Source of the DNA: Chloroflexota bacterium | GTDB lineage: Bacteria; Chloroflexota; Dehalococcoidia; Lucifugimonadales; UBA1127 | Assembly: GCA_026713825.1 (NCBI GenBank) | Contig: JAPONS010000008.1 | Location: 10,682 to 74,681, forward strand | Reading direction: 5' to 3' | Length of the DNA: 64,000 nucleotides | In this document: positions 1 through 64,000 of the stretch, piece by piece | Layout: the number at the start of each line of letters is the position of its first letter | How positions within the stretch are numbered: the first letter of the stretch is position 1 | Made by a program: the position numbers and the translations under genes | Notes under the pieces: model-generated | The model's database searches: none | Seen by the model: only the letters and a program-made list of their open reading frames with translations | What the model was told of the DNA's origin: nothing

Positions 1-503
1 ATCACCGCCAGCGTGTCCGATATGCGGACCAGCATCTCGCCCACCGCCACGTCCGGGCCGCCCTTGGCCATCTCTCCCAGCTGCTCCCGGTAGGTCTCAA
101 GAGCCTGTTCATAGGGCACCGGCACCTCTGCGTGCTCCTTGGGAGCCATCGTGGACACCGACGCCGCAATGACCACCGAGTCCTCTGCGCCCGCGTTCCT
201 CCGTGCCTGAACCGCCGCGTCGATTCCCAGCTTATTGGCCTCGGCCACCTTGTCCCCGAGACCGCCCTCTTCGAACAAGTCACGCCCCGTGGCAAAGGTG
301 TTCGTGATGATGATCTCCGCGCCCGCTTCTATGTATTCCTGGTGAATATCCCTCACCAGCTCGGCATGCGAGAGCATCGGACCTCCCGACCACGTTGTGG
401 GGCTCACATACCCCCGAAACTGGAGCTCCGACCCCATGCCCCCGTCCATCAGGATCGTCTCCCCCGCCGCCAACCGGCCCTGCATTTTCTCAAAGTTGCT
501 CAT
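1..503 (-). CDS. Homocysteine S-methyltransferase family protein (Hcy-binding domain); C-terminal part cut by window edge
   Basis: Own minus-strand translation from ATG (cat at 501-503): MSNFEKMQGRLAAGETILMDGGMGSELQFRGY...AEIIITNTFATGRDLFEE. The DGGMG and TNTF motifs are typical of Hcy-binding methyltransferase domains. Not in the ORF track because it runs off the window. Confidence 0.75.
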   Translation of the reverse strand, partial: MSNFEKMQGRLAAGETILMDGGMGSELQFRGYVSPTTWSGGPMLSHAELVRDIHQEYIEAGAEIIITNTFATGRDLFEEGGLGDKVAEANKLGIDAAVQARRNAGAEDSVVIAASVSTMAPKEHAEVPVPYEQALETYREQLGEMAKGGPDVAVGEMLVRISDTLAV

Positions 504-925
504 GCCTCTCTCCTGGTGAAACCCGAATTCGCCCTTCCATCCGGACGATGGACATGGATCCCATAGGCTTGGTGCACGGGCTTATGAAATCCCGGCCTCC
601 GATGCCGCTGACCCTCACCACAATGATACCCCGGAGTGCATCGGCCTGCCTCGGGGCTGGCAGCAGACCCGCAAATGTCAGAGTGATTGGGCGAAGTGTG
701 TGTGCGTCCGCATTCAGGCGGGCGCGTCGTCATACCGATGTTCGTGCGAGACCTCACAGGAGCTTTAACGCTGGACCCTTCAACGTGCACCAGGTTTTGG
801 TGGCAGGTCATTCGCCCCGTGATCGCGAGATTGAGAGCATGACTGACCTCAGATTGTTGAGCCACGAATCAACGTTCCAAATATGCAATAGACACCAAAG
901 ACTCCGGTGCTCGTGGGCAGCGGAA

Positions 926-954
926 TTGAGTCCCCCTTACCTGCCTACTACAAT
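926..954 (+). promoter_or_regulatory. Sigma70-type promoter TTGAGT-17-TACAAT, 6 nt before the ATG (leaderless mRNA predicted)
   Basis: TTGAGT at 926-931, 17-nt spacer, TACAAT at 949-954, ATGATG at 961. No Shine-Dalgarno in between. Confidence 0.45.
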
Positions 955-960
955 CCCCGC

Positions 961-1500
961 ATGATGAACGCAGATGATGTCATCCAAGTCGTCAACGCCC
1001 TTGAAACGGCAGGGATTGACGTTTGGCTCCAGGGCGGTTGGGGAGTAGACGCGCTGCTGGGGGAACAGACGCGCCCGCACGATGACCTGGATGTGATCAT
1101 TAAGGCAGACGATATCCCACAAACAATGCAGGTAACTCGTGACTTGGGGTTCTCCTTGATGACAGATGAACTGCCGCAGGGATTTGTGGTCCGTGATGAA
1201 ACAGACCGAAGGATCGATTTCCATCCCGTCCGCTTCGGAAGCGACGGCAGCGCCGCTCAGCCGAGCATTCGCGGCGGTGAGTGGGTGTTCTCGGGACGTG
1301 GATTGCGAGGCATTGGGTCAATCAATGGCAGGAGCGTCCGATGCCTCACGCCTGATGAACAAGCTGTACGGGCAACTGACCAGCCGGGTGAAGAAGGCTA
1401 TGAGCCTGACGAGACCGACAGAAAAGATATGCAGTTGCTTCGTGAGCGATTCGGTATACAACTCCCATACCCGTTCGACAACGGTGACGCACAGAGCTGA
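961..1500 (+). CDS. Nucleotidyltransferase of the aminoglycoside-2''-adenylyltransferase / lincosamide nucleotidyltransferase type
   Basis: ORF 907..1500 trimmed to ATGATG at 961. VWLQGGWGVDALLGEQTRPHDDLDVII parallels the LWIGGGWAIDARLGRVTRKHDDIDL core of ANT(2'')-Ia. Lower GC than the surroundings. Confidence 0.7.
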   Translation: MMNADDVIQVVNALETAGIDVWLQGGWGVDALLGEQTRPHDDLDVIIKADDIPQTMQVTRDLGFSLMTDELPQGFVVRDETDRRIDFHPVRFGSDGSAAQPSIRGGEWVFSGRGLRGIGSINGRSVRCLTPDEQAVRATDQPGEEGYEPDETDRKDMQLLRERFGIQLPYPFDNGDAQS

Positions 1501-1522
1501 GGGCGACGACGTATCTTGACGT

Positions 1523-1598
1523 TGGTGGAGATAGGGGGATTCGAACCCCCGACCCCTTGCATGCCATGCAAGTGCTCTTCCAGCTGAGCTATATCCCC
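1523..1598 (-). tRNA. tRNA-Ala (anticodon GGC), CCA encoded
   Basis: Reverse complement GGGGATATAGCTCAGCTGGAAGAGCACTTGCATGGCATGCAAGGGGTCGGGGGTTCGAATCCCCCTATCTCCACCA folds as a cloverleaf. It has the G3:U70 Ala identity pair and an anticodon loop ATGGCAT. Confidence 0.95.
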
Positions 1599-1623
1599 AC
1601 GTGCGCAACAAGAGAGGGATTCC

Positions 1624-1652
1624 ACTATAGCAAAGGCCCCTTTCCCGCACAA
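1624..1652 (-). promoter_or_regulatory. Promoter for tRNA-Ala: TTGTGC-17-TGCTATAGT (extended -10)
   Basis: Minus strand reads TTGTGC (1652-1647), 17-nt spacer, TATAGT (1629-1624) preceded by TGC. It lies 25 nt upstream of the tRNA 5' end. Confidence 0.5.
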
Positions 1653-1821
1653 GTTGCGCCTGACCCCTCTACCATTTCCCTTGCGCGCGGGTTTATACTG
1701 TTGTCACGAACTACACATCCTCAAGTGCGGAAGCCCAACATCCATTGAACACCCCCTGAGCCGCCAGGGGTCGAACTTATCTGCCAGAGTGTCCAGGGGG
1801 ACCCTGGGGAATGGGCAGACT

Positions 1822-3339
1822 ATGCAGATACCGGTTTCGGAAGACACTCGCAAACAGGAACTCTTTTCCCTCTGCGCCTCTCTCCTTGAAGGCCGTCCCC
1901 TCATTGTCGCCAGCAACCGCGGCCCCCTCGAGTTCCACATCAGCCCAGAGGGCAAGCCCCAGCCCCGCAGGGGCTCCGGCGCCGTCGTCACCGCTCTGAA
2001 CTCCCTCGTCCAGCACTTCGAGTTCAGTTGGGTCGCCAACGCCATGGGCGAGGGCGACCGCCGCGCCCAGCAGGCCGCCGAGTCCTCCAACATCCCCTCC
2101 CCGCTGCCCAACCAGAAGGTGTCGGCCCGCTACGTCATCACTCCCCGCCGCGCCTACCACAAGTTCTACAACGTCTTCTGCAACCCCCTCCTCTGGTTCC
2201 TCCAGCACTCCATGTGGAGCCCCGCCTACACGCCCAACCTCGACAGCACCGTCCACGACACCTGGGCCACCGGCTACACCCCCGTCAACCAGGCCTTCGC
2301 CGACGCCATCATCGCCGAGGCCGCCGGCGGCCCGCCGCCCATCGTCATGCTCCACGACTACCACCTCTACCTGACGCCCGGCATGGTCCGCCAGGAACTC
2401 CCGGAAGCCCTCATCACCCACTACCTCCACATCCCTTGGCCGTCGCTGCGCACGTGGCAGCTCCTTCCCGGCTACATCCGCACCGCCATCTGCTCCAGCC
2501 TCTGCGCCTGCGACATCGTCGGCTTCCAGTCCCGCTGGGACGCCCGTGCCTTCCTCGAGTGCTGCGAGGCCTTCATCCCCGGCTCCGTCGTCGACTACAC
2601 CGAGGGCACCGTCGAGGCCAACGGTCGCTGCACCTACGTCCGCGCCTACCCCATGTCCATTGCCGTCGACGAGGTCCGCGCCATCGCCGAGTCCCAGCGC
2701 GCCACCGAGTTCCACGGCAAGATCTCTGAGTACACCGCCAATCACACCATCGTCCGCGTCGACCGCGCGGAACCCAACAAGAACATCACCCGCGGCTTCC
2801 GCGCCTACCAGACCATGCTGGAGTCCCACCCGGACATCAAGGAAGAGGTCACCTTCCTCGCCTTCCTCGTCCCCTCCCGCACCCACACCAAGCAGTACGA
2901 ACGCTACATGGAGGAGATTGAGGCCCTCGTGCGCCAGATCAACAACCTCCACGGCAGCCCCAACTGGCAGCCCATCCACGTCTTCACGGAGAACAATTAC
3001 ACCCAGGCCATCGCCGGCCTGCGCCTCTACGACACCCTCCTCGTCAACCCCGTCGTCGACGGCATGAACCCCGTCGCCAAGGAGGGCCCTGTCGTCAACA
3101 ACCGCCACGGCGTCCTCGTCCTCTCCGAGGGCTCCAGCGCCTATGAGCAGCTTCGCGACGGCGTCCTCGCCATCTCCCCCGCTGACATCGAGGGCACCGC
3201 CGAGGCCCTCTACCAGTCCGTTGTCATGCCCGCCGAGGAGCGCGTCCGCCGCTCGGAGTTTCTCACCGCCGCCATAGAGCGCGAGGACTCCGTCCACTGG
3301 CTCCTCTCCCAACTCCGGGACATCGCCTCCCTCACGTAG
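1822..3339 (+). CDS. otsA: Alpha,alpha-trehalose-phosphate synthase-like glycosyltransferase (GT20)
   Basis: ORF 1654..3339 trimmed to ATG 1822 (MQIPVSEDTRK). Contains LIVASNRGPLEF, FCNPLLWFLQH and MLHDYHLYLTPGMVR motifs typical of OtsA. Confidence 0.8.
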   Translation: MQIPVSEDTRKQELFSLCASLLEGRPLIVASNRGPLEFHISPEGKPQPRRGSGAVVTALNSLVQHFEFSWVANAMGEGDRRAQQAAESSNIPSPLPNQKVSARYVITPRRAYHKFYNVFCNPLLWFLQHSMWSPAYTPNLDSTVHDTWATGYTPVNQAFADAIIAEAAGGPPPIVMLHDYHLYLTPGMVRQELPEALITHYLHIPWPSLRTWQLLPGYIRTAICSSLCACDIVGFQSRWDARAFLECCEAFIPGSVVDYTEGTVEANGRCTYVRAYPMSIAVDEVRAIAESQRATEFHGKISEYTANHTIVRVDRAEPNKNITRGFRAYQTMLESHPDIKEEVTFLAFLVPSRTHTKQYERYMEEIEALVRQINNLHGSPNWQPIHVFTENNYTQAIAGLRLYDTLLVNPVVDGMNPVAKEGPVVNNRHGVLVLSEGSSAYEQLRDGVLAISPADIEGTAEALYQSVVMPAEERVRRSEFLTAAIEREDSVHWLLSQLRDIASLT

Positions 3340-3371
3340 ACCCGGACGGTTTGGCGCCCGGCCGCCATATC

Positions 3372-3400
3372 TTGCACGCGCCCTAAGTCTGGTTTAGACT
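3372..3400 (+). promoter_or_regulatory. Promoter TTGCAC-17-TAGACT upstream of sodB
   Basis: TTGCAC at 3372-3377 and TAGACT at 3395-3400 with a 17-nt spacer. This predicts a leader of roughly 80 nt ending in the AGAGGAGGAA SD at 3471-3480. Confidence 0.45.
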
Positions 3401-3483
3401 ACCCCCGTCCTAGCGGTTTGCGCCGTCGTCGTCTGCGTCATCTGGCGTCCGCCGCCAACGGAAACAGTCCAGAGGAGGAAACT

Positions 3484-4065
3484 GTGAAGCACGAGCTGCC
3501 CGATCTGCCATATGCGATGAACGCCCTGGCCCCACACATCTCCGCCGAGACCCTGGAGTTCCACTACGGCAAGCACCACCAGGCCTACGTCAACAACCTG
3601 AACAACCTCATCCCCGGAACCGAGTTCGAGGAGTCCTCCCTTGAGGACATCATCGTCAAGGCCCCGGCCGGCACCATCTTCAACAACGCCGCCCAGGTCT
3701 GGAACCACACCCTTTACTGGAACAGCATGAGCCCCCAGGGCGGTGGCGACCCCTCCGGCGACGTCGCTGCGGCCATCAACGCCTCCTTCGAGTCCTTTGA
3801 GGAGTTCAAGAAGCAGTTCACCCAGCGCGCCGCAACCAACTTCGGCTCCGGCTGGACCTGGCTCGTCAAGAACGCCGACGGCTCCCTCGCCATTGAGAAC
3901 ACCAGCAACGCCGGCAACCCCCTCACCAACGGCCAGACCCCCATCATCACCTGCGACGTCTGGGAGCACGCCTACTACATCGACTACCGCAATGTCCGCG
4001 CCGAGTACCTTGAGGCGTGGTGGCGCCTCGTCAACTGGGAGCTCGTCGCCAAGGGCATCGCCTAA
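3484..4065 (+). CDS. sodB: Fe-type superoxide dismutase
   Basis: GTG 3484 lies after the GGAGGA SD. Protein reads KHELPDLPYAMNALAPHISAETLEFHYGKHHQAYV...NNAAQVWNHTLYWNSM...DVWEHAYYIDYRN, with the AAQVWNH motif of Fe-SODs. Confidence 0.93.
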   Translation: MKHELPDLPYAMNALAPHISAETLEFHYGKHHQAYVNNLNNLIPGTEFEESSLEDIIVKAPAGTIFNNAAQVWNHTLYWNSMSPQGGGDPSGDVAAAINASFESFEEFKKQFTQRAATNFGSGWTWLVKNADGSLAIENTSNAGNPLTNGQTPIITCDVWEHAYYIDYRNVRAEYLEAWWRLVNWELVAKGIA

Positions 4066-4087
4066 CCGCGACCTCTTTCGCAACAAG

Positions 4088-4123
4088 AAGGGCTCCAACC
4101 CCGATCATGGGGTTGGAGCCCTT
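4088..4123. terminator. Bidirectional intrinsic terminator between convergent sodB and hemL
   Basis: AAGGGCTCCAACCCC-gatcat-GGGGTTGGAGCCCTT forms a perfect 15-bp stem with T/A-containing flanks. Confidence 0.65.
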
Positions 4124-4144
4124 TGCATTCCATTGAGTCTGCCG

Positions 4145-5437
4145 CTACCCCGCCGCGGCCTTCCCCATCGCGACGTCTGCCGCCTCCAGCGTCAGCTCCA
4201 GGTCCGACGGCGTGTGCACCGTCGACACGAACGCAGCCTCAAACGCCGACGGCGCGAAGTACACCCCCTGCTCCAGCATCGAGTGGAAGAACCGCGAGTA
4301 CGCCCCCGCGTCCGACTGCGTCACCGCCTCCCAGCCGTCCACCGGCCCCGGGTTGAAGAACATGCTGAACAGCGACCCCACACGGTTGATCGTCACCGAG
4401 ACCTCGTGCGCCGCAGCAGCCGCCTGCAGCCCATCCGTCAGCTCGAGCGCCGTCTCCTCCAGCCCCTCGTACACCCCCGGCCTCTCCACCGACTTCAGCG
4501 TCGCGATCCCCGCCGCAACGGCCACCGGGTTCCCCGAGAGCGTGCCCGCCTGATACGCCGGCCCCAGCGGCGCCACCTGCTCCATGACCTCGCGCCGCCC
4601 GCCGTACGCGCCGATGGGCATCCCGCCCCCGATGATCTTCCCCAGCGTCGTCAGGTCCGGCGTGACCCCGTACAGCCCCTGCGCCCCCCCGTGCGCGACC
4701 CGGAACCCCGTGATCACCTCGTCGAAGATCAGCAGCGCCCCGTGCTCCGTCGTTATGTCCCGCAGCCCCTGCAGGAACCCCTCCCCCGGCGGCACGACGC
4801 CCATGTTGCCCGCCACCGGCTCCACGATCACCGCCGCGATGTCCCCGCCGTTCGCCGCGAACTGCGCCCGGACGCTCTCCATGTCGTTGTAGTCCGCCAG
4901 CAGCGTCTCGCCCGCGTAGCTTGCGGGAACCCCCGCGCTGTCCGGCACGCTCAGCGTCGCCGCCCCCGAGCCCGCCTTCACCAGCAGCCCGTCCGAGTGC
5001 CCGTGGTAGCACCCTACGAACTTCACCACCTTCGACCGCCCCGTGTGCGCCCGCGCCATCCGGATCGCGCTCATGCACGCCTCCGTGCCCGAGTTCACCA
5101 GCCGCACCAGCTCGACCGACGGCAGCGCCGCGCAGATCAACCGAGCCAGCTCCACCTCGCCCGGCGTCGGCGCCCCAAAACTCGTTCCACGCTTCGCCGA
5201 TTCCTGCACCGCCAGCACCACCGACGGGTGCGCGTGCCCCAGCACCAGCGGCCCCCACGACGCCAGGTAGTCGATGTACTCGTTGTTGTCCGCGTCCCAC
5301 ACCCGCGACCCGCGCCCGCGAAGGATGAACGGCGGCTCGCCGCCCACGCCCCGGAACGACCGCACGGGGCTGTTCACCCCGCCGGGAATGACCTTCTGCG
5401 CTTCCTCGAACAGCCGCTTGGACAGGTTGTTGTTCAT
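4145..5437 (-). CDS. hemL: Glutamate-1-semialdehyde 2,1-aminomutase
   Basis: MNNNLSKRLFEEAQKVIPGGVNSPVRSFRGVGGEPPF...; full-length HemL-like sequence of 430 aa. Confidence 0.95.
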   Translation of the reverse strand: MNNNLSKRLFEEAQKVIPGGVNSPVRSFRGVGGEPPFILRGRGSRVWDADNNEYIDYLASWGPLVLGHAHPSVVLAVQESAKRGTSFGAPTPGEVELARLICAALPSVELVRLVNSGTEACMSAIRMARAHTGRSKVVKFVGCYHGHSDGLLVKAGSGAATLSVPDSAGVPASYAGETLLADYNDMESVRAQFAANGGDIAAVIVEPVAGNMGVVPPGEGFLQGLRDITTEHGALLIFDEVITGFRVAHGGAQGLYGVTPDLTTLGKIIGGGMPIGAYGGRREVMEQVAPLGPAYQAGTLSGNPVAVAAGIATLKSVERPGVYEGLEETALELTDGLQAAAAAHEVSVTINRVGSLFSMFFNPGPVDGWEAVTQSDAGAYSRFFHSMLEQGVYFAPSAFEAAFVSTVHTPSDLELTLEAADVAMGKAAAG

Positions 5438-5476
5438 GGTGAGTCAGTCCTTGTAGAGGTTGATGTAGGTTCCGTG

Positions 5477-6262
5477 CTACGGCGTCTTCCGCCGCGTGAA
5501 GAGCAGCCCGCTCCACGTCTTGTCAATGGCCGCCACCTTGTAGTCGACCAGCCCCGCCGCGAGTCCCGCCTCGCGCACCGCCTGCTGCATCACGTCCGTC
5601 GCCACCCCCGAGGCCCGCTTAGGCCACGCCATCCACAGCCCGCCCCGTTCGGCGACGGCGTCGATAGCGCGGCCAAGGCCAGTCTCCAACTCGGCCAGCG
5701 AGCTGAGGAACCAGACGGCCAGCGGAGCGGGCCCGCTTGCGTCCCAGTCCAGCATGGCGCCCTCCGGCAGTGGCCCCAGCGTCCGTTCAAAGTCATCCGG
5801 AGCGCCCAGCAGCGTCACCGTCATCCCCGGCTTGACCCCCAGCTTCTTTGGCAGCGGCGTCCCCGAGTACCCCGCAAACAGCGACTCCGGCACCACCGGC
5901 GATTCCGGCGGGTTCGCAATCGCCTCCGCCAACGCCCCGCCGATGTCCTCCCAAGAGGCATACGCCGCGTCCGGCAGTACCTCCCGCAACCGCGCAACCT
6001 TCTCGGGGTCGCCCCCCGCGAAGACCATCGGCACCCGCCGCGTCGTCTTGCGCTCCCGCAGCGAGATCGCCAGCTCCCGCATGTGCGACGGCACCCGCGT
6101 GATGTCGAAGACGTAAGCGTCAGGCGGCGTCTGCCACACCCGCTTCAGCGCGTCCCGGTCGTCCAGCGGGTCGAACAGCACGTCGTACCCCAGCGCGTGC
6201 AGTGCCGCGATGCGCTCTGCCGCCTCCAGCGGCCGCAGGTGGAGCAGGCGCACCCTTGGCAT
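5477..6262 (-). CDS. Hypothetical protein: receiver-like N-terminal half plus DUF3052-like C-terminal half
   Basis: 261-aa ORF with coding-like composition, embedded in the heme operon. The C-terminal GYSGTPLPKKLGVKPGMTVTLLGAPDDF...LWMAWPKRASG resembles DUF3052 proteins (from memory, unverified). Confidence 0.55.
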   Translation of the reverse strand: MPRVRLLHLRPLEAAERIAALHALGYDVLFDPLDDRDALKRVWQTPPDAYVFDITRVPSHMRELAISLRERKTTRRVPMVFAGGDPEKVARLREVLPDAAYASWEDIGGALAEAIANPPESPVVPESLFAGYSGTPLPKKLGVKPGMTVTLLGAPDDFERTLGPLPEGAMLDWDASGPAPLAVWFLSSLAELETGLGRAIDAVAERGGLWMAWPKRASGVATDVMQQAVREAGLAAGLVDYKVAAIDKTWSGLLFTRRKTP

Positions 6263-6264
6263 CG

Positions 6265-7044
6265 CTAGCTGCTCACCTCAACGTCGATGCCCACCGGGCA
6301 GTGGTCGCTCCCCATGACCTCAGACAGAATGAACGCGCCCTTGATCTTGTCCGCCAGCCCCGTGCTCGCGTAAAAATAGTCGATGCGCCACCCCACGTTC
6401 CGGTCCCGCGCCCGCGAGATCATGTCCCAGTACGTGTAGTTGCCCGGCTCCTCGTTGAACATCCGGAACGTGTCCAGGTGCCCGTGCGCCAGCAGCTTGT
6501 CGATCCACTTCCGCTCGACCTCCAGGAACCCGGACACGTTCTCGTTCTCCTTCGGCCGCGCCAGGTCGATGGCCTTGTGCGCCGTGTTCACGTCGCCGCA
6601 GATGACCACATTGCGCCCCGACGCCGTCTGCCCGTCGATGTGCTCAAGGAAGGCGTCGTAGAAGCGCATCTTGTAGTCCAGCCGCACGTCGGAGCTCTTG
6701 CCGTTCGGGAAGTACACCGCGTACAGCAGGAACTCGCCGTAGTCCGCGATGAGCGTCCGCCCCTCGCTGTCGAACTCGTCCACCCCGAACCCTACCGTCA
6801 CCGACGCCGGCTCCCGCTTCGTGTAGATCGCGACGCCGCTGTACCCCTTCCGCTCCGCCGACGCGAAGTAAGCATGGTACCCGTCAACCTCTTTCAGCGC
6901 GGGCGGAAGCTGGTCCGGGTGCGCCTTCGTCTCCTGGACGCACAGCACGTCCGGGTCCGCCTCCGCCATCCATTCCAAGAACCCCTTCTTGAGCCCCGCG
7001 CGGATGCCGTTCACGTTCCACGAGAGCAGTCTCAGCGTCGCCAT
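6265..7044 (-). CDS. xth: Exodeoxyribonuclease III
   Basis: [40 protein letters not shown]...SDHCPV. The start ATG 7042-7044 overlaps the hemB stop (TAATG). Confidence 0.92.
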
Positions 7045-8027
7045 TACTCCCCCCTCTGCAGCCAACGCGCCACGTCCTTGGCGAAGTAGGTGATCAGGAT
7101 GTCCGCCCCCGCGCGCCGGATGGCGGTGAGCACCTCCATGGCAACCCGGCCCTCGTCGAGCCAGCCCATCTGCCCCGCCGCCTTGATCATGCTGTACTCG
7201 CCGCTCACGTTGTACGCCGCCAGCGGGTGCGGAAACGCCTCTCGCGCCTGCCGCAGCACGTCCAGGTACGCCAGCGCCGGCTTCACCATCAGGATGTCCG
7301 CGCCCTCAGCCGCGTCCTGCTCCAGCTCCCGCATCGCCATCCGCGCGTTGGCCGGGTCCATCTGGTACCCCCGCCGGTCGCCCACCTGCGGCGTCGAGTC
7401 CGCTGCCACCCGGAACGGCCCGTAGAACGCCGACGCATACTTCGAGGCGTATGCCATCACCGGCGTGTCGTCGAGCCCCGCCGCGTCCAGCGCCGCGCGT
7501 ATCGCCCCGACCTGCCCGTCCATCATCGCCGACGGCGCGACGATGTCCGCCCCCGCCTGCGCGTGCGACACCGCCGTCTTCGCTAGCAGATCCAGCGTCG
7601 CGTCGTTGTCCACCGTCGCACCGTCGAGGATGCCGCAGTGTCCGTGGTCCGTGTACTCGCACAGGCACACGTCCGTCACGACGGCCAGCTCCGGCACAGC
7701 CGCCTTGATGGCCCGCACCGCCTCCTGCACCACGCCCGTCGACGCGTACGCCTGCGACCCCACGCCGTCCTTGTCGTTCGGCAGCCCGAACAGCAGCACC
7801 GCCGGGATCCCCAGCGACGCCACCTCCCGCGCCTCGTCCGCCAGCGCCGAGATCGGCAGTTGGTAGCACCCCGGCATCGGCTCGATCGGCGTCGGCGCAC
7901 CCTCTGCCTCCGTCACGAAGAGCGGGTAAACGAACGACGCCGCCGACAACCGCGGCTCCTGCGCCCACCGCCGCACGGCCTCCGAGCCGCGCAGCCGCCG
8001 CAACCGGACCGTCGGAAACTCTGCCAT
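7044..8027 (-). CDS. hemB: Porphobilinogen synthase (delta-aminolevulinate dehydratase)
   Basis: ORF 7044..8066 trimmed to ATG 8027 behind a GGAGGGAG SD. Protein reads [21 protein letters not shown]...FVYPLFV... Confidence 0.94.
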
Positions 8028-8078
8028 GACTCCCTCCGAGACTCTCTCGTGCCGAGCTGTCCTCAACTCGGCCCATTG

Positions 8079-9620
8079 TTAGCCTGACTGCCGCGCGAAC
8101 CACCCCTCGAGCGCGTCCACCATGCCCGGGATCGTGTACTCCTCGCCCACGGCGTCCACGCGCACGCCGAGCCCCCGCGCCGTCTCCGCCGTGATCGGCC
8201 CGATGCACGCCACGGCGCACCCGTTCACCAACGTTGGGTCGCCGCCCAGCGCATCCACCAGCCCCCGCACCGTCGACGAGCTCGCGAACGTCGCCGCGTC
8301 CACGCCCTCGGCGAAGACGTCCTTGGCCCGCTCGGCCACATCCTCCCCCGGCCTAGCGCGGTACAGCAACACCTCGTCCACCGAGGCCCCTGCCCTCTGC
8401 AGCTCCTCGATGAGCACGCTCCGTCCCCCCTCGGCCCGCGGCAGCAGCACCCGGTCGCCCGAAGCGAGCATGGGCGCGAGCCCCGCGGCCAGCGCCTCGG
8501 CCACGTACGATTCCGGCATGAAGTCGGCCTTGATCCCGTGCTCCTGCAACGCCCGTGCCGTCCCCGGCCCGATGACCGCCAGCCGCACGCCGCCCAGCGC
8601 CCGCGCGTCGAGCCCCCGCGCCGCCAGCCGGTCGAAGAACAGCCCCACGCCGTTCGCGCTCGTGAACACCAGCCACTGATACGCCGAAATGTCAGCCAGC
8701 GCCTTATCGAGCGGCCCCGCCATGTTTGGCGGGGCTACCGCGCTGTCCAGCGGCTCCACCGCGATGACCGGCAGCTCCACCGGCACGGCCCCCCGCGACG
8801 CCAGCAGCGCGCTCAGCGCCGACGCCTGCTGCCGCGTCCGCGTCACCAGCACCCGCTTCCCGAAGAGCGGGCTCGTGTCGAACCACCGAAGCTGCTCGCG
8901 CAGCGCCGCCACCTGTCCGACGATCGTCACCGCTGGCGGCTTCAACGCCGCATCCTTTACGTGCTCCACCACGTTCGACAGATCGCCTGACACCGTCCGC
9001 TGCTGCTGCGTCGTGCCCCACTCGACCACGCACACCGGCGTGTCCGGCGGCTTGCCTGCCGCTGTGAGCGCCCCCACAACCGAGGGCAGCGTCTCGACGC
9101 CCATGAGCACCACCAGCGTGTCCACCCGCGCCATCGCCTCCCAGTCGACGCCCGACGCGGCCCGCGAGGGGTCCTCGCTCCCCGTCACCACGGCGAAGTT
9201 CGCCGCCACCTTGCGCTGCGTCACCGGTATCCCCGCGTACGCCGCCGCCGCAATGGCCGACGTGACCCCCGGCACCACCTCAAACGACACCGAGGCCGCC
9301 GCCAGCGCCAGAGCCTCTTCGCCCCCGCGCCCGAACACGAACGGGTCGCCGCCCTTGAGCCGCACCACCCGCTTCCCCGCCGTGCCGTGCTCCACCAGCA
9401 GCGCGCTGATCTCCTCCTGCGACATCAGGTGGTCGCCCCGCCGCTTGCCCGCGTTGATGACCAGCGCGTCTTCGCGCACGTGCGTTAGCAGTTGCTCCGC
9501 GATGAGCCGGTCATGCACCACGACGTCCGCCGCCTGCAGCAGCGCCAGCCCTTTGGCCGTGATGAGTCCCGGGTCCCCCGGACCCGCGCCCACCAGCGAG
9601 ACCATCCCCGGCCGGCTCAT
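8079..9620 (-). CDS. cobA-hemD: Fused uroporphyrinogen-III C-methyltransferase / uroporphyrinogen-III synthase
   Basis: ORF trimmed to ATG 9620 (ATGA overlap with the hemC stop). The N-terminal half has VSLVGAGPGDPGLITAKGL...GGDPFVFGRGGEE (SUMT). The C-terminal half is HemD-like. Confidence 0.9.
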   Translation of the reverse strand: MSRPGMVSLVGAGPGDPGLITAKGLALLQAADVVVHDRLIAEQLLTHVREDALVINAGKRRGDHLMSQEEISALLVEHGTAGKRVVRLKGGDPFVFGRGGEEALALAAASVSFEVVPGVTSAIAAAAYAGIPVTQRKVAANFAVVTGSEDPSRAASGVDWEAMARVDTLVVLMGVETLPSVVGALTAAGKPPDTPVCVVEWGTTQQQRTVSGDLSNVVEHVKDAALKPPAVTIVGQVAALREQLRWFDTSPLFGKRVLVTRTRQQASALSALLASRGAVPVELPVIAVEPLDSAVAPPNMAGPLDKALADISAYQWLVFTSANGVGLFFDRLAARGLDARALGGVRLAVIGPGTARALQEHGIKADFMPESYVAEALAAGLAPMLASGDRVLLPRAEGGRSVLIEELQRAGASVDEVLLYRARPGEDVAERAKDVFAEGVDAATFASSSTVRGLVDALGGDPTLVNGCAVACIGPITAETARGLGVRVDAVGEEYTIPGMVDALEGWFARQSG

Positions 9621-10561
9621 GCCCCGTCCTCCGCCAGCAGCGCCGCCGCGCCCTGCTCCAGCAGCTTCTGCGCCAGCTCGCCGCCGAGCGCCTCCGCATC
9701 CCGCGCCTCGCCCGCGACGTAGTCCCGGTACAGCGGCTCGCCGCCGACGCCGGCGACCATGCCGAAGACGCGGATGTACTCGTTCATCACGCTCCCGAAG
9801 CATCCCATCGGCGTGCGGCACCCGCCGCCCATCGCCCGCAGAAACGCCCGCTCCGCCGTGACTTCCCACCGCGTCGCCCGGTGCTCCAGCGCCGCCAGCA
9901 TCCCGAGCAGTTCCCCGTCGTCCGACCGCGTCTGCAGCGCGATGGCTCCCTGCCCGACTGCCGGGATGAACGTCAGCGGGTCCAGTCGCTCCGTCGCCTC
10001 GCCCTCGCGCCCCAGCCGCACAAGCCCGGCCGCCGCAAGCACCAGCGCGTCGTACTGCCCCTCCTGCATCTTCCGTATCCGCGTGCCCACGTTCCCCCGC
10101 ACGTCCTGCACCACCGCGTCAGGCCGCGCGGCCCGCACCAGCGCGGCCCGTCGAGGGCTGCTCGTCCCGACGACCGCCCCCAGCGGCAGCTCCGCCAGCG
10201 TCGCCCCCGAGCGGCTCACCACGACGTCGCACGGGTCCTCGCGCTCCAGCACCGCGGCGATCGCCAACCCCTCCGGCCCCGTCGCCGACATGTCCTTCAG
10301 GCTGTGCGCCGCCATGTCGATGCGCCCATCCAGCAGCGCCGCCTCCAGCTCCTTCGTGAACACACCAAGCCCAAGCTCAGACAGCGGGGTCTCTTGGGAA
10401 GCGTCTCCTGTGGTGGTCACAACCTGGACGTCAACGTCAAATTCGGGGTATTGGGCCCGTAGCGCGTCCACGGCCCGCTCCGCCTGTGCAAGCGCCAGCG
10501 GGCTCCCGCGCGTCCCCACGACGATGCGCTCCCGCGCCGAGGCGGTTTCGCCCGCTGTCAT
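9617..10561 (-). CDS. hemC: Hydroxymethylbilane synthase (porphobilinogen deaminase)
   Basis: IVVGTRGSPLALAQAERAVDALRAQYPEFDVDVQVVTTTGD... Confidence 0.95.
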   Translation of the reverse strand: MTAGETASARERIVVGTRGSPLALAQAERAVDALRAQYPEFDVDVQVVTTTGDASQETPLSELGLGVFTKELEAALLDGRIDMAAHSLKDMSATGPEGLAIAAVLEREDPCDVVVSRSGATLAELPLGAVVGTSSPRRAALVRAARPDAVVQDVRGNVGTRIRKMQEGQYDALVLAAAGLVRLGREGEATERLDPLTFIPAVGQGAIALQTRSDDGELLGMLAALEHRATRWEVTAERAFLRAMGGGCRTPMGCFGSVMNEYIRVFGMVAGVGGEPLYRDYVAGEARDAEALGGELAQKLLEQGAAALLAEDGA

Positions 10562-10563
10562 GG

Positions 10564-11883
10564 CTAGACCCGCTCTGCGGGGGCCCCGCTCGGGTCTTCC
10601 TCCCCGCCGGCGTCGACTGAAAAGTCGTCAGCCGGGGCCTCGTCCAGCCGGAAAAGCCACCGCAGCGTCTGGATGTCCTCCGGCCGGCCCTCGGCCTTCA
10701 CCCGCGTCACCGGGTGGTGCAGCAGCTTGTTCACCAGCGCCCGGCTCAGCGCCGCCACCGTCTCCTGGTCCGCCTCCGCCAAATGCGACAGCCGCCGCAG
10801 CGCCCGCTCCAGCTCCTGCTCCCGCAGCGTCTCCGCCTGCTCCCGCAGATCGACCAGCGTTGGCACCACCCGCAGCGAGTCCCACCACTCGTGGAACCGC
10901 GTCACCTCTTCCTCGACGATGGCCTCCACCCGCGCGGCCTCCTGCTGCCGCCGTTGCCGGTTCGTCTCCGCCACCCGGTCGAGGTCGCTCATGTCCGCCA
11001 GCGTCACCCCCGCAACGTCCCGCACCGCCGGGTCGATGTCCCTCGGCAGAGCGGCGTCCAGCAGCAGCAGCGGCTTGCCTCCGCGGCCCGCCGCCGCGCC
11101 CGACACGTCCGCGCCCGTCACCACGTAGTCCGGCGACCCCGTGGCAGAGATGACGACGTCGTACTCGCGCAGCGCCCCCTGCAGCCCGTCCAGCGGCAGC
11201 ACGTCCGCGCCGCCCAGCTCCTCCGCGAGCTCCGATGCGCGCACCTCCGTCCGGTTCATCACCGTCAGCCGCGAGATCCCCGCGTTCTGCAGCGCCTGCG
11301 CCGCCAGCCGCCCGGCCTCGCCCGCGCCGACGACGAGCCCGTGCGCGCCGTCCAGCTGCCCCAGCGTCCGCCGCGCCAGCTCCACGAACGCGTAGCTCAC
11401 CGACTGCGCGTTCCGACCGATGTCCGTGTCCCGCCGCGCCCGCTTGCCCACGCGCAATGCCTGGTGGAACGCATGCGTCATCGGCGAGTGCGCCGTCTTC
11501 GCCGCAACCGCCGCCCCAAACGCCTCGCGCACCTGCCCCAGCACCTCGGACTCGCCCAAAATCATCGAGTCTAGGCTGCACGTCACCCGGAACAGGTGCC
11601 GCGCCGCCGCGTCGTGGTGGTAGCCGTACACGTACGGCTCCACGCCCTCGTACCCAACGCCGTAAGCCTCGAACACCCCTGCCGCGGCTTCCCGCGCGTC
11701 CTCCAGGTCCTCCGCCAGCGTGTAGAACTCTGTCCGGTTGCACGTGTGCAGCACGACGCCCTGCCCGGCCCGCTCGGCGAGCATCCGGTTCGCCCCAGCC
11801 AGGTCGTGCCCCACGACGGCCAGCTGCTCCAGCGCCTCCAGCGGCGCCGTCCGGTGGTTGACGCCCACGACGGCCAGCTTCAC
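10564..11883 (-). CDS. hemA: Glutamyl-tRNA reductase
   Basis: VKLAVVGVNHRTAPLEALEQLAV...HTCNRTEFY. The GTG start at 11881-11883 overlaps the upstream stop (GTGA). Confidence 0.93.
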   Translation of the reverse strand: MKLAVVGVNHRTAPLEALEQLAVVGHDLAGANRMLAERAGQGVVLHTCNRTEFYTLAEDLEDAREAAAGVFEAYGVGYEGVEPYVYGYHHDAAARHLFRVTCSLDSMILGESEVLGQVREAFGAAVAAKTAHSPMTHAFHQALRVGKRARRDTDIGRNAQSVSYAFVELARRTLGQLDGAHGLVVGAGEAGRLAAQALQNAGISRLTVMNRTEVRASELAEELGGADVLPLDGLQGALREYDVVISATGSPDYVVTGADVSGAAAGRGGKPLLLLDAALPRDIDPAVRDVAGVTLADMSDLDRVAETNRQRRQQEAARVEAIVEEEVTRFHEWWDSLRVVPTLVDLREQAETLREQELERALRRLSHLAEADQETVAALSRALVNKLLHHPVTRVKAEGRPEDIQTLRWLFRLDEAPADDFSVDAGGEEDPSGAPAERV

Positions 11884-12554
11884 GACGCCACCGCCTTGAC
11901 CCAGTGCGGCCACGATTCGAGCAGCTCCGTCAGCCGCGCCTCCGCGCGCTCACGCTCGCCGTCTTGGTACAAGTCCAGCACCTCCGCGTTCAGCGACGCC
12001 TGCCATCCCTCCGGGTCCACCGTGACCGAGCGTCCCCGCAGGTCCGCCCGCACGCGCCCGACCATCTCCGCCAAGTCCGCGTACGCCAGCGCGTCGTTCG
12101 CCTCCAGCGATTCCCGCAGCTTCCGCGCCAGCGCCGGCGCCAGCCCGCCCGTCGACATCGCCAGCGTCACCGGCCCCCGCCGCACGATGCTCGGCGCGAT
12201 GAACGTGCACAGGTGCGTCACGTCCACGACGTTCAGCGGTACGTTCCGCTCCGTCGCCTCCCGCGACACCCCCTCGTTCACGTCCGAGTCGTCCGTCGCC
12301 GCAATCGAGATGAACGCCCCCGCCAGGTCCCCCGCCGCGTACGTGCGTTCGTACAGCGTCACGACACCAGCATCGGCCAGCGCGCGCACGCGCTCGGTGC
12401 TCTCCGGCGCCACGACGGTCACCTCCGCCCCCGCGTCCAGCAGCCCCTCCACCTTGCGCTCCGCGATCGTCCCCCCGCCTATGACGACGCATCGCCGCCC
12501 CTCGACGGTGAGGAACACCGGGTAGTGCTTGTGCGTAGCCGTCCGTTGCGCCAT
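11880..12554 (-). CDS. sirC: Precorrin-2 dehydrogenase / sirohydrochlorin ferrochelatase (SirC / CysG N-terminal type)
   Basis: ORF trimmed to ATG 12554. MAQRTATHKHYPVFLTVEGRRCVVIGGGTIAERKVEGLLDAGAEVTVVAP is an NAD-binding fold typical of siroheme synthase N-terminal domains. Confidence 0.82.
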   Translation of the reverse strand: MAQRTATHKHYPVFLTVEGRRCVVIGGGTIAERKVEGLLDAGAEVTVVAPESTERVRALADAGVVTLYERTYAAGDLAGAFISIAATDDSDVNEGVSREATERNVPLNVVDVTHLCTFIAPSIVRRGPVTLAMSTGGLAPALARKLRESLEANDALAYADLAEMVGRVRADLRGRSVTVDPEGWQASLNAEVLDLYQDGERERAEARLTELLESWPHWVKAVAS

Positions 12555-12583
12555 GCGAAAAATTCTCCGGTTGCCTCGCGCCC

Positions 12584-13615
12584 CTACACGAAGTAGCGGA
12601 CGCGCGTCTTTTTGTACTCGCGCGTGCTGTACAGCAGGATGTAGTCGTCGACGCCCGTCTCCTTGGCCAGCTCCTTCGCCACGTCCTCGCACCGGCTCCG
12701 GCTCGTCGCGTGGATCATCGCGAAGTGGCTGTACGGCCAGTCCGGGAACACCGGCCGCTCGTAGCAGTGGCTCACCCACCGAGAGTTCGCCAGCGCCTGC
12801 CCGACCTGCAGCTTCCGTTCCTCCGGCACCCGCCATACGCTCATCGCGTTCGAGCGGAACCCCGCCTTCCGGTGGTGCAGCACCGCGCTGTACCGCCGCA
12901 TGACGCCCCGCTCCTGGAAGCCGCGCATGATTGCGAACATCCCCTCGGGCGTCAGCCCCAGCCGCTCGGCCATCGCGTCGAACGGCCGCACGTCCAGCGA
13001 CAGGTCCTCCTGCACCTCGCGCACCACGTCGATCTCGTAGTCCGTCAGCTGCTCCACCTTGTTCCAGCTCTCGTTGTCCGGGCGGTAGTCAGCGGCGTTC
13101 CCCTCCTCGTTCACCATGTCGAAGTTCACGCCGATCTTGTAGAACCGTAGCGTCGGCAGCAGCCGCCACGATTCGACGTGCGTCTCCTCCGCCATCCGCG
13201 CCGCCGTCTCCTCCAGGCTCTCGTACGGCGGCACCGCCAGCGTGAACCACAGGTTGTACTCGTGCCCCACCCGCGCGTAGTTGTGGCTCACGCCCGGGTG
13301 CTTGTTGATCGCCAGCGCGCCCTTGTGCAGCAGTTCCTCCGGGTACCTGAACGCGATCAGCGACGTCTTGTACCCCAGCCGCCGCGTGTCGAAGATGCCG
13401 CTGATCTGCCGCACCACGTTCTCCCGCCGCAGCCGCCGGATCCGCTCGATGACGTCGTCCTCCTCCAGCCCCAGTTCCCGTCCGATGGCCAGGTACGGCC
13501 GCTCGTCCATCGGGAACTCCGTCTGGATGACGTTCAGCACCTGCCGGTCGAGCAGGTCCATCTCCGCCGCGCGGCCCTCCGACGCCGTGGTGTTAGGCGC
13601 CTGCCTTGTTGCCAT
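12584..13615 (-). CDS. ahbAB: Siroheme decarboxylase, fused AhbA/AhbB (NirD/NirL-like) two-domain protein
   Basis: Two tandem Lrp/AsnC-like halves: LDRQVLNVIQTEFPMDERPYLAIG...HPGVSHNYARVGHEYNLWFTL and DYEIDVVREVQEDLSLDVRPFDAMA...NSRWVSHCYERP. An AAAGGAG SD lies 5 nt before ATG 13615. Confidence 0.8.
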   Translation of the reverse strand: MATRQAPNTTASEGRAAEMDLLDRQVLNVIQTEFPMDERPYLAIGRELGLEEDDVIERIRRLRRENVVRQISGIFDTRRLGYKTSLIAFRYPEELLHKGALAINKHPGVSHNYARVGHEYNLWFTLAVPPYESLEETAARMAEETHVESWRLLPTLRFYKIGVNFDMVNEEGNAADYRPDNESWNKVEQLTDYEIDVVREVQEDLSLDVRPFDAMAERLGLTPEGMFAIMRGFQERGVMRRYSAVLHHRKAGFRSNAMSVWRVPEERKLQVGQALANSRWVSHCYERPVFPDWPYSHFAMIHATSRSRCEDVAKELAKETGVDDYILLYSTREYKKTRVRYFV

Positions 13616-14261
13616 TCCGGCTCCTTTCGTACGCGTCGACCATGGCGATCATGATCACGTCGGCAATCGTTTCAACGTGGTGCCACGCCTGCGCCAGCGT
13701 GTCGGCGTCCGACGACCCCCGCCGCGCCATCGAGCGCACCGATTCCGTCAGCGGCGTCCGGAAGAACACGAAGGCCTCCATCAGCTCCCGAAGGCTCAGC
13801 CCCCGCTGCGTCAGCGCCTCGCCGTACTCCTCGCCGATCACCCGCACCTCGTCCAGCGCCTGCGCCGACGGCCGCTTTCGCTCCATCAGGCTCTCTGTCA
13901 CGTCCAGCAGCCGCCGCCCGAAGAGCCGCAGCCGCCCTCGCGTGGCCTCGTCCATCTCCTCGTACCACGGGAAGCTCACCAGCCGGTCGCCGTGCAGCAG
14001 CCGCCGGATCCGCCGCGTCGTCACCGACGTGATCGTCTGCGACGGCATCACCCGGCCCGACGGCGACTCCGCCGCGCGCTGCATCGCCGCCAGCAGGTCC
14101 TCCCGCAAAAACCGGCGGTGCCCGCCCGGCGTCCGGAACGCGCGGATGACCCCGTTGTCGGCCCACATCCGCAGCGTCGTCTCGTTCACGCCCAGCATCC
14201 GGCAGGCCTCCCCCAGGGAAACCCACCGCCCGCTCGACTGCCGCCGTTCCGTCTGCTGCAT
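13593..14261 (-). CDS. HTH (MerR/excisionase-type) DNA-binding protein, first gene of the heme operon
   Basis: MQQTERRQSSGRWVSLGEACRMLGVNETTLRMWADNGVIRAFRTPGGHRRF is an HTH segment. ATG 14261 is preferred over TTG 14273. Its end overlaps the ahbAB start by 23 nt. Confidence 0.7.
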   Translation of the reverse strand: MQQTERRQSSGRWVSLGEACRMLGVNETTLRMWADNGVIRAFRTPGGHRRFLREDLLAAMQRAAESPSGRVMPSQTITSVTTRRIRRLLHGDRLVSFPWYEEMDEATRGRLRLFGRRLLDVTESLMERKRPSAQALDEVRVIGEEYGEALTQRGLSLRELMEAFVFFRTPLTESVRSMARRGSSDADTLAQAWHHVETIADVIMIAMVDAYERSRNGNKAGA

Positions 14262-14302
14262 CCCGCCCCACAAAAATCTAGGGAAATCTAAATAATCTCA
14301 AG

Positions 14303-14349
14303 GTTTGGCAAAACCAAACTAAGGTATCACGTACGCAAGTGACCGTCAA
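14303..14349 (-). promoter_or_regulatory. Promoter TTGACG-17-TACCTT followed by inverted repeat GTTTGG-N5-CCAAAC (candidate operator)
   Basis: Minus strand: TTGACG (14349-14344), 17-nt spacer, TACCTT (14326-14321). The perfect 6-bp inverted repeat sits at 14303-14319. The whole element lies in a locally AT-rich patch. Confidence 0.4.
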
Positions 14350-14370
14350 CACAATCGGAAGGTCCCAAAG

Positions 14371-14399
14371 AAAAAACCCCTTCCCCCTTTGGGGGAAGG
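14371..14399 (-). terminator. Intrinsic terminator of the CoA-transferase gene (also a member of hairpin-repeat family HP-C)
   Basis: Minus strand reads CCTTCCCCC-aaa-GGGGGAAGG followed by GGTTTTTTCTTT. Confidence 0.7.
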
Positions 14400-14434
14400 T
14401 TGGGATGGGGGAGTCTTGCGCCGCGGCGCACCCC

Positions 14435-15847
14435 CTACACCCCCCGCGCCGGCCACAACGCCGCGTGGTGCCCAAGCGGCACAGTCGGCCGCTCCCACCG
14501 CGCCGCCGTCTCCGACATCTGCACGACGGGCGCCAGGTGCCGCAGCCGACCCTGCGGCGTCTCGCTCTCCGTCGACCACCGCGCAATCTCGTCGTCTGAA
14601 AAATCCTCGGCAACGCCCGCCAGCTCCGACTCCGCCACCTGCCCGCGGTTCACCAGCCACCGCCCCGTCTGCGCCAGCGACGCCCGTACCAGCCAGCTCC
14701 CGCCCTCCGTCGCGCGCCGGTGCAGCGCCACCATCGTCCCGAACGCCATCAGGTACCCCGTCAGGTAGTCGATCGCCGACACCGGGTAGAACTGCGGCCC
14801 CGGCTCCGCGCCCGGGAACAGCTCCCCCTGCCGGTCCGTGATGCCGCTCACCGTCTGTATCACCGTGTCGAACCCCCGCCGCCCTGCCCACGGCCCCACG
14901 CGCCCAAACGCCGACAGCGACACGTACACCAGCCCCGGTCGAATCGCCGTCAGCTCCTCCGGAGAGAGCCCTCGCTCCGCCAGCGTCCCCGGCCGGTACC
15001 CCTGCGAGAACACGTCCGCCTCGCGCACCAACCCCTGCAGCGTCTCCCTGTCCCGAGCCTCCCGCAGGTCAAGGTGCGCCGACAGCTTGCCGTGCCCCGT
15101 GTCCATCTCCTGCCCCGGATGGCTTGGCAGGTGCGCGCCCGTGATCCGAAGCACGTCCGCCCCCTGCTCCGCCAGCGTCTGCGCGCAGCTCGGCCCCGCC
15201 AGCACCCGCGTCAGGTCCAACGCCCGAATGCCCGATAGCGGCCGCGATCCCTCCGGCAGCGGCTCCGGCGGGCTGTCCCCTATCTTGTCGATCTCGATCA
15301 GCGGCAGCGTCGCCACCGCCGCCGACTGCGGGTGCTCGGCCCACTCCGCCATCGACCGCACCATGCCGCCCGCGCCCTTCGCCGCGATGATCGCCTCCTC
15401 CAACTCCAGCCCCTTCCACGTCGCGACGGCCCGCTTTATCGCGTCCCGGTCCTCCTCGACCCCCAGCACGCCCAGCGCCGCCTCGCGGTGGTTGACGAAG
15501 TTGCAGTGCAGGTAGCTCCACCGCCCGTCCGCCGTCGGGAATACGCCGGACGCCGGCGCCCGCTCGCCCGGCACCCGCGCCCCGTCCAGCAGCATGTACC
15601 GGCTGCTCCGCAACGACGCCGTCGCATGCCGCGCGTCCACTCCCACACCCTGCCGCCGCCCCGTCCGCAGCTCCCACAACGCCGACGCCGCCAGCCCCAC
15701 CGCGCCCACCGCCGCCGCCGATGTCTCCCCGATGCGGAACGGCGTCGGCAGGGCCGGGTCCGTCCCGCCGGAGAACTCCACCCCGGCGGCCAACCCGGAG
15801 CTCCACCCCACGCTCATGAGAATGCCGGACAGCGTGTCGTACGACAT
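14435..15847 (-). CDS. Family III CoA-transferase (CaiB/BaiF type) with rearranged domain order
   Basis: ORF trimmed to ATG 15847 (MSYDTLSG). The canonical N-terminal motif PLSGIRALDLTRVLAGPSCAQTLAEQGADVLRI occurs only at about residue 255. Confidence 0.8.
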   Translation of the reverse strand: MSYDTLSGILMSVGWSSGLAAGVEFSGGTDPALPTPFRIGETSAAAVGAVGLAASALWELRTGRRQGVGVDARHATASLRSSRYMLLDGARVPGERAPASGVFPTADGRWSYLHCNFVNHREAALGVLGVEEDRDAIKRAVATWKGLELEEAIIAAKGAGGMVRSMAEWAEHPQSAAVATLPLIEIDKIGDSPPEPLPEGSRPLSGIRALDLTRVLAGPSCAQTLAEQGADVLRITGAHLPSHPGQEMDTGHGKLSAHLDLREARDRETLQGLVREADVFSQGYRPGTLAERGLSPEELTAIRPGLVYVSLSAFGRVGPWAGRRGFDTVIQTVSGITDRQGELFPGAEPGPQFYPVSAIDYLTGYLMAFGTMVALHRRATEGGSWLVRASLAQTGRWLVNRGQVAESELAGVAEDFSDDEIARWSTESETPQGRLRHLAPVVQMSETAARWERPTVPLGHHAALWPARGV

Positions 15848-15880
15848 AGGACGCGCTCCTGTAGTCCTTGGATGGCTCGG

Positions 15881-15886
15881 ATTATA
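15881..15886 (-). promoter_or_regulatory. Consensus -10 hexamer TATAAT upstream of the CoA-transferase gene
   Basis: Minus strand TATAAT lies 33 nt upstream of ATG 15847, with an AGGAG SD in the predicted leader. No convincing -35. Confidence 0.35.
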
Positions 15887-16064
15887 TGCGGACGCCATAC
15901 GCGGCGCCATTGCCCGCACGAGGGGTATAGCCTCCGGTAGTACAATGCCCTCATCACCCCAGCGGGCCAACGACTGACCGGCGCCGACCCGGCCCGGGGT
16001 GTGGGAGGCCTCGGTGCAAGGCCCATTCTGGTGGAGGACACCGCTGAAGCTCCCCGGCCGCAGC

Positions 16065-16718
16065 ATGCGGCAGGACCGCGAGCGCCTGCTGAAGCGCCTC
16101 GGCGGCCGCTACTCCGCCCGCGTCGTCGACGCCATCGCCCGCACTCCTCGCGAGGACATGGTCCCCCCGGAGCACAAGAAACTCGCCTACCGCGACGGCC
16201 CCCTGTACATCGGCCACGGCCAGACCATCTCCCAGCCCACCATGGTCGCCATCATGACCCAGGCCCTCGACCCCCAGCCGTGGGAGCGCGTCCTGGAGGT
16301 AGGCGCCGGCAGCGGCTACCAGGCCGTCGTCCTCGCACAGCTCGCCGCCCGCGTCGTCTCCGTCGAGCGCGTACCCGAGCTCGCCCACCGCACCGCCGCC
16401 CTCCTGCAGTCACTCGGCTACGACGACTGCGTCAGCGTCCGCCAGTCCGGCGACGCCCTCGGCTGCCCCGACGAGGCCCCCTTCGACGCCATCATGGTCT
16501 CCGCCGCCGCCCCGACCCCCCCGCTCGCCCTCCTCGACCAGCTCACCCCGCGCGGCCGCCTCCTCGTCCCCGTCGGCCCCCGCAAGGAGCAGCGCCTCCT
16601 CCTTCTGACCCGCACCGAGGCCGGCCACACCACCCGCGACTTCGGCGGCTGCCGCTTCGTCCCCCTGATAGGCCCCGGCGCCTACCCCCCCAACGACCCA
16701 GAATGGCAAGACCGCTGA
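16065..16718 (+). CDS. pcm: Protein-L-isoaspartate O-methyltransferase
   Basis: ORF trimmed to ATG 16065. ...GHGQTISQPTMVAIMTQAL...VLEVGAGSGYQAVVLAQLA... is the classic PIMT motif set. Confidence 0.92.
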   Translation: MRQDRERLLKRLGGRYSARVVDAIARTPREDMVPPEHKKLAYRDGPLYIGHGQTISQPTMVAIMTQALDPQPWERVLEVGAGSGYQAVVLAQLAARVVSVERVPELAHRTAALLQSLGYDDCVSVRQSGDALGCPDEAPFDAIMVSAAAPTPPLALLDQLTPRGRLLVPVGPRKEQRLLLLTRTEAGHTTRDFGGCRFVPLIGPGAYPPNDPEWQDR

Positions 16719-16786
16719 CAATCCCAATCGCCAACCGTAATTCTTTCACCTCTGATTTATCCAACCAATTGCGCAGCAAAGAGATC

Positions 16787-16846
16787 CCTTCCCCCTCGGG
16801 GGGGGGGAAGGTTAGAGCCTGCCCCGCACTCGATACGGGATGGGGG
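16787..16846. repeat. Hairpin repeat HP-C (CCTTCCCCC-loop-GGGGGAAGGTT...GGATGGGGGAG) carrying a 25-nt internal insert
   Basis: Same ends as the copy at 14379-14413, but AGAGCCTGCCCCGCACTCGATACGG is inserted between GGGGGAAGGTT and GGATGGGGGAG. Confidence 0.7.
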
Positions 16847-16899
16847 AGCTCTCTCACCTTACTCCCAGCACCCCCATTCACTCCTGCCCCACCCTACCT

Positions 16900-16922
16900 G
16901 TCGTTCCTGCGAAGGCAGGAAC
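16900..16922. repeat. Hairpin repeat HP-A, short form
   Basis: GTCGTTCCTGCGAAGGCAGGAAC has stem TTCCTGC/GCAGGAA and is related to the copies at 17079, 16984, 23664 and 28067. Confidence 0.7.
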
Positions 16923-16983
16923 CCCGACATACCCATCCCCCTCCGCGCCCGTCCCCTTCCGTCTCCCTCGCCCACCCGCTACC

Positions 16984-17034
16984 GTCATTCCCGCGAAGCT
17001 TGCCCCGTACCCCGATACGGGGGCGGGAATCCAG
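16984..17034. repeat. Hairpin repeat HP-A with a second hairpin nested in its loop
   Basis: GTCATTCCCGCGAAGC[TTGCCCCGTACCCCGATACGGGGG]CGGGAATCCAG. A near-identical composite lies at 28067-28117. Confidence 0.8.
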
Positions 17035-17078
17035 AATCCCCGCGTCCAACCACATCCGCCAAACCCTCCCACCTCACC

Positions 17079-17105
17079 GTCACTCCTGCGCAGGCAGGAA
17101 TCCAG
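17079..17105. repeat. Hairpin repeat HP-A, uninterrupted
   Basis: GTCACTCCTGCGCAGGCAGGAATCCAG followed by AGGGGCG, the same tail as at 23603 and 23713. Confidence 0.75.
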
Positions 17106-17170
17106 AGGGGCGGAAAGGCAGGGCACCCTCACCAAAGACAACCCTCGCCTTCCCCCTCCCAATTCGCCTC

Positions 17171-17195
17171 CATACCGGCGGAGGCCGGTATCCAG
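17171..17195. repeat. Hairpin repeat HP-B (CATMCCGG-loop-CCGGKATCCAG)
   Basis: CATACCGGCGGAGGCCGGTATCCAG; sister copies at 23579-23603 and 28175-28199. Confidence 0.75.
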
Positions 17196-17285
17196 GTGCG
17201 GCGACGCGGGGCGTCCCCTCCTCCAACCCACTCCCCACCCCCGCCACCCCGCACCGGCATCCAACATGGCGCACACCAATCCCCG

Positions 17286-17294
17286 TGCTATACT
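17286..17294 (+). promoter_or_regulatory. Extended -10 promoter TGCTATACT for argF (near-leaderless)
   Basis: TGCTATACT ends 9 nt before ATG 17304. No SD in between. Confidence 0.45.
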
Positions 17295-17303
17295 GTCATA
17301 GCT

Positions 17304-18233
17304 ATGTCAAGCTTGACCCTGCAATCGAAACACCTGCTTTCCGTGGCCGACCTGTCGCCGGCCGAGATCTGCGCCCTCGTGGAGCGCGCCCGCGACATCA
17401 AGCGCACCCCCGACGCGGCAAGACCCCTGCAGGGCAAGACGGTCGCCCTCCTCTTCGAAAAGCCGTCCCTCCGCACCCGCGTCAGCTTCGAGGTCGGCAC
17501 GGCCAACCTCGGCGGCAACTGCCTCTACCTCAGCCCGGCCGAGGTCGGCATCGGCGGCCGCGAGGCCGTCAGCGACGTCGCCCAGGTCCTCTCCCGCTAC
17601 GTCGATTGCATCGTCTACCGCTGCTACTCTCACGCGATGCTTGCGGAGCTCGCCCACTACGCCACCGTCCCCGTCATCAACGCCCTCTCCGACGACGAGC
17701 ACCCCTGCCAGACCCTCGCGGACCTGACAACGGTCCTCGAGCAGCGCGGCTCGTTGCCCGGCACGACCCTCGCCTACATCGGCGATGGCAACAACGTCGC
17801 CCGCAGCCTCGGTCTCGGCTGCGCCGCTGTCGGCATGCACTACCGCATCGCTTCCCCCGAGGGCTACGGCCTCTCGCCCGACGATGAGCGCGCCATCGAG
17901 GCCCTCGCCGCCGCCAACGGTGGCAGCGCCACCTTCCTCCGTGACCCCCGCGAGGCCGTCGCGGGCGCAAACGTCGTCTACACCGACGTATGGGCCAGCA
18001 TGGGCCAGGAGGACGAGGCCGCCGTCCGCAAGGAGGTCTTCCTCGGCTACCAGGTCAACCCTGAGCTCATGGCTCTCGCCGCCCCGGACGCCGTCTTCAT
18101 GCACGACCTGCCCGCCCACTACGGCGAGGAGGTCCCCCACGGCTTCTTGGACGGCCCCCAGTCCGTCGTGTTCGACCAGGCGGAGAACCGCCTGCACGCG
18201 CAGCAGGCCCTGTTGGAGGCCCTTCTTGGCTAG
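17304..18233 (+). CDS. argF: Ornithine carbamoyltransferase
   Basis: ORF trimmed to ATG 17304. ...GKTVALLFEKPSLRTRVSFEVG...HPCQTLADL... carries the SxRTR and HPxQ motifs. Confidence 0.94.
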   Translation: MSSLTLQSKHLLSVADLSPAEICALVERARDIKRTPDAARPLQGKTVALLFEKPSLRTRVSFEVGTANLGGNCLYLSPAEVGIGGREAVSDVAQVLSRYVDCIVYRCYSHAMLAELAHYATVPVINALSDDEHPCQTLADLTTVLEQRGSLPGTTLAYIGDGNNVARSLGLGCAAVGMHYRIASPEGYGLSPDDERAIEALAAANGGSATFLRDPREAVAGANVVYTDVWASMGQEDEAAVRKEVFLGYQVNPELMALAAPDAVFMHDLPAHYGEEVPHGFLDGPQSVVFDQAENRLHAQQALLEALLG

Positions 18234-18279
18234 GGCGGCATCGCCAGAGGAAGCGAATATCGGCCAGGACGCGGGCGTA

Positions 18280-19593
18280 ATGCCCGTGGTCGCCATCGTC
18301 GGCCGCCCAAACGTCGGCAAGTCCACCCTCTTCAACCGCCTGACCGGCCAGCGCCGCGCCGTCGTCGCAGATGAGGCCGGCACCACCCGCGATCGCGTCA
18401 TCACTCCCATGGAGGGCCCCAACCGCAACTTCTTCCTCGTCGACACCGGCGGCATCGACCTCGGCGCGGGCGGCCCCATCGGCTCCAAGGTCTCCCGCCA
18501 GGTCCGCGCCGCCCTCGAGGACGCCGACGTCATCGTCTTCCTGACCGACGCCGTCGACGGCCTCCAGCCCGCCGACACGGAGATCGCCGACTCCCTCCGC
18601 CGCCTCAACGTCCCCATCGTCACCGCCGTCAACAAGAGCGAGGGCACCCGCCGCCGCTTCAACGTCGCCGAGTTCTACGCCCTCGGCCTCAACGACCCCA
18701 TCGCCATCAGCGCCATCAAGGGCGAGGGCATGGCCGACCTCCTCGACGCCGTCGAGGACGAACTGCCCCCCGGCGCCGAGGCTGAGCTCGACGAGGGCTT
18801 CCTCCGCCTCGCCATCGTCGGCCGCCCCAACGTCGGCAAGTCCAGCATCATGAACGCCATCACCGGCGAGGAGCGCGCCATCGTCGACGAGGCCCCCGGC
18901 ACTACCCGCGACTCCCTCGACGCCTGGGTCAGCTACGACGGCAACCCCCTCCTCCTCATCGACACCGCCGGTATGCGCCGCCGCGGCCACATCGTTCCCG
19001 GCCCGGAGAAGTTCAGCGTCCTCCGCTCCCTCCAGTCCATAGAGCGCTGCAACGTCGCCGTCCTCGTCATGGACGCCACGGAGCTCGCCACGGCCCAGGA
19101 CGTCCACGTCGCCGGCTACGTCCTCGAGTCCTACCACGCCATGCTCGTCGCCGTGAACAAGTGGGACCTCGCCCGCGAGCACGAGACGGAGGTCATCCAG
19201 GAGATTCGCAAGAAGCTCCACTGGGCCCCCTACGTGCCCATCCACTTCGTCTCCGCCCTCACCGGCGAGGGCCTCGACGGCCTCCTCACCACCGCGCAGG
19301 AGCTCTACCGCGAGCAGGCCACCGAGGTCGGCGCCGCCGAGCTCAACACCACCATCGTCGAGGCCATGGCCAAGCACCCCCCGCGCTCGCAGGGCCGCCG
19401 TCAGCTCCGCCTCTACCGCGGCGAGCAGAGCCAGGTGCACCCCCTCGGCTTCACCCTCTACGTCAACAACCCGGAGATCGTGCACTTCTCCTACCGCCGC
19501 TACCTGCTGAACACCATCCGCAGCGCCTTCTCCATCCGCCGCGTCCCCATCCGCCTCGACATCCGCAAGGGCGCCAGGAGGCGGTCGCAGTGA
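18280..19593 (+). CDS. der: Ribosome-associated GTPase Der (EngA), two GTPase domains
   Basis: MPVVAIVGRPNVGKSTLFNRL... and a second P-loop LAIVGRPNVGKSSIMNAI. ORF trimmed to ATG 18280. Confidence 0.95.
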   Translation: MPVVAIVGRPNVGKSTLFNRLTGQRRAVVADEAGTTRDRVITPMEGPNRNFFLVDTGGIDLGAGGPIGSKVSRQVRAALEDADVIVFLTDAVDGLQPADTEIADSLRRLNVPIVTAVNKSEGTRRRFNVAEFYALGLNDPIAISAIKGEGMADLLDAVEDELPPGAEAELDEGFLRLAIVGRPNVGKSSIMNAITGEERAIVDEAPGTTRDSLDAWVSYDGNPLLLIDTAGMRRRGHIVPGPEKFSVLRSLQSIERCNVAVLVMDATELATAQDVHVAGYVLESYHAMLVAVNKWDLAREHETEVIQEIRKKLHWAPYVPIHFVSALTGEGLDGLLTTAQELYREQATEVGAAELNTTIVEAMAKHPPRSQGRRQLRLYRGEQSQVHPLGFTLYVNNPEIVHFSYRRYLLNTIRSAFSIRRVPIRLDIRKGARRRSQ

Positions 19594-20255
19594 ACGCGAT
19601 AGTCGTCTTCGTGCTCGTCATCGCGGCATCCTACCTGCTGGGCGCCGTCCCGTGGGGCCTGCTCATCGGCCGATGGAGCCGCGGCGTCGACGTCCGGCAG
19701 ACCGGCAGCGGCAACATCGGCAGCAGCAACGTCCTCCGCACCGCCGGCGCCAGGGCCGCCGTCCCGGCCCTCCTCCTCGACGTCGCCAAGGGCGCTGTCC
19801 CCGTCCTCGCCGCCCGCGCCATCGCCGACGCCGCCGGCTTCACCGATGCCCAGAGCGCCGGCCTGCAGGCGGGTGTCGCGTTGGCCGCTCTCGCCGGCCA
19901 TAGCTGGTCCGTCTACCTCAAGTTCAGCGGCGGCAAGGGCGTCGCGACGGGCGTCGGCGGCCTCTTCGTCCTCTTCCCATGGGGCGGATTGACCGCATTG
20001 GTCCTTGGCCTCGTGCTCATGCGCCTGACCCGCTACATCTCCCTCGGCAGCGTCATCGGCGTCACCATCGGAGCGGGCTCGCTCGTCGTCTTCTGGCTCC
20101 GCGGCGACTTCCACTGGGCCTACGCCCTCCACGGCTTCGTCGGCTGGGCCATCATCATCGGCCGCCACCACGGCAACATCCGCCGCCTCTTCTCCGGCAC
20201 CGAGGCCCGTCTCGGCGAATCCGCGGCCCCGCCGCAAGTGCAGCCGGAGGCGTAG
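19590..20255 (+). CDS. plsY: Glycerol-3-phosphate acyltransferase PlsY
   Basis: GTG 19590 overlaps the der stop (GTGA). Protein reads VNAIVVFVLVIAASYLLGAVPWGLLIGRW...GSGNIGSSNVLRTAG. Confidence 0.9.
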   Translation: MNAIVVFVLVIAASYLLGAVPWGLLIGRWSRGVDVRQTGSGNIGSSNVLRTAGARAAVPALLLDVAKGAVPVLAARAIADAAGFTDAQSAGLQAGVALAALAGHSWSVYLKFSGGKGVATGVGGLFVLFPWGGLTALVLGLVLMRLTRYISLGSVIGVTIGAGSLVVFWLRGDFHWAYALHGFVGWAIIIGRHHGNIRRLFSGTEARLGESAAPPQVQPEA

Positions 20256-20257
20256 CA

Positions 20258-21274
20258 ATGACCCATGCGACGGTCGTGGGCACCACGAGCTGGGGTACGA
20301 CCTTGGCCATCCTCCTCGCCCGCCGCGGCGCCCCCGTCCCCCTCCTCGCCCGCTCCGGCGACGAGGCCGGCATTCTCGCCCGCGATCGCGAGAATCATCG
20401 CCTGCTGCCCGGCGCGCTCTTCCCCGACTCTCTGTCCCCGTCCGCCGACGCCGGCGCCGCCCTGGACGGGGCTGACCTCGTCGTGCTCGGCATGCCGGCG
20501 CAGCGGCTGCGGGAGAACCTCTCCGCCCTGCGTGGCCATATCAACGACCAGACCGTACTTCTGAGCGCCATCAAGGGCCTCGAACACGACACCGGCTTGC
20601 CTATGACGCATGTGATTCAAGAGGAGCTGCCGGATGTCGCCGAGGGCCGCATCGCCGTCCTCTCCGGCCCTAATTTCGCTCGGGAAGTCGTCGAGGACAA
20701 GCCCTCCTCAACCGTCATCGCCTGCCAGGATCCCGCCGTCGCCGAGTGGGTTCAGGAGCTCTACAACTCCCCCACCTTCCGCGTCTACACAAACGATGAC
20801 GTTGTGGGAGTGGAGCTTGGCGGCGCCCTCAAGAACGCCATCGCCATAGCCGCGGGCATCAGCGACGGCCTCGGCTACGGCGCCAACGCCAAGGCTGCCC
20901 TCGTCACACGGGGGTTGGCGGAGATCACCCGCTTGGGCGTGGCCTGTGGCGCCAAGCCCCTGACGCTCGCCGGCCTCTCCGGGCTCGGTGACATGGCCGC
21001 CACCTGCTTTAGCAACCTCAGCCGCAACCGCTATGTCGGCGAGCAGGTGGGGGAAGGGGTGCCGTTGGCGGAAGTGCTGGAAGGCATGGTGCATGTCGCG
21101 GAGGGCGTGGACACCATCGCCGCTGCGCTTCTTCTCGCCCAGCGGCACGGCATAGAGATGCCCATCACAGAGATGACGGCCCGCATCCTTTTCGACGGCG
21201 TTGGCCCGCGCGAGGCGACGTCATACCTGCTCAACCGCGCTCCCGGCCAGGAGTGGCCCACCGAGCTCAGCTAG
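20258..21274 (+). CDS. gpsA: NAD(P)H-dependent glycerol-3-phosphate dehydrogenase
   Basis: MTHATVVGTTSWGTTLAILLARRG...GALKNAIAIAAGISDGLGYGANAKAAL... Confidence 0.93.
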   Translation: MTHATVVGTTSWGTTLAILLARRGAPVPLLARSGDEAGILARDRENHRLLPGALFPDSLSPSADAGAALDGADLVVLGMPAQRLRENLSALRGHINDQTVLLSAIKGLEHDTGLPMTHVIQEELPDVAEGRIAVLSGPNFAREVVEDKPSSTVIACQDPAVAEWVQELYNSPTFRVYTNDDVVGVELGGALKNAIAIAAGISDGLGYGANAKAALVTRGLAEITRLGVACGAKPLTLAGLSGLGDMAATCFSNLSRNRYVGEQVGEGVPLAEVLEGMVHVAEGVDTIAAALLLAQRHGIEMPITEMTARILFDGVGPREATSYLLNRAPGQEWPTELS

Positions 21275-22167
21275 CCGCGACGAAAGCACAGCGCCAGCCA
21301 GTCCTCCGTCTGCTGCGTCTCCAGCTCCTCGAACCCGGCGCCCAGGATCGCCTCCCGCACCTCGTCCCCCCGCTCCTCCAGCGCCCCGGACGCGATGAGC
21401 GTCCCGCCCGGCCTCAGCGTCTCGGCCAGAGCCCCCGCAAGCTCCACCAGCACCTTCGCCGAGATGTTCGCGACGGTCAGGTCCAGCCCCACCGCCTGCG
21501 GGTGCGGCAACGTTCCCCGTGCGATGCGCACCCGGCGCGACAGCCCCGCGGCCTTCAGGTTCCGCCGTGACGACCGGACAGCGTCCGCCTCCGTGTCCAG
21601 CGCCAGCGCCCACTCGGCGCCCAGCAGCAGCGCACCCTGCGCCAGCAGCCCGCTGCCCGTGCCCAGGTCCAGGATGCGCATCCCCGGCTCCACCCGCCGC
21701 TCCAGCTGCTCCAGGCACATGCGCGTCGTCGGGTGGTGCCCCGTCCCGAAGGCCAGCCCTGGGTCCAGCGTCAGCACAATGTCGCCTTCCAACGCCTCGT
21801 GCTCATGCCACGTTGGGCGCACCACCAGCCGCTTCCCTACGCGCAGGGGCTGGAAGTGCGCCTTCCACGCCTCTTCCCACTCGAAGGGCGACACCGTCCG
21901 CACCTTCAACGGCGACAACGGCTTGATCAGCCCCATGAGCTGCACTCCCGCCTGAATGCGCGCGACACGGTCGGCCGAGCGCCTGTCCTGCGGAAAATAC
22001 GTCCGCACGAAGACCGGCCCTCCAACGGGCGGCGACTCTCCCTCGTCCGGGTTGACCCCGCCCGCCTCCTCCACCACAACCTGCCGGCGCCCGTAGCGCT
22101 GGAACAGCTCCACCAGCGGCTCCACCAGCTCGGGAGAGGCTTCCACGGAAAGCTCTAGCCAGTCCAC
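21271..22167 (-). CDS. prmA: Ribosomal protein L11 methyltransferase
   Basis: GTG start. ...LDPGLAFGTGHHPTTRMCLE...ILDLGTGSGLLA... Confidence 0.9.
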   Translation of the reverse strand: MDWLELSVEASPELVEPLVELFQRYGRRQVVVEEAGGVNPDEGESPPVGGPVFVRTYFPQDRRSADRVARIQAGVQLMGLIKPLSPLKVRTVSPFEWEEAWKAHFQPLRVGKRLVVRPTWHEHEALEGDIVLTLDPGLAFGTGHHPTTRMCLEQLERRVEPGMRILDLGTGSGLLAQGALLLGAEWALALDTEADAVRSSRRNLKAAGLSRRVRIARGTLPHPQAVGLDLTVANISAKVLVELAGALAETLRPGGTLIASGALEERGDEVREAILGAGFEELETQQTEDWLALCFRRG

Positions 22168-22263
22168 GCGGCACGCTCCATACGGATAGCTTGCGGAAAA
22201 TAGGGGAAGGCTTGTGGGAGAATCCGGTGACTCTGCAGGGTCAGAAGGACCGCCATTCAGCGA

Positions 22264-23412
22264 CTAGGTGCTCTCGCCGGTGAGGACGTCCTTCAGCTTC
22301 CGGAACCACGACTTCACACCGTTGGACGCGTAGGCCTCTTCGTCCTCGTCCAGCGACTCAGACAGTTCCTCGAAGAGCTCCCGCGTGCGTGGGCCCATCT
22401 TCTGCGGCGTCATCACCGTCACCAGGCCGATGAGATCGCCAGGTCGGCCGTTGTGCAGGTTGGGCACGCCCTTGCCCCGCTTGCGAAGGATGGCCCCGGA
22501 CTGCACCCCTGCGGGCACCTCAAATGTCTCCCGCTCGCCTTCCAGCATCGGGACCTCTATTGTCGTTCCAAGGGCAGCATGCGCCACGTTCAGGGGAAGA
22601 TCAAAGACCAGGTTCTCCTTATCGCGGCGAAAGTACAGGTGGGGCTTCACCGACAGGCTCACGAAGACGTCGCCCGGCCTCCCGCCGTTGACGCCCGCGT
22701 CCCCTTCTCCCGCAAGCCGGACGCGCATGCCGTCCTCCACGCCCGCGGGCACGTTCACCATCACCTTGCGCGTCGACTTCTCCCGGCCCGTGCCTCTGCA
22801 GCCCGTGCACGGCGACAGGATCGTCTGTCCCAGCCCCCGGCATGCAGAGCATGCCACCACCTGCATAAACTGCCCAAACACGCTGCTCTGCGTCCTGCGC
22901 ACCTGCCCGGAGCCGCCGCAGTTGGCGCACTGCTCCTTCTGCGTCCCGGGCTCAGCCAGGTCGCCGTGACACGTCCCGCAGATCTCCTGCCGTGTGATCT
23001 GCACCTCGCGCTCCACGCCCAGCGCCGCTTCCTCAAACGTGATGGTCATCGAATACTGCAGGTCCCGGCCCTTGGCCGACGTGTTGGCCTGGCCCCGGAA
23101 CCCGCCGAAGAAAGCGTCAAAGATGTCACCCACGCCGCCCGGAAAGTCGAACCCGTCGAAACCGCGCCCCGGCCAGCCGCTGTTCGGGTCCACGTCCGCC
23201 CGCCCGAACCGGTCGTACATCCGCCGCTTCTCCGGGTCGATGAGCACTTGGTACGCCTCGTTGATCTCCTTGAAGCGCTCGGCGGCGTCCTTTGCCTTGT
23301 TCCTGTCCGGATGCCACTCCATGGCCAACCCACGGAACGCACGGCGGATCTGCTCCTCCGTCGCGTCCCGGGGCACACCTAGGAGATTGTAGTAGTCCTT
23401 CTGTGTTGCCAT
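22264..23412 (-). CDS. dnaJ: Chaperone DnaJ (J domain, G/F region, four CxxCxGxG zinc motifs)
   Basis: ORF trimmed to ATG 23412. MATQKDYYNLLGVPRDATEEQIRRAFRGLAMEWHPDRN..., plus CGTCHG, CANCGGSG, CSACRGLG and CTGCRGTG. Confidence 0.95.
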   Translation of the reverse strand: MATQKDYYNLLGVPRDATEEQIRRAFRGLAMEWHPDRNKAKDAAERFKEINEAYQVLIDPEKRRMYDRFGRADVDPNSGWPGRGFDGFDFPGGVGDIFDAFFGGFRGQANTSAKGRDLQYSMTITFEEAALGVEREVQITRQEICGTCHGDLAEPGTQKEQCANCGGSGQVRRTQSSVFGQFMQVVACSACRGLGQTILSPCTGCRGTGREKSTRKVMVNVPAGVEDGMRVRLAGEGDAGVNGGRPGDVFVSLSVKPHLYFRRDKENLVFDLPLNVAHAALGTTIEVPMLEGERETFEVPAGVQSGAILRKRGKGVPNLHNGRPGDLIGLVTVMTPQKMGPRTRELFEELSESLDEDEEAYASNGVKSWFRKLKDVLTGEST

Positions 23413-23468
23413 AGGCTCGTGCGGCTTCCTGTTCTCAAATACCAGGGCTGGCGCAAACACGCCGCTTC

Positions 23469-23477
23469 ATTGTAACA
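23469..23477 (-). promoter_or_regulatory. Extended -10 promoter TGTTACAAT upstream of dnaJ
   Basis: Minus strand TGTTACAAT lies about 57 nt upstream of ATG 23412. Confidence 0.4.
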
Positions 23478-23578
23478 CGAGGCAAAGCTGCACAGGGACA
23501 ATTATCGGCTGTCCACTACCCGTCGTCCCCACTACCTCCGCCCCCGCCAGCACACGCCGACCCACACAACCCAGCCTC

Positions 23579-23603
23579 CATCCCGGCGGAGGCCGGGATC
23601 CAG
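23579..23603. repeat. Hairpin repeat HP-B
   Basis: CATCCCGGCGGAGGCCGGGATCCAG followed by AGGGGCG. Confidence 0.75.
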
Positions 23604-23663
23604 AGGGGCGCCGCGTGGGGCAACTCTGCCACGGCCCACCTCCGATACTCCACCCCCATTCGC

Positions 23664-23713
23664 GTCATTCTTGCGCAGGAAGAGCCTGCCCCCGCGAAAG
23701 CGGGGGAATCCAG
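23664..23713. repeat. Composite hairpin repeat (HP-A 5' half + GAGCCTGCCCC module + CCCCCGC-GAAA-GCGGGGG hairpin + AATCCAG tail)
   Basis: GTCATTCTTGCGCAGGAAGAGCCTGCCCCCGCGAAAGCGGGGGAATCCAG followed by TGGGGCG. Confidence 0.7.
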
Positions 23714-23840
23714 TGGGGCGGGGAAGGGGCCAGCGTCGCGCCACAAGGATGGCGGAGAAGAGCGACCGGTCCTCATAGACGACATAGGAAGCCCAGAAGA
23801 AATGGGGACTTGCCGGAAGGACAGGTGGAGGGGGGAAAAC

Positions 23841-24527
23841 CTAGTTGGCGGAATCCGTCTGCGGATCGGGGGTCTCACCCTCCCCGTCCCCCTCTGGGGC
23901 CGGAGGGGAGTCCGTGTCGCCTGCATCCTCGCCGCCTCCCTCCGCCACCACGCTCCCGTTGCCCACCGTCACAAGCGCCGGCCTCAGCAGCCTGCCGCCC
24001 ACCGTGTACCCGCGCTGCACGACCTCCACCACGGCGCCCGCAACGCCGTCCACCTCGGTGACCGCCTGGTGCAGGTTCGGGTCAAAGGTCTGGCCCGCCT
24101 GCACCTCAAGCGCCTCGAGGCCGCGGGCCACCAGCATCGCCTCCAGCTTCTTGTACATCAGCCACACGCCTTCGATCCAGGTGAGCGATATCAGGTTCGC
24201 CGGCACGGTGTTGAACGCCCGCTCCAGGTCGTCCAGCACGCTCAGCGTCTGCTGCATCAGCGCCGCGGACGCCCACTGCGCCATCTCCTCCTGGTCGCGC
24301 TCCACCTGCCTGCGGAAGTTCTGCAGGTCGGCTTGCGCGCGCTGCCAGTTGGCCAAGTACCGCTGCGAACGCTCCTCCAGCTCCTGCACCCGCGCCGACA
24401 GCTCATCTGCGTCGCCCCCGGCCGCGTCGGCCGACTCGCCCGCTGGCGCCTGCTGCTCGTCCGGAGAATGGTTTGGGGCCTCCGGTGCGCCGCCCGTGGC
24501 CCCATGCTCTGGGTTCTGCTGTTCCAT
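23841..24527 (-). CDS. grpE: Nucleotide exchange factor GrpE
   Basis: ORF trimmed to ATG 24527. ...RYLANWQRAQADLQNFRRQVERDQ...FDPNLHQAV... Confidence 0.92.
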   Translation of the reverse strand: MEQQNPEHGATGGAPEAPNHSPDEQQAPAGESADAAGGDADELSARVQELEERSQRYLANWQRAQADLQNFRRQVERDQEEMAQWASAALMQQTLSVLDDLERAFNTVPANLISLTWIEGVWLMYKKLEAMLVARGLEALEVQAGQTFDPNLHQAVTEVDGVAGAVVEVVQRGYTVGGRLLRPALVTVGNGSVVAEGGGEDAGDTDSPPAPEGDGEGETPDPQTDSAN

Positions 24528-24534
24528 GCCGCTC

Positions 24535-25566
24535 CTAGGGCGCGATGCCCGCATCTTCCAGCATGCCGCTCATCAGCGAGGACACGTAGTGCACCCCCGC
24601 GATCGCGCGCTCGTAGTGCATGCGCATGGGCCCAACGATGCTCACCGTGCCGAACACCTGCCCCTCCACGCCGTAGCGCGTGATGACCAGGCTCATCGGC
24701 TTCAGCGCATCCTCCCGGTTCTCCTCGCCTATGACGATGCGCATCTCGCCCACGCCGGGCCGCTCGGTCAGCACCGCGCGCGCCAACCGCCGGTTCTCCA
24801 GCACCTCGATCAGGTCGCGCACCTGCGACGCCCCGCTGAACTCCGGCTGCTCCACCAGGTGCCGCAGCCCTTCGACGATGTAGTCCGCGAAGGCCGTGCT
24901 GTCCTCTTCCTCCAGGATGCGGAGCGTCGTGTCCAGCACGTCGCGCTCCAGCGCCGAGTCCGCAATTTCCCGCCCGCGCACGTCCCCGTACGAGAGCCCC
25001 CGCACGCGATGGTTCAGCCGGTTGGCCAGCGCCGTCAGCTCCTCCTCCGACACCGGCTCCGTCAGCGGCACCAGCTCCTTCCGCAGCCGCGCCTCCTGCA
25101 GCACCAGCACCTGCATCACCAGCAGCTCGTCGAGGTAGATGAGCTGCAGGTTGCGGATGCGCGTCTGCACCGTCCGCGGCATGCTCACCAGCGCCATGTT
25201 GTTCGCCAGCTGCGCCAGCAGCCGCGCCGACAGCCGCGCCCACACGTCCACGTCGCGCCCCGCGCCCGCGAGCTGCGTGCGAAGGTTGCGCTTGATCCCG
25301 CCCGGCAACTCCGGCGTCCCCGCCAGCGCCTCGACGTAGTAACGGTACCCCCGGTCCGTCGGCACGCCGCCGGCCGAGTGGTGCGGGCGGCTGATGTACC
25401 CCTCTTCCTCCAGCACCGCCATCTCATGCCGCACCGTCGCCGGGCTCACGTCCAGCCCAGAGTGCCGCGTCACCACCTCAGAGGGCACCGGCGCCGCGGT
25501 CCCCACATACTGCGAGAGGATGATGCGCAGGATCGTCTCCTGCCTTGTGGATAGGCGTTCCAGCAT
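24535..25566 (-). CDS. hrcA: Heat-inducible transcription repressor HrcA
   Basis: MLERLSTRQETILRIILSQYVGTAAPVPSEVV...SPATVRHEMAVLEEEGYISRPHHSAGGVPTDRGYRYYV. The start could also be GTG 25575. Confidence 0.92.
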   Translation of the reverse strand: MLERLSTRQETILRIILSQYVGTAAPVPSEVVTRHSGLDVSPATVRHEMAVLEEEGYISRPHHSAGGVPTDRGYRYYVEALAGTPELPGGIKRNLRTQLAGAGRDVDVWARLSARLLAQLANNMALVSMPRTVQTRIRNLQLIYLDELLVMQVLVLQEARLRKELVPLTEPVSEEELTALANRLNHRVRGLSYGDVRGREIADSALERDVLDTTLRILEEEDSTAFADYIVEGLRHLVEQPEFSGASQVRDLIEVLENRRLARAVLTERPGVGEMRIVIGEENREDALKPMSLVITRYGVEGQVFGTVSIVGPMRMHYERAIAGVHYVSSLMSGMLEDAGIAP

Positions 25567-25674
25567 GCTTGTCACACGACTTTGCTATCTGAGCGGATAA
25601 AGCAACGTAGCATCGCCCGGCGCGCGGTGTCAAGGCGGCTCAGCGGGCCTTCCAGGCCGTCTGCAAACGAGAAA

Positions 25675-25698
25675 GGGGGGCGGCTTGCGCCGCCCCCC
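25675..25698 (-). terminator. Intrinsic terminator of the collagen-like gene
   Basis: GGGGGGCGGC-ttgc-GCCGCCCCCC is a 10-bp GC stem. The minus strand continues CTTTCTCGTTTGC. Confidence 0.65.
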
Positions 25699-25730
25699 TC
25701 ATATGCTTCGTCTTGCGTGTCGCTTCCGGG

Positions 25731-26855
25731 CTAGCCCACCACGGTCGCGCAGATGACGTAGACCTCCAGCGTCCAACTGCCGCTCTGCTCCGACGTCTCT
25801 GCCGCGCTCGCCGTCCAGCCCAGCGGCTTGTCGCCGGGCACGCCCGTCCGCGCCGACGCCGGCAGGCTCACGCCTGCGCTTGCGCCCGTGATGCTCGCGC
25901 CGCCCGCGACCGCGAACAGGTCGCTGCCCGCGTCCGCGCACATCGCCGAGGCGGACTTGTCGTCGCTCGTGGAATCCGAGCTGACCTTCACAAGGGTCAG
26001 GTTGCTGATGCCGGGTTCACCCTGGACGCCCTGCGGGCCGTGCGGGCCCCCAGCGCCCGTGAGGCCGGGAGCGCCGCGTTCGCCGGCCTCACCCTGCGGG
26101 CCGCGCTCGCCCTGCGGGCCCTGCGGGCCAATCGCTCCGGGCGGGCCCATGACGCCCTCGTCACCCTTGATGCCCTGCGGGCCGGTCGGGCCTTGCGTCC
26201 CGGTCTCGCCCTGCGGCCCCTGCGGGCCAACCTCGCCCTGCGGGCCGCGCTGCCCGGGCGGGCCCTGCTCGCCCTGCTCGCCCTGGATCCCCTGGGGGCC
26301 CTGGATCCCCTGCGCGCCGACCAGACCCTGCGGACCCGGAGCACCAATCAGGCCCTGCGGGCCGGTCGGGCCTTGCGGTCCTATCGGGCCTGGCGGACCG
26401 CCGGCCGGGCCTCTCGGACCCTCCGGGCCTGCGGGACCTATCGGGCCCTCGGGACCTATCGGGCCGCGCTCACCCTGGGGACCCTCCGGCCCGGGCGGGC
26501 CGCCCTCCGGGCCGCGCTCACCCACCGGGCCTTGCGGTCCCTCCGCGCCAGTCGCGCCCTGCGGCCCGCGATCGCCCTCCGCCCCCTGCGGACCCTGCGA
26601 CCCCTGCGGGCCTGCCGGACCCCGAAGTCCAGGCGACCCAATCGGCCCCTGGGCTCCGTCCTGCCCCGCCGCTCCCGTCGGACCCTGCGGGCCCGTCGCC
26701 CCTTGCGGGCCCGCGACCCCTTGCGGGCCCGTCGGACCCTGATCGCCCGTGCACGCCGGGAGCAACAGGAGGCCCATCAGGAGGAGAAGTGGGATCCAAA
26801 GACTGCGCCGCCAGACGCTGGAAGACTTCAGGTGCTTCGTATCGACTACCCTCAT
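25731..26855 (-). CDS. Collagen triple-helix-repeat lipoprotein with ~95-aa C-terminal globular domain
   Basis: ORF trimmed to ATG 26855 behind an AAGGAAGG SD. It has a signal plus lipobox (LLLLPAC), then roughly 85 Gly-X-Y triplets ([19 protein letters not shown]...), then a non-repetitive tail ending [14 protein letters not shown]. Confidence 0.85.
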
Positions 26856-26893
26856 GGTGAGCGTACCTTCCTTAAGGAGTTTTTCCGTTTGCA

Positions 26894-26922
26894 AGACTAC
26901 TATAGCCGCCTACCTGTGTCAA
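26894..26922 (-). promoter_or_regulatory. Promoter TTGACA-17-TAGTCT for the collagen-like gene
   Basis: Minus strand: consensus TTGACA (26922-26917), 17-nt spacer, TAGTCT (26899-26894). Confidence 0.5.
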
Positions 26923-27055
26923 GGAACCTGACAAGCAATTTTTGCCATCCCTGCAACATCTCCCGCGGCCCCAAACCTGCGCCCTCGCGCGCCCCCATCG
27001 ACCGCGCCGCCAAACCCCCGCGACGCCCCCATCGACGCCCCGCGCCCGCGAGCCG

Positions 27056-27895
27056 CTAGCTCGCACGCCGACGCCGCGCCCACACCAGCCCCAGCAGCCC
27101 CAGCCCCGCCAGCAGCACGTACCCGTCCGCCCGCGACCCCTGCCCGCACGTCCCCGGCTCGTCCGGCTCCGGCGTCGGCGTCGCCTCCACCTCCGGTGTC
27201 GCCGTCGGCGTCGCCGTCACGATGATCGGCGGCAACGGCGTCGGCGTCGGCGCCGGCGTCGCCGTCGGCTCCGGCGTCGGCACAGCCGTCGCCGTCGGCA
27301 CTGCCGTCGGCGATGGCGTCGGTGTCTCCGTCGCCACAGCCGTAGCCGTCGGCGATGGCACAGGCGTCGCCGGGACCGCCGTCGGCGTGGCCGTTGCCGC
27401 CGGTGTCGGCGTCGCTGTCGGATCCGGCGCCGGCGGCAGCGCCGGGAACGTCAGGTTGAACCCGTCCACGACGTTCGGTCCCGGAATGAACGTCGCCACC
27501 TCCGCCGCCGTCAGCCCCTCCGGCCCCAGGTGCGCCGTGATCGTGTTCTCCACCGCGATGATGTGGAAGCTGATGTTGCGGAAGTTGAACACCACGTTGG
27601 TGGGCCCGACGATGAGGTTCTGGTACTCGCCGTTCCTGGTGGCCCGCGGCCGCGACTCGTAGCCGTCGATGACGGGGCTGGGGCTCTCTATCCGCGCGAC
27701 GACCATCAGCCCTTGTGGCGCGGCCTCTCCCCCGACCGTCACCGTGCCCGAGTACGTGACCGGGCCCGGCGGCGGCTGTCCTCCTATCTGGGCCTGGACG
27801 TCCCGCCCGCCAGCCAGCGCAAACGCCAGCAGCGCGGCAAAGACGGCAAACGTCAGGATGAGGGCAACCCTGGTGCGGTGTGCTGCAAGTAGCAT
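27056..27895 (-). CDS. Secreted protein: signal peptide, ~125-aa domain, Pro/Thr-rich linker, Cys-containing C-terminal TM + Arg-rich tail
   Basis: ORF trimmed to ATG 27895. Signal MLLAAHRTRVALILTFAVFAALLAFALAGGRDVQAQ, linker ...PTATPTPAATATPTAVPATPVPSPTA..., and C-terminus ...PEPDEPGTCGQGSRADGYVLLAGLGLLGLVWARRRRAS. Confidence 0.75.
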   Translation of the reverse strand: MLLAAHRTRVALILTFAVFAALLAFALAGGRDVQAQIGGQPPPGPVTYSGTVTVGGEAAPQGLMVVARIESPSPVIDGYESRPRATRNGEYQNLIVGPTNVVFNFRNISFHIIAVENTITAHLGPEGLTAAEVATFIPGPNVVDGFNLTFPALPPAPDPTATPTPAATATPTAVPATPVPSPTATAVATETPTPSPTAVPTATAVPTPEPTATPAPTPTPLPPIIVTATPTATPEVEATPTPEPDEPGTCGQGSRADGYVLLAGLGLLGLVWARRRRAS

Positions 27896-28001
27896 GGTCT
27901 TCTCCCGTATCTGAAAGCTCACCAACAGTGAGCCATATTCGTGGCCTTCCCGGGTGGACGCCGCTCAAAACACAACGGCCCGGTCAGCCGACCTGTACAG
28001 G

Positions 28002-28030
28002 ATTATCCCCGCTCACCGCGCATTGGTCAA
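28002..28030 (-). promoter_or_regulatory. Promoter TTGACC-17-GATAAT for the Pro/Thr-rich protein gene
   Basis: Minus strand: TTGACC (28030-28025), 17-nt spacer, GATAAT (28007-28002). This predicts a ~100-nt leader. Confidence 0.5.
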
Positions 28031-28066
28031 GAGGCGGGAGTCGTCTACCCCTCATACCCCTTCTGC

Positions 28067-28117
28067 GTCATTCCTGCGAAGCATGCCCCGTACCCCGATA
28101 CGGGGGCAGGAATCCAG
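28067..28117. repeat. Hairpin repeat HP-A with nested hairpin (twin of 16984-17034)
   Basis: GTCATTCCTGCGAAGC[ATGCCCCGTACCCCGATACGGGGG]CAGGAATCCAG. Confidence 0.8.
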
Positions 28118-28174
28118 GGCCCTCACCCCCAACCCCCATCGAAGCCCCTCAGCACCCCCACACCCCCTACCCCT

Positions 28175-28199
28175 CATACCGGTGCATACCGGTATCCAG
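28175..28199. repeat. Hairpin repeat HP-B variant
   Basis: CATACCGGTGCATACCGGTATCCAG. Confidence 0.7.
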
Positions 28200-28280
28200 A
28201 AACCCCGCACCCCAACCCCCTCCGCATCACCCAGCTCCCCCCCACACACAACGCCAAGCCCGCCCCCCAGGCAAATCGAA

Positions 28281-28312
28281 GGGGGCCTCCCCCCGCGAGG
28301 AGGGAGGCCCCC
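28281..28312 (-). terminator. Hairpin terminator downstream of the giant surface-protein gene
   Basis: GGGGGCCTCCC...GGGAGGCCCCC has 11-bp arms. The minus strand continues TTCGATTTGCC. Confidence 0.5.
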
Positions 28313-28344
28313 AATTGGCCTTGCCTTGGCGATGCTACGGGGCG

Positions 28345-31300
28345 TTACGGGATGAGCACCCCGTCCGCGGTGGCGTAGAGCCAGTAGCCCTTGCCCACCG
28401 TTACCGGCGCCTTCAGGACGACCCGGTCGTTGTCGTCGAACTTGTTGGGGTCGTTCTCGTCCGCGCCGACGGGGTCGGCCTCAACCACAGGATCTGCAGT
28501 CGAATCGGCCTTCACTGCGTCACCGGTGTCGCGTTCCGTGTATGCGCCCATCTGGCACGGCTCGGTCCCGTCCAGCACCTTCTCCGCGTCAGGCTTCTTG
28601 CCGGTGCATGGGTTGGTGTCATCCACGCCCACGGTCACCGTGTCGCCGGGGGTCACGGAGCTCCAGACCCTGGACAGGGTTTCAAAGGTCAGGGCCTTCA
28701 ACCAGCCCGCGTTGGAGCCGGACCTGAGGGTGCCGAAGTAGTCGTCCGCTGCGACGCCCTCAGGGGCGGGCACGGAAATTGTGATCACGGGCACCAGGTT
28801 CCAGCCTTCCACCACTGTGACGGCGGGCGGCTGAATGTTCGCTGAGGCAGAGGTCGTCAGCGCCGGCCGCAACATCTTCAACGGCTGGAAGTTCTCCGTC
28901 CGTACGAAGTAGGCCGTACTGGCCGTCATCGCGACGATGTCGCCCACAAAGTTCCCCGTCTCCGTGTCCCGGCGGGAGAACAACCACGTCTGGTTGACGT
29001 TGTCAAAGGTCATGACAATGCTCACCGGGTGCGTGGGCGGTATCACGCTGTTGATGGCCGGGTTGGCTGGCTGGAAGGGCAGCGAGATCAGGTTCCAGCC
29101 GGGAGACAAGTCGATCTCCACCGGCTTGGGCTTGACCACGTCCCAGGATGCCTTCAGGTCCGCGGATCCGTCGATCTGTGTGTTCCCCGCCTGGTCCACG
29201 GCCTGCACCGTCAGCGTGTAAGCGCCGATCTTGGGGTTCAGCAGCGGAATGGTGAACTTCACGTTGTCCGGCGTGGTGACGCCCGTGGTCAGGTCTATGG
29301 TGCTGGGCTCCGTGGTGCCGTCCGGAAGCCGGATGCTCAGCTTGGCGGAGGTCAGCGTCACCGTCTTGTAGCTGTCCCGCGCGTACTCATCCCCTTCCAT
29401 CGTAAAGTCCACCGTCACGATGAGAGGGTCAACCTGCTCCACGTTGTCGGCGGTGCCGGACTTGTTTGCCACGTCCTTAACGCTGGCAACGTCGAATTGC
29501 GGAGGCACGCCCTTGTTCAGCTTCTTGTCCAACTCAAAGGTGAAGGAGCCGGGGTCGGCCGCGGAATCACTGTCGCCCGCCGTGCTCTCGACCTCACTGG
29601 TGTCCGCGGCCTTCACGTAGACGCTGAACTCTCCGCCGTCGGAGTTCTCATGCGTGTAGGTGTAGCTCATGGAACCCGTCTGCCTCACCGGACTCCTTGC
29701 AGTCGCGCCCTCGGCTTCGGCTTCGGCGTCGCCATTGGCGGCGGCCTCGGTGACGTACACCGTCGGCGTCGCGTTCAGTTGCTCGTCCGTGGTGATCGTG
29801 ACCGTCACCTTGTCGTTGCTCAGGTCCGCGCTCTTGGACAGGTTGAGGTTCGGCCCCAGCTTGTCAACGGCCCTTGTCCGCACGGCGGTCACGGCGTTGC
29901 CGGCCTTGTCCCGGATCTGGGAACCGGCGATGTCCACCCACGGCCTCTCCGTGGAACCCAGGTTGTCCGCCAGAGTCAAGTAGACTCTGTTGCCGACCGT
30001 CCGCACGGACTCCACCGTGTGGCCGCTGACGCTGAAGGCGGCTTCCGTCACGGTGTCGGCGTCGATGCCGCTGCCGGGGGCGGTGCTGTCGGTCTTGCCC
30101 TCGTCCGCGAAGGTGACCTTGATGGAGTTCTTCTGGGCCTTGTCCGCCTTCGTGGTAGCGTTGTAGCCAATGCCCGTCACCACCGGGTTGCCGCTGGCCA
30201 GCGCCGGATTGACGCTGTCTATGGTGATGAGGTTGGTGCCAAGGATCTCATAGGTGTCCTTGGGCGCAGGTTGGCAGGCGGTAAGCTGGTCGGCTGCGAC
30301 CTCGTCATCTTCACCATTCTCCTTGGTTCGGGTTGCAGTAGTAACCGTGGCGGGGGCGGTAGGAGCAGTGCGCGTATAGTCGTCTCTAGCATCAACCGGG
30401 CACTGATAACCGCCCGTTCCGATTAGAGGGGTGGAATCGGCGGCAGCGGAGTCGCTAGGGACATCCTTCACCGCATCGTCAAAGAGCGGGTCGTACGTCT
30501 CTCCCGCCGTTATTTCGTTCGCGACCACGAAAGTGCCGTTTGACCCCGTAAAGGTTACGGACTGGTTGTTGCTCACAAACGTGTTGGTCCCAACCTTCTT
30601 GCTCACTCTGACGCGGCTGCCCAGGAAGGTGTTATCGCTGAGGTTGCCGCTGAATTTGCTGTCGACTATCGTTCCCGCCGCGCTCCCCACGCCGGCAGTG
30701 CCGGAGACGGAGCCGCTGGTCCGCTGCGAGTTGTTGGCCTCGTCTCGCACCTCGAAGTACCACGGCACGTTGGTGGCGATGGCCTGCAGGGCGGTGGAGT
30801 TGAGGGTCTTGCTGACCCGCCAGCCGTCGTCGATCTTGGTGAAGTCGCCCTCGACGAGGTTCACCACGTTGCCCGCGACCACCAGGCGCACGCCGCCCTC
30901 CCTGGTCAAGCTATTGTTTGCGGGAGGATCGCCGTCCGAGGTCAGGATGCCTGCGTCAGACAGGTTCGCACCGAGCCCGTTGTCGCCCGTGAACTTGGCG
31001 GCGAAGCCGGAGACGCTGTCCGTGATGTCCGCGCTGAAGGTGATGTTGGCGTTCCCCTTGACTATGAGGCCGGGAGCAGGGGAACTGGACACCAGGGACG
31101 GCCTTCCGTTGTCCACCCTCACCGTCTTGACGGAGCCGAAGGTGTTGTCGTCGGGTGTGTAGCTCACCTGGATCCGGTTGCCGTTGAAGGCCTTCACCTG
31201 GTAGGCGTTACCGGTGGTGCATTCGCCCTCGTCATAGGCACTGTCGGTGGTGCCGTCACCCGATTCACCGTTGATGTCGCACCTTGCGTCCACCAAGCCG

Positions 31301-31719
31301 CTGCTCTTGTGAACGGCCTCAATGGTTACAAGAGCGGCAATGGGGATGGTCTTCGGGTTCGCGTCCGGCCCGTCTAGCGCTGTGCCGTCCGCGACAGCAA
31401 CCTTTTGCGTCACCCGCGGCAGGTCCAGGTTCTGGATCGTCACCTCGCCATCGGTTACGGCCGCGATTGTAAACAGGTTGTCGCCAGTGGAATTCTCGTC
31501 GGGGGCGCCGGTAGTAGGTTCTTCAGCGTCCGCCGCATTGTCCCCTGACCGGTCATACAGGGTGCAGCCGGCTAGGCTGTTGGAGCAGACAAACGACTGG
31601 GATGGCTCTCCCGGTCCCGGCGTCTGCGCCTGCACCGTCGGCTGCGTGCTCAGGCCCATGACCACCAGCAGCAGCGCAAACGCTGCCAGGGCCGCCGTCA
31701 TCTTGAAGTATCTGTTCAT
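28345..31719 (-). CDS. 1125-aa secreted surface protein, S-layer-like (Ig-like repeats of the SbsA/Big type)
   Basis: ORF trimmed to ATG 31719 behind an AAGGGAAGGA SD. Signal peptide MNRYFKMTAALAAFALLLVVMGLSTQPTVQAQ. Motifs IRDKAGNAV and AVDQAGNTQ in beta-rich repeats, plus GWNLISLP and GWNLVPV near the C-terminus. No TM anchor. Confidence 0.8.
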   Translation of the reverse strand: MNRYFKMTAALAAFALLLVVMGLSTQPTVQAQTPGPGEPSQSFVCSNSLAGCTLYDRSGDNAADAEEPTTGAPDENSTGDNLFTIAAVTDGEVTIQNLDLPRVTQKVAVADGTALDGPDANPKTIPIAALVTIEAVHKSSGLVDARCDINGESGDGTTDSAYDEGECTTGNAYQVKAFNGNRIQVSYTPDDNTFGSVKTVRVDNGRPSLVSSSPAPGLIVKGNANITFSADITDSVSGFAAKFTGDNGLGANLSDAGILTSDGDPPANNSLTREGGVRLVVAGNVVNLVEGDFTKIDDGWRVSKTLNSTALQAIATNVPWYFEVRDEANNSQRTSGSVSGTAGVGSAAGTIVDSKFSGNLSDNTFLGSRVRVSKKVGTNTFVSNNQSVTFTGSNGTFVVANEITAGETYDPLFDDAVKDVPSDSAAADSTPLIGTGGYQCPVDARDDYTRTAPTAPATVTTATRTKENGEDDEVAADQLTACQPAPKDTYEILGTNLITIDSVNPALASGNPVVTGIGYNATTKADKAQKNSIKVTFADEGKTDSTAPGSGIDADTVTEAAFSVSGHTVESVRTVGNRVYLTLADNLGSTERPWVDIAGSQIRDKAGNAVTAVRTRAVDKLGPNLNLSKSADLSNDKVTVTITTDEQLNATPTVYVTEAAANGDAEAEAEGATARSPVRQTGSMSYTYTHENSDGGEFSVYVKAADTSEVESTAGDSDSAADPGSFTFELDKKLNKGVPPQFDVASVKDVANKSGTADNVEQVDPLIVTVDFTMEGDEYARDSYKTVTLTSAKLSIRLPDGTTEPSTIDLTTGVTTPDNVKFTIPLLNPKIGAYTLTVQAVDQAGNTQIDGSADLKASWDVVKPKPVEIDLSPGWNLISLPFQPANPAINSVIPPTHPVSIVMTFDNVNQTWLFSRRDTETGNFVGDIVAMTASTAYFVRTENFQPLKMLRPALTTSASANIQPPAVTVVEGWNLVPVITISVPAPEGVAADDYFGTLRSGSNAGWLKALTFETLSRVWSSVTPGDTVTVGVDDTNPCTGKKPDAEKVLDGTEPCQMGAYTERDTGDAVKADSTADPVVEADPVGADENDPNKFDDNDRVVLKAPVTVGKGYWLYATADGVLIP

Positions 31720-31864
31720 TGTCCTTCCCTTTCGTGGGTGTTTGGGATGTCCCCTCGGCCCCGCCGGGGGAGTGTTCATCTCGGCCTCCCCGCATTCCCT
31801 GCGGGGTCAGCCGTCACGGTCCGGCTCTGGAGCGGGTCCCGCATCGGCTCGCCCAAGTGCGCCT

Positions 31865-31932
31865 CCGTTCGCCCCAAGGCTCTCGTGGGAGCCTGTCCTG
31901 AGGCTCTCGCCTGTCCTGAGGCTCTCGAAGGA
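31865..31932. repeat. Three tandem copies of repeat family R-D (variant CCTGTCCTGAGGCTCTCGAAGG)
   Basis: CCGTTCGCCCCAAGGCTCTCGTGGGA + GCCTGTCCTGAGGCTCTCG + CCTGTCCTGAGGCTCTCGAAGGA. Confidence 0.75.
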
Positions 31933-32060
31933 CGCGGGCGGACGCCAACGCGGGATAGCCACCTCCTTTCGGCGGCTCACCGGCGCCCCGCCCCCCCAGG
32001 GGCAGACGCGATGCAGCGCTCGCCAGTCTGTACTCCGTCACCTGGACCTTCTTTCTTAGC

Positions 32061-32083
32061 CCTGTCCTGAGGCTCTCGAAGGG
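32061..32083. repeat. Repeat R-D variant
   Basis: CCTGTCCTGAGGCTCTCGAAGGG. Confidence 0.75.
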
Positions 32084-32123
32084 CCCATCGGCCATAGCCA
32101 ACAACACGGCACAGCCCAAAGGG

Positions 32124-32146
32124 CCTGTCCTGAGGCTCTCGAAGGG
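32124..32146. repeat. Repeat R-D variant
   Basis: CCTGTCCTGAGGCTCTCGAAGGG, identical to 32061-32083. Confidence 0.75.
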
Positions 32147-32199
32147 CTCCTCAACCCTATAACGGAACCCCGCCAATGTTTGTTCCACCACCCCGGCGG

Positions 32200-32427
32200 C
32201 TAGCCCTGGAAGGCGGCAAACCCCCCAATGATGGCGGCGGCAAGGACCACCGCCCCGCCTAACACCGCCAGCGTCAGCCGGTCGATGCGGGCGTTGACGG
32301 CGGCGATAGCCGCCGTGTGGACGCGCTGCTGCTCTATCACCATCTCCAACAACCCCTCCAGCCGCCCAACACGAAGGGCAAGCTCCTGGGCCTGCTCGGT
32401 CTGCGGTGGCTGCTGCTGCGTCGTCAT
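32200..32427 (-). CDS. Small tail-anchored coiled-coil membrane protein, paralog 1 (75 aa)
   Basis: MTTQQQPPQTEQAQELALRVGRLEGLLEMVIEQQRVHTAAIAAVNARIDRLTLAVLGGAVVLAAAIIGGFAAFQG. A GGAGG SD precedes it, and it has its own extended -10 promoter. Confidence 0.65.
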   Translation of the reverse strand: MTTQQQPPQTEQAQELALRVGRLEGLLEMVIEQQRVHTAAIAAVNARIDRLTLAVLGGAVVLAAAIIGGFAAFQG

Positions 32428-32450
32428 CGCCGGTCACGCCTCCGTGGGGA

Positions 32451-32459
32451 AGTATACCA
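32451..32459 (-). promoter_or_regulatory. Extended -10 promoter TGGTATACT (paralog 1)
   Basis: Minus strand GTGGTATACTTCCCCACGGAGGCGTGACCGGCG-ATG. Confidence 0.5.
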
Positions 32460-32491
32460 CAAGCAGGCGGGGGAGCCGGGCGGGAACGGAG

Positions 32492-32740
32492 CTAGCCCTG
32501 GAAGGCCGCAAACCCCCCGATGATGGCGGCGGCAAGGACCACGGCCCCGCCCATCACAGCAAGCGTCATCCGATCAATGCGCTCGCTCAGCCGGTCGATG
32601 CGGGCTTCCAAACGGTCCATGCGATCGCTCAGCCCCCGCTGCTGCTCTATCACCGCCTCCATCAACCCCTCCAGCCGCCCAACACGAAGGGCAAGCTCCT
32701 GGGGCTGCTCAGTCTGCGGCTGGTCCTGCTGCGTCGTCAT
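32492..32740 (-). CDS. Small tail-anchored coiled-coil membrane protein, paralog 2 (82 aa)
   Basis: MTTQQDQPQTEQPQELALRVGRLEGLMEAVIEQQRGLSDRMDRLEARIDRLSERIDRMTLAVMGGAVVLAAAIIGGFAAFQG. The ends are near-identical to paralog 1 and the centre differs by one heptad. Confidence 0.65.
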   Translation of the reverse strand: MTTQQDQPQTEQPQELALRVGRLEGLMEAVIEQQRGLSDRMDRLEARIDRLSERIDRMTLAVMGGAVVLAAAIIGGFAAFQG

Positions 32741-32763
32741 CGCCCCTCACGCCTCCGTGGGGA

Positions 32764-32772
32764 AGTATACCA
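32764..32772 (-). promoter_or_regulatory. Extended -10 promoter TGGTATACT (paralog 2)
   Basis: Minus strand GTGGTATACTTCCCCACGGAGGCGTGAGGGGCG-ATG, the same leader as paralog 1. Confidence 0.5.
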
Positions 32773-32789
32773 CACCCCCCACCCCCAAC

Positions 32790-32816
32790 CCGTTCGCCCT
32801 GAGGGAAATCGAAGGG
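32790..32816. repeat. Repeat R-D (CCGTTCGCCCTGAGGGAAATCGAAGGG)
   Basis: Exact 27-mer shared with 33069 and 33162. Confidence 0.8.
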
Positions 32817-33068
32817 CCCACCCTGACACAACCCCCTTGCGACTACACCCCCAACCCCGCTACCCTCCCCCCATGTCGACTAAAGCCCCAACCACCAACG
32901 CCGCCGCCATCACAACAGGCGCCCCCGAAAACCCCCAACCAGAGGCCAAAATGCAAAAAAAATTGGACTCCAACCTAAAATCCGACACATCCCCTACAAA
33001 ACAAACCAGAAACAACCTCCCCCCCACCTACGGCGTTCCGACGCACAAATACCAAACCAATCCCCCTC

Positions 33069-33097
33069 CCGTTCGCCCTGAGGGAAATCGAAGGGGG
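33069..33097. repeat. Repeat R-D
   Basis: CCGTTCGCCCTGAGGGAAATCGAAGGGGG. Confidence 0.8.
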
Positions 33098-33134
33098 AAC
33101 CGGGGCCCGCAGGCCCGCCGGCGTCGGGGTTGGG

Positions 33135-33190
33135 CCGTTCGCCCTGAGGGAAATCGTTGGGCCGTTCGCCCTGAGGGAAATCGAAGGGGG
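33135..33190. repeat. Two tandem R-D copies (first truncated)
   Basis: CCGTTCGCCCTGAGGGAAATCG-ttggg-CCGTTCGCCCTGAGGGAAATCGAAGGGGG. Confidence 0.8.
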
Positions 33191-33214
33191 AACCTGACCC
33201 CCCGCACCCCAGCC

Positions 33215-34537
33215 CTAAAACCGCCCCCGCAACTCCTTGAACACCAACGCCACCACAATGAACAGCACAAGCGCGCACACCCCGCCGAACAGGAACCCTG
33301 CCGAAATCCCGTACGCCCGCACAATCCCGCCCGCCATCGCCGCCCCCAGGCTCGTCAGCGCGAAGTCCAGCATGAACAGGCTCAGCACCCGCCCCCGCAG
33401 CGTGTCCGGCACAATCGTCTGGATCAGCGTATTGTTGGTGGCCATATAGAACATATGCATCGCCCCCATCACCACCATCACCAGCATCGACACCATCAGC
33501 GTCGTCGTCATCGCGAACGCGATCGTCGACACCGCCGCCCCCATCGCCGCCGCCAGCAGCATCAGCCCCTTACGACGCGCGCTCCCCAGGCTCGCCAGCG
33601 CCATCGTCCCAATCAGCGCCCCCACCCCGAAGGCGCTCAGCAGGAACCCCAGCCCGCGGTCCGGATTCTCCAGCACCTCCGCCGCGAACACCGGCATCAC
33701 CCCGTTCACAAAAGACATCAGAAACAGCGACGGAATCATCCCCAGCAAAATCAGCGCCAGGATCACCGGCGTCCGCACCGCGTACGCCACCCCCTCGCGG
33801 AAGTTCGTCAGGAAAGACTGCCGCGCGCTCCGGGACCAGTCCTCCTGCGGGATCCGAAGCGGCCACACCAGCAGCGCCACCATCGTGAACGCCACCGCCT
33901 GAATGAAGAAGTTCGTCGAAGGCCCCACCACCGCAATCAGCACCCCGCCGATCGCCGGCCCAATGATCCGCGTGACCTGGAACGCCGCGCTGTTCAGCGC
34001 AATCGCGTTCATCATCTCTTCCCGCGGCACAGAGTTCGCCACCATCGCCTGCCGCAGCGGATTGTTCATCGCCCACCCCGCGCCGAACAGGAACGTGAAC
34101 GCGTACAAGTGCCAGATCTCAAGAAAGTCCGACCACACCAGCAGCGCGAAGACCAGCCCCAGCAGCGCCAGATACACCTGCGTCGCCATCAGCAGCTTCC
34201 GCCGGTCCATCCGGTCCGTCAGCACCCCGCCCAGCGGCCCCGCAATCAGGAACGGCACCCCCCGCAGCCCCAGCACCGTCCCCGTCAGCAGCGCGTCCCC
34301 CGTCAAATGGAACGCCAGCCACCCAATCGTCACCTGCTGCACCCAATTCCCCGCGCTCGCCATCAACGTACTGGCCCACAGCAGCCGGTAGTTCGGATAC
34401 CGGAACGACGTGAACGTCCGAAGCTGCGTCAGCCCTCGATACGACAGCCGCCCCCGCAGCCCCCGCGACGAGCCCTCGCCCGCCGCCGCCTCCACGGGCG
34501 CCTCGGACCTCCCGCGCTGCTCCAACGTCCCGGCCAC
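33215..34537 (-). CDS. MFS transporter (EntS/MFS_3-like)
   Basis: 440 aa, GTG start, about 12 hydrophobic segments. Contains ...FRYPNYRLLWASTLMASAGNWVQQVTIGWL...GGVLTDRMDRRKLL... Confidence 0.85.
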   Translation of the reverse strand: MAGTLEQRGRSEAPVEAAAGEGSSRGLRGRLSYRGLTQLRTFTSFRYPNYRLLWASTLMASAGNWVQQVTIGWLAFHLTGDALLTGTVLGLRGVPFLIAGPLGGVLTDRMDRRKLLMATQVYLALLGLVFALLVWSDFLEIWHLYAFTFLFGAGWAMNNPLRQAMVANSVPREEMMNAIALNSAAFQVTRIIGPAIGGVLIAVVGPSTNFFIQAVAFTMVALLVWPLRIPQEDWSRSARQSFLTNFREGVAYAVRTPVILALILLGMIPSLFLMSFVNGVMPVFAAEVLENPDRGLGFLLSAFGVGALIGTMALASLGSARRKGLMLLAAAMGAAVSTIAFAMTTTLMVSMLVMVVMGAMHMFYMATNNTLIQTIVPDTLRGRVLSLFMLDFALTSLGAAMAGGIVRAYGISAGFLFGGVCALVLFIVVALVFKELRGRF

Positions 34538-34566
34538 CCCTTCACATCCAGTTCAACAACCCGCCA

Positions 34567-34575
34567 AGTATACCA
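34567..34575 (-). promoter_or_regulatory. Extended -10 promoter TGGTATACT for the MFS gene
   Basis: Minus strand GGTGGTATACTTGGCGGG... lies 29 nt before GTG 34537. Third occurrence of the same 9-mer. Confidence 0.45.
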
Positions 34576-34725
34576 CCCGCACCCTGACACCAAGACCTTG
34601 CCCCATCCTCGACCCAGTGCGTACCATGCGCGCAGACCCGCCGCCCGCCCACCCCCGGCCGCTGGGCGAAAGAAAATTCTTGGAATAGAGCCAGGCAACT
34701 CAATTGCACCGAAGCCGCTCCAAAC

Positions 34726-34755
34726 TTGACGCTACATACACCCCGTACCTACAAT
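34726..34755 (+). promoter_or_regulatory. Promoter TTGACG-18-TACAAT for rex
   Basis: TTGACG at 34726-34731 and TACAAT at 34750-34755, with a GGGAGG SD before ATG 34797. Confidence 0.5.
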
Positions 34756-34796
34756 GAGCCGTCCCGGAGCCCACTCCCAGGGAGGCTCACCAACCC

Positions 34797-35426
34797 ATGG
34801 AAGTCCCCGAGGTCGTTGTAAACAGGCTCCCCCAGTACGTGCGAGCCCTGCGCCACCTCCAGGCCCAGGGCAACGACGTCGTCAGTTCCCAGCTCCTCGG
34901 CCGCACCCTCCAGATGACCCCGGCCCAGATACGAAAGGACCTCAGCTACTTCGGCCGCTTCGGCAAGCAGGGCCGCGGCTACACCATCGCCTACCTCCTC
35001 GCGGAGCTCCAGGACATCCTCCAGCTGGACCACGAGTGGAACATGGCAGTAGTAGGCGTAGGCCGCCTCGGCCGCGCCATCATCAGCTACCCCGGCTTCG
35101 CCCCCGAGGGCTTCAAAGTAGTGGCAGCCTTTGACGCCGACGAACGCCAGGTAGGCCAAAGCATAGGCGGCCTCATAGTCCAGCCCATGACGGACCTCCC
35201 GGACACCGTCCGCCAGAAGAGCATCCAGATAGGCATCGTAGCCGTGCCCGCCGCCCAGGCCGCAGACGTCGTTGACCAGATCACCCTCTGCGGCATCCGC
35301 GCCATCCTCAACTACGCCCCCGTCAACACCCACACCCCCCAGGAGGTGAAGGTCCGCAACATAGACCCCGTCCTCTCCCTCCAGTCCATGACCTACTACC
35401 TCCGCTCCAACGACACCGGCAGCTAG
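34797..35426 (+). CDS. rex: Redox-sensing transcriptional repressor Rex
   Basis: MEVPEVVVNRLPQYVRALRHLQAQG...QIRKDLSYFGRFGKQGRGYTI...VVGVGRLGRAI... Confidence 0.93.
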   Translation: MEVPEVVVNRLPQYVRALRHLQAQGNDVVSSQLLGRTLQMTPAQIRKDLSYFGRFGKQGRGYTIAYLLAELQDILQLDHEWNMAVVGVGRLGRAIISYPGFAPEGFKVVAAFDADERQVGQSIGGLIVQPMTDLPDTVRQKSIQIGIVAVPAAQAADVVDQITLCGIRAILNYAPVNTHTPQEVKVRNIDPVLSLQSMTYYLRSNDTGS

Positions 35427-35428
35427 CC

Positions 35429-35460
35429 AAAAGAAAGAGGCGGCCCCACAGGACCGCCCC
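35429..35460 (-). terminator. Intrinsic terminator of the atp operon (between convergent rex and atpC)
   Basis: Minus strand GGGGCGGTCCTGTGGGGCCGCCTC followed by TTTCTTTTGG. Confidence 0.55.
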
Positions 35461-35500
35461 CTGTCTCCCTTAGTCAGCGCTCCAAGCGCTCGCCCAGCGC

Positions 35501-35947
35501 CTACTCTGCCGCCCCCGGCTGTGGTCCCCCGCCGGGAACGCGGCTCCGACGCCTCCGCGCCACCAAGACGCGAACCTGCGCCCGCCGCAGCGCCGCCACC
35601 GCCTGCTGCAAGTCCATGTCTGACTCCCGCGTCGCGATGCGCTCCTCCGCCCGGCGCATCGCCTCCTCTGCGCGCTCCAGCACAATCTCATCGGCCTGCT
35701 CCGCAGCATCGGCCAGGATAGTCACACGGTTATCCAGCACCTCCAGGAACCCGCCAGTGACCGCTATGGACTGCTCCTGCCCACCCTGCCTGATGCGCAG
35801 CTCGCCGGGGTTCAGTGTTGTCAGCAGCGGCGCGTGGTGCGGAAGGATGCCCAGCTCCCCGGCGGCGCCGGGTGCCACCACGGACTCCACCTCGCCGGAG
35901 AAGAGCAACCGCTCCGCCGTCACCATCTCGAACTGCATGGTCGCCAT
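35501..35947 (-). CDS. atpC: F1 ATP synthase epsilon subunit
   Basis: MATMQFEMVTAERLLFSGEVESVVAPGAAGELGILPHHAPLLT... Confidence 0.92.
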   Translation of the reverse strand: MATMQFEMVTAERLLFSGEVESVVAPGAAGELGILPHHAPLLTTLNPGELRIRQGGQEQSIAVTGGFLEVLDNRVTILADAAEQADEIVLERAEEAMRRAEERIATRESDMDLQQAVAALRRAQVRVLVARRRRSRVPGGGPQPGAAE

Positions 35948-35955
35948 GACTGCTC

Positions 35956-37380
<1,425 letters not shown>

Positions 37381-38241
37381 TTATTGGAAGGTCAGGTTGC
37401 CGCCGATGATGTCAAGTAGCTCGTTGGTAATGGCTTCCTGCCGCACCTTGTTGGCCGCCAGCGTCAGGTCCTTCACCAAGTCTTGCGCGTTTTCTGTCGC
37501 GTTGCGCATGGCCACCATGCGGGCCGATTGCTCGCTTGCGATGCCTTCCAGCACCGCGTGGTAGAGCTCCATCTCTACGTAGCGCGGGAGCAGAGCGTCG
37601 AGCACCTCGGCCGGTATGGGTTCATAGATGTAGCCCACGGCGTTGTCTGCTGCCAGCTCCGCCGGCGCCACAGGTAGAAGCTGCTGCAACGTCGGCCGCT
37701 GCACGATTGTGTTCACGAATTGACCGTACGAGATGAACACCGCGTCGGTCTCGCCCGACGTGAAGGAGTCCATGATGAGCCGGGCCAGCGGGACGATTTC
37801 CATCAGCGTCGGCCGGTCGCCAAGGCCGTCAAAGACCGCCTGAACTTCGCGGTTGGCACGGATCATGAAATCGCGCCCCTTTCGTCCGACGGTGACAACA
37901 GACACCGGGGTGCCGGCGTTATCCTCCAGGATGAACGAGCCAGCACGGCGATTCAGGTTGCCGGGAAGCGCCCCACACAGGCCCCGGTCCGGGGTCACGT
38001 GCACAAGCGTGGCTCGCTCAATGGACCGGGTCTGCAGGAGCGGGTGCGAGTCCTCGTTGCTGGGCATGCCGGCAAGGTGGGAGAGCAACTCAGCCATCTT
38101 CTCCGCGTAGGGCCGAGCAGCCATCGTTGCCTGCTGTGCGCGGCGCATCTTCACTGCCGCCACCATCTCCATGGCGCGCGTGATCTTACCCGTGTTCTGC
38201 ACCGTGCGGATGCGCCGACGTATCTGTCGTAGACTTGGCAT
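37381..38241 (-). CDS. atpG: F1 ATP synthase gamma subunit
   Basis: MPSLRQIRRRIRTVQNTGKITRAMEMVAAVKMRRAQ... Confidence 0.95.
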   Translation of the reverse strand: MPSLRQIRRRIRTVQNTGKITRAMEMVAAVKMRRAQQATMAARPYAEKMAELLSHLAGMPSNEDSHPLLQTRSIERATLVHVTPDRGLCGALPGNLNRRAGSFILEDNAGTPVSVVTVGRKGRDFMIRANREVQAVFDGLGDRPTLMEIVPLARLIMDSFTSGETDAVFISYGQFVNTIVQRPTLQQLLPVAPAELAADNAVGYIYEPIPAEVLDALLPRYVEMELYHAVLEGIASEQSARMVAMRNATENAQDLVKDLTLAANKVRQEAITNELLDIIGGNLTFQ

Positions 38242-38245
38242 TGCG

Positions 38246-39760
38246 TTACGCCGCCGCGAAGCCCTTCTGGAACTCCTCTATTGCAGAGCGAAGGGCCGCG
38301 GTGTTCTCCTCCGTAATGTCGTTGGTCTCAACGATGCTTCGGCCAACCTCTGGGTGGGCCGTGTCCATGTACTGCGTGAACTCGGACTCCCAGCGCTGAA
38401 CGTCTGCAATGGGTACCTCATCTACGAAGCCGTTGCCCACCGCGAAGAAGGTCATCACCTGGTGCTCGAGGTTCTGTGGTCGGTACTGGGCTTGCTTCAG
38501 GATCTCAGTGGTGCGCTGGCCACGCTCCAGTTGCTGCCGAGTCGCTGCGTCAAGGTCGGACGTTCCGAACTGCGCGAAGGAGGCCAACTCCCGATATTGG
38601 GCCAAGTCCAGGCGCATGCGGCCAGCGACCCGCCGCATGGCGCGCCGCTGGGCACTGCCGCCCACTCGGGAAACCGAAAGGCCCGCATTCACCGCCGGGC
38701 GGTTGCCGGCGTTAAACATGTCGGCCTCCAAGTAGATCTGGCCGTCCGTAATTGAAATCACGTTGGTCGGGATATAGGCGGACACGTCGCCTGCCTGCGT
38801 TTCGATGACTGGCAACGCGGTCATGGAACCGCCGCCCTCCTCATCGCTCAGCTTGGCGGCGCGCTCCAGTAGCCGGCTGTGCAGGTAGAAGACGTCGCCG
38901 GGATAGGCCTCGCGGCCCGCAGGTCGACGTAGGAGCAGCGAAAGCTGGCGGTATGCCCATGCGTGCTTCGAGAGGTCGTCGTAGATGACGAGGGCGTCCC
39001 GTCCAGACTCCATGATCTCCTCTGCGATGGCGCAACCGGCGTAGGGGGCGAGGAATTGCAGCGCTGCCGAGTCAGCGGCGTTGGCGGCCACGATGATGGT
39101 GTGTTCCATCGCACCGGCCTGCTCCAGCGTTCCGAGCACGCCCGCGACCTTGCCCGCCTTCTGTCCGACGGCCACGTAGACGCACAACAGGTCCTTGCCT
39201 TTCTGGTTGATGATGGCGTCGATGCAAATGGCGGTCTTGCCGATGGAACGGTCGCCGATGATGAGCTCACGTTGGCCGCGGCCGATGGGGATCATGGCGT
39301 CAATCGCCTTGATGCCTGTCTGCACTGGCGTGTCCACCGACTTCCGCTTGGTCACGTCCGGCGCGACACGCTCCACGGGGCGGTTCTTAGTGCTGGCCAC
39401 GGGACCCTTGCCATCAAGGGGACGTCCCAGCGGGTCGACAACGCGGCCCAGCAGGCCGTCGCCAACAGGGACCTCGACCATGCGCCCAGTTGTGCGCACT
39501 TGGTCGCCCTCCCGGACGGTATTCTCCTCGCCCAGGATGACGGCACCCACGCTGTCCTCTTCCAGGTTCAGCGCCATGCCGAACACGTTGTTGGGGAACT
39601 CCAACAACTCCGTGGACTTGCAGCCCGCTAGCCCGTGGATGCGGGCGATGCCGTCGCCGACGTCCATCACCACACCCACATCCACCATGGACACGCGGCT
39701 CTCAAATCCTTCTATTTGCTGCTTGATGACTGATACGATGTCTTCGCCACGAATGGCCAT
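38246..39760 (-). CDS. atpA: F1 ATP synthase alpha subunit
   Basis: [19 protein letters not shown]...[18 protein letters not shown]... ATG 39760 is preferred over ATG 39772. Confidence 0.96.
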
Positions 39761-39820
39761 GCCTACCTCCATCCCGCACCGCGGGACCCTGCTTGTATCG
39801 CCACCTCGAGGGGTGGCGCG

Positions 39821-40366
39821 TTAGACCATACCCCGTGCAAGCGCACCCCGCAGTGAGTTGAGCCGCTGGCGTGCGCTGCCGTCTATGACGCGGTCGCCCA
39901 CCCGAATGACCAAACCGCCCAACAACTCCGAGTCCACAGACGCGGTCACACGCACGTCGCCGCCCAGCACCGTCGAGAGCTGCTCAGCTATGCGCTTCGT
40001 GTCGTCCTCCGACAATTCCACGGCGGAGGCAACCTCCACGCGGACGACGCCCTGCGACGCATCGACGAGCTCCCTGAAGCGCTCGTGCACCTGCGGAAAC
40101 GCCTGCACCGCTCGTGCCCGAGCAAGCAGATGCAACAAGTTGCCGGCGCCGTCGGTCATGTCCGGAAGGACGTGCCCCAACGCCCGCGCGCGCTCGTCCG
40201 CAGTTATCTCCGGTGCCTCCATCAGGGAGACAAACTCTGGCGTGCCAGCCGCTGCGGCAAGCGTTGCCAACTGCTCGTCCCATTCGGTAACGGCACCTGA
40301 CTCCTGAGCAAGCTCAAAGAGCGCTTGCGCGTACCGCTTGGACGATGGCTGTCTTCGCCCCGCCAT
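39821..40366 (-). CDS. atpH: F1 ATP synthase delta subunit
   Basis: ...SSKRYAQALFELAQESG...; operon position between atpF and atpA. Confidence 0.9.
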   Translation of the reverse strand: MAGRRQPSSKRYAQALFELAQESGAVTEWDEQLATLAAAAGTPEFVSLMEAPEITADERARALGHVLPDMTDGAGNLLHLLARARAVQAFPQVHERFRELVDASQGVVRVEVASAVELSEDDTKRIAEQLSTVLGGDVRVTASVDSELLGGLVIRVGDRVIDGSARQRLNSLRGALARGMV

Positions 40367-40369
40367 GTA

Positions 40370-40888
40370 CTAGTTCCGCTGCGCCTCAGCGCTCTCGCTG
40401 AGTGCCCTTTCGATAAGGTCCCGGTGAGCATCGCGGTCCAGGGAGCGGTCGATGACGCGTTCCGCCGCGGTGATGGCCAAGTCGGCAAAGTGCTCGCGCA
40501 CCTGCTCGATAGCTTGGTTGCGCTCCTGCTCGATCTGCGTACGCGCACGCCGGAGAAAGTCCTCCGCTTCCGCGCGTGCCCGCGCTTGCTCCCCCTCGCG
40601 GTAGCGCTCGGCGGCCTGTCGGGCCTCTTCCAGCACCTGCTGGCCGGCACGACGGGCCTCGCCCAACTGGGCCTCGAGCTCCTCGCGGGCTTGGGTCGAC
40701 TCCTGCCGAACCCGGTCCGCCTCAGACAGCGAGTCCCGGATGCGCTCCGAGCGCTGGTCCAGCATGGCCAGGATGCGCTTGTACCCAAAGGCGTACAGCA
40801 CCGCCAAGAGGATAGCGAAGTTTACGAGAAAGACTATCAGGCTGGGTATGTGAAACCCCAGCTTCTCCAATCCGTCCAAAAGTGCCAC
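40370..40888 (-). CDS. atpF: Fo ATP synthase subunit b
   Basis: GTG start after a GAGGAGG SD. N-terminal TM helix then a long charged helix. Confidence 0.88.
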   Translation of the reverse strand: MALLDGLEKLGFHIPSLIVFLVNFAILLAVLYAFGYKRILAMLDQRSERIRDSLSEADRVRQESTQAREELEAQLGEARRAGQQVLEEARQAAERYREGEQARARAEAEDFLRRARTQIEQERNQAIEQVREHFADLAITAAERVIDRSLDRDAHRDLIERALSESAEAQRN

Positions 40889-40914
40889 GGGAACCTCCTC
40901 CCGCGCCGGGCGTT

Positions 40915-41205
<291 letters not shown>

Positions 41206-41304
41206 CTAGTCCTGCCGGCTGGCATACAGCGCAAAGACGCCGCCTAAGGCGGCCGCGGCCAGACCTATCGCGACTACCACCAACGCCAGGATGACTACGT
41301 CCAT
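41206..41304 (-). CDS. Candidate 32-aa single-TM peptide between atpB and atpE
   Basis: MDVVILALVVVAIGLAAAALGGVFALYASRQD, with a GAAAGAGGGGA SD 6 nt upstream of ATG 41304. It sits in an otherwise unexplained 235-nt atpB-atpE gap. Confidence 0.4.
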   Translation of the reverse strand: MDVVILALVVVAIGLAAAALGGVFALYASRQD

Positions 41305-41383
41305 GTCGTCCCCTCTTTCCGGGCGGCCCTCACACCGATGCCGATGCGAGGCCTGGATCCTCCTGAGTTGTGCTGCCTCGCCG

Positions 41384-42310
41384 CTAGTGCTCCCCCTCCG
41401 CTTCATGGGGCGCAACGGCAATCGCGGCAAAGACTACTGTCAGGGCCGCGAAAATCACTCCCTGTATCAGGCCAACCATCAGCTCCAGCCCGTAGAAAGG
41501 CACGGAGAAGATGAAGGTCACCAGGAACGAGGTCACCAAGAGCAGGATCTCTCCCGCCGTCATGTTGCCGAACAACCTGAAGGTGAAGCTGACCACGCGG
41601 ACCATGTGGCTGACCGCCTCCAACACGCCGACAAAGAGGTCTATCAGCCCCGTAAGGATGCGTCCTCGCAGGAGATTGCCGAAGCGGATGAACTCCCCCA
41701 AATACCCGACGCCGTGGGCGCGGAACCCCAGGTATTCCACAACGAAGAAGGAGATGAGGGCCAGCGCTAAGGGCATGTTCAGATCCGTGCCTGCGGGACG
41801 CAGGAAGGTGGCGTAGATCTTATCGTCCTTGATGACGCCAAAGGACTGGTAAATGGGGATGAGGGCGAGCCAAGAGTTGAAGGCAACGAAGAAGAAGATG
41901 GTGGCCGCAAGGGGGAAAATGCCCCTCCCCTTGCCCGCGCCCATGACGCTCTCAACGAAGCTCAGCAGCGCCTCGACAATGGACTCCAGAAGCCCCTGCA
42001 ACCGCCCCGGCACCAGCTTCATCCGACTGGTGCCCAGGACAAAGAGCAGGATGAGAACAACAGAAGTCACCAGCGATGAGAGGATGGTGTTGGTGACAAC
42101 AAAGTCGAACCCACCCTCTTTGAGCTCATGTCCGGGATTGTCGCCAAGGATTTCCTGCGGGGCCAAGTGCACACCCGGCGTAGGGAGAAAGCTCTCTCGG
42201 TCGAAAAAAGCGGCGCCAATGGCGCCGGTGATAAATCCCGCCAATGCCAACGCCAATAGGGCAAGTGCCGCAAAGACCAGTATTCCCTTGGCGCTTCCGG
42301 AAATGGCCAC
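41384..42310 (-). CDS. atpB: Fo ATP synthase subunit a
   Basis: GTG start. ...VSFTFRLFGNMTAGEILLLV... is the conserved Arg helix. Confidence 0.94.
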   Translation of the reverse strand: MAISGSAKGILVFAALALLALALAGFITGAIGAAFFDRESFLPTPGVHLAPQEILGDNPGHELKEGGFDFVVTNTILSSLVTSVVLILLFVLGTSRMKLVPGRLQGLLESIVEALLSFVESVMGAGKGRGIFPLAATIFFFVAFNSWLALIPIYQSFGVIKDDKIYATFLRPAGTDLNMPLALALISFFVVEYLGFRAHGVGYLGEFIRFGNLLRGRILTGLIDLFVGVLEAVSHMVRVVSFTFRLFGNMTAGEILLLVTSFLVTFIFSVPFYGLELMVGLIQGVIFAALTVVFAAIAVAPHEAEGEH

Positions 42311-42315
42311 GCCGA

Positions 42316-42543
42316 TTATTCCTCCCTGGATCCCCGTTCTTGGTCACCCATCAGCGGCTGAACCATCCGGTAGAGCCCGTAAAAAGCAACCGCCGTCCCC
42401 AGTATGACTCCCACGATTATGAACACAGGTGTGGTGCCCAGCCACCGGTCCACCAAGTATCCGCCTACAATACCTATGACCACGGACGCAGCGACATACC
42501 ACCCGACCCCCATGAGACGCAGAGCGAGAGCCCACGTTGGCAT
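42316..42543 (-). CDS. atpI: AtpZ/AtpI-family small membrane protein
   Basis: MPTWALALRLMGVGWYVAASVVIGIVGGYLVDRWLGTTPVFIIVGVILGTAVAFYGLYRMV. ATG 42543 behind a GAGGTGG SD is preferred over TTG 42555. Confidence 0.8.
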   Translation of the reverse strand: MPTWALALRLMGVGWYVAASVVIGIVGGYLVDRWLGTTPVFIIVGVILGTAVAFYGLYRMVQPLMGDQERGSREE

Positions 42544-42562
42544 ATACCACCTCAAAGAAGTC

Positions 42563-42598
42563 TGGTGAATCTTATCACTACCGTTTACGGCGCGTCAA
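42563..42598 (-). promoter_or_regulatory. atp operon promoter (TTGACG-18-TAAGAT with TG) overlapped by a Rex-operator-like inverted repeat
   Basis: Minus strand: TTGACG (42598-42593), TAAGAT (42574-42569). TGGTGAATCTTATCACTA at 42563-42580 matches 11 of 14 defined positions of TTGTGAA-N4-TTCACAA. Confidence 0.35.
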
Positions 42599-42680
42599 AC
42601 GTCCCCTTTGTCCTTTCTGTGGTGAATACCGCGCCTCTGAACATCGTTCCTGCATGGCATCGAGCGACTGAAAACGGGCA

Positions 42681-42719
42681 CCAAAGCAAGAGGCCCCTAC
42701 TAGGGGCCTCTTGCTTTGG
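42681..42719. terminator. Bidirectional terminator, perfect 17-bp stem
   Basis: CCAAAGCAAGAGGCCCC-tacta-GGGGCCTCTTGCTTTGG, downstream of the nuclease gene and upstream of the atp promoter. Confidence 0.7.
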
Positions 42720-42739
42720 TGGATTTGTTATCTCGGACG

Positions 42740-43294
42740 CTAGCTGTTTGGGCCCTTTCCGAGGTCTCCCAGGTCCAAGCCCTCCACAAAGTCCGCAAAA
42801 GCAGACATCCCGCGAAGTTCATCCTCGCCGGGCGTTGCACCCGGGGTCGGCTGGCCGCCTTCCACCGCCTTTTTGGCCTCTTCGTCAAGCTGTACGCCAG
42901 CTTTGCTTAGGACGCCCTCGTCCACAAAGATCGGCACGTTTGTGCGAACAGCAAGCGCGAGAGCGTCGCTGGGGCGCGAGTCGACCTCCTTGCTATGGCC
43001 GTTGGTGTTGTCTCCGTACTCAAGGATGATCTTGGCGTAGAAGGTGTCGTTCTGCAGATCACTTACCACCACTCTCTTCACCACCCCACCCATGGCATCG
43101 ATGACGTTGCCGAGCAGGTCATGAGTGAGAGGCCGGGGCACCTTCACCTCTTGCAGCTTCACGGCGATTGCATCTGCTTCAAACTGCCCAATCCAAATAG
43201 GCAGATACCGGTCCGCGTCCTTCTCCTTCAGGATGACCACGCGCTGATAGTTCATCGGGCTGAGGCGGATGCTGTCGATGTACATCTCTGGCAT
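42740..43294 (-). CDS. Bifunctional nuclease family protein (DUF151/BFN domain)
   Basis: MPEMYIDSIRLSPMNYQRVVILKEKDADRYLPIWIGQFEADAIAVKLQEVKVPRPLTHDLL...SRPSDALALAVR... Confidence 0.8.
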   Translation of the reverse strand: MPEMYIDSIRLSPMNYQRVVILKEKDADRYLPIWIGQFEADAIAVKLQEVKVPRPLTHDLLGNVIDAMGGVVKRVVVSDLQNDTFYAKIILEYGDNTNGHSKEVDSRPSDALALAVRTNVPIFVDEGVLSKAGVQLDEEAKKAVEGGQPTPGATPGEDELRGMSAFADFVEGLDLGDLGKGPNS

Positions 43295-43346
43295 AGTTCC
43301 CACCCCTTTCCGCAAGCTAGCGTCCCCTAGAGGAGCTGATTGAGAG

Positions 43347-43376
43347 ATTGTATGTCTCAGCTATGAAAAGTGTCAA
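43347..43376 (-). promoter_or_regulatory. Promoter TTGACA-18-TACAAT for the nuclease gene
   Basis: Minus strand: consensus TTGACA (43376-43371), 18-nt spacer, TACAAT (43352-43347). Confidence 0.55.
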
Positions 43377-43448
43377 CGAATCCGGTTGTTGCGCCAAAGG
43401 GGAATGGTTACTCGTGAGTCCTCGCCGAGAGTGGGTGCGGAAGACAAT

Positions 43449-43489
43449 CAACCGCCCGTCTTGGCCCGAAGGTCATTGACGGGCGGTTG
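43449..43489 (-). terminator. Terminator after rpsI
   Basis: CAACCGCCCGTC...GACGGGCGGTTG has 12-bp arms. The minus strand continues ATTGTCTT. Confidence 0.55.
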
Positions 43490-43515
43490 CGCATCCTCAT
43501 GCTAGCGCTAGGGCG

Positions 43516-43935
43516 CTACCTCTTGGTGTACTGCGGCGCGCGACGGGCCCGTTTGAGACCGTACTTCTTGCGCTCCTTGATGCGGGCATCGCGGGTTAGC
43601 ATTCCGTGGCTCCGCAGCAGCTTCCGAAGGTTTGGATCAAACGCCAGCAGACCGCGCGCGATTCCGTGCCGCAATGCGTCGCCCCAAGCGGCCAAGCCAC
43701 CGCCGTGGCACTTGGCCACGACCGTAAACTTGCCGAGGTTGTCCGTCACTTGCAAAGGCTCCAAAGCCGCCGATTGCCATGTCACCCACGGCAACGCCTG
43801 CTCCAACGACCGGCCGTTTACCACAACCTCGCCGCCACCGGGATATAGTCGTACCTGCGCAACTGCATTCTTGCGCTTGCCCGTGCCATAGTAGTATTGC
43901 TGATCGCTGGATGCCTGTGCCGGCCGTGTCGTCAT
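43516..43935 (-). CDS. rpsI: 30S ribosomal protein S9
   Basis: ...YYYGTGKRKNAVAQVRLYPG...RRAPQYTKR. Confidence 0.96.
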   Translation of the reverse strand: MTTRPAQASSDQQYYYGTGKRKNAVAQVRLYPGGGEVVVNGRSLEQALPWVTWQSAALEPLQVTDNLGKFTVVAKCHGGGLAAWGDALRHGIARGLLAFDPNLRKLLRSHGMLTRDARIKERKKYGLKRARRAPQYTKR

Positions 43936-43956
43936 CTCGATTCCTTCCTTGCCGAC

Positions 43957-44430
43957 CTAGGCGCTCTCGCCGGTCGCCTGTCTCTCAGGGGCGTAGCCGG
44001 TGATCTGCGCCTGATGTGGATGGTCCGGACCGGGGTAGACCTTCATGCGCTTGAGCATGTGCCGGCCCATCGTGGTCTTTGGCAGCATCCCCCAGACAGC
44101 CTGCTCAATGATTTTGTTGGGCCTGCGTTCCAGCATCTTGTCCATCGTGACACTGCGCAAGCCGCCCTGATACCCGCTGTGCCAGTTGTAGACCTTCTGC
44201 TCGCGCTTCTTGCCCGTTGTGTGCACCTTGGCCGAGTTCACTACCACCACAAAGTCGCCCGTGTTGATGTTCGACGTGTAGATGGGCCGGTGCTTGCCTT
44301 GCAATATCGTCGCAATCTGCACGGCCAAGCGGCCAAGCGGCATTTGGGACGCATCGAACAAGTGCCACCGCGGGCTTAGTTCCGCCGGTTTCGCGACGTA
44401 TGTGCGTGTCCGTTTTATGTTTGTTGCCAT
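43957..44430 (-). CDS. rplM: 50S ribosomal protein L13
   Basis: ORF trimmed to ATG 44430. MATNIKRTRTYVAKPAELSPRWHLFDASQMPLGRLA... Confidence 0.95.
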   Translation of the reverse strand: MATNIKRTRTYVAKPAELSPRWHLFDASQMPLGRLAVQIATILQGKHRPIYTSNINTGDFVVVVNSAKVHTTGKKREQKVYNWHSGYQGGLRSVTMDKMLERRPNKIIEQAVWGMLPKTTMGRHMLKRMKVYPGPDHPHQAQITGYAPERQATGESA

Positions 44431-45275
44431 GACGGTTCCCCTTGCCCCGGATCCAACAGCCCGGGCCAGGGCTCTCCTCTCTCCTGCAGCCCTCGGGGGC
44501 CGCTGATGTCCAAGATTCCCTCCGGATAGACCACGTACATCAGGTAAAGGCCACATGCCGGCAGCGCCGGCCCCCCGCTTACCTCCACCGTTCCTTCCAG
44601 CAGTGGCAACACTGCCGACCCGCTCAATCGCCCTTGCCCGACGCGAACCAGCGTCCCGGCAATGCGTCTCGCCTGTTGCGGCAGGAAGGCGTTGGCGGTC
44701 ATGTCGACGGCCACCACCTGCCCTTGCCGCCAGACCTTCACACTGAAGACCTCGCGGACCGTATCCCGGCGCCTCAATGAGGACGCTCTACAAAAAGCAC
44801 GGTAGTCGCGGACGCCTCGAAAGGCCTCTGCCGCGCCGGCCATCGCCGCCAGATCCAGCTCCGCCCACACATGGTACGCGAACCGTCCCCATAGTGCCGA
44901 TGGCGCAGGTTGGTTCAGCACGAGGTAGCGGTAGAGCCGCCGCCTTGCGCTTCGCCGCGGGTCAAAGTCCAAACCCACTTCCGCCGCTGCCGTAACCCGG
45001 ATGTCTGGTGGAAGCACGCCATTCAGCGCCCTGGGGTACATGGCTGCGGGATAGCCCGCATTGGTCGTAAGGGCGACCACCTGTCCCCAAGCGTGCGCCC
45101 CGGCGTCTGTCCGGCCTGCGCCGTGTGTCTTAACGTACTTGCCCAAGAGATCCTGGAGCCCACGCTCCAACTCCCCTTGGACTGTTGGCCTCTTTGACTG
45201 TGTCTGAAATCCCCGGTATCCCGTACCGTCGTACTCAACAATCAGCGCGATGCGGCGCCGGGTTTCCAGGGTCAC
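44415..45275 (-). CDS. truA: tRNA pseudouridine(38-40) synthase TruA
   Basis: ...RIALIVEYDGTGYRGFQTQ...GAGRTDAGAHAWGQV... GTG 45275 behind a GGAGGTG SD; start uncertain. Confidence 0.9.
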   Translation of the reverse strand: MTLETRRRIALIVEYDGTGYRGFQTQSKRPTVQGELERGLQDLLGKYVKTHGAGRTDAGAHAWGQVVALTTNAGYPAAMYPRALNGVLPPDIRVTAAAEVGLDFDPRRSARRRLYRYLVLNQPAPSALWGRFAYHVWAELDLAAMAGAAEAFRGVRDYRAFCRASSLRRRDTVREVFSVKVWRQGQVVAVDMTANAFLPQQARRIAGTLVRVGQGRLSGSAVLPLLEGTVEVSGGPALPACGLYLMYVVYPEGILDISGPRGLQERGEPWPGLLDPGQGEPSWQQT

Positions 45276-45294
45276 CCCTGCACCTCCGATCCGC

Positions 45295-45690
45295 CTATAC
45301 CAACTCAATGAGTGCGATCGGTGCAGCATCCCCTTTGCGGAAGCCCAGTTTCATAATCCGGGTGTAGCCGCCGGGACGCTCCTTGTACTTAGGCGCCAAC
45401 TCATCGAAGAGCTTGCGGATGACCTGATTGTCCTGCACAAAGGCGTAGGCCATCCGGCGGCAGTGCACGGCACGCGCCCGATTCTCCGGAGTGTCGCCGC
45501 CATCCATGGCCCGTGCCGCACGGCAACCCCACGAGATAAACCGTTCCGCGACCGGGCGCAGCGCTTTGGCCCGAGCCTCGGTAGTCTTGATTCGACCGTG
45601 CAGGATGAGCGACCGCGCCAACCCCTTGTAGAGCGCCCTGCGCTGTCCGCTGGTCCTGCCCAGCTTGTGGATGCCGATATTGTGACGCAT
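45295..45690 (-). CDS. rplQ: 50S ribosomal protein L17
   Basis: MRHNIGIHKLGRTSGQRRALYKGLARSLILHGRIKTTEARAKALR... Confidence 0.96.
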   Translation of the reverse strand: MRHNIGIHKLGRTSGQRRALYKGLARSLILHGRIKTTEARAKALRPVAERFISWGCRAARAMDGGDTPENRARAVHCRRMAYAFVQDNQVIRKLFDELAPKYKERPGGYTRIMKLGFRKGDAAPIALIELV

Positions 45691-45695
45691 GGCCC

Positions 45696-46784
45696 TTAGG
45701 TCTCCTTGGGAGATTCGTCCTGATCGTTGTCGTCTTCGTCCTCTGACAGTTCCTCGTCCGCTTCGTCCTCTGCCTCCATGTCTTCCACAATGGAGGCGAT
45801 GGGCGCTGGAGGTTCAGCGTTCTTGCCCCAGAAGCTGTCCGGTACAGGCAGGTTGTTCTCCTCAAGCCGGGCTCGTAGTTCCTCCAGCGACTTCTCGCCG
45901 AAGTTGCGAATCTTGAGGAGTTCCTCCGCGGTGCGCTCCAGCACCTCGCCGACTTTGTTGATGCCGGCGCGCTTCAGGCAATTCAGCGTGCGCGAAGAGA
46001 GCTCCAGCTTCTCGACGGTAATGTTGTAAATCTCCGCCGGTATGCCGGCTCCGGGTCCGGACTCTCCACCAGTGTCCTTGCCTGCGCCGATGAGCAGCGC
46101 GCTGTGTTCCATGAGCACTTTGGCAGCCGTATGGACGGCGTCGAGAGGAGAGATGGTCCGGTCAGTCCAGACCTCTAGTACCAATCGCTCATAGTCAGTG
46201 ACTTGTCCGACGCGGGTGTACTCCACACCGAAGTTCACCTTGCGAACAGGGCTGAAGATAGCGTCAACCGGCAGCGTGCCGATGGAGTAGCCGACCGCCT
46301 GTTGCGCCGGTACGTATCCGGTGCCGCGCTCCACGTTGAACTCCATGTTGAGGGTGCCTTCGTCTGAGTCCAGCGTCGCGAGATGTAGGTCGGGGTTTAC
46401 AATCTCAAAGTCGGCCGGAGCGACGATGTCGCCGGCATAGACCTCGCCGGGGCCTCGGGCCTCGAGACGCAAGCGGCCGGGACGCTCCGTGTGGGCGCGC
46501 AGCCGGATGGTCTTCACCCGCTGAATGACCTCCATCACCTCCTCCTTCATGTGGGGAAGGGTGGAGTATTCGTGCAGCACGCCATCAATGCGGACCCACG
46601 TGACAGCGGCACCCGGAATGGAGCTCAACAACACGCGGCGCAGGGGGTTGCCCAGCGTCGTGGCGAAGCCGCGCTCCAGTGGCTCCAGCGTAAACTTGCC
46701 GTAGGTCTCGTCCAGTTCAATGGTCTTGACCTCTGGTTTGGGAACTGCCGGCCCAGGTTGTATGTCCTGGGCTGGCCCAATCAT
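45696..46784 (-). CDS. rpoA: DNA-directed RNA polymerase alpha subunit (with acidic C-terminal tail)
   Basis: ATG 46784 behind a GGAG SD. ...FTLEPLERGFATTLGNPLRRVLLSSIPGAAV... The tail reads EDMEAEDEADEELSEDEDDNDQDESPKET. Confidence 0.96.
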   Translation of the reverse strand: MIGPAQDIQPGPAVPKPEVKTIELDETYGKFTLEPLERGFATTLGNPLRRVLLSSIPGAAVTWVRIDGVLHEYSTLPHMKEEVMEVIQRVKTIRLRAHTERPGRLRLEARGPGEVYAGDIVAPADFEIVNPDLHLATLDSDEGTLNMEFNVERGTGYVPAQQAVGYSIGTLPVDAIFSPVRKVNFGVEYTRVGQVTDYERLVLEVWTDRTISPLDAVHTAAKVLMEHSALLIGAGKDTGGESGPGAGIPAEIYNITVEKLELSSRTLNCLKRAGINKVGEVLERTAEELLKIRNFGEKSLEELRARLEENNLPVPDSFWGKNAEPPAPIASIVEDMEAEDEADEELSEDEDDNDQDESPKET

Positions 46785-46843
46785 GACGAATGACTCCAAT
46801 GTAACTGCTCCTCATTCGATACGGGTCCCGAAACTGACGGATG

Positions 46844-47470
46844 CTAGCGGGAGTAGAACTCCACGATAAGCCGCGTGTCCACTGCCGTGTCGACATCTCC
46901 CTCTTCCGGCAGGTCGGTAACGCGCCCTTTCATGTTGTCGGCATCAAGATCCAGCCAGCGGGGGATCGTCCGCTTGGGGATGCCTTCCTTGATTGTCAGG
47001 GCAAACTCTCGCTGCACGCTGGAGTCCTTCCAGCCGATTTCATCGCCTGCCTTCACCACGAAGGAGGGGATGTCCACCTTGCGGCCATTCACCGTGTAGT
47101 GGCCATGCAGAACCATCTGTCTGGCCTGTGCGCGGGAATCTGAGAAGTTCAACCTGTATATCACGTTGTCCAGCCGACGTTCCAAGAGCTGCAGCAGGTA
47201 CTGGCCCGTAATCCCGGGGCGCTTTTGCGCCTGCACCACATTGCGCAGGAACTGATGCTCCCGAAGGCCGTAGGTGTAACGCAGCTTCTGCTTCTCGCGC
47301 AGCCGCACGGCGTAGTCCGAAGGCCGGCGTCGGGAGGGACGCGACGCCCCGGGAGTGTTACGGCGCTTCTCAATAGCGCATCTGGGGGTGTAACACCGTT
47401 CCCCCTTCAGGTAGAGTTTCTCGCCCACTTGCCGACATTGTCGGCACACGGGGCCGGTATATCGTCCCAT
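46844..47470 (-). CDS. rpsD: 30S ribosomal protein S4
   Basis: ORF trimmed to ATG 47470. MGRYTGPVCRQCRQVGEKLYLKGERCYTPRCAIEKR... Confidence 0.96.
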   Translation of the reverse strand: MGRYTGPVCRQCRQVGEKLYLKGERCYTPRCAIEKRRNTPGASRPSRRRPSDYAVRLREKQKLRYTYGLREHQFLRNVVQAQKRPGITGQYLLQLLERRLDNVIYRLNFSDSRAQARQMVLHGHYTVNGRKVDIPSFVVKAGDEIGWKDSSVQREFALTIKEGIPKRTIPRWLDLDADNMKGRVTDLPEEGDVDTAVDTRLIVEFYSR

Positions 47471-47478
47471 ATGCTCTC

Positions 47479-47862
47479 CTACACCCGGCGCTTCTTCGGC
47501 GGACGGCACCCGTTGTGTGGAGTGGGCGTCACGTCTCGAATGCCAGAAATCATCAGTCCAGCTCCCTGCAGGGAACGAATAGCGGCCTCACGGCCGGGGC
47601 CGGGACCCTTGAGGTAGACCTCCACTCGACGGAGCCCGTGCTCCATGCTCTTGCGTGCAGCGATCTCGGCGGCGCGGCCCGCGGCAAAGGCTGTGCCCTT
47701 GCGTGAACCTTTGTAGCCGGCGGTGCCGGCCGTACCCCACGCCAGCACACCACCCTGCGTGTCCGTCAGGGTCACGAGCGTGTTGTTGAATGTTGCCTTG
47801 ATGTATGCCCGTCCGACGGGTACAGATTTTCGTTCCCTGCGGCGGACTCCCCTCCTGGCCAT
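47479..47862 (-). CDS. rpsK: 30S ribosomal protein S11
   Basis: ...[30 protein letters not shown]... Confidence 0.96.
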
Positions 47863-47913
47863 GGGCCTCCTTTGTCCATCGGCGCCCCGAACATCGCGGG
47901 CGCTTCTGCGTTA

Positions 47914-48297
47914 CTATTTCTTGGCACTCGCGCGGCGGCGTCCGGCCACCGTCTTCTTGGGGCCCTTACGCGTCCGGGCGTTGGTGCGCGACCGCTGGCC
48001 ATTCACAGGCAGGCCTCGCACATGGCGAATACCCTGGAAGCTCCGGATCTCAATCTTCCGGCGGATGTTCATCTGTACCTCGCGCCGCAGGTCACCCTCG
48101 ACCTTGTATTGGCGGTCGACCACCTCGCGGATGCGGGAGAGTTGGTCCTCCGCGAGGTCGCGGACGCGCGGGTTATCCTCAATGTTGGCCTCGGACGCAA
48201 TTTCCTTCGCCCTAGTAGCGCCGATGCCGTAGATGGCTCGCAACGCTATCTCAATTCGCTTGTGGTCCGGTATGTTGACGCCTGATACCAGTGCCAT
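47914..48297 (-). CDS. rpsM: 30S ribosomal protein S13
   Basis: [33 protein letters not shown]... Confidence 0.96.
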
Positions 48298-48318
48298 TGG
48301 TCCCTCCTGTTTCAGGCT

Positions 48319-48432
48319 CTAGCCCTGACGCTGCTTGTGCCGCTTGTTGATGCAAATAATCCGTACGACACCCTTGCGCTTGATGATCTTGCACTGCTCA
48401 CACCGCTTTTTTATGGATGGTTGGACCTGCAT
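48319..48432 (-). CDS. rpmJ: 50S ribosomal protein L36 (zinc-ribbon type)
   Basis: Own translation: [37 protein letters not shown]. Too short for the ORF track. Confidence 0.93.
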
Positions 48433-48456
48433 ATTGACTCCTTGCGCCCGCTCCAG

Positions 48457-48675
48457 CTACCGGAATCGGTAGGTTACACGACCTCGGCTCAGGTCGTACG
48501 GTGAGAGCTCCACCAGCACACGGTCTCCCGGCAGGATACGGATGTAGTGCATCCGTATCCTGCCGGAGGCATGGGCAAGCACTTCGTGTTCGTTTGCCAA
48601 CTTCACGCGGAACACCGCGTTGGGGAGCGCCTCCTCAACCGTACCTTCAACTTCAATAGACTCTTTCTTCGGCAT
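48457..48675 (-). CDS. infA: Translation initiation factor IF-1
   Basis: [53 protein letters not shown]... Confidence 0.97.
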
Positions 48676-48704
48676 GCAACCCCTTGCCGGTGGTACCGGC
48701 GCAC

Positions 48705-49481
48705 CTAATCCCGAAGCCGGGTCATTACCTCGGCTCCGTCCTCACCCACGGCCATGGTGTGCTCAAAGTGCGCCGAGAGGCGCCCATCGGCGGTCACCAC
48801 CGTCCAGCCGTCCTCCAGTGTCCGGGTCCGCCACGTACCCACGTTCAGCATGGGCTCAACAGCGATGGCCATGCCCGCGCGGAGCATCTGCCCCCGGCCC
48901 GCCACACCGTAGTTAGGCACCTGCGGCTCCTCATGGAGCCTGCGCCCGATGCCGTGTCCAACGTACTCCCGAACGACGCCATACCCGCGGACCTCGGCGT
49001 ACTTTTGCACCGCCTCGCCGATGTCGCCGAGGCGAGCGCCAGCCCTAACCTGCGCGATGGCCTCATTCAACGACTCGCGCGTTACCTCAATGAGCTGTAG
49101 CGCCTCCCCGGAGACTTCACCCACGGGCAGCGTCACCGCTGCGTCGCCGTGCATTCCGTCGACGATGGCGCCGACGTCGCACTTTACCAGGTCGCCTTCC
49201 TTCAGCACTCGCTTCCCCGGAATGCCGTGGACGATTTCCTCGTTCACCGACGTGCAGATCGTCGCCGGGAAGCCCAAGTAGCCCAAGAACGCCGGCTTGG
49301 CATCATGCCGTTGCAGCTCCTGCACGGCTACGTCGTCAAGGTCTTGCGTTGTCATCCCTGGCTCTACGGCGCGCGTGATAGCGGCGATCATCCTCGCCAC
49401 CACTTGGCCCGCTTCCCGCATCGCCTCGAGCTCACGGGGCGACTTGATGGACGGACGCCGTGCCGCTTCCGGTGATTCCAC
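48705..49481 (-). CDS. map: Type I methionine aminopeptidase
   Basis: GTG start behind a GGGAGAGGTGAG SD. ...[16 protein letters not shown]...HGIP...DVGA...GHGIG... Confidence 0.94.
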
Positions 49482-49559
49482 AGGCTCACCTCTCCCGAAA
49501 GGCGCAAAATACCATTCTACCGATTTGGCGCGAATTTTGCACCTGCGGCGTTCCCGCCG

Positions 49560-50186
49560 CTAGGCCTCCAGCGCCTGCAGCACGTCTGTCGTCACAGCGT
49601 CGACGTCCTGCAAACCATTTACCTCGACAAGTTTGCCCCTGCCCTTGTAGTAATCGATCAGCGGGTAAGTCTGGGCGGAGAACACCTGCAGGCGGTTGCG
49701 AACCGCCTCCGGCATGTCGTCTTCCCGCTGGTAGAGTTCGCCGCCGCAAGACTCGCAGGCTGTGCCCACGGCCTCGGCGGTGTACGGTCGTGAGCAACCG
49801 CGGCAGATGTAGCGATTGCTCAGCCGCCGCACCAACTCGTCTTCGGGTACCACTACATGCAACACCTTGTCGATACCCTTGCCTCCCAGCGCTTCGTCCA
49901 ACGCCTCCGCCTGCGGAGCTGTGCGCGGGAAACCGTCGAGCACTACGCCTGGACCCTCTGTTTCCTCCGACAGCTTGTCCAATACCATGCGGATTACCAG
50001 GTCGTCGGGCACCAAGTCGCCCCGGTCCATGTACGACTGCGCCAGTTGCCCCAACTCCGTCTTCTGCTGACGGTGTGTGCGCAGCAGATCGCCTGAGGAC
50101 ACGTGAGCCAGTCCCTTCTTGTCTGTCAGGATATCTGCCTGCGTGCCCTTTCCTGCGCCCGGCGCCCCTAGTAACACTAGAAGCAT
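49560..50186 (-). CDS. adk: Adenylate kinase (zinc-lid type: CRGC...CESCGG)
   Basis: MLLVLLGAPGAGKGTQADIL... Confidence 0.96.
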   Translation of the reverse strand: MLLVLLGAPGAGKGTQADILTDKKGLAHVSSGDLLRTHRQQKTELGQLAQSYMDRGDLVPDDLVIRMVLDKLSEETEGPGVVLDGFPRTAPQAEALDEALGGKGIDKVLHVVVPEDELVRRLSNRYICRGCSRPYTAEAVGTACESCGGELYQREDDMPEAVRNRLQVFSAQTYPLIDYYKGRGKLVEVNGLQDVDAVTTDVLQALEA

Positions 50187-50220
50187 GGCGTCGACTCCCG
50201 GCTGAAGCCGAGCATGACCG

Positions 50221-51567
50221 TCATCTTATGAATCCCTCGTAGCGGCGCATCAGAAGCTGCGCCTCCAGTTGTCGCATAGTATCGAGGCCCACTCCCACAA
50301 GGATCAGAAGCGCGGTGCTACTCAGCCTCAGCGCCTGCACGTCAGTGAGCAGTGTCGCAAAGTACGGGATAATGGCCACGAAGCCCAGAAAGAGGGCTCC
50401 ACCCCAGCTGACGCGGATGAGCGTACGTTGCAGGTACTCCTCCGTCGGCCGGCCGGGTCGGATACCCGGGATGAAGCCGCCCTGTTTCTGCAGATTCTCT
50501 GCCAGGTTCATTTGGGAGAAGGTGATCATGGTATAGAAGAGGGCGAAGATCACCACCAATACAAAGAGGATTACCCAGTAAATGAAACTGGTTCCGTCAA
50601 AGACACCGACCATGCCCTGGGCAAATCGCGAGACAAAGCTGGGATCGGACGGGTTGGCGAAGTAACTCGCCACGGTGCCCGGAAGAATGATGATGGCGAA
50701 GGCGAAGATGAGCGGGATCATGCCAGCTGAGTTGATTCGCAGCGGGATATACGACGTTCCTTGCGCACGTCTAACAGACCCTCCGCGGAACACCGTCCGC
50801 CCGTACTGCACAGGGATACGCCGTTGGGCTTCCGTAAACACCACGATGAGGTAGATGATCGCCAGTGTGATCACCGCGAGTGTGATGAGCCCCGTCGGGT
50901 CGACGCGGCTGATGAAACCTTGCTGTACAATTTGCGGCAACCCCGCAACGATGCCGGCAAAAATGATGATGGAGATACCATTGCCAATGCCCCGCTCCGT
51001 GATTTGCTCGCCGAGCCAGACTAGGAAGACGGTGCCCGCCGCCATCGAGATTACCATCGGGATGATGGCCGGGAACGCGCCGCCTGTAATGTCAACGCCT
51101 GCGAAGATTCCAGCCCGCTGCAGCAGGATGATCTGCCCATAACCCTGCGCCAGCGCGATAGGCACAGTGAAGTAGTGGGTCATCTGGTTGATCTTCTGAC
51201 GCCCGTAGTCGCCCTCCTTGGAGAGTGCCTTCAGTTGCGGGATTACGGGCACCAACAACTGCATGATGATGGACGACGTAATGTAGGGATAGACACCCAA
51301 TGCGGCTACGCTAAGGTTGCGCAGCGCACCGCCGCTGAACAGGTCCAGGAACCCGAGAATGTCACCGAACTGACCGCCGCTGAAAACAGCGGCCAAGGCG
51401 TCGCGGTCCACCCCCGGCACTGGCACGTGCGCCACAAATCTGAACACGACGAGCATGGCCAGGGTGAAGAGCAACTTCATCCGCAGGTCGGGGATCTTGA
51501 AAGCGTCTATGAGGGCCTGCAGCAGCTGGGGCCGCCCGGACGCAGGCCTAGCTGACGTCGCCTGCAT
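50221..51567 (-). CDS. secY: Preprotein translocase subunit SecY
   Basis: ORF trimmed to ATG 51567, which overlaps the rplO end by 20 nt. ...IPDLRMKLLFTLAMLVVFRFVAHVPVPGV... Confidence 0.95.
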   Translation of the reverse strand: MQATSARPASGRPQLLQALIDAFKIPDLRMKLLFTLAMLVVFRFVAHVPVPGVDRDALAAVFSGGQFGDILGFLDLFSGGALRNLSVAALGVYPYITSSIIMQLLVPVIPQLKALSKEGDYGRQKINQMTHYFTVPIALAQGYGQIILLQRAGIFAGVDITGGAFPAIIPMVISMAAGTVFLVWLGEQITERGIGNGISIIIFAGIVAGLPQIVQQGFISRVDPTGLITLAVITLAIIYLIVVFTEAQRRIPVQYGRTVFRGGSVRRAQGTSYIPLRINSAGMIPLIFAFAIIILPGTVASYFANPSDPSFVSRFAQGMVGVFDGTSFIYWVILFVLVVIFALFYTMITFSQMNLAENLQKQGGFIPGIRPGRPTEEYLQRTLIRVSWGGALFLGFVAIIPYFATLLTDVQALRLSSTALLILVGVGLDTMRQLEAQLLMRRYEGFIR

Positions 51568-52033
51568 TGTCCTTCTCCCGCTTCTTGCCCGGCAGTTGCT
51601 CCGCCGAGCCACCTGCTGCAACGAGTTGCTCGCGCGCCTGCGCCGAGAACCGGTGTGCTGTCACCGAGAGAGGCTTGGTGACCTCGCCCTTGGCCAGCAC
51701 CTTGACCGGTTGCTTCAGGTTGCGCAGCAGGCCCACTTGCACCATGGCCTCTGGCGTAACCTGAGCGCCGCTCTCGAATCGCTCGTCCAGCGCGCCCAGA
51801 TTCACTACGGCATAGTCCGTACGGAAGATGTTGGTGAAACCGCGTCGAGTTGGTAGCTTCAATACCAACGGCAGCTGACCGCCTTCAAACCCCGGACGCG
51901 GCCCGGGGCCGGAACGGGACCTCTGCCCCTTCATGCCTCTCCCTGAGTAATTGCCCTTGCTTCCGTTGCCGCGCCCCACGCGAGTACGCGACCGACGTGC
52001 GCCTTTGGGCGAGGGAATCTCGTGTTGCTTCAC
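51548..52033 (-). CDS. rplO: 50S ribosomal protein L15
   Basis: GTG start. ...PKGARRSRTRVGRGNGSKGNYSGRGMKGQRSRSG... Confidence 0.95.
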   Translation of the reverse strand: MKQHEIPSPKGARRSRTRVGRGNGSKGNYSGRGMKGQRSRSGPGPRPGFEGGQLPLVLKLPTRRGFTNIFRTDYAVVNLGALDERFESGAQVTPEAMVQVGLLRNLKQPVKVLAKGEVTKPLSVTAHRFSAQAREQLVAAGGSAEQLPGKKREKDNAGDVS

Positions 52034-52048
52034 TGCCTGTCTCCTGCC

Positions 52049-52234
52049 TTAATCCTCTACTTCGTCAACCTGCACCATGTGGCGCACCTTGTGAAGCATG
52101 CCACGCACCACAGGGGTGTCCTCGCGTTCCACCGTCTGGTTGAGCCGGCGCAGACCAAGGGACCGGATGGTCGCCTGCTGGTTGCGTTCAAAGCCAATAC
52201 CGCTCTTCTTCCACGTTATACGCAGCCGTGCCAT
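52049..52234 (-). CDS. rpmD: 50S ribosomal protein L30
   Basis: MARLRITWKKSGIGFERNQQATIRSLGLRRLNQTVERED... Confidence 0.94.
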   Translation of the reverse strand: MARLRITWKKSGIGFERNQQATIRSLGLRRLNQTVEREDTPVVRGMLHKVRHMVQVDEVED

Positions 52235-52243
52235 TGAGCTCCC

Positions 52244-52795
52244 CTAACTCCCTTGCTGCTGTTGTTGCGCAGGCTGCGGCGTCCGCCGGGCCCGGCGTCG
52301 CTCGACCTCGACCTGCGGATCACGCAATGAGGCCAGCGCGTCCATCGTCGCCTTTGACAGGTTGATTGGGTTTGTGTTGCCCACGGCCTTGGTCAGGATG
52401 TCCTTGATGCCCGCCAAGTCCACCACCGCGCGCACCGTAGCGCCTGCCACGACCCCCGTGCCGTCCACCGCGGGCCTTAGCACCACCTGCGACGATCGAT
52501 ACTTCGTGACAATGTCGTGGGGGATAGTCGTCCCACGCAGGGGCACCTCAATGAGGTTGCGCCGAGCGATAGCCACGCCTTTGCGGACCGCGTCTGGCAC
52601 AGCCGCTGCCTTTCCCAAGCCAATCCCGACTATGTTGCGGCCGTCGCCAACAGCAACCATGGCGTTGAAGCGCATATTCTTGCCACCAGCCGTCACCTTG
52701 GCGATTCGGCGGATCATCAGCACCCGCTCCGTCAGGTTACCGGCATGCTCCGGCGGCACACGAGGGGCCAGGTCGTAGGGAGTTAACTTTGGCAT
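52244..52795 (-). CDS. rpsE: 30S ribosomal protein S5
   Basis: ...ERVLMIRRIAKVTAGGKNMRFNAMVAVGD... The ATG overlaps the rplR stop (TAATG). Confidence 0.96.
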   Translation of the reverse strand: MPKLTPYDLAPRVPPEHAGNLTERVLMIRRIAKVTAGGKNMRFNAMVAVGDGRNIVGIGLGKAAAVPDAVRKGVAIARRNLIEVPLRGTTIPHDIVTKYRSSQVVLRPAVDGTGVVAGATVRAVVDLAGIKDILTKAVGNTNPINLSKATMDALASLRDPQVEVERRRARRTPQPAQQQQQGS

Positions 52796-53199
52796 TAAAA
52801 CTCCAACCCTCCTTCACGCGCCGCTTCCGCCAGCGCTTGAACGCGGCCGTGGTAGGCGTAACCGCCGCGATCGAACACAACTCTCGTCACGCCGGAGGCC
52901 TTGCTGCGGCTCGCCGCCACCGCGCCAACCAAGCGAGCAACCTCAGTCTTCGGTTTGCCCTGACACTCGGCCCTAAGCTCAGCGTCCATGTCGGACGCTG
53001 AGGCTAGGGTGTGGCCGACGCTGTCGTCAATGACTTGCACGGAGATATGCCGGCTGCTGCGGAAGACCGCCATGCGCGGACGCTCGGTCACACCTTGCAC
53101 CTTCCTACGCACTCGGATATGGCGAACCACGCGTTTCGCGCGAGCCGTCTTGGCCTTCCCCTTGAACCGCAATGCCTGCAATCGTACTGCTTTAACCAC
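52795..53199 (-). CDS. rplR: 50S ribosomal protein L18
   Basis: ORF trimmed to GTG 53199 behind a GAGGAAG SD. ...[20 protein letters not shown]... Confidence 0.93.
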
Positions 53200-53215
53200 A
53201 ATATCTTCCTCGGGC

Positions 53216-53791
53216 CTAGCGTCCAGCGCTCTTGCCGGGCTTGAGCCGAACAATTTCGCCACTGTAGCGGATACCTTTGCCCTTATAGGCGTCAGGCTTG
53301 CGCACTGCGCGGATAGAGGCGGCGATCTGCCCCACCATCTGCTTATCACACCCTGCGACTGACAGTCGCGTTGGTCCCTCGACGGTCAAAGTGATCCCCT
53401 CTGGCGCCTCAATGTCCACCGGATGGCTGTAGCCGACTTGGAGGATAATGTTTGCCCCTGACTGCTGTACGCGGTAACCGGTGCCTACCAGTTCCAGGTT
53501 CTTCTGGAACCCCTCGGTCACACCGACCACCATGTTGTTCAATAACGCCCGCGTTAGCCCTTGAAGCGCCCGGACACGCTGATGGTCGGACGGACGGTCG
53601 ATGATAATGACCCCGTCCTGCTGGTCAATGGTCACGTCTGGGTGGAACTGCTGTTGCAGGGTGCCTCGCGGGCCCTTCACCGTCACGTCGTTGGCCGACC
53701 CAAGGGTCACGTCAACGCCCCTCGGAACCACGATGGGCATGGACCCAATTCGAGCGACGATGCGCCGCTTTTCCTTCGTCTTCTCAACCAT
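53216..53791 (-). CDS. rplF: 50S ribosomal protein L6
   Basis: ORF trimmed to ATG 53791. ...[20 protein letters not shown]... Confidence 0.94.
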
Positions 53792-53804
53792 AGCACACCG
53801 TCCT

Positions 53805-54206
53805 CTACCAAACGTAGCAGAGGACTTCTCCTCCAATGCCCCGGTTCCTGGCCTCGTGCCCGGTCATCACCCCCTGTGACGTCGAGAGGATGGCGACGCC
53901 AAGCCCGCCGTACACGCGAGGAATCTCACCACGGCCCACGTAGACTCGCAGGCCCGGGCGACTCACACGCTTCAGCCCACGGATGGCTGTCTGAGCACGG
54001 CCTGTGTACAGCAGCCGCAGCCGTAGCATGCGCCACGGCCCGCTTCGAACGGTGTCCACATCACGGATGAATCCTTCATCCTTGAGGATGTCGGCGACCG
54101 CCTGCTTTGCTTTGGAAAGTGGGACAAGCACCGAGTCGTGCCGCGCCATGCCGGCGTTGCGCACCCGGGTCAGCATGTCCGCAATGGGGTCGGTTACTCC
54201 GCTCAC
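53805..54206 (-). CDS. rpsH: 30S ribosomal protein S8
   Basis: ...TDPIADMLTRVRNAGMARHDSV... Start is GTG 54206 or TTG 54221 (uncertain). Confidence 0.93.
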   Translation of the reverse strand: MSGVTDPIADMLTRVRNAGMARHDSVLVPLSKAKQAVADILKDEGFIRDVDTVRSGPWRMLRLRLLYTGRAQTAIRGLKRVSRPGLRVYVGRGEIPRVYGGLGVAILSTSQGVMTGHEARNRGIGGEVLCYVW

Positions 54207-54214
54207 GGGTCCTC

Positions 54215-54400
54215 CTACCAACTAGCCTTACGGACTCCGGGGATCTCGCCCCGAAGCGCCAGCGTGCGGAAGCAGATGCGGCAGAGGCCGAACTGGCGGA
54301 TATACGCCCGCGGGCGCCCACACAACTGGCACCGATTTTGCTGCCGCGTGGAAAACTTTACCGGCAACCGCCACTTGGCTATCTTGCTGGTCTTGGCCAA
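54215..54400 (-). CDS. rpsZ: 30S ribosomal protein S14, short zinc-binding type Z
   Basis: [61 protein letters not shown]. Confidence 0.95.
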
Positions 54401-54434
54401 TTCTCCGCTCCTATCCTTCTCGTCCCGCGCCGCC

Positions 54435-55130
54435 CTACACCTCGACGGCCGTGCGCTCCTGCACCCGGGCGAAGGGCATCCCCATCAAGTCGAGGAGCCG
54501 CAGCGCCTCCTGGTCCGTCTTGGCAGTGGTGATAATGTTGACCTGCATTCCGCGAAGCCGGTCTATTTGGTTGTAGTCGATCTCTGGAAACACAATCTGC
54601 TCGCGCAAGCCAAGCGCGTAGTTCCCACGTCCATCGAAGGCCGATCGGGACACCCCGCGGAAGTCGCGGATACGGGGCAGCGCGGTGTTAAACAGCTTGT
54701 CGAGGAACGTGTACATCCGGTCGCCGCGCAGCGTGACCATGACACCAACTGCCTGGCCCTCACGCAGTTTGAAGCCCGCCACGGAGCGGCGCGCCTTCCG
54801 TGAGATGGGCCGTTGGCCCGTGATCGCCGCGATGTCTCCCATGGTGGCGTCCATGGCGCGCCCATTGGTCAAGGCCTCACCCAGTCCGACGTTGATGACA
54901 ACTTTCTCGACCTTCGGAATCTCCATAGCGTTGGCGTAGGAAAACTCCTGCTGCATCTGCGGGGCCAGCTCCTCACGGTAGCGCGCCAGCAGCCTGGGCA
55001 GCACTCGGCCCTGCGCAGAGGGCTTCGCAGTGGCCTGCGTCTGGGCGCGGTTGCGCCCCCGGGCCCTGCCGCCTCCGCTGGAGGACTCTTGCGGTTCTTC
55101 TATTCGATCGGTTGGTTGCACTTCTTGCAT
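54435..55130 (-). CDS. rplE: 50S ribosomal protein L5 (start uncertain: ATG 55130 with a 42-aa N-terminal extension, or GTG 55004)
   Basis: The core [43 protein letters not shown]... is canonical L5. The only upstream ATG overlaps rplX by 31 nt. Confidence 0.9.
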
Positions 55131-55417
55131 AGCCGTACTTTCTTGCCATCGTTCAGAAACGTGAATCCCATCCGGGCGGCTGTGTTGCAAAGCGGACACA
55201 CCACCTTGACGTTGGAGAGCGCTAGCGGCGCTTCCATGGTAATGATTCCTGCTTGGCTGATGCCGGGCTGGGCCCTGCGGTGGCGCTTCACCATGTTGAG
55301 GCCTTCCACATAGAGCTTACCCTCACTGGGGAAAACACGCTGCACAATACTCTGCTTGCCGCGGTCCTTGCCCTTTGTGACGACCACCGTGTCGCCCCTT
55401 CTGATCTTCTGCGCCAT
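55100..55417 (-). CDS. rplX: 50S ribosomal protein L24
   Basis: MAQKIRRGDTVVVTKGKDRGKQSIVQRVFPSEGKLYVEGLNMVKRH... Confidence 0.95.
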   Translation of the reverse strand: MAQKIRRGDTVVVTKGKDRGKQSIVQRVFPSEGKLYVEGLNMVKRHRRAQPGISQAGIITMEAPLALSNVKVVCPLCNTAARMGFTFLNDGKKVRLCKKCNQPIE

Positions 55418-55447
55418 GACCTCTTCCTTCTCTCCCGCCTGGATACC

Positions 55448-55822
55448 CTAAAAGACTTCCGGCGCCAGGGAAACGATGCGCATGAACCCCTTCTCCCGCA
55501 GCTCGCGGGCCACCGGCCCGAAAATGCGCGTGCCTATGGGGTTCAGCGCGTCCGTCAGCATGACTGCCGCGTTCTCGTCAAAGCGGATGTGGGTGCCGTC
55601 GGGCCGACGTGTGTTCTTCACAACCCGGACAATGACGGCCTTGACGACCTTCCCCGCCCGCACCGCGTCGGGCGCGTTGGGGATGGCGTCCTTGATCGAG
55701 CACGTGATGATGTCGCCGAGCCCTGCGTAGCGTCTGCGGCTCGAACCGGGGATACCAATGCACATCACCTGCTTGGCCCCGGAGTTGTCCGCAACAGCCA
55801 ACCGTGACATATGCTGAATCAT
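55448..55822 (-). CDS. rplN: 50S ribosomal protein L14
   Basis: [27 protein letters not shown]... Confidence 0.97.
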
Positions 55823-56661
55823 GCGTCCTCCTTCCGGGGAGCTTCCCCGTCCTTTGAGGACGCCTCTTCCGTCTCAGTCACGGGCTCCTCCGCGGCTGCC
55901 TCAACTTCAGCGCTCTCAGGCTCAGATTCTGTGACTCCTGCCTCAGCTTCTATGTTTTCAGGCTCCACTTCCGCGACCTCAGCATCAATGCTTTCGGGCT
56001 CCGCGTCCGCGACCTCTGCCTCAGTCTCTGCAGTTGCACTCTCAGCTTCGACTGGTTCGTCTGCGTCCAGTTCGGCTACAGGTTCCTCGCTGGGTTCTTC
56101 ACTCACCAATTCCTGCGCGTCCTCAGAACTGGGGCTTTCTGGCTGCTCGTCCAGGGCTTCATCGCGGATGGACTCTGGATCTTCGACCTCGTCTACCTCA
56201 TCTGCTACGACGGGTGCGTCATCATCGACCTCGGCCTCAGCGGTCACGGCCTCGTCTTCGCCCTCCGCCTCGTGGGTGGCCACCACGGTCTCGACGTCAG
56301 CCGCGGGATCGGGCGATTTCTCAGTGTCGGCCACCGCAACCGGCGCCTCGATTACCTCAACGGCCTCTGCCATCACGGCCTCTGCCTCCGCGACTTCCTC
56401 CGGGCGCAGCATTTCATGTCGCTGTAGTACAGCCTGCAGGCGGAACCGCTTGGTCTTGGACACCGGGCGGCACTCGATCACCCGCACTAGGTCGCCGTAC
56501 TGCGACTCGCCCAGCGGATCGTGGACGTAGAGCATTGTCTTGCGGCGCAGCGCCTTTCCGTACACGGCGTGGTGGCGCACGCGGTCTACGGCCACCACCA
56601 AGGTGTTCTGCATCTTGGCGCTGATTACCCGCCCGACGTAGCTTCTCCGATTCATTGCCAT
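55819..56661 (-). CDS. rpsQ: 30S ribosomal protein S17 with ~195-aa acidic C-terminal extension
   Basis: The N-terminal ~88 aa are canonical S17 ([45 protein letters not shown]...[17 protein letters not shown]). The same frame continues through a Glu/Asp/Ala/Val-rich tail to a TGA overlapping the rplN ATG (ATGA). Confidence 0.9.
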
Positions 56662-56859
56662 CTAGTGAATCCCCAACTCCCGCTCACGCATCACCGTCTT
56701 GATGCGCGCGATGGTCTTCTTGACTCGCTTCATCTCGCTCACGCTGGGCAACTGATGCGTCATCCACCGGAACCGAAGGTTCATCAGTTCCCGGTAGGAC
56801 TCATCCAGCTCCTCTTGGAGATCGTCCGTGCTCTTCTCTCGAACTTCGTCTACGCGCAT
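56662..56859 (-). CDS. rpmC: 50S ribosomal protein L29
   Basis: MRVDEVREKSTDDLQEELDESYRELMNLRFRWMTHQL... Confidence 0.94.
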   Translation of the reverse strand: MRVDEVREKSTDDLQEELDESYRELMNLRFRWMTHQLPSVSEMKRVKKTIARIKTVMRERELGIH

Positions 56860-56874
56860 GGGCCTGCTCGATTC

Positions 56875-57306
56875 CTAGTTCACCGTATGGAGGAAGTAGT
56901 CCTCCCGGGTTACGATCTTGGTCTGCACCGGAAGCTTGGCCGCGGCCAGCCTCAGTCCTTCCTTCGCCTGCTCCTCAGACACGCCGGAAAGCTCGAAGAG
57001 CATCCGACCGCGTTTGGCGACGGCCACGTAGTGGTCGACGCCGCCCTTGCCCTTGCCCATCCGGGTCTCCAAAGGTTTCTTGGTCACGGGCTTGTCTGCA
57101 AATACACGAATCCACAGCTGGCCACCGCGGCGGAGATAGCGCACGACAGCGCGGCGCGCCGCCTCTATCTGTCGAGCCGTGAGCCAAGCTGTGTCTAAGG
57201 TCTTGAGGCCGTAGTCGCCAAAGTGCAGGGTTGCACCGGAGGTTGCCGCACCCTTACGGCGTCCCCGGTGCACCTTGCGGTACTTGAGCCGCTTAGGTTG
57301 CTGCAT
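56875..57306 (-). CDS. rplP: 50S ribosomal protein L16
   Basis: [24 protein letters not shown]... Confidence 0.96.
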
Positions 57307-58057
57307 CGGGCTCTCCTTCTGCGGCGGCCTCCGCTCGGTCGATAACCTTCTGGTCTGCAGCCTCGTCCTCAGCTCGCATCGTTACTTCTATAGGGCCAAG
57401 GTCCTCAGCCGCCTCCTGCTCGCGCAACGGAACTATGTCGCCCTTGTAGACCCACACTTTTACTCCGATGCGGCCCATCGTCGTGCTTGCCTCGCTGATG
57501 GCGAAGTCGACGTCCGCGCGGATGGTGTGGAGGGGCACCCGCCCCATCATGACCTTCTCCCGTCGAGCGATGTCAGCGCCACCCAACCGTCCGCTCACGA
57601 TGATCTTGACGCCCTGAACGCCCGCTTGCATGGATCGCGTCGCCGTCTGCTGCATGGCGCGGCGGTGCGCCACGCGGCGCTCGAGCTGCTCGGCGCAGCT
57701 GCGGGCCACCAGAGCAGCCACTGTTTCCGGCTGCCGGACCTCCTGCACGGAAATCCGGACACGCCGCTCCGTCAGGGCCTCCAGCGCCTGCCGCATCTCC
57801 TCCACCCGCTGACCCTGGCGGCCAATGACGATGCCGGGACGGGCGGTCCAGATGACTACTGAAACGTCCTGGGGCCCCCGCTCAATCTCCACCTGCGGGA
57901 TGCCGGCCTCCGGGTAGCGGGTCAGGATCGCGTTGCGCAGCCGCAGGTCTTCCTGCAGCGTGTTGCGATAGTCCTGCTTTTTGGCGGCGAACCACCGGCT
58001 GTCCCAGTCCTTGATTATGCCGAGACGGAAACCAATAGGGTGCGTCTTATGTCCCAC
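57293..58057 (-). CDS. rpsC: 30S ribosomal protein S3
   Basis: GTG start. [23 protein letters not shown]... Acidic C-terminal tail. Confidence 0.96.
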
Positions 58058-58060
58058 AGC

Positions 58061-58396
58061 CTAACTCCCCCGGTCCACGACAACGGTGATGTGGCAGGAC
58101 CTTCGTTTGATGGGACTAATGCGCCCTCGGGACTGCGGCCGGTAGCGGCGCAGCCGGGGGGCGTCGTCCGCGTAGGCCGCCACCACCTTCAGCGTTTCCG
58201 GAATCATGAATCTGTTGTTCTCCGCGTTTGCCACGGCGGACCGGATTACCTTCGACACCGCGACGGCAGTAGGGCTGGGCACGTACTGGAGCGCGGCCAA
58301 CGCCTGGTAGACCGGTTTACCTCGCACCATGCCCAACACTCGCCGCACCTTCTGCGGCGACATGCCGAAGTTCCTGTGTGTTGCCTGTACCGCCAC
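58061..58396 (-). CDS. rplV: 50S ribosomal protein L22
   Basis: GTG start. ...ATHRNFGMSPQKVRRVLGMVRGKPVYQALAALQY... Confidence 0.95.
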   Translation of the reverse strand: MAVQATHRNFGMSPQKVRRVLGMVRGKPVYQALAALQYVPSPTAVAVSKVIRSAVANAENNRFMIPETLKVVAAYADDAPRLRRYRPQSRGRISPIKRRSCHITVVVDRGS

Positions 58397-58407
58397 GGAT
58401 CCTCCCC

Positions 58408-58695
58408 CTAGCCCCGCGGCCTGGTGGTCCGCTCGCTGCGGCCCGCATGGCCTCTGAATGTCCTAGTGGGCGCGAACTCGCCAAGACGGTGCCCTACCAT
58501 GTTCTCCGTCATATATACCGGCACGTGCCGGCGCCCGTCGTGTACAGCGATGGTGAGGCCCACCATGTCCGGCATGATCATGGAAGCCCTTGACCATGTG
58601 CGGATGACCACCTTCTCTTGTGTTCGCTGGGCCGCGTCCACCTTCCGTTGTAGCTTGGGGTGGACGTAAGGCCCCTTCTTAACGGACCTGCCCAT
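58408..58695 (-). CDS. rpsS: 30S ribosomal protein S19
   Basis: [19 protein letters not shown]...[32 protein letters not shown]. Confidence 0.97.
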
Positions 58696-59527
58696 AACCT
58701 ATCCTTCTTCGTCGCACGATAAACCGGCTGGTTTCCTTGTTGCGGCGTGTCTTCACACCCAGGGCTGGCTTGCCCCACTTGGTCTTGGCATATCGCAATC
58801 CGATGGGGTTACGGCCCTCACCGCCGCCGTGGGGATGGTCGCGCGGGTTCATCACCTTGCCGCGCACCTCGGGCCGCTTGCCCAGCCACCGGTTGCGCCC
58901 GGCCTTCCCAATCGACGTTGCGGCGTGCTCCGAATTGCCCACCTGCCCGATCGTCGCGTAGTTCTCGCTCAGTACGCGCCGGATCTCGCCGGAGGGGAGC
59001 CGGAGCTGCGTGTAACGCTCCTCGCGAGCCATCACCTGGGCACTGCCTCCAGCGCTGCGCACCATCTGTGCGCCTCGCCCGGGCTGCAGTTCAATATTGT
59101 GGACGACCGTACCCAGCGGCATGGACCTCAGGGACATCGCATTGCCGGCACGGATTTCGGCGTTTGACCCCGACATGATGGGGTCTCCCACCTTCACACC
59201 CACCGGCCACAAAATGTAGCGCTTGTCGCCATCGCGGTAGTGGATGAGCGCAATGCGCGCCGAGCGGTTCGGATCGTACTCGATGCTGTGCACCACGCCG
59301 GGGACGCCCGCCTTGTCGCGCCGTTTGAAGTCGATGACGCGGTACATGCGCTTGTGGCCACCGCCGCGGTGGCGAACCGTGAGACGCCCCTGCCGGTTTC
59401 GGCCGCCGTGCTTTCGCAAAGGCCGCAGCAGCGAGCGCTCCGGCTTGCTCTTCGTAATCTCGCTAAAGTCGGGCCGCACCAGCTGGCGCATGCCCGGCGT
59501 GATCGGCTTGAATTGCTTGAGACCCAT
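58679..59527 (-). CDS. rplB: 50S ribosomal protein L2
   Basis: [25 protein letters not shown]... Confidence 0.97.
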
Positions 59528-59529
59528 GC

Positions 59530-59823
59530 CTACACGCCCTCAAACACTGTGATGCGATCGCCCTGCCGCAGCGTCACGATGGCCTTCTTCTTGTCCGGCC
59601 CCTTGCTCATACGTGGGCCGAACCGCTTCATCTTGCCCGGCAGGCGCACCACAGTCACCTTCTCGACCTTCACTCCAAATAACGTCTCCACCGCCTGCTT
59701 GACGATGGTCTTGTTGGCGTGGAGTGCCACTCGGAAGGTGTATTTGTTCTCGTCTTGCAGACGTGTGCTCTTTTCCGTAACCACGGGGCCGATGAGCACA
59801 CCCGTCAACTGTGCCATGGTCAT
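59530..59823 (-). CDS. rplW: 50S ribosomal protein L23
   Basis: ...[37 protein letters not shown]... Confidence 0.95.
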
Positions 59824-60533
59824 GACGACTGCTCCTCACCGGTCTCTCCCAGACCGACGTCTGCCTCTCCCTCGGCGTTCGCTGACAGCGCAGGACGCCG
59901 AGACGTCTCCTGCGCCCACAGCTCCTCAATTCGCCGTACGGCCGCCACGCTGAGAACCAAGTGGGTGAAGTTCAGGAGGTCCACCGTGTTGAGCGTCGAG
60001 GCCGGGACGGACTTCACACGCTTCAAGTTGTGGCAGGCTTGCCAAAGCCCCTTCTGGGAAACGGCCTCGTTCACCACCAAGCACTTCGAGGAAATCTCCA
60101 GTCCCTGCAGCGCCTGCAACACCTGGCGGGTCTTGGGCTCGGGCAGGCGGAAATCCTCAACCACTGTCACTTCGCCGTCACGCACCTTCTGCGACAACAG
60201 TGACCGGATGGCGAGTCGCCGCATCTTCTTGGGCGTTCGCTGCGTGTAGTCCCTTGGCTTGGGCCCGAAGGTAACACCGCCGTGCCGCCACTGTGGAGAC
60301 CGGGTGCTGCCATGCCTGGCGCGCCCCGTGCCCTTCTGCCGCCAAGGCTTGCGGCCGCCGCCGCTGACCTCGGCACGGGTCTTGGTGCTGTGGGTGCCTG
60401 CTCGCTTGTTGGCAAGCTGCCCCACCATCACCTGGTGTATTACTGCCGTGTTTAGGGGCGTGTCGAAGACAGTATCGCTCACTTCAATGCTGCCGACCGT
60501 CGCGCCCTGCATGTTCTTCAGTGGTAGTTCCAT
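59820..60533 (-). CDS. rplD: 50S ribosomal protein L4
   Basis: MELPLKNMQGATVGSIEVSDTVFDTPLNTAVIHQVMVGQLANKRAGTHSTKTR... C-terminal extension. Confidence 0.95.
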   Translation of the reverse strand: MELPLKNMQGATVGSIEVSDTVFDTPLNTAVIHQVMVGQLANKRAGTHSTKTRAEVSGGGRKPWRQKGTGRARHGSTRSPQWRHGGVTFGPKPRDYTQRTPKKMRRLAIRSLLSQKVRDGEVTVVEDFRLPEPKTRQVLQALQGLEISSKCLVVNEAVSQKGLWQACHNLKRVKSVPASTLNTVDLLNFTHLVLSVAAVRRIEELWAQETSRRPALSANAEGEADVGLGETGEEQSS

Positions 60534-60538
60534 ACCTG

Positions 60539-61168
60539 CTATCCAGCCTTGTTCGTTCGTCGCAGGATCACGAGGCCCTGCGACGGCCCGGGGATTGCTC
60601 CCCTTACAAACACAAGATTGCGCTCAGCATCCACCTTAACTATCTCCAAGTTGCGCACCGTGACGCGCTCGGCGCCGTAGTGGCCGGCCATCTTGGTCCC
60701 CTTCCAAATTCGGCCGGGGTACGTACCGGAGCCAATGGATCCCGGCGCGCGGTGGCGGTCTGACTGACCGTGCGTCTTGGGTCCACCCCCGAAGTTATGA
60801 CGCTTCACGCCACCGGTGAAACCGCGGCCCTTAGATTTCCCGATGGCGTCAACGTACTCGCCCTCGGTGAAGATCTCTGCGCCGACGGGGTCGCCTACCT
60901 CAATGCCTGTCAGGTCGCTGGCCGGCACCTCGCGCAGATGTCGGTAGAGACGACCGGCTCTGCGCAGATGGCCTCGTTCAGGGCTCCGAAGGTTCCGGAC
61001 TTCGTGAAAGCCCAGCTGCACGGCGGTGTATTCATCCTTCTCCGGCACCCGGATCTGCGTGATGGTGCATGGGCCGGCCTGCACGGCCGTCACGCCCACC
61101 AACCTTCCGTCTTCACGGAAGATCTGGGTCATGCCGATCTTCTTGCCCAAGATGCCGTCTACCGCCAT
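60539..61168 (-). CDS. rplC: 50S ribosomal protein L3
   Basis: MAVDGILGKKIGMTQIFREDGRLVGVTAVQAGPC... Confidence 0.97.
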   Translation of the reverse strand: MAVDGILGKKIGMTQIFREDGRLVGVTAVQAGPCTITQIRVPEKDEYTAVQLGFHEVRNLRSPERGHLRRAGRLYRHLREVPASDLTGIEVGDPVGAEIFTEGEYVDAIGKSKGRGFTGGVKRHNFGGGPKTHGQSDRHRAPGSIGSGTYPGRIWKGTKMAGHYGAERVTVRNLEIVKVDAERNLVFVRGAIPGPSQGLVILRRTNKAG

Positions 61169-61189
61169 GTTCTCCTATGCCCCTCAGTA

Positions 61190-61217
61190 GAAAACGGAGC
61201 CAGCGAATGGCTCCGTT
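61190..61217 (-). terminator. Intra-operon hairpin plus U-tract between rpsJ and rplC (attenuator/terminator-like)
   Basis: Minus strand AACGGAGCC-attcgct-GGCTCCGTT followed by TTCTACT: a perfect 9-bp stem running into UUUUCU. Confidence 0.35.
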
Positions 61218-61236
61218 ATTCGGGTTACTCTGCGAG

Positions 61237-61545
61237 CTATGTCTTGATAGTGATGTCGACGCCGGCTGCAACGTTCAGCCGGGAGAGCGCTTCCAAGGTG
61301 CGGCCCGTAGACTCCAGGATGTCCACCAGCCGCTTGTGAGTCCGAAGCTCAAAGTGCTCCCGCGAGTCTTTATCGATATGCGGTGATCGAATGACGCAGA
61401 AGCGCTGCTTGTGCGTCGGCAGCGGAACAGGCCCGGCAACGACTGCACCCGTGCGCTCCGCAGTCTCCACGATCTGCTGTGCGGACAGGTCCAGCGCCCG
61501 ATGGTCAAACGCCTTCAGGATGATGCGAATTTTCTGGCCGGGCAT
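61237..61545 (-). CDS. rpsJ: 30S ribosomal protein S10
   Basis: [34 protein letters not shown]... Confidence 0.97.
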
Positions 61546-61569
61546 GGCAAAAACCTACCTTACACCACG

Positions 61570-63618
61570 TTAGACACGGACAAGCATCTGCTGCGCCACG
61601 GAATCCGGCACCTCTTCGTAGTGGTGGAACTCCATGGAATGACTCGCTCTGCCCTGAGTAAGCGACCGGACGGTTGTGGCGTACCCGAACATCTCGGCCA
61701 GGGGAACCAGCGCGCGAATGGTCTGGACATCCCCAACACCTTCGATGTTCTGCACCCGCGCCCGCTTCCCGGAAAGGTCTCCAAGGACCTCGCCCAGAAA
61801 CTCACCCGGGGTGACGACTTCCGTCTGAATGTATGGCTCCATGAGGACGGGCTTTGCTTTCCGCAAGCCCTCCTTCACAGCCATAGAACCAGCAATCTTA
61901 AAAGCGATCTCGGAGGAATCGACGGGGTGATAACTGCCGTCTACCAAGGAGACCTTGATATCCACCACAGGATAGCCCGCTATCGCTCCGCTGTCCAGTG
62001 CTTCCTGTACACCCGCACGCACAGGGTTTATGTACTCCCTCGGCACGACGCCACCAACGATCTTGTCCTCGAAGACAAAACCGCCGCCGCTCTCCAACGG
62101 CTCGATCTCCAGCCACACGTGGCCGAATTGGCCGTGGCCACCAGTCTGACGCACGAAGCGGCCTTCGACACGTACATGCTGCCTGATGGCCTCGCGGTAG
62201 GACACTCGCGGACGGCCCACCTGCGCCTGAACGTTGAATTCGCGACGCAGCCGGTCGACTAGCACGTCCAAGTGAAGCTCACCCATGCCGGAGATGATGG
62301 TCTGTCCACTCTCCTTGTCGTAACGCACCACAAATGTGGGGTCCTCGTCCGCCAGCTTGCGGAGGGACTCCTCCAATCGCTCTTGGTCTGCCTGCGTCCG
62401 CGGCTCCACGGATACAGAGATGACCGGGTCCGGGAAGCTCGGGGGCTCCAGCACCACCGGCGCACTGCCGTCGCAGACAGTCTCGCCGGTAAAGGTGTTC
62501 TTCAGGCCCACCACCGCGCCAATCTGCCCAGCGTTCAGCGCGGGTACGTCCTCACGGTGGTTCGCGTGCATGAGTACAAGGCGTGCGATGCGCTCATCCG
62601 TCTCCTTGGACGCGTTGTAGACATAGGAGCCAGCCTTGAGCTGCCCCGAGTACACCCGCACGAAAACCAAGCGCCCGATGTACGGGTCCGCAGCGACCTT
62701 GAAGGCCAGCGCAGCCAGCGATTCCGACGGGTCCGTAGCCCGAATGATGGGCTCCTGAGTGCGCGGGTCCATGCCCTCTACCGACGGCACGTCCAACGGG
62801 GAAGGCAGATAGTCGATGACCGCGTCTAGTAGCGGGTGAATGCCTCGATTTCGGAGCGCTGTGCCGCAGAGGACTGGAACGAGGATGTTGCTCAAGGTGG
62901 CCCTGCGAAGCGCGGCGACCAATTCGTCCTCCGAGAAGTCCTCGCCTTCAAGGTACTTCTCTAGGAGTGCGTCGTCGGTCTCTGCCACACGCTCCATCAA
63001 CAGGTCACGATATTTGGCGGCCTCGTCCTGCAATTCGGCGGGAATGGGCGCCTCTGTAGGCGCGCCAACCTCGTCACTATAGAGCAGCGCCTTCTGCCGC
63101 ACCAAGTCGACCATTCCTCGGAAGGTGTTCTCCGCACCAATTGGCAACTGCACGGGAACCGGGCGAGCCGAGAGCCGATCACGGATCATGTCGACAGTTC
63201 GGGCAAAGTCAGCGCCCGGACGGTCCATCTTGTTCACAAGGCAGATACGAGGCACCTCGTACTTGTTGGCCTGTCGCCACACAGTCTCGGACTGCGGCTG
63301 CACGCCAGCCACCGCGTCGAAGATGACGACGCCGCCGTCGAGCACTCGCAGACTCCGCTCTACTTCTGCGGTGAAGTCCACGTGGCCGGGGGTGTCGATG
63401 ATATTGACGTCGTGTCCGTTCCACTCGCAGGCCGTGGCGGCCGCGGTGATGGTTATGCCGCGCTCGCGCTCCTGCGGCATCCAGTCCATGACGGTATTGC
63501 CGTCGTCGACGTTGCCGAGCCGGTGGGTCCGGCCCGCGAAAAAGAGCACACGTTCAGTGACCGTCGTCTTGCCAGCGTCGATATGCGCAATGAATCCTAT
63601 GTTGCGAATGCGATCCAA
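61570..63618 (-). CDS. fusA: Elongation factor G
   Basis: TTG start. ...[25 protein letters not shown]...[21 protein letters not shown]... 682 aa. Confidence 0.96.
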
Positions 63619-63676
63619 GGGGCCCTTTCCCGGCGCGCGGTTGCGCCGTCTCCGATACTGCGAAGTTACGCGATCA

Positions 63677-64000
63677 TCACCACCGGTAGTGTACGAAGGC
63701 GCGGTTGGCCTCCGCCATGCGGTGCAGGTCCTCGCGCCGCTTTACTGCAGCCCCGTCGCCCCGTGAAGCGTCCAAGAACTCCTGGGCCAGCTTCTGGTGC
63801 ATGGGACGGCCCTTGCGGCCACGAGCGCTGTTGATGATCCACCGCATTGCCAGTGCGCTTCCTCTCCGTGCTGGCACCTCAATGGGGATCTGATAGGTGG
63901 CGCCACCGACACGGCGGGCCTTGACCTGCAATAGTGGCGTCGCGTTGCGCAACGCCTCCTGGAAGATTTCCAGCGGCGGTCGATGCGCCTGTTGTTCCAC
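63677..64000 (-). CDS. rpsG: 30S ribosomal protein S7 (N-terminus beyond window)
   Basis: ...[46 protein letters not shown]...NRAFVHYRW. Confidence 0.95.

Follow-up and report, generated by a model that had tools for sequence, protein, structure and literature searches.

A ten-gene heme-precursor operon encoding a fused siroheme decarboxylase in an uncultured Dehalococcoidia bacterium

Organization and conservation of the operon

The window, that is, the whole 64 kb stretch of DNA analysed, belongs to an uncultured, high-GC bacterium of a Dehalococcoidia (Chloroflexota) MAG lineage and was 97% identical to OX638292.1. Gene identities were established by Pfam and NCBIfam profile searches, in which the family assignments lay above the curated cut-offs, and a ten-gene heme-precursor operon was located on the minus strand at 4145-14261. 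In the direction of transcription, the features of the locus are the following:

14344..14349, minus strand, -35-like hexamer TTGACG of the putative promoter, read directly
14321..14329, minus strand, extended -10-like element TGATACCTT (TG-n-TACCTT), 17 nt after the -35
14271..14299, minus strand, three direct repeats GAGATTATT, TAGATTTCCC and TAGATTTTTG with a period of 9-10 bp, candidate operator
13593..14261, minus strand, regulator, 222 aa (Pfam HTH_17, MerR, MerR_1; AlphaFold; Foldseek)
12584..13615, minus strand, fused siroheme decarboxylase AhbA-AhbB (AhbAB), 343 aa (NCBIfam, Pfam and PDB matches)
11880..12554, minus strand, precorrin-2 dehydrogenase of the CysG N-domain type (SirC-like), 224 aa (TIGR01470)
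10564..11883, minus strand, glutamyl-tRNA reductase HemA (TIGR01035, 390 bits), whose GTG start overlaps the SirC stop
9617..10561, minus strand, hydroxymethylbilane synthase HemC (TIGR00212, 331 bits)
8079..9620, minus strand, CobA-HemD, fused uroporphyrinogen-III C-methyltransferase/uroporphyrinogen-III synthase (TIGR01469, 299 bits; Pfam TP_methylase and HEM4)
7044..8027, minus strand, porphobilinogen synthase HemB, 327 aa (NF006762, 482 bits)
6265..7044, minus strand, exodeoxyribonuclease III Xth (TIGR00633, 317 bits), not a tetrapyrrole enzyme
5477..6262, minus strand, 261-aa protein (weak Pfam DUF3052 match, 23.9 bits)
4145..5437, minus strand, glutamate-1-semialdehyde 2,1-aminomutase HemL (TIGR00713, 608 bits)
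4082..4121, minus strand, terminator-like hairpin, read directly and called in part by the scanner

The preliminary description of this DNA had listed eight of these genes, all of which lie where it placed them; it had missed xth and the 261-aa gene, and since these two lie between hemB and hemL the cluster has ten genes. The start of HemB was set at ATG 8027, in agreement with relatives of 327 aa; the starts of the SirC-like protein (ATG 12554) and of the regulator (ATG 14261) likewise agreed with relatives of 224 and 222 aa, and the relatives of HemA align from residue 1.

The junctions were read directly, and the three start/stop overlaps quoted in the preliminary description were exact: GTGA (11880-11883) joins the SirC stop to the HemA start, ATGA (9617-9620) the HemC stop to the CobA-HemD start, and in TAATG (7042-7046) the HemB stop overlaps the xth start codon. 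An assignment of the gene starting at TAATG to hemL was rejected on its exodeoxyribonuclease III match. The regulator and AhbAB genes overlap by 23 nt, HemC follows HemA and the 261-aa gene follows xth after 2 nt in each case, and hemL begins about 40 nt after the 261-aa gene. After hemL, the hairpin at 4082-4121 has a perfect 13-bp stem (GGGCTCCAACCCC/GGGGTTGGAGCCC), an ATGATC loop and the tail TTCTTGTT, and separates hemL from the sod gene that converges on it, an Fe/Mn superoxide dismutase gene adjoining the operon. The other boundary of the cluster is marked by a terminator-like hairpin called by the scanner at 14379-14399, at the end of the gene upstream of the operon.

It was also observed directly that about 20 loci in related genomes and metagenomes share this gene order, so the arrangement is not due to chance. 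The order HTH-AhbAB-SirC-HemA-HemC-CobAHemD-HemB-...-HemL was kept in these Dehalococcoidia/Chloroflexota loci down to 62% AhbAB identity. A related operon, L025, reads regulator-SirC-HemA-HemC-CobAHemD-HemB, with no AhbAB at that position. Between hemB and hemL, xth was found only in relatives with AhbAB at least about 76% identical, and the 261-aa gene was confined to the closest clade, where AhbAB identity is 88% or more. The 261-aa protein shows a receiver-like beta-alpha pattern in its N-terminal part and the weak DUF3052 match in its C-terminal part; it had no NCBIfam match and no sequence relative in the PDB, and its single-sequence model (pLDDT 47) was unusable. Both genes are probably lineage-specific passengers in a variable slot.

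The fused siroheme decarboxylase and the other tetrapyrrole enzymes

The 343-aa protein had been described as a fused AhbA/AhbB-like siroheme decarboxylase, and the profile searches bore this out. It scored 249.2 bits against the NCBIfam equivalog AhbA (cut-off 140) and 239.9 bits against the equivalog AhbB (cut-off 125), while the Lrp/AsnC regulator models gave 21-31 bits (cut-offs 180-250), and an ordinary Lrp/AsnC regulator was therefore rejected as its identity. Pfam detected two NirdL-like_HTH and two AsnC_trans_reg2 domains. The best solved relatives are siroheme decarboxylases: the top match, with 242 bits and 40% identity along 313 residues, was 4CH7, the fused NirDL from Hydrogenobacter thermophilus, and the Desulfovibrio AhbA/AhbB (4CZD, chains A/B) was also among the closest structures. 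Like AhbAB, NirDL is a single chain of two modules (also 4CZC), and the two share five histidines, including those of both SH(N/C)Y motifs. Unlike NirDL, the AhbAB gene of the window has no nir neighbours and stands among hem genes, and in every related locus it is the first enzyme gene of the core hem operon.

The operon shares CobA/SirA, SirC and an AhbA/AhbB-family siroheme decarboxylase with the Ahb pathway known from sulfate reducers such as Desulfovibrio and from archaea such as Methanosarcina barkeri. The CobA-HemD fusion occurs in Desulfovibrio as well. It differs from those systems in that AhbA and AhbB form one polypeptide, in that ahbAB, here in a high-GC member of the Dehalococcoidia, lies inside the hemA-hemL trunk operon, and in that ahbC and ahbD are not adjacent. 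Fused AhbAB of the same family was found in ahbC-ahbD-ahbAB clusters on the Paenibacillus polymyxa plasmid pSb31l and on a Chloroflexota contig (L027), where the three genes lie side by side; these clusters show that a fused AhbAB works with AhbC and AhbD in bacteria, Chloroflexota included. Both of these AhbAB proteins are only 34% identical to that of the window, and their genes adjoin radical-SAM genes and not, as in the operon described here, the hem trunk genes.

The SirC-like protein exceeded the cut-off of TIGR01470 (cysG_Nterm) with 165 bits against 62, and was nearer to CysG (1PJQ, 111 bits) than to Bacillus megaterium SirC (3DFZ, 74 bits). Its conserved D111 aligns with the Asp at position 104 of CysG. 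Possibly this protein doubles as the ferrochelatase, a bifunctionality that similarity cannot show. The preliminary description had the set covering all of the way from Glu-tRNA to siroheme; this coverage is not demonstrable at every step, because the operon has no separate sirohydrochlorin ferrochelatase (SirB/CbiX).

Proposed route to heme

We propose, with a probability of about 0.75, that a single transcription unit provides the tetrapyrrole trunk and channels it into heme synthesis by the siroheme-dependent (Ahb) route. HemA, HemL, HemB, HemC and the HemD half of CobA-HemD would convert glutamyl-tRNA to uroporphyrinogen III, and the CobA half would carry this to precorrin-2. The CysG-N-like protein would oxidize precorrin-2 to sirohydrochlorin and may also insert iron. 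The fused AhbAB would then remove two acetate carboxyl groups from rings C and D to give 12,18-didecarboxysiroheme, from which AhbC would make coproheme and AhbD, or possibly the oxygen-tolerant ChdC, heme b, with enzymes encoded outside the window. At the level of the entry enzyme this interpretation is well supported. Mixtures of all three heme pathways, the siroheme one included, have been described in Chloroflexota (PMC10991733), so the operon belongs to a known pathway type.

As had been described, no gene of the hemE, hemN, hemY or hemH type lies in the cluster, and ahbC and ahbD are absent from it. Among the larger ORFs scanned in the 64 kb window, out of a genome of about 2.9 Mb, there was no radical-SAM gene and no gene of the protoporphyrin or coproporphyrin branch. 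Neither these ORFs nor the flanks screened contained ahbC, ahbD, chdC, hemE/N/Y/H or a nir gene, and a tblastn search of the related flanks gave nothing resembling ahbC or ahbD. The downstream enzymes AhbC and AhbD do exist in the phylum, as on L027. An AhbD query gave 6,785 homologues at E <= 1e-30; the best 120 of these were 64-72% identical and, where the source was named, were labelled Chloroflexota, Dehalococcoidia, Dehalococcoidales or "heme b synthase".

Three other readings were weighed. In the first, which we consider rather unlikely, the route has a hybrid ending: AhbAB yields didecarboxysiroheme and AhbC coproheme, and ChdC then takes the place of the radical-SAM enzyme AhbD. AhbC and AhbD are oxygen-sensitive radical-SAM enzymes, and the Fe/Mn superoxide dismutase gene beside the operon suggests exposure to oxygen and hints at an oxic lifestyle, which counts against an AhbC/AhbD ending. 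AhbD and ChdC are interchangeable terminal enzymes that occur in mixed combinations in prokaryotes (PMC13564367), and a Haloferax example is given in PMC5746218. Against this ending, the ORFs scanned in the window included no chdC, and AhbD is abundant in Chloroflexota.

It is less probable that the operon supplies only uroporphyrinogen III, siroheme and corrin precursors, with heme b made elsewhere by a coproporphyrin or protoporphyrin branch and the AhbAB-like protein being redundant, a relic or an AsnC-type regulator. Such a division would be consistent with the reported mixing of enzymes from all three branches in Chloroflexota, where the coproporphyrin pathway is said to be present in 55% (PMC10991733; PMC10740692), with the L025 arrangement, and with the lack of downstream Ahb genes in the window and related flanks. 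Against it, the 343-aa protein passes the equivalog models of both decarboxylase subunits, with scores far higher than those from the Lrp/AsnC models, and is full length with conserved histidines. In many genomes it is found at the same place with 62-97% identity, which speaks for an enzyme kept by purifying selection.

A role in heme d1 synthesis for a cytochrome cd1 nitrite reductase, as for NirDL, with heme b formed by another route, is very improbable: no nirS, nirF, nirJ or nirN was found among the ORFs scanned in the window or in the related loci whose neighbours had Pfam calls, and in this clade the gene lies within a housekeeping hemA-hemL operon and not a denitrification cluster, although AhbAB and NirDL/GH share one reaction and are indistinguishable by sequence, and plasmid AhbAB homologues occur in denitrifier nir clusters, one adjoining a "cytochrome D1 domain-containing protein". 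4CH7 was deposited as a "NirD-like protein"; this H. thermophilus NirDL comes from the literature on heme d1. The fate of the product is inseparable on identity, since AhbAB is 34% identical to the AhbC/AhbD-linked proteins and 40% to 4CH7; the position of its gene as the first enzyme gene of the hem operon, never beside nirS/F/J/N in related loci, favours heme b.

The regulator and its leader repeats

The sole element that looks new here is the regulator, which seems previously undescribed, together with its own candidate repeat operator. It combines a BldC/MerR-type winged HTH (residues ~13-62) with an all-helical domain of RsbR-like sensor-globin fold (~77-221). The family is the first gene of tetrapyrrole operons across Chloroflexota, in four different arrangements.

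In the leader, a block TGTGTTGAC...TCAC was invariant across an alignment of 13 related leaders, which also kept TGATA(C/T)CTT. We infer that the -35- and -10-like elements function as the promoter, which was missed by the consensus scanner because the -10 matches at 3 of 6 positions only. The direct repeats end 10 nt before the regulator ATG, and AGATTTNNNNAGATTT has a single occurrence in the 64 kb, where 0.04 would be expected. Repeat and regulator were observed directly to occur together: in 20 of 21 loci a repeat of this type lies within the 80 nt that precede the regulator gene, and 37 of the 54 matches fall inside the regulator leaders, which make up 1,680 of 849,106 nt (0.03 expected). 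Such repeats were also found with regulator homologues of only 31-42% identity. Judged from the sequence, the AGATTT direct repeats, with a spacing of about 10 bp, are likely to be an autoregulatory operator.

In the AlphaFold model of the regulator (pLDDT 85.3), the all-helical domain matched the sensor globins DosC, BpeGReg, AfGcHK and pXO1-118 in Foldseek (TMt 0.5-0.69, with weak E values of 8e-3 to 0.1), and some family members gave weak Rsbr_N/RsbRD_N matches in Pfam. It contains no conserved histidine and has two near-invariant arginines, R112 and R168. RsbR-type globins have an arginine where the proximal histidine would be (PMC8717448), and in this lack of a conserved proximal histidine the domain resembles the non-heme sensor globins RsbR and pXO1-118. 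It differs from them in being fused to a DNA-binding domain and not to STAS, and the fold match is weak. The regulator probably binds the AGATTT repeats, which lie between the promoter and the start of the regulator gene, and probably sets how strongly the entire operon is expressed, depending on a small ligand.

The HTH superposes on Streptomyces BldC (6AMK, TM 0.85 in Foldseek), a MerR-like protein that binds head-to-tail on direct repeats, and its invariant R31 and H48 align with the DNA-contacting Arg and His of BldC. BldC is a stand-alone domain of 68 residues controlling development, whereas the regulator carries the extra globin-like-fold domain of about 150 residues and heads tetrapyrrole operons. 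BldC recognizes direct repeats of the form AATTxxxx(C), and its natural sites include GATTTCCCC (PMC5859096), to which the AT-rich repeats of the leader, with their period of about 10 bp, are close.

Gene content and neighbourhood of the operon

Region 4145-14349 of the window is set in DNA with a G+C content of about 70% and carries ten consecutive minus-strand genes, whose third-codon-position G+C of 0.82-0.95 marks the true reading frames. Assignments were made with Pfam and NCBIfam searches. Several gene starts were shifted inward from the start of the longest ORF, and the lengths were fitted to called genes of close relatives. The preliminary description had counted eight genes and overlooked two, xth and the gene of a 261-aa protein (P261).

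Genes of the operon
13593-14261, minus strand: MerR/excisionase-type HTH protein, the regulator (Pfam HTH_17, MerR, MerR_1)
12584-13615, minus strand: fused AhbA-AhbB, here AhbAB (NCBIfam AhbA and AhbB equivalog models)
11880-12554, minus strand: CysG-N-type precorrin-2 dehydrogenase, SirC-like (TIGR01470, cysG_Nterm, 165 bits)
10564-11883, minus strand: HemA (TIGR01035, 390 bits)
9617-10561, minus strand: HemC (TIGR00212, 331 bits)
8079-9620, minus strand: CobA-HemD fusion (TIGR01469, 299 bits, and HEM4)
7044-8027, minus strand: HemB (NF006762, 482 bits)
6265-7044, minus strand: exodeoxyribonuclease III, Xth (TIGR00633, 317 bits)
5477-6262, minus strand: P261 (weak DUF3052 match only)
4145-5437, minus strand: HemL (TIGR00713, 608 bits)

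The three start/stop junctions quoted in that description were exact in position and letters; one of them, TAATG, couples hemB to xth and not to hemL. In addition, the regulator and ahbAB genes overlap by 23 nt, and gaps of 2 nt separate hemA from hemC and xth from the P261 gene. The upstream CoA-transferase gene ends in a terminator-like hairpin (14379-14399), and 3' of hemL lies a second hairpin (4082-4121), with a perfect stem of 13 bp and a T-rich tail. Considering that the junctions are tight and that hairpins are found on both sides, the cluster appears to form a single transcription unit. In the operon leader, Rfam detected neither a riboswitch nor any other RNA family.

In a scan of species-representative genomes, AhbAB was 97% identical in OX638292.1, an uncultured Dehalococcoidia MAG with a chromosome of 2.86 Mb, and 62-93% identical in 14 further Dehalococcoidia/Chloroflexota MAGs, whose sources included the sea, lakes and groundwater. 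When all ten window proteins were used in tblastn, the order regulator-AhbAB-SirC-HemA-HemC-CobAHemD-HemB-...-HemL was recovered in every sufficiently long locus, and other metagenome contigs had the same order or a shortened one, AhbAB-SirC-HemC-CobAHemD-HemB. The content of the hemB-hemL slot was variable. Xth fills it only in loci with an AhbAB identity of about 76% or more, standing alone in the 76-78% relatives, and the P261 gene, whose product is receiver-like besides its weak DUF3052 match, is present only at AhbAB identities of at least 88%; elsewhere the slot holds unrelated small genes, for a weak CopD-like membrane protein (locus L021, 17098-17559) or YjbR (locus L025, 11928-12293). 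We take xth and the P261 gene to be passengers in this slot, not pathway components.

Five loci (L002-L004, L020 and L026) form a second, more distant clade with AhbAB at about 62% identity and genomes of 3.1-3.7 Mb. Here the shortened operon AhbAB-SirC-HemC-CobAHemD-HemB lies beside a Ni-superoxide dismutase gene and that of its peptidase, hemA and hemL are located elsewhere, and the regulator is missing in L002-L004 and L020.

The predicted siroheme decarboxylase and the route around it

Profile HMMs place the 343-aa AhbAB above the cut-offs of both siroheme decarboxylase models and far over the Lrp/AsnC models. It scored 249.2 bits with NF040708 AhbA (cut-off 140) and 239.9 bits with NF040707 AhbB (cut-off 125), against 21-31 bits with the regulator models LrpA, Lrp, LysM and ChrS, whose cut-offs are 180-250. 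Pfam resolved two NirDL-like HTH modules (PF22451) and two AsnC_trans_reg2 modules (PF17805), with E values of 7e-29 and 3e-53, respectively. Among solved structures, AhbAB comes closest to the single-chain NirDL from Hydrogenobacter thermophilus (4CH7/4CZC; E 7e-71 for 4CH7) and to AhbA and AhbB from Desulfovibrio desulfuricans (4CZD/4UN1; E 4e-33 for 4CZD_A and 3e-25 for 4CZD_B). With NirDL the identity was 40% across 313 residues, and residues H111, H118, H248, H283 and H302 of AhbAB align to H93, H99, H226, H261 and H280 of NirDL; each SH(N/C)Y motif contributes one of the five shared histidines. Judged by its sequence, AhbAB is a predicted siroheme decarboxylase, which would convert siroheme to 12,18-didecarboxysiroheme as the entry enzyme of the siroheme route, and the preliminary description was right on this point. 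A role in heme b synthesis cannot be separated from one in heme d1 synthesis by the AhbAB sequence, since both involve the same reaction; context alone can tell them apart. No nir cluster (cytochrome d1, NirJ-type radical-SAM protein, NirF/N) was found among the scanned window ORFs, and no nir genes were found in the related loci with Pfam-listed neighbour genes.

Public records, locus L010 among them, tag members of this clade as 'Lrp/AsnC family transcriptional regulator' (e.g. MDE2899842.1), a label that would conceal the siroheme pathway in automated surveys.

The siroheme-synthesis genes for uroporphyrinogen-III methyltransferase and precorrin-2 dehydrogenase are both in the operon (TIGR01469, 299 bits; TIGR01470, 165 bits). 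A SirB/CbiX-type sirohydrochlorin ferrochelatase was found neither in the operon nor among the scanned window ORFs. The SirC-like protein is closer to the N-domain of bifunctional CysG (1PJQ, 111 bits) than to monofunctional SirC of B. megaterium (3DFZ, 74 bits), and it retains an Asp aligned with CysG position 104. These features are only suggestive of the SirC-like protein acting as a ferrochelatase too. P261 was considered as the missing chelatase and rejected: it is confined to the closest clade, has no PDB relative, and its single-sequence model, with a pLDDT of 47, was unusable.

The absence of ahbC/ahbD from the window and of hemE/N/Y/H type genes from the cluster, stated in the preliminary description, was borne out by Pfam on the larger ORFs, a motif scan and tblastn; hemE/N/Y/H and nir genes were likewise missing among the larger ORFs of the whole window. 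The radical-SAM motif CxxxCxxC is absent from the coding-frame ORFs, and the six-frame scan of the window gave two matches, both in non-coding frames. With the AhbC- and AhbD-like proteins of Paenibacillus polymyxa plasmid pSb31l as queries, tblastn returned no match in the window and 21 related loci, and the contexts of five AhbAB homologues held no radical-SAM gene adjacent to AhbAB. The scanned ORFs of the 64 kb window included neither a uroporphyrinogen decarboxylase nor enzymes of a coproporphyrin/protoporphyrin branch. By Pfam on the larger ORFs, the remaining window carries housekeeping genes only, among them those for trehalose-6-phosphate synthase, Fe/Mn superoxide dismutase, CoA-transferase, PCMT, GpsA, PrmA, DnaJ and GrpE, together with HrcA, Rex, the F-type ATP synthase, a ribosomal protein/SecY/Adk/Map cluster, RpoA and EF-G.

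The later enzymes were met in other loci. In L023, a regulator homologue is followed by a fragment of the AhbC C-terminus and then by a protein of 400 aa that reached 448 bits with TIGR04545 (AhbD), just short of the cut-off of 500. A search with this AhbD-like protein gave 6,785 homologues (E <= 1e-30). Identity was 64-72% among the best 120 of them, and the source names given there were Chloroflexota, Dehalococcoidia, Dehalococcoidales or 'heme b synthase'. One of these homologues is the AhbD of L027, which lies in a typical cluster between AhbC, 53% identical to that of Paenibacillus, and a fused AhbAB. By homology, predicted downstream enzymes AhbC and AhbD are present in the phylum Chloroflexota; AhbD is widespread in Chloroflexota/Dehalococcoidia, but none of its homologues could be assigned to the lineage of the window. 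The AhbAB of L027 is only 34% identical to that of the window, and the fused enzyme therefore comprises two deep clades. We infer a link between these Chloroflexota AhbC/AhbD and the lineage of the window, for which a complete siroheme-dependent heme pathway is plausible.

The AhbC fragment of L023 is a 109-aa ORF (6662-6991, plus strand) between the regulator homologue and the AhbD-like gene. Its similarity is limited to the SPASM part of AhbC/NirJ1, the C-terminal 75 residues, and it may derive from a disrupted ahbC or be a SPASM domain on its own.

According to PMC10991733, citing Kim et al. 2021, Chloroflexota combine the protoporphyrin, coproporphyrin and siroheme branches, and siroheme synthesis genes have been noted in marine Dehalococcoidia (PMC7506110). 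Since published work already states it (PMC10991733, PMC7506110), the siroheme route is not new for the phylum, and pathway knowledge itself is unchanged by the operon. What the operon adds is a well-documented case, with the entry enzyme built into a core hem operon, in an abundant, uncultured and apparently oxygen-exposed lineage of Dehalococcoidia. Because AhbAB-type proteins carry the public Lrp/AsnC label, it is useful for pathway annotation, and it also helps to predict which uncultured Chloroflexota are heme prototrophs. The part that could open something new is the regulator with its candidate repeat operator: the leader offers a concrete site on the DNA for experiments, and the protein a domain that may bind a ligand.

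The regulator and its candidate operator

A word-indexed search gave 124 relatives of the regulator, and all organism names given by the source were Chloroflexota, Chloroflexi or Dehalococcoidia. Searching 1.84 billion cluster representatives with a profile gave 415 at E <= 1e-30, the matches listed being mostly full-length (about 210-230 residues). The regulator heads tetrapyrrole gene sets in four arrangements, namely the window type, regulator-AhbAB-SirC-HemC-CobAHemD-HemB (L026), regulator-SirC-HemA-HemC-CobAHemD-HemB without AhbAB (L025), and regulator-AhbC fragment-AhbD (L023). A fifth, distant family member in L024 has no heme linkage.

The AlphaFold model of the regulator, built with 38 sequences, was confident, with a pLDDT of 85.3. 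In it the N-terminal domain can be superposed on BldC of Streptomyces (6AMK/6AMA) with a TM of 0.82-0.85, and BldC was also matched in the PDB sequence search; with NF033787 HTH_BldC the score was 44 bits (E 1.4e-11), under the cut-off of 77. Invariant residues among the 38 sequences are confined to the HTH and include R31 and H48, which align at the DNA-contacting Arg and His of BldC. Taking sequence and model together, the regulator is predicted to act like BldC at its DNA end, yet it would be no plain BldC, because BldC stands alone, with about 70 residues and no effector domain, and the regulator has 222 residues, with an additional C-terminal helical domain of about 150.

This C-terminal domain matches the sensor globins DosC, BpeGReg and AfGcHK weakly (Foldseek E 8e-3 to 0.1; TMt 0.5-0.69), and the weak globin-fold matches include the fatty-acid-binding pXO1-118/pXO2-61. 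Rsbr_N and RsbRD_N gave weak matches, each in 3 of the 38 family members. The domain has no conserved histidine, and R112, G115 and R168 are near-invariant in the 38 sequences. In RsbR-type non-heme globins the proximal histidine is replaced by a carboxylate-binding arginine (PMC8717448). Membership of the photoglobin family was rejected, given that its typical B12-binding domains are absent here and the Pfam signals are of RsbR type only.

An alignment of 13 leaders showed a conserved promoter-like block, TGTGTTGAC-N-TCAC ... TGATA(C/T)CTT, with an AT-rich block of direct repeats downstream of it.

Leader elements of the window operon
14344-14349 and 14321-14329, minus strand: promoter-like elements, conserved in 13 leaders
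14271-14299, minus strand: three direct repeats GAGATTATT TAGATTTCCC TAGATTTTTG with a 9-10 bp period, in the AT-rich block

The repeat block stops 10 nt before the start codon of the regulator. In the 64 kb window AGATTTNNNNAGATTT was observed once, against 0.04 expected. When AGATT-N4/5-AGATT was searched in 21 loci with one mismatch allowed, 37 of the 54 matches fell within 80 nt 5' of the regulator gene, against 0.03 expected for an upstream space of 1,680 of 849,106 nt; many of these loci are closely related and hence not independent. At least one repeat pair was found upstream of the regulator in 20 of the 21 loci (the window, L001, L005-L017, L019, L021, L023, L025 and L026), and the repeats are kept with regulator homologues only 31-42% identical, reading AGATTTCCATAGATTTCCATAGGTTTTCA in L015 and TAGATTTACATAGTTTTACATAGATTTCTC in L026. 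AATTxxxx(C) direct repeats are the targets on which BldC assembles into head-to-tail multimers, GATTTCCCC being a natural example (PMC5859096); the AGATT(T) repeats of the leaders resemble operators of this type. A 6-bp inverted repeat in the leader, GTTTGG-N5-CCAAAC, was discarded as operator, not being conserved in the relatives.

The most economical reading would be that the regulator binds the direct repeats downstream of the promoter-like block and, bound there, controls its own operon. We further hypothesize a tetrapyrrole or another carboxylate ligand in its globin-like domain. Carried to its full extent, the proposal is that the regulator may represent an undescribed one-component class controlling tetrapyrrole synthesis in Chloroflexota, in which head-to-tail multimers of a BldC-type HTH, bound to the AGATTT repeats of their own leader and joined to an RsbR-like non-heme globin domain, would exert ligand feedback on the siroheme-dependent heme pathway; the conserved arginines of the C-terminal domain could then bind a carboxylate ligand, perhaps heme, coproheme, siroheme or another tetrapyrrole. 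This proposal is tentative, and we give it a probability of roughly one in three. Our literature searches found no regulator of the siroheme-dependent heme route.

Other features of the window

A 387-aa protein encoded at 25731-26894 (minus strand) has four stretches of collagen triple-helix repeats (Pfam Collagen, E 4.6e-37), matched at the DNA level by 18- and 27-nt tandem repeats at 26172-26741. The gene next to it (27056-27925) contains GC-rich tandem repeats of 6, 12 and 30 nt and is without Pfam match, and an ORF of 1,144 aa at 28345-31779 (minus strand), with a strong coding signal (third-position G+C of 0.84), matched no Pfam family at E <= 0.001. Two short, perfect tandem duplications, located in or near intergenic DNA at 33129-33183 (27 nt, two copies) and 31891-31927 (18 nt, 2.1 copies), flank the small genes at 32.2-32.7 kb. 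ARAGORN predicted a tRNA-Ser(GCT) in the ribosomal protein gene region (57619-57711, plus strand), which Rfam did not report at its gathering threshold, and a tRNA-Ala(GGC) at 1523-1598 (minus strand), which was also detected by Rfam at that threshold.

Follow-up and report, generated by a model that had tools for sequence, protein, structure and literature searches.

How does one and the same small hairpin come to lie inside the loop of a larger hairpin repeat at two distant sites of a Chloroflexota genome, and which of the two is the unit that spreads? A sequence-only reading of the window, by which we mean the whole 64-kb stretch of DNA that was analysed, had claimed such a mini-hairpin in the loops of two copies of a repeat termed HP-A, and this is borne out: the 23-mer TGCCCCGTACCCCGATACGGGGG has exactly two matches on the + strand, at 17001-17023 and 28084-28106, each inside an 8-bp inverted repeat, and the proposed 7-bp inner stem CCCCGTA/TACGGGG is present in both copies. 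There is no third TGCCCCGTACCCCGATACGGGGG-like site in the window at up to five errors, and none of 100 shuffled sequences contained a match even with three mismatches, so that none is expected by chance.

Composite hairpins and their neighbors in the window

Composite 1 (16983..17034, + strand), a loop-expanded NTS/CGTC-1 hairpin, begins with the tag CGTC (16983-16986) and the 5' arm ATTCCCGC (16987-16994), continues with the loop remnant GAAG (16995-16998), the leader CTTG (16999-17002) and the inner hairpin (stem CCCCGTA, 17003-17009; loop CCCCGA, 17010-17015; stem TACGGGG, 17016-17022), and ends with the 3' arm GCGGGAAT (17023-17030) and the tail CCAG (17031-17034). Composite 2 (28066..28117, + strand) is built of the tag CGTC, the 5' arm ATTCCTGC (28070-28077), the loop GAAG, the leader CATG (28082-28085), the inner hairpin (28086-28105), the 3' arm GCAGGAAT (28106-28113) and the tail CCAG. 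The two composites, 52 nt each, differ at three positions, two of which pair with each other in the outer stem and compensate (C-G in one composite, T-A in the other). Extended identical flanks had been named beforehand as the mark of a simple segmental duplication; the 60-nt flanks of composites 1 and 2 are 48% and 58% identical, which is the background level (53 +/- 6% for random spacer segments), and segmental duplication is therefore rejected.

Composite 1 is housed in the pcm-argF spacer (16719..17303, + strand, 585 nt), which holds a hairpin array between two + strand genes, while the spacers of composites 2 and 3 lie between minus-strand genes; that of composite 2 (27926..28344, + strand) also contains one empty hairpin. 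All such hairpins in the three window spacers share one orientation, with C-rich segments of 51-70 nt between them. Among the encoded proteins, a 1144-aa neighbor corresponds to OXC99_00675 (100% identity) and HrcA to MCY4623510.1; the gene for the former evolves fast, its next match being 70% identical, and thus yields no close orthologs.

The uninterrupted HP-A placed by the sequence-only reading near 17079 was found at 17078..17105 (+ strand) as CGTC ACTCCTGC GCAG GCAGGAAT CCAG, with three substitutions relative to the NTS consensus described below. A degenerate HP-A lies at 16899..16926 (+ strand; TGTC GTTCCTGC GAAG GCAGGAAC CCCG), and the same variant is seen in two related loci (L121 and L208). 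Empty sister hairpins with other tags, all on the + strand, are present at 17168..17195 (CTCC-tagged; ATACCGGC GGAG GCCGGTAT CCAG), at 23576..23603 (CTCC ATCCCGGC GGAG GCCGGGAT CCAG) and at 28172..28199 (CCTC ATACCGGT GCAT ACCGGTAT CCAG), the last being of the type that flanks an ssn gene in L207. Composite 3 (23663..23713, + strand) consists of the 5' part of HP-A, the leader AGCCTG, an inner hairpin at 23689-23706 and then GAATCCAG. The module GAGCCTGCCCC, earlier described as joining two half-elements at 23682, is found there as described and at 16815 as well, but the inner hairpin at composite 3 (CCCCCGC GAAA GCGGGGG) is unlike that of composites 1 and 2 and is flush with the host 3' end (GAATCCAG). 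A diverged relative of the mini-hairpin had also been placed inside HP-C. The HP-C locus (16787..16856, + strand) reads differently: HP-C itself occupies 16787-16811, and the diverged module CCCCGCACTCGATACGGG (16822-16839) comes after the 3' end of HP-C, preceded by the leader AGAGCCTG (16814-16821) and followed by ATGGGGGAGCTCT. The same arrangement with an intact core is seen in other genomes (L003, L020, L066 and L102).

The host hairpin as a member of a known repeat family

CGTC-1 REPs are defined by an unpaired 5' CGTC (TGTC, CCTC), an 8-bp stem starting with AT, a 4-nt loop and a CCA tail (PMC3733652). They include dRS3 of Neisseria and RPE-6 of Rickettsia, had no associated transposase as of 2013, and mostly form head-to-head dimers, large clusters being the exception in Neisseria and Wolbachia (PMC3733652). 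In 2025 these repeats were redefined as NTS, with the consensus CGTCATTCCCGCGMAVGCGGGAATCYRG, and more broadly as Ssn-related motifs (SRM; PMC11893778). By its tag, stem, GNRA-like tetraloop and tail, which fit the CGTC-1 definition, HP-A is a member of this known family, a membership that the sequence-only reading had not recognized. CGTC-1 REP, NTS and SRM are thus names for the host hairpin seen here, a strand-specific hairpin of single-stranded DNA that small GIY-YIG Ssn nucleases recognize. When 24 nt (16999-17022) are removed from composite 1, the remainder is exactly the Neisseria NTS consensus CGTCATTCCCGCGMAVGCGGGAATCYRG; composite 2 without its cassette has two substitutions relative to it, amounting to one compensated pair.

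The 5' tag is CGTC at 16983, 28066, 17078 and 23663, TGTC at 16899, and CTCC or CCTC on the sister hairpins; elsewhere, CGTC precedes 54 of 90 embedded copies among the matches listed. The CCA tail is found in 71 of these 90 embedded copies (again among the matches listed), and CCAG was reported for all window copies. The 8-bp stems have complementary A/T at positions 1 and 2 (ATTCCCGC/GCGGGAAT, ATTCCTGC/GCAGGAAT and ATACCGGC/GCCGGTAT). The empty copies have loops of 4 nt and composites 1 and 2 have 28-nt loops instead; across the surveyed loci, the tetraloop is GAAA, GAAG, GGAG or GCAG in 120 of 234 hairpins. In place of head-to-head dimers, we observe direct arrays, with as many as 12 units all pointing the same way. 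Membership in the REPIN/RAYT group was rejected, the tag being CGTC and not GTAG, with no RAYT among the recurrent ORF families in 120 loci.

SsnA is a 94-aa GIY-YIG nuclease that binds NTS as single-stranded DNA, recognizing the top strand only, and cuts a few nt upstream of it (PMC11893778). The loop sequence is dispensable for SsnA, and the enzyme tolerates a loop that has been removed or extended, even where the extension lengthens the stem (PMC11893778). Since tag, arms and tail are intact in the composites, and given the published loop tolerance, the composites would by analogy still be Ssn substrates. The natural loop-expanded form mirrors the engineered extensions that SsnA tolerates, and its predicted stability is raised about two-fold.

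Anatomy and predicted fold of the cassette

The inserted cassette is 24-28 nt long and consists of a leader and the hairpin CCCCGTA-CCCCGA-TACGGGG, and it sits where the host tetraloop meets the 3' arm. The leaders fall into a few types, viz., GCATG, (A)GCCTG or GCTTG (GCNTG, AGCCTG), GAACGTCA and GGTCC, of which GAACGTCA contains a CGTC tag of its own preceded by 3 nt. Of the 106 filled CGTC-type hairpins among the matches listed, 93 have the 3' foot of the inner hairpin within 0-1 nt of the host 3' arm, and in 96 the 5' side measures 8-13 nt, made up of the loop remnant (GAAA, GAAG, GCAG, GTAG, or longer) and the leader. Loop lengths of the host hairpins are bimodal, either 4 nt or 27-32 nt.

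In the predicted DNA fold, the inner stem is stacked on the host 3' arm to give a 15-bp hairpin with a 5' bulge of 8-13 nt (8 nt in composites 1 and 2), and the predicted energies are -13.9 kcal/mol for composite 1, -12.7 kcal/mol for composite 2 and -5.9 kcal/mol for the uninterrupted copy at 17078. Departures from the common arrangement include cassettes reversed with respect to the host tag and tail, which keep this geometry when read on the opposite strand (L051, L057, L059 and L119), a case in which the inner loop alone is inverted (L022), and tandem double cassettes (L074 and L088).

Filled and empty sites among relatives

Relatives of the window were graded by their ArgF homologs. The pcm-argF spacer is 47-53 nt long and free of hairpins in six relatives (L124-L126 and L209-L211; ArgF 89-91% identical, the figure being that of L124-L126), 254 nt in L123 (ArgF 96%), 622 nt in L208 and 978 nt in L121 (ArgF 98%). 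The dnaJ-grpE spacers of the group with 89-91% ArgF identity are ~100 nt and likewise free of hairpins, and that of L208 is 1531 nt with 12 units and a two-hairpin period of 181 nt. It follows that the arrays are of recent origin and grow by tandem amplification.

The sequence-only reading had proposed a comparison of orthologous loci for presence or absence of the insert, and such differences were found. The composite 1 site is empty in L123 (4402-4428, CGTCATTCCCGCGAAAGCGGGAATCCAG), with a clean single 24-nt gap that reflects either an insertion or a precise deletion, and with identity between L123 and the window over 27 nt before and 12 nt after the gap. The empty ortholog also equals CGTCATTCCCGCGMAVGCGGGAATCYRG exactly, including the C after the palindrome. 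The boundaries of the 24-nt indel, which we compared between the window and L123 (L121 and L122 being truncated at the site and more distant relatives having no array), contain no target-site duplication.

Other sites vary as well. L121 has a cassette (GCATG and core) in the final hairpin ahead of argF, which is empty in the window and in L122. The ortholog of composite 2 in L207 is filled too, its inner loop having lost 1 nt, and in the corresponding spacer of L208 the cassette is present in an ATACCGG hairpin and HP-A is empty. L121 contains composite 3 together with an uninterrupted HP-A that has the same downstream flank. Overall, ~5 of ~50 units are filled in the window's clade, at four sites and in three host types. 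Near-identical strains thus differ by precise 24-nt cassettes, by whole arrays and by a 678-nt hairpin-ssn-hairpin block described below, and such presence and absence implies that the system is active and amenable to study with population data.

Distribution of the core and of other loop hairpins

We surveyed one genome per species, mostly metagenome-assembled genomes (MAGs) and including many chromosome-level assemblies, by an exact scan with the 20-nt core CCCCGTACCCCGATACGGGG. At least 120 loci contain it unchanged, most of them in MAGs of Dehalococcoidia or other Chloroflexota, although frequencies are biased and inner-stem variation is hidden by the use of an exact 20-mer as seed. Further matches come from two Binatia genomes, the isolate Dokdonella sp. 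MW10, and MAGs labelled Gemmatimonadetes, Gottesmanbacteria, Desulfohalobiaceae, Enterobacteriaceae and Gammaproteobacteria. That a 20-nt core is common to several phyla points to the exchange of very small repeat modules between phyla. The core had no match in the viral contigs of IMG/VR, and the composite none in the plasmids of PLSDB, so that neither collection pointed to a vector; a literature search by raw sequence strings returned primers only. Rfam at its gathering threshold reported only a tRNA, and nothing credible for the spacer at E <= 1.

Anchoring on the core alone, we obtained at least 131 instances, of which 67 are flush within perfectly complementary 8-nt arms; 23 others have one arm mismatch, 14 have two mismatches and 27 are without such arms. 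Among the matches listed, arms with at most one mismatch number 90, compared with 37.7 +/- 3.8 for permuted partners. The host arms are of at least 13 types when perfect and at least 23 when one mismatch is allowed, and the remaining contexts of the core, among the matches listed, are other palindrome families in which it is always 3' of the leader AGCCTG, the HP-C arrangement of the window (16787-16856) being one of them. The suspicion that the insert might never occur in other contexts is thereby dispelled, the core being found in many other host arms and palindromes. Six loci have hybrid arm pairs that combine two variants (L043, L077, L109, L113, L072 and L097). In OZ253568.1, a 13-nt loop-plus-leader GATCGAAAGCATG travels with the core and is seen in both CCGG and CCCG stems. 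A longer repeat with common flanks includes the composite in OZ240223.1 and in the DAOUJQ MAG; an identical 51-nt composite is present in Binatia, Gemmatimonadota and Chloroflexota; and the stem and leader pairing of the window (CCCG with CTTG, CCTG with CATG) recurs in OX638292.1.

The loops of ssn-adjacent hairpins in unrelated metagenomes contain other mini-hairpins at the same position. Examples are GAAG-CTTG-TCCTCGC GAAA GCGGGGA (L153, L158 and L161), GGAG-CCTG-TCCCGGA CCCCGA TCCGGGA (L173 and L184), CCCCGTA CTTTGA TACGGGG (L164), and one to three tandem ATACCC(T)AAAGGGCAT units (L160 and L204). Composite 3 belongs to this general class of loop mini-hairpins.

Recurrent neighbor gene families of the core are housekeeping genes, with an IS110-family transposase as the sole addition, situated several kb from the core in L006 and L108. 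The IS110-family transposase was rejected as a mobilizer, being inserted in other hairpin repeats in L052 and L116, the two loci inspected closely. No Y1 transposase is found among the recurrent ORF families in the 120 loci.

Ssn-like genes near the hairpins

A strict motif scan recovered one GIY-YIG gene in the surveyed loci and tblastn recovered four. The Ssn-like genes of L207, L208, L074 and L005 belong to PF01541 and are flanked by hairpins. The gene of L207 (485-772; 95 aa) has two CCTC-ATACCGGC-GCAT hairpins on each side and lies on the same contig as L121, whose ArgF, as given above, is 98% identical to that of the window. In L208, which corresponds to OX638292.1, a 94-aa GIY-YIG gene (2142-2426) is located between HP-A copies. 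In L074, the ssn-like gene (5141-5431) has cassette-bearing hairpins on both sides, with an HP-A carrying two cassettes and an empty HP-A upstream and their inverted equivalents downstream. Hairpins of this kind are also present in the flanks of 72 of 80 metagenomic loci that encode ssn relatives. Within the 64-kb window, tblastn found no ssn gene, and the 678-nt hairpin-ssn-hairpin block of L207 is cleanly absent from the counterpart site of the window, bounded by GGGTTGGGGG. A link of the window genome to Ssn is hence one that we infer from its relatives.

Strand bias of the hairpins

Of 101 hairpins, 82 have their top strand, the one recognized by SsnA, on the C-rich strand (p = 1.7e-10), with GC skew measured locally at more than 600 nt from any hairpin; counting one vote per locus, the same placement is seen in 36 of 47. 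With respect to the flanking genes there is no such preference, 57 hairpins being co-oriented and 45 opposite, and the association with skew is present in both classes. G-richness marks the leading strand in most bacteria, which we assume to apply here. If the G-rich strand is the leading strand, the cleavable strand tends to be kept out of the lagging-strand template, for which a possible cause is either selection against self-cutting of single strands exposed at replication forks or a mode of spread coupled to replication. The paper describing Ssn is silent on a GC-skew bias (PMC11893778).

How the cassette may spread

We propose, with a probability of about 0.6, that the composites are loop-expanded forms of the known hairpin and that the cassette is the spreading unit, likely copied from hairpin to hairpin. 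Rather than deriving from chance duplication, the cassette appears from its sequence contexts to behave as a portable unit. It is taken to be a transferable unit because identical content is found in many arm types and host families and because its presence or absence at orthologous sites is precise; the genome-specific loop-plus-leader types common to different arms, such as GATCGAAAGCATG, the hybrid arm pairs and the inverted inner loop argue for the same. Copying between hairpins would occur at the single-strand level during replication of the array, through template switching or gene conversion for which the shared arms and the cassette would supply the homology, and nicking by Ssn may be a trigger. 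Composites would then be amplified along with the arrays and occasionally passed between lineages. Retained Ssn recognition, the copying mechanism and a role of Ssn in the spread are all three inferred. Neither an enzyme activity nor an excision product came to light, and the sites bear no target-site signature. The sequence-only reading had offered the spread of the composite as a unit and the integration of a mini-element into hairpin loops as alternatives, and it is borne out in part: the cassette is portable, be it by integration or by copying from loop to loop, and whole composites clearly also spread as units, with their surroundings, in OZ240223.1 and the DAOUJQ MAG. These shared-flank composites and the recurring stem and leader pairing fit descent of the whole composite and are points against copying from hairpin to hairpin.

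A different possibility, to which we assign a rather low likelihood, is that the 24-28 nt leader and hairpin constitute an independent, tiny non-autonomous element of single-stranded DNA that inserts in a transposition-like manner, homing into the loop/3'-arm junctions of Ssn-type hairpins and being processed by Ssn. An enzyme acting on single-stranded DNA, either an Ssn-type GIY-YIG nuclease together with host ligation or an HUH/Y1 enzyme, would cut at a fixed distance on the 5' side and at the 3' foot, and the product would be pasted at the loop/3'-arm junction of extruded hairpins. The fixed and flush right junction, the discrete classes of leaders, the tandem cassettes of L074 and L088, the occurrence of the core in unrelated host palindromes, and the rare reversed copies that keep their geometry on the other strand (L051, L057, L059 and L119) are what such an element would leave. 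The leader GAACGTCA, with its CGTC and 3 additional nt, is the leftover expected from a cut a few nt upstream, and in this setting it suggests the trace left by a cut 3 nt before the element's own CGTC. Against this stand the lack of a target duplication, the absence of any RAYT or IS200-like gene in 1.07 Mb of loci, and the movement of GATCGAAAGCATG with the core in OZ253568.1, which is better explained by copying of loops than by insertion into a GNRA loop; nor has a joining enzyme been recognized for this system. To our knowledge, the SsnA activity recognized so far is cutting, with no joining. A relation to MITEs was rejected, given that there is no duplication at the 24-nt indel and no related IS, and that 24-28 nt is far below MITE size. 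The mini-elements of the IS200/IS605 group (PATEs) have distinct left and right subterminal hairpins and insert 3' of a fixed tetra- or pentanucleotide. The cassette has a single hairpin; it does follow a GNRA-type remnant (GAAA, GAAG, GCAG or GTAG), but there are longer remnants too, and no TnpA was found in the surveyed loci. Were it a mobile element, it would be among the smallest conceivable and would offer a first handle on the movement of the transposase-less CGTC/NTS repeats, within genomes and between phyla.

The composites may instead descend from one or a few ancient fusions, the composite spreading as a whole by array or horizontal transfer and the stems diversifying later through compensatory mutation or through conversion against empty copies, though we consider this doubtful. 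Such descent would account for the shared flanks in OZ240223.1 and the DAOUJQ MAG, for the identical 51-nt composite in Binatia, Gemmatimonadota and Chloroflexota and for the stem and leader pairing common to the window and OX638292.1, and the one or two arm mismatches in 37 of 104 embedded copies, among the matches listed, are possible intermediates. It is difficult to reconcile with the same loop content in at least 13 types of perfectly complementary arms and in palindromes of unrelated families, with an empty ortholog (L123) that has identical arms and flanks, and with the four filled sites in three host types within one narrow clade.

A local de novo origin, in which a fold-back or template-switch event duplicates the host stem-loop and the shared sequence is convergent, is very improbable. 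The inner hairpin of L153, L158 and L161 (TCCTCGC GAAA GCGGGGA) does nearly copy its host, and the tandem inner hairpins of L160 and L204 and the inverted inner loop of L022 are of the kind that such events generate, but the core is unrelated to the host arms, and convergence is excluded for it because 20 of 20 nt are identical at no fewer than 120 loci in several phyla. Finally, a structured RNA, i.e., a regulatory or stabilizing hairpin selected in the transcript, is scarcely credible in spite of the intergenic location, the sense orientation in the pcm-argF spacer and the compensated stems, and was rejected on the orientation statistics, orientation being unlinked to gene direction (57 versus 45) and linked to GC skew, with the hairpins antisense to both flanking genes in two of the three window spacers, copy number differing between near-identical strains, and Rfam offering no match.

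Comparison with known systems

Hairpin repeats are known as targets of insertion sequences, as in the case of IS1397 and ISKpn1, which enter REP loops, and of the IS110/IS1111 family. The preference for hairpin repeats is a shared trait, and IS110 copies in other repeats are seen here as well (L052 and L116), but those elements are of kilobase size with a transposase of their own, whereas the cassette is 24-28 nt long and non-coding. The neisserial intergenic mosaic elements (NIMEs) are intergenic arrays in which dRS3-type hairpins alternate with repeats of 50-150 bp and whose length varies between strains. The arrays described here differ from them in phylum and in spacer repeats, and NIMEs are not described as having hairpins nested in their loops.

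The closest likeness is to NTS/SRM, with which the host hairpins share the consensus, the strand orientation of tag and tail, the occurrence in intergenic arrays and, in relatives of the window, the flanking of 94-95 aa GIY-YIG genes, the difference being that natural nested, loop-expanded copies are not described there (PMC11893778). More generally, we came across no account of CGTC/NTS repeats with nested loop cassettes. These hairpins are abundant in many bacteria, are not associated with a transposase, and had their Ssn partner described only in 2025. CGTC-1 REPs likewise have the tag, an 8-bp stem starting with AT, the CCA tail, an intergenic location and no transposase (PMC3733652); the known ones have 4-5 nt loops, mostly form dimers and occur mainly in Alphaproteobacteria, whereas those of Chloroflexota form long direct arrays with spacers of 44-78 nt, and ~10% of their units have loops of 28-33 nt.

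Short- and long-loop versions within one family have a precedent in the GTAG-3 and GTAG-14 REPs of E. coli and Bradyrhizobium, where the inner part of the long loops is paired over 6-7 bp and up to 27 bp (PMC3733652). These are GTAG repeats associated with RAYT and belong to another superfamily, and their extensions are family-specific, with no cassette common to multiple host families and phyla. A palindrome within a palindrome is likewise known, as a regular association, from REPs located inside other palindromes, namely GTAG-23 of T. roseum, GTAG-15 of A. variabilis and CGTC-1 of H. neapolitanus (PMC3733652). In those cases the REP is the guest, whereas here it is the host, with a smaller palindrome seated asymmetrically at the 3' edge of its loop.

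Orientation and rearrangement of the hairpins

Over the surveyed loci L001-L120 and the window, the CGTC-type hairpins (the HP-A type) carry their top strand, the one recognised by SsnA, on the locally C-rich strand in 82 of 101 cases (p = 1.7e-10), and this bias is independent of gene direction. The Ssn paper (PMC11893778) makes no mention of such an orientation bias.

Rearrangements are also seen within individual hairpins. At 4305-4360 of L022, a survey locus from another genome, a composite (a hairpin with leader and inner hairpin in its loop) has a normal leader and an inverted inner loop (CCCCGTA TCGGGG TACGGG), a pattern that we read as the probable signature of template switching across the hairpin. 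At the position of window 16983-17078, which holds composite 1 and its downstream spacer, the close relatives L121 and L122 have a truncated HP-A in which GTCATTCCTGC is joined to CCTTCCAACC or CCTTTCAGCC, the product of a deletion that has one of its endpoints within the 5' arm. The loop of HP-C, another hairpin of this region, contains a run of ten Gs at window 16796-16808 (CCTTCCCCC TCGGGGG GGGGGAAGG), possibly a slippage-prone tract, in place of which homologs from other genomes have TCGAC or TGAT.

Hosts and neighbours of the repeats

Genes for IS110-family transposases (PF01548 and PF02371) are present in L052 (2480-3700) and L116 (640-1800), and also in L006 and L108, where they lie several kb away from the core. 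In L052 and L116, the IS110 element end, CAACTGTCTTG(A/G)A(A/T)GTCAAG, adjoins hairpin repeats of other types, with GCGAG or CTCAG preceding it, and these repeats are therefore targets of the IS.

A further palindromic repeat family occupies window 32060-32150 and 32790-33201, with four copies of CCGTTCGCCCTGAGGGAAATCGAAGGG and two of CCCTGTCCTGAGGCTCTCGAAGGGC. In other genomes (L005, L062), repeats related to this family carry the mini-hairpin that is nested in the HP-A composites. Adjoining this repeat-rich region is a tandem duplication of ~290-310 nt (32199-32461 and 32491-32774; 89-92% identical), inside which lies a small minus-strand ORF of 82 aa (32492-32740). Elsewhere in the window, the minus-strand gene at 25731-26894 consists of ~31 imperfect repeats of the GGCCCGCAGGG type in a 9-nt register, which is consistent with a collagen-like Gly-X-Y protein, and is followed by a gene for a Pro/Thr-rich secreted protein (27056-27925, minus strand).

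Variation between close relatives

Close relatives show more than 10-fold differences in the length of corresponding intergenic spacers. Between dnaJ and grpE, the spacer measures ~100 nt in the relatives with 89-91% ArgF identity and 380 nt in the window, and it reaches 1531 nt in L208 (11718-13248), where a two-hairpin period of 181 nt is found. Between prmA and dnaJ, the window has 96 nt, L122 has 479 nt (5170-5648) and L123 has 1277 nt (9429-10705).

In L207, whose ArgF is 98% identical to that of the window, a 678-nt block (326-1003) contains an ssn-like gene for a 95-aa GIY-YIG protein, with two hairpins before it and two after it. The block has the direct repeat GGGTTGGGGG at its borders and is cleanly missing from the window at ~32740-32810. 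This IS-like hairpin-ssn-hairpin cassette is polymorphic, being present in the one genome and absent at the corresponding site of the other.

Follow-up and report, generated by a model that had tools for sequence, protein, structure and literature searches.

Gene and protein architecture

Within the window, the 64-kb stretch of DNA that we analyzed, lies a reverse-strand gene for a small secreted protein that we call the Cys-tail protein (Table 1). Together with the region 5' of the likely start, its open reading frame extends over 27056..27925 on the reverse strand; the likely start is the ATG at 27895, which lies 7 nt past a GGGAGA ribosome-binding site. The GC content at the first, second and third codon positions is 0.67, 0.60 and 0.88, as fits a coding frame of a high-GC genome, and this identifies the Cys-tail frame as the true one. 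The surrounding region is 65-73% GC and full of spurious overlapping ORFs. That the Cys-tail gene might itself be a spurious high-GC ORF was ruled out by its third-position GC, by homologues at GC contents from 0.37 to 0.70, and by dN/dS values below 1. The encoded protein is 100% identical to NCBI MCY4623512.1 (OXC99_00670), a hypothetical protein of a MAG named 'Chloroflexi bacterium'.

Table 1. Features of the Cys-tail gene and its surroundings (window coordinates)
Feature	Position	Strand	Remarks
Cys-tail protein CDS	27056..27895	-	279 aa; stop codon 27056-27058
Signal peptide, residues 1-36	27788..27895	-	h-region helix 4-28; ends ...VQAQ
Beta-sandwich domain, residues 37-155	27431..27787	-	AF2
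Pro/Thr/Ala linker, residues 156-243	27167..27430	-	88 aa; P 0.30, T 0.30, A 0.20; low pLDDT
Signature PGTCGQGS, residues 247-254	27134..27157	-	Sole Cys of the protein (Cys250), codon 27146-27148
Hydrophobic Gly-rich transmembrane segment YVLLAGLGLLGLVWA, residues 259-273	27077..27121	-	AF2 helix, conservation
Predicted cytoplasmic RRRR, residues 274-277	27065..27076	-	R274-R276 invariant and R277 at least 90% conserved in 23 orthologues
Partner, secreted protein	28345..31719	-	~1124 aa; signal peptide; no anchor; no Pfam domain
Collagen-repeat protein, downstream	25731..26855	-	N-terminal lipobox-like signal LLLPAC
Promoter-like TTGACC-17-GATAAT	28002..28030	-	Upstream of Cys-tail gene; consensus match only
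GC-rich terminator-like hairpin, 14 bp	28281..28312	-	After the large gene; consensus match only

The order of elements first read from the DNA (a signal peptide, a beta-rich domain, a Pro/Thr linker, and a Cys-containing end with a transmembrane segment and poly-Arg) was borne out by the AF2 model and by composition. The beta-sandwich is modeled with nine strands at high confidence (block means of pLDDT 95-98 for residues 41-150 and 94 for residues 151-160), and in the family alignment the A-Q ahead of the domain start PPPGP is conserved. Pfam identified no domain in the protein. In a Foldseek comparison with the PDB, the beta-sandwich matches were all weak (Ole e 1, transthyretin-like domains, CnaB domains of pilins, and SlaB; 8qox_B, E 0.09), while PDB sequence searches matched Pro/Thr linkers and nothing else. 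After the linker the protein reads PDE-PGTCGQGS-RADG-YVLLAGLGLLGLVWA-RRRR-AS, so that signature, helix and Arg cluster follow one another in the tripartite design that had been proposed for it, that of a C-terminal sorting signal.

These features suggest how the protein would be disposed in the cell. Its signal peptide would direct it to Sec export, the C-terminal helix would then stop transfer with RRRR on the cytoplasmic side, and the linker would keep the beta-sandwich off the membrane.

A family with interchangeable C-terminal endings

A protein search identified 287 homologues at E<=0.01. In some 40 close homologues, of 250-290 aa, the C-terminus has the form (A/P)GTCG(Q/R)(G/S)(S/G)-x2-(D/E)-x3-LLAGxxLLGL(V/I)W-RR(R/K). 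More than 70 distant homologues, a SAR202 MAG being represented among them, are longer (340-450 aa), contain the beta-sandwich in two tandem copies, and have a tail of the form GG(G)C-x10-14-(A/G)GL(G/A)N-LLFLLAPLAL-RRR. Among 185,579 species genomes, the strict signature [EG]PGTCGQGS / D[AG][YF]VLLAGLG occurs in only five Dehalococcoidia MAGs and always on members of the Cys-tail family. By this distribution, the Cys tail is specific to the Dehalococcoidia/SAR202 lineage, in a version that has diverged in SAR202, and the original prediction of a possible lineage-specific variant is supported.

Other members of the beta-sandwich family terminate differently. One (P0098) has an LPVTG motif followed by a helix and RR (TIGR01167 score 15.2, with a cut-off of 15.9), two (P0043 and P0044) have a dockerin (PF00404) in the C-terminal slot, and three or four have Cys-less helices there. 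Judged by these endings, the slot is interchangeable, being occupied by a Cys tail, an LPVTG-type tail, a dockerin or a Cys-less helix.

Constraint on the tail

Across 23 orthologues with overall identities of 54-89%, the segment G-T-C-G-Q-G-S (G248-S254), D257, LLAGLGL, G269, L270 and RRR are invariant. In a Nei-Gojobori analysis of seven orthologous genes (the window and loci L001, L002 and L006-L009), dN/dS was 0.23 for the tail, 0.49 for the beta-sandwich and 0.77 for the linker, with corresponding dS values of 0.56, 0.61 and 0.34. Because dS in the tail is close to that in the domain and its dN/dS is the lowest of the three, the amino acids of the tail are under stronger selection than any other part of the protein. 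The Cys is particularly persistent: 98 of 116 homologues contain exactly one Cys, that of the tail; the Cys and the Gly before it are at least 90% conserved among 64 diverse tails; and the G-C pair is kept even in homologues of 30-40% identity. This pattern of conservation marks the tail as a conserved element, beyond a generic anchor.

It could still be argued that the tail is a permanent, uncleaved transmembrane anchor, in which the juxtamembrane motif and the Gly-rich helix would serve packing or oligomerization and the Cys would form an interchain disulfide between copies or some other structural contact at the membrane surface. The helix is full of small residues (AGLGLLG), as packing helices are, four family members rely on Cys-less helices as plain anchors, and in a monoderm cell a transmembrane helix would suffice with no sorting step needed. 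However, a tail that is more constrained than the folded domain, and a Cys that persists where the remaining tail sequence has diverged deeply, are not what such an anchor would lead one to expect. On balance we regard a permanent anchor as the main alternative, possible but less likely than not, and return to it below where other observations bear on it.

Comparison with curated sorting-signal models

Single tails and the set of 64 diverse tails were scored with the curated models of NCBIfam release 20. The window tail falls below every curated cut-off, including those of TIGR03382 (GC_trans_RRR; 14.4-14.7 vs 15.85) and TIGR03901 (MYXO-CTERM; 10.9 vs 20). One orthologue has the sole individually scored tail above a curated cut-off (TIGR03382, 16.2 vs 15.85), and the tail of one distant homologue scored 19.8 vs 20 with TIGR03901 in a nearly full-length match. 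Near-matches at E<=0.05 among the 64 tails were to TIGR03901 (12 tails), TIGR03382 (7) and JDVT-CTERM (5). With the models for two other Cys-containing tags, relatives' tails scored 12.8 vs 21 (CGP-CTERM, TIGR04288) and 18.2 vs 27 (JDVT-CTERM, NF033191); the window tail has C-G-Q instead of Cys-Gly-Pro, and its helix contains no Asp-Pro. The tail is without any dedicated curated model, and the MYXO-CTERM models are the nearest to it, so the early impression that the motif matches no known tag exactly holds. A literature search likewise returned no description of a Cys-CTERM in Chloroflexota, and the papers on Cys-containing signals are silent on this phylum.

Exosortase, archaeosortase, rhombosortase and sortase were the enzymes named at the outset, and they define a second alternative, in which one of them would cleave the tail and attach the protein to lipid, polysaccharide or wall. 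The general tripartite design is compatible with this, as is the LPVTG-type tail of one family member, and in archaea PGF-CTERM/ArtA serves S-layer glycoproteins whose stalks are rich in Thr. The transmembrane and Arg part of the tail also weakly matches PEP-CTERM-type models, but these matches are sub-threshold and cover the helix and Arg cluster only. The relevant motifs, moreover, are missing. For PEP-CTERM, TIGR02595 gave 11.9 vs 16 with the tail of a relative, PF07589 was unmatched, in line with the empty Pfam result for the protein, and the PEP of 'TPEPDEP', which lies 15 residues before the helix and might have been taken for the motif, is not conserved in the family. For GlyGly-CTERM, TIGR03501 was absent from the match lists (E<=10 or E<=0.05) and there is no Gly-Gly at the helix start. 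PGF is absent from the tail, and TIGR04126 matched 1 of the 64 tails, sub-threshold at E 0.039; the window protein has no LPXTG. Because these motifs are absent, it is very improbable that the tail is processed by an enzyme of the exosortase, archaeosortase, rhombosortase or sortase class, and the element that is conserved is instead a Cys, the hallmark of tags linked to CPBP proteases (bioRxiv 10.1101/2023.06.07.544157).

A related tail on an unrelated protein

When 1.84 billion representative proteins were searched with a HMMER profile of 19 close tails, only 11 matches were obtained at E<=1e-3. Apart from family members and three artefacts, these included P0125 and P0126, the C-terminal ends of a protein named in its source as a peptide/nickel ABC substrate-binding protein, with an ABC permease gene directly downstream. 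The tail has the form GGGCGRG..E...LAGLALLGLVFRRR, and in P0125/P0126 it reads GGGCGRGSNIELVYPLAGLALLGLVFRRR. Three closer homologues of this substrate-binding protein have the linker and tail, whereas five remoter ones, one of them from Thermomicrobiales, end at the globular domain with neither; linker and tail were thus acquired together, as one unit, by an unrelated extracytoplasmic protein.

The substrate-binding protein is the one unrelated carrier family that the close-tail profile detected. In a tail-only word-index search there were 2 matches, which were uninformative; of two metagenome scans for the distant-type tail, one gave 451 pattern matches with 0 confirmed and the other 8 chance matches in wrong contexts. 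Neither the 64-kb window nor loci L001-L010 contain another ORF with a Cys, helix and Arg tail.

From its occurrence on two unrelated proteins, the tail is a transferable C-terminal module, and in design it belongs to the class of Cys-containing sorting signals, with MYXO-CTERM the closest. The original prediction had proposed that a tail shared by no other protein, in a genome with no candidate enzyme, would indicate a plain membrane anchor. On the first point, the tail proved to be common to the orthologues and to the substrate-binding protein family, although within a genome the exact signature does not recur on many different proteins; on the second, no enzyme came to light in the regions surveyed (see below). 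For a permanent anchor these results cut both ways: a tail confined to one or two protein families is what one would expect of it, but the joining of the same module and linker onto an unrelated protein is not.

Candidate processing of the tail

No CPBP (PF02517), rhomboid, exosortase or sortase gene is present in the window or within 10 kb on either side of any related locus with annotation. Those ORFs of the window that are polytopic correspond to an MFS transporter, ATP synthase subunit a and SecY. Such a result would be consistent with a permanent anchor. Nevertheless, an enzyme that sorts several substrates is as a rule not encoded beside its targets, so that a missing local enzyme gene is weak evidence. 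Sorting systems, for example PEP-CTERM and MYXO-CTERM, typically have many substrates per genome, and with the strict signature confined to the Cys-tail family there is no sign of this here.

The described Cys-containing tags point to a particular type of enzyme, different from those first named: MYXO-, JDVT-, Synerg- and CGP-CTERM have been attributed to Mrt proteases, which are CPBP/Rce1-like (Haft, 2023, bioRxiv 10.1101/2023.06.07.544157; Guo et al., 2025, PMC11980579). Experimentally, MrtX cleaves MYXO-CTERM in a Cys-dependent manner, and earlier lipidation of the Cys has been proposed, not shown (PMC11980579). Each of the four described Cys-containing tripartite tails has had a processing protease attributed to it, in one case experimentally (PMC11980579), and this again argues against an uncleaved anchor.

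By analogy with these systems, Cys250 would first be modified, probably with lipid, and an intramembrane protease would then remove the helix, leaving a lipid-anchored protein. The likeliest candidate for the protease would be a CPBP/Rce1-like enzyme whose gene lies at another place in the genome. We put forward this sequence of modification and cleavage, most plausibly by a CPBP-type enzyme, as a credible proposal to which we give somewhat less than even odds.

Pairing with a large secreted protein

The gene immediately upstream of the Cys-tail gene encodes the large partner protein, and the two are neighbors in 15 distinct loci (the window, L001, L002, L006-L009, L011, L020, L021 and L024-L028), with hrcA and/or dnaJ adjoining. 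L002 is on the same chromosome as L010, L024 and L025 correspond to P0057, and L026 and L027 to a SAR202 MAG; the paired loci span GC contents of 0.37-0.70, the value of 0.37 being that of L011, a TARA contig. The partner gene is absent beside two distant homologues, P0045 and P0095. In the window, the Cys-tail gene lies between the partner gene and a downstream gene for a collagen-repeat protein, the latter present in the closest clade only. To one side of these three genes are the ATP synthase operon, the MFS transporter and a Rex-like gene, and to the other is hrcA-grpE-dnaJ-prmA. Between the large gene and the Cys-tail gene lie a promoter-like element and a terminator-like hairpin (Table 1), and the putative hairpin, a consensus match only, may split the two genes into separate transcription units.

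The large proteins (900-1280 aa) are mutually homologous (E 1e-34 to 0). Their N-terminal halves are variable and their C-terminal parts conserved, with the motif PGWNL(I/V)SLP and an end of the form G(K/Q)GYW(L/V)(Y/F)...(I/V)P; the C-terminal half of the window partner reads PGWNLISLP...GKGYWLY...IP. A single-sequence AF2 model of the partner had a pLDDT of 32 and was uninformative. Partner Cys residues occur in even numbers and in close pairs. We had considered a disulfide between Cys250 and the partner, and rejected it on this arrangement; with all the partner Cys paired there is no free Cys for a heterologous disulfide, which removes one structural role that the Cys of a permanent anchor might have had.

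Dehalococcoidia of the marine radiation have been reported as monoderms that lost their peptidoglycan and bear S-layers (PMC10284905). Taken together with such an envelope, the gene pair resembles a lattice protein and its membrane stalk, as in SlaA/SlaB, and the conserved pairing with a large anchorless protein suggests that a membrane stalk supports a lattice of S-layer type. By this analogy the small protein is probably a tether, a stalk holding the large co-encoded surface protein. More specifically, gene pairing raises the prospect that the upstream protein is bound through its conserved C-terminal half by the beta-sandwich, which would so tether an S-layer-like lattice; we advance this contact tentatively, on synteny and analogy, as a working model somewhat short of an even chance.

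Our preferred reading, to which we assign a probability of about 0.5, is that the Cys-tail protein is a cell-surface stalk protein of Dehalococcoidia which is exported by Sec, has a tail that is modified at its Cys and then cleaved, and docks the large upstream protein. A more ambitious extension would be a previously undescribed Cys-CTERM sorting system in marine peptidoglycan-less Dehalococcoidia/SAR202, with a CPBP-type protease and a lipid transferase exchanging the C-terminal helix for a lipid anchor on Cys250 of a stalk that holds an S-layer-like lattice. We consider this full scheme unlikely as it stands; if true, the system would be a bacterial counterpart of archaeal envelope anchoring by PGF-CTERM/ArtA or CGP-CTERM/MrtA.

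Significance

In the deep ocean and in sediments, Dehalococcoidia and SAR202 rank with the most abundant bacteria, and they have known members associated with sponges; to our knowledge their envelope has barely been characterized at the molecular level. The two-gene unit offers concrete candidates for an envelope lattice and its membrane tether. As far as sequence can establish it, there is in Dehalococcoidia/SAR202 an uncatalogued Cys-containing tripartite module that is real and conserved, and the window tail falls outside MYXO-CTERM both by HMM score and by host. The tail looks like a relative of known C-terminal sorting tags. If it is processed, Cys-containing C-terminal sorting signals would extend to a monoderm phylum, one without an outer membrane or type II secretion, which would help to tell the lipidation and cleavage step apart from the secretion step; annotators would also gain a new HMM for proteins now called hypothetical.

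Comparison with known systems

The closest parallels are with MYXO-CTERM, the MrtX-processed tag. Both tails consist of a Gly-Cys signature in which the Cys is invariant, followed by a spacer, an uncharged helix and an Arg cluster, and both terminate Sec-exported surface proteins after a disordered linker. However, MYXO-CTERM belongs to Myxococcota and Bradymonadales, whereas the host here is a monoderm chloroflexotan, to which the type II secretion step across the outer membrane is inapplicable. The Dehalococcoidia signature, GTCGQGS..D, is longer than the GC or GCGC of MYXO-CTERM; in our searches it was seen on one or two families as opposed to dozens of carriers per genome; and no MrtX-like gene was identified in the window or the 10-kb neighborhoods.

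The tail also shares its Cys-containing tripartite form with CGP-CTERM (Thermococcales, predicted MrtA), JDVT-CTERM/MrtJ and Synerg-CTERM/MrtS. The helix of the distant homologues has a conserved Pro, as do JDVT-CTERM (in its DP motif) and Synerg-CTERM. The window tail departs from CGP- and JDVT-CTERM in its longer spacer and in lacking both a GP behind the Cys and a DP within the helix, and unlike the targets of JDVT-CTERM, which adjoin their protease, the Cys-tail gene has no adjacent protease gene. Cells with CGP-CTERM, whose envelope consists of a membrane and an S-layer, are the closest cell-biological analogue.

Haloarchaeal PGF-CTERM, processed by archaeosortase A, is similar in that a secreted surface protein has a Thr-rich, probably glycosylated stalk and a tripartite tail in an envelope without peptidoglycan. 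It differs in that the PGF motif is missing here, the conserved residue is a Cys, and the tail is on a small stalk protein and not on a large one.

Finally, the gene pair can be set beside SlaA and SlaB of Sulfolobales. There is no sequence homology, the linker is Pro/Thr-rich where SlaB has a coiled coil, neither gene order nor lineage connects the two systems, and an S-layer role is only putative for the Dehalococcoidia proteins. What the two have in common is the overall plan, in which a large anchorless protein of lattice type is encoded beside a smaller membrane-anchored one, and the smaller protein, like SlaB, combines one or more beta-sandwich domains with an extended stalk and is anchored in the membrane at its C-terminus.

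Genes surrounding the Cys-tail gene

In Dehalococcoidia/SAR202, the gene for a large secreted protein always lies directly upstream of the Cys-tail gene, which in the window codes for the 279-aa beta-sandwich protein with the PGTCGQGS tail. In the window, this neighbor encodes a protein that has no Pfam domain and no sequence relative in the PDB, and in which a variable N-terminal half contrasts with a conserved C-terminal half that contains two PGWNL(I/V)SLP-like motifs and ends in GKGYWLY...IP. We consider it a candidate envelope lattice protein. Just upstream of this large surface-protein gene are two small paralogous genes in tandem, whose products match no family; each begins with a Gln-rich segment, contains a stretch resembling a coiled coil (RLEARIDRLSERIDR) and carries a hydrophobic helix at the C-terminus.

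The collagen-repeat protein has a lipobox-like signal (LLLPAC) at its N-terminus and a C-terminal non-collagen domain of ~90 aa with two Cys residues, and its gene is limited to the closest clade (the window and the related loci L001, L002, and L006-L009). In some relatives, transposase/integrase genes (rve, DDE_Tnp) are located between the surface-protein genes and hrcA, which suggests that this region is an insertion hotspot. Elsewhere in the window, the TP_methylase-HEM4 fusion gene is part of a haem/sirohaem biosynthesis cluster.

Features of the window and of two related loci
Feature	Location	Strand	Product or match
Tetrapyrrole methylase (TP_methylase) + uroporphyrinogen-III synthase (HEM4) fusion	window 8079-9869	(-)	
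Collagen triple-helix repeat protein	window 25731-26855	(-)	Pfam Collagen, E 5e-37
Large secreted protein	window 28345-31719	(-)	~1124 aa
Small tandem paralogues	window 32200-32427 and 32492-32740	(-)	75 and 82 aa
Transposase/integrase insertion	L002 13554-15923		rve or DDE_Tnp
Transposase/integrase insertions	L024 5103-6428, 12195-13160, 19960-21044		rve or DDE_Tnp

Base composition

GC content is ~0.69-0.73 at 4-28 kb of the window and ~0.59-0.65 at 28-64 kb, and the boundary of this shift (1-28000 versus 28000-64000) coincides with the cluster of surface-protein genes. Over its whole length, the window has a negative GC skew. The Cys-tail protein family itself covers GC contents of 0.37-0.70; the contig that carries the TARA Oceans orthologue (L011 10001-10228 and upstream) has a GC content of just 37%. 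The L011 gene is broken by a run of N, and its database entry, P0128, is therefore only a 75-aa fragment.

Alternative C-termini

Other members of the beta-sandwich family end differently: P0098 has a sortase-type tail (LPVTG, a helix and RR), and P0043/P0044 terminate in a dockerin domain (PF00404). The anchor of the family is therefore interchangeable across lineages.
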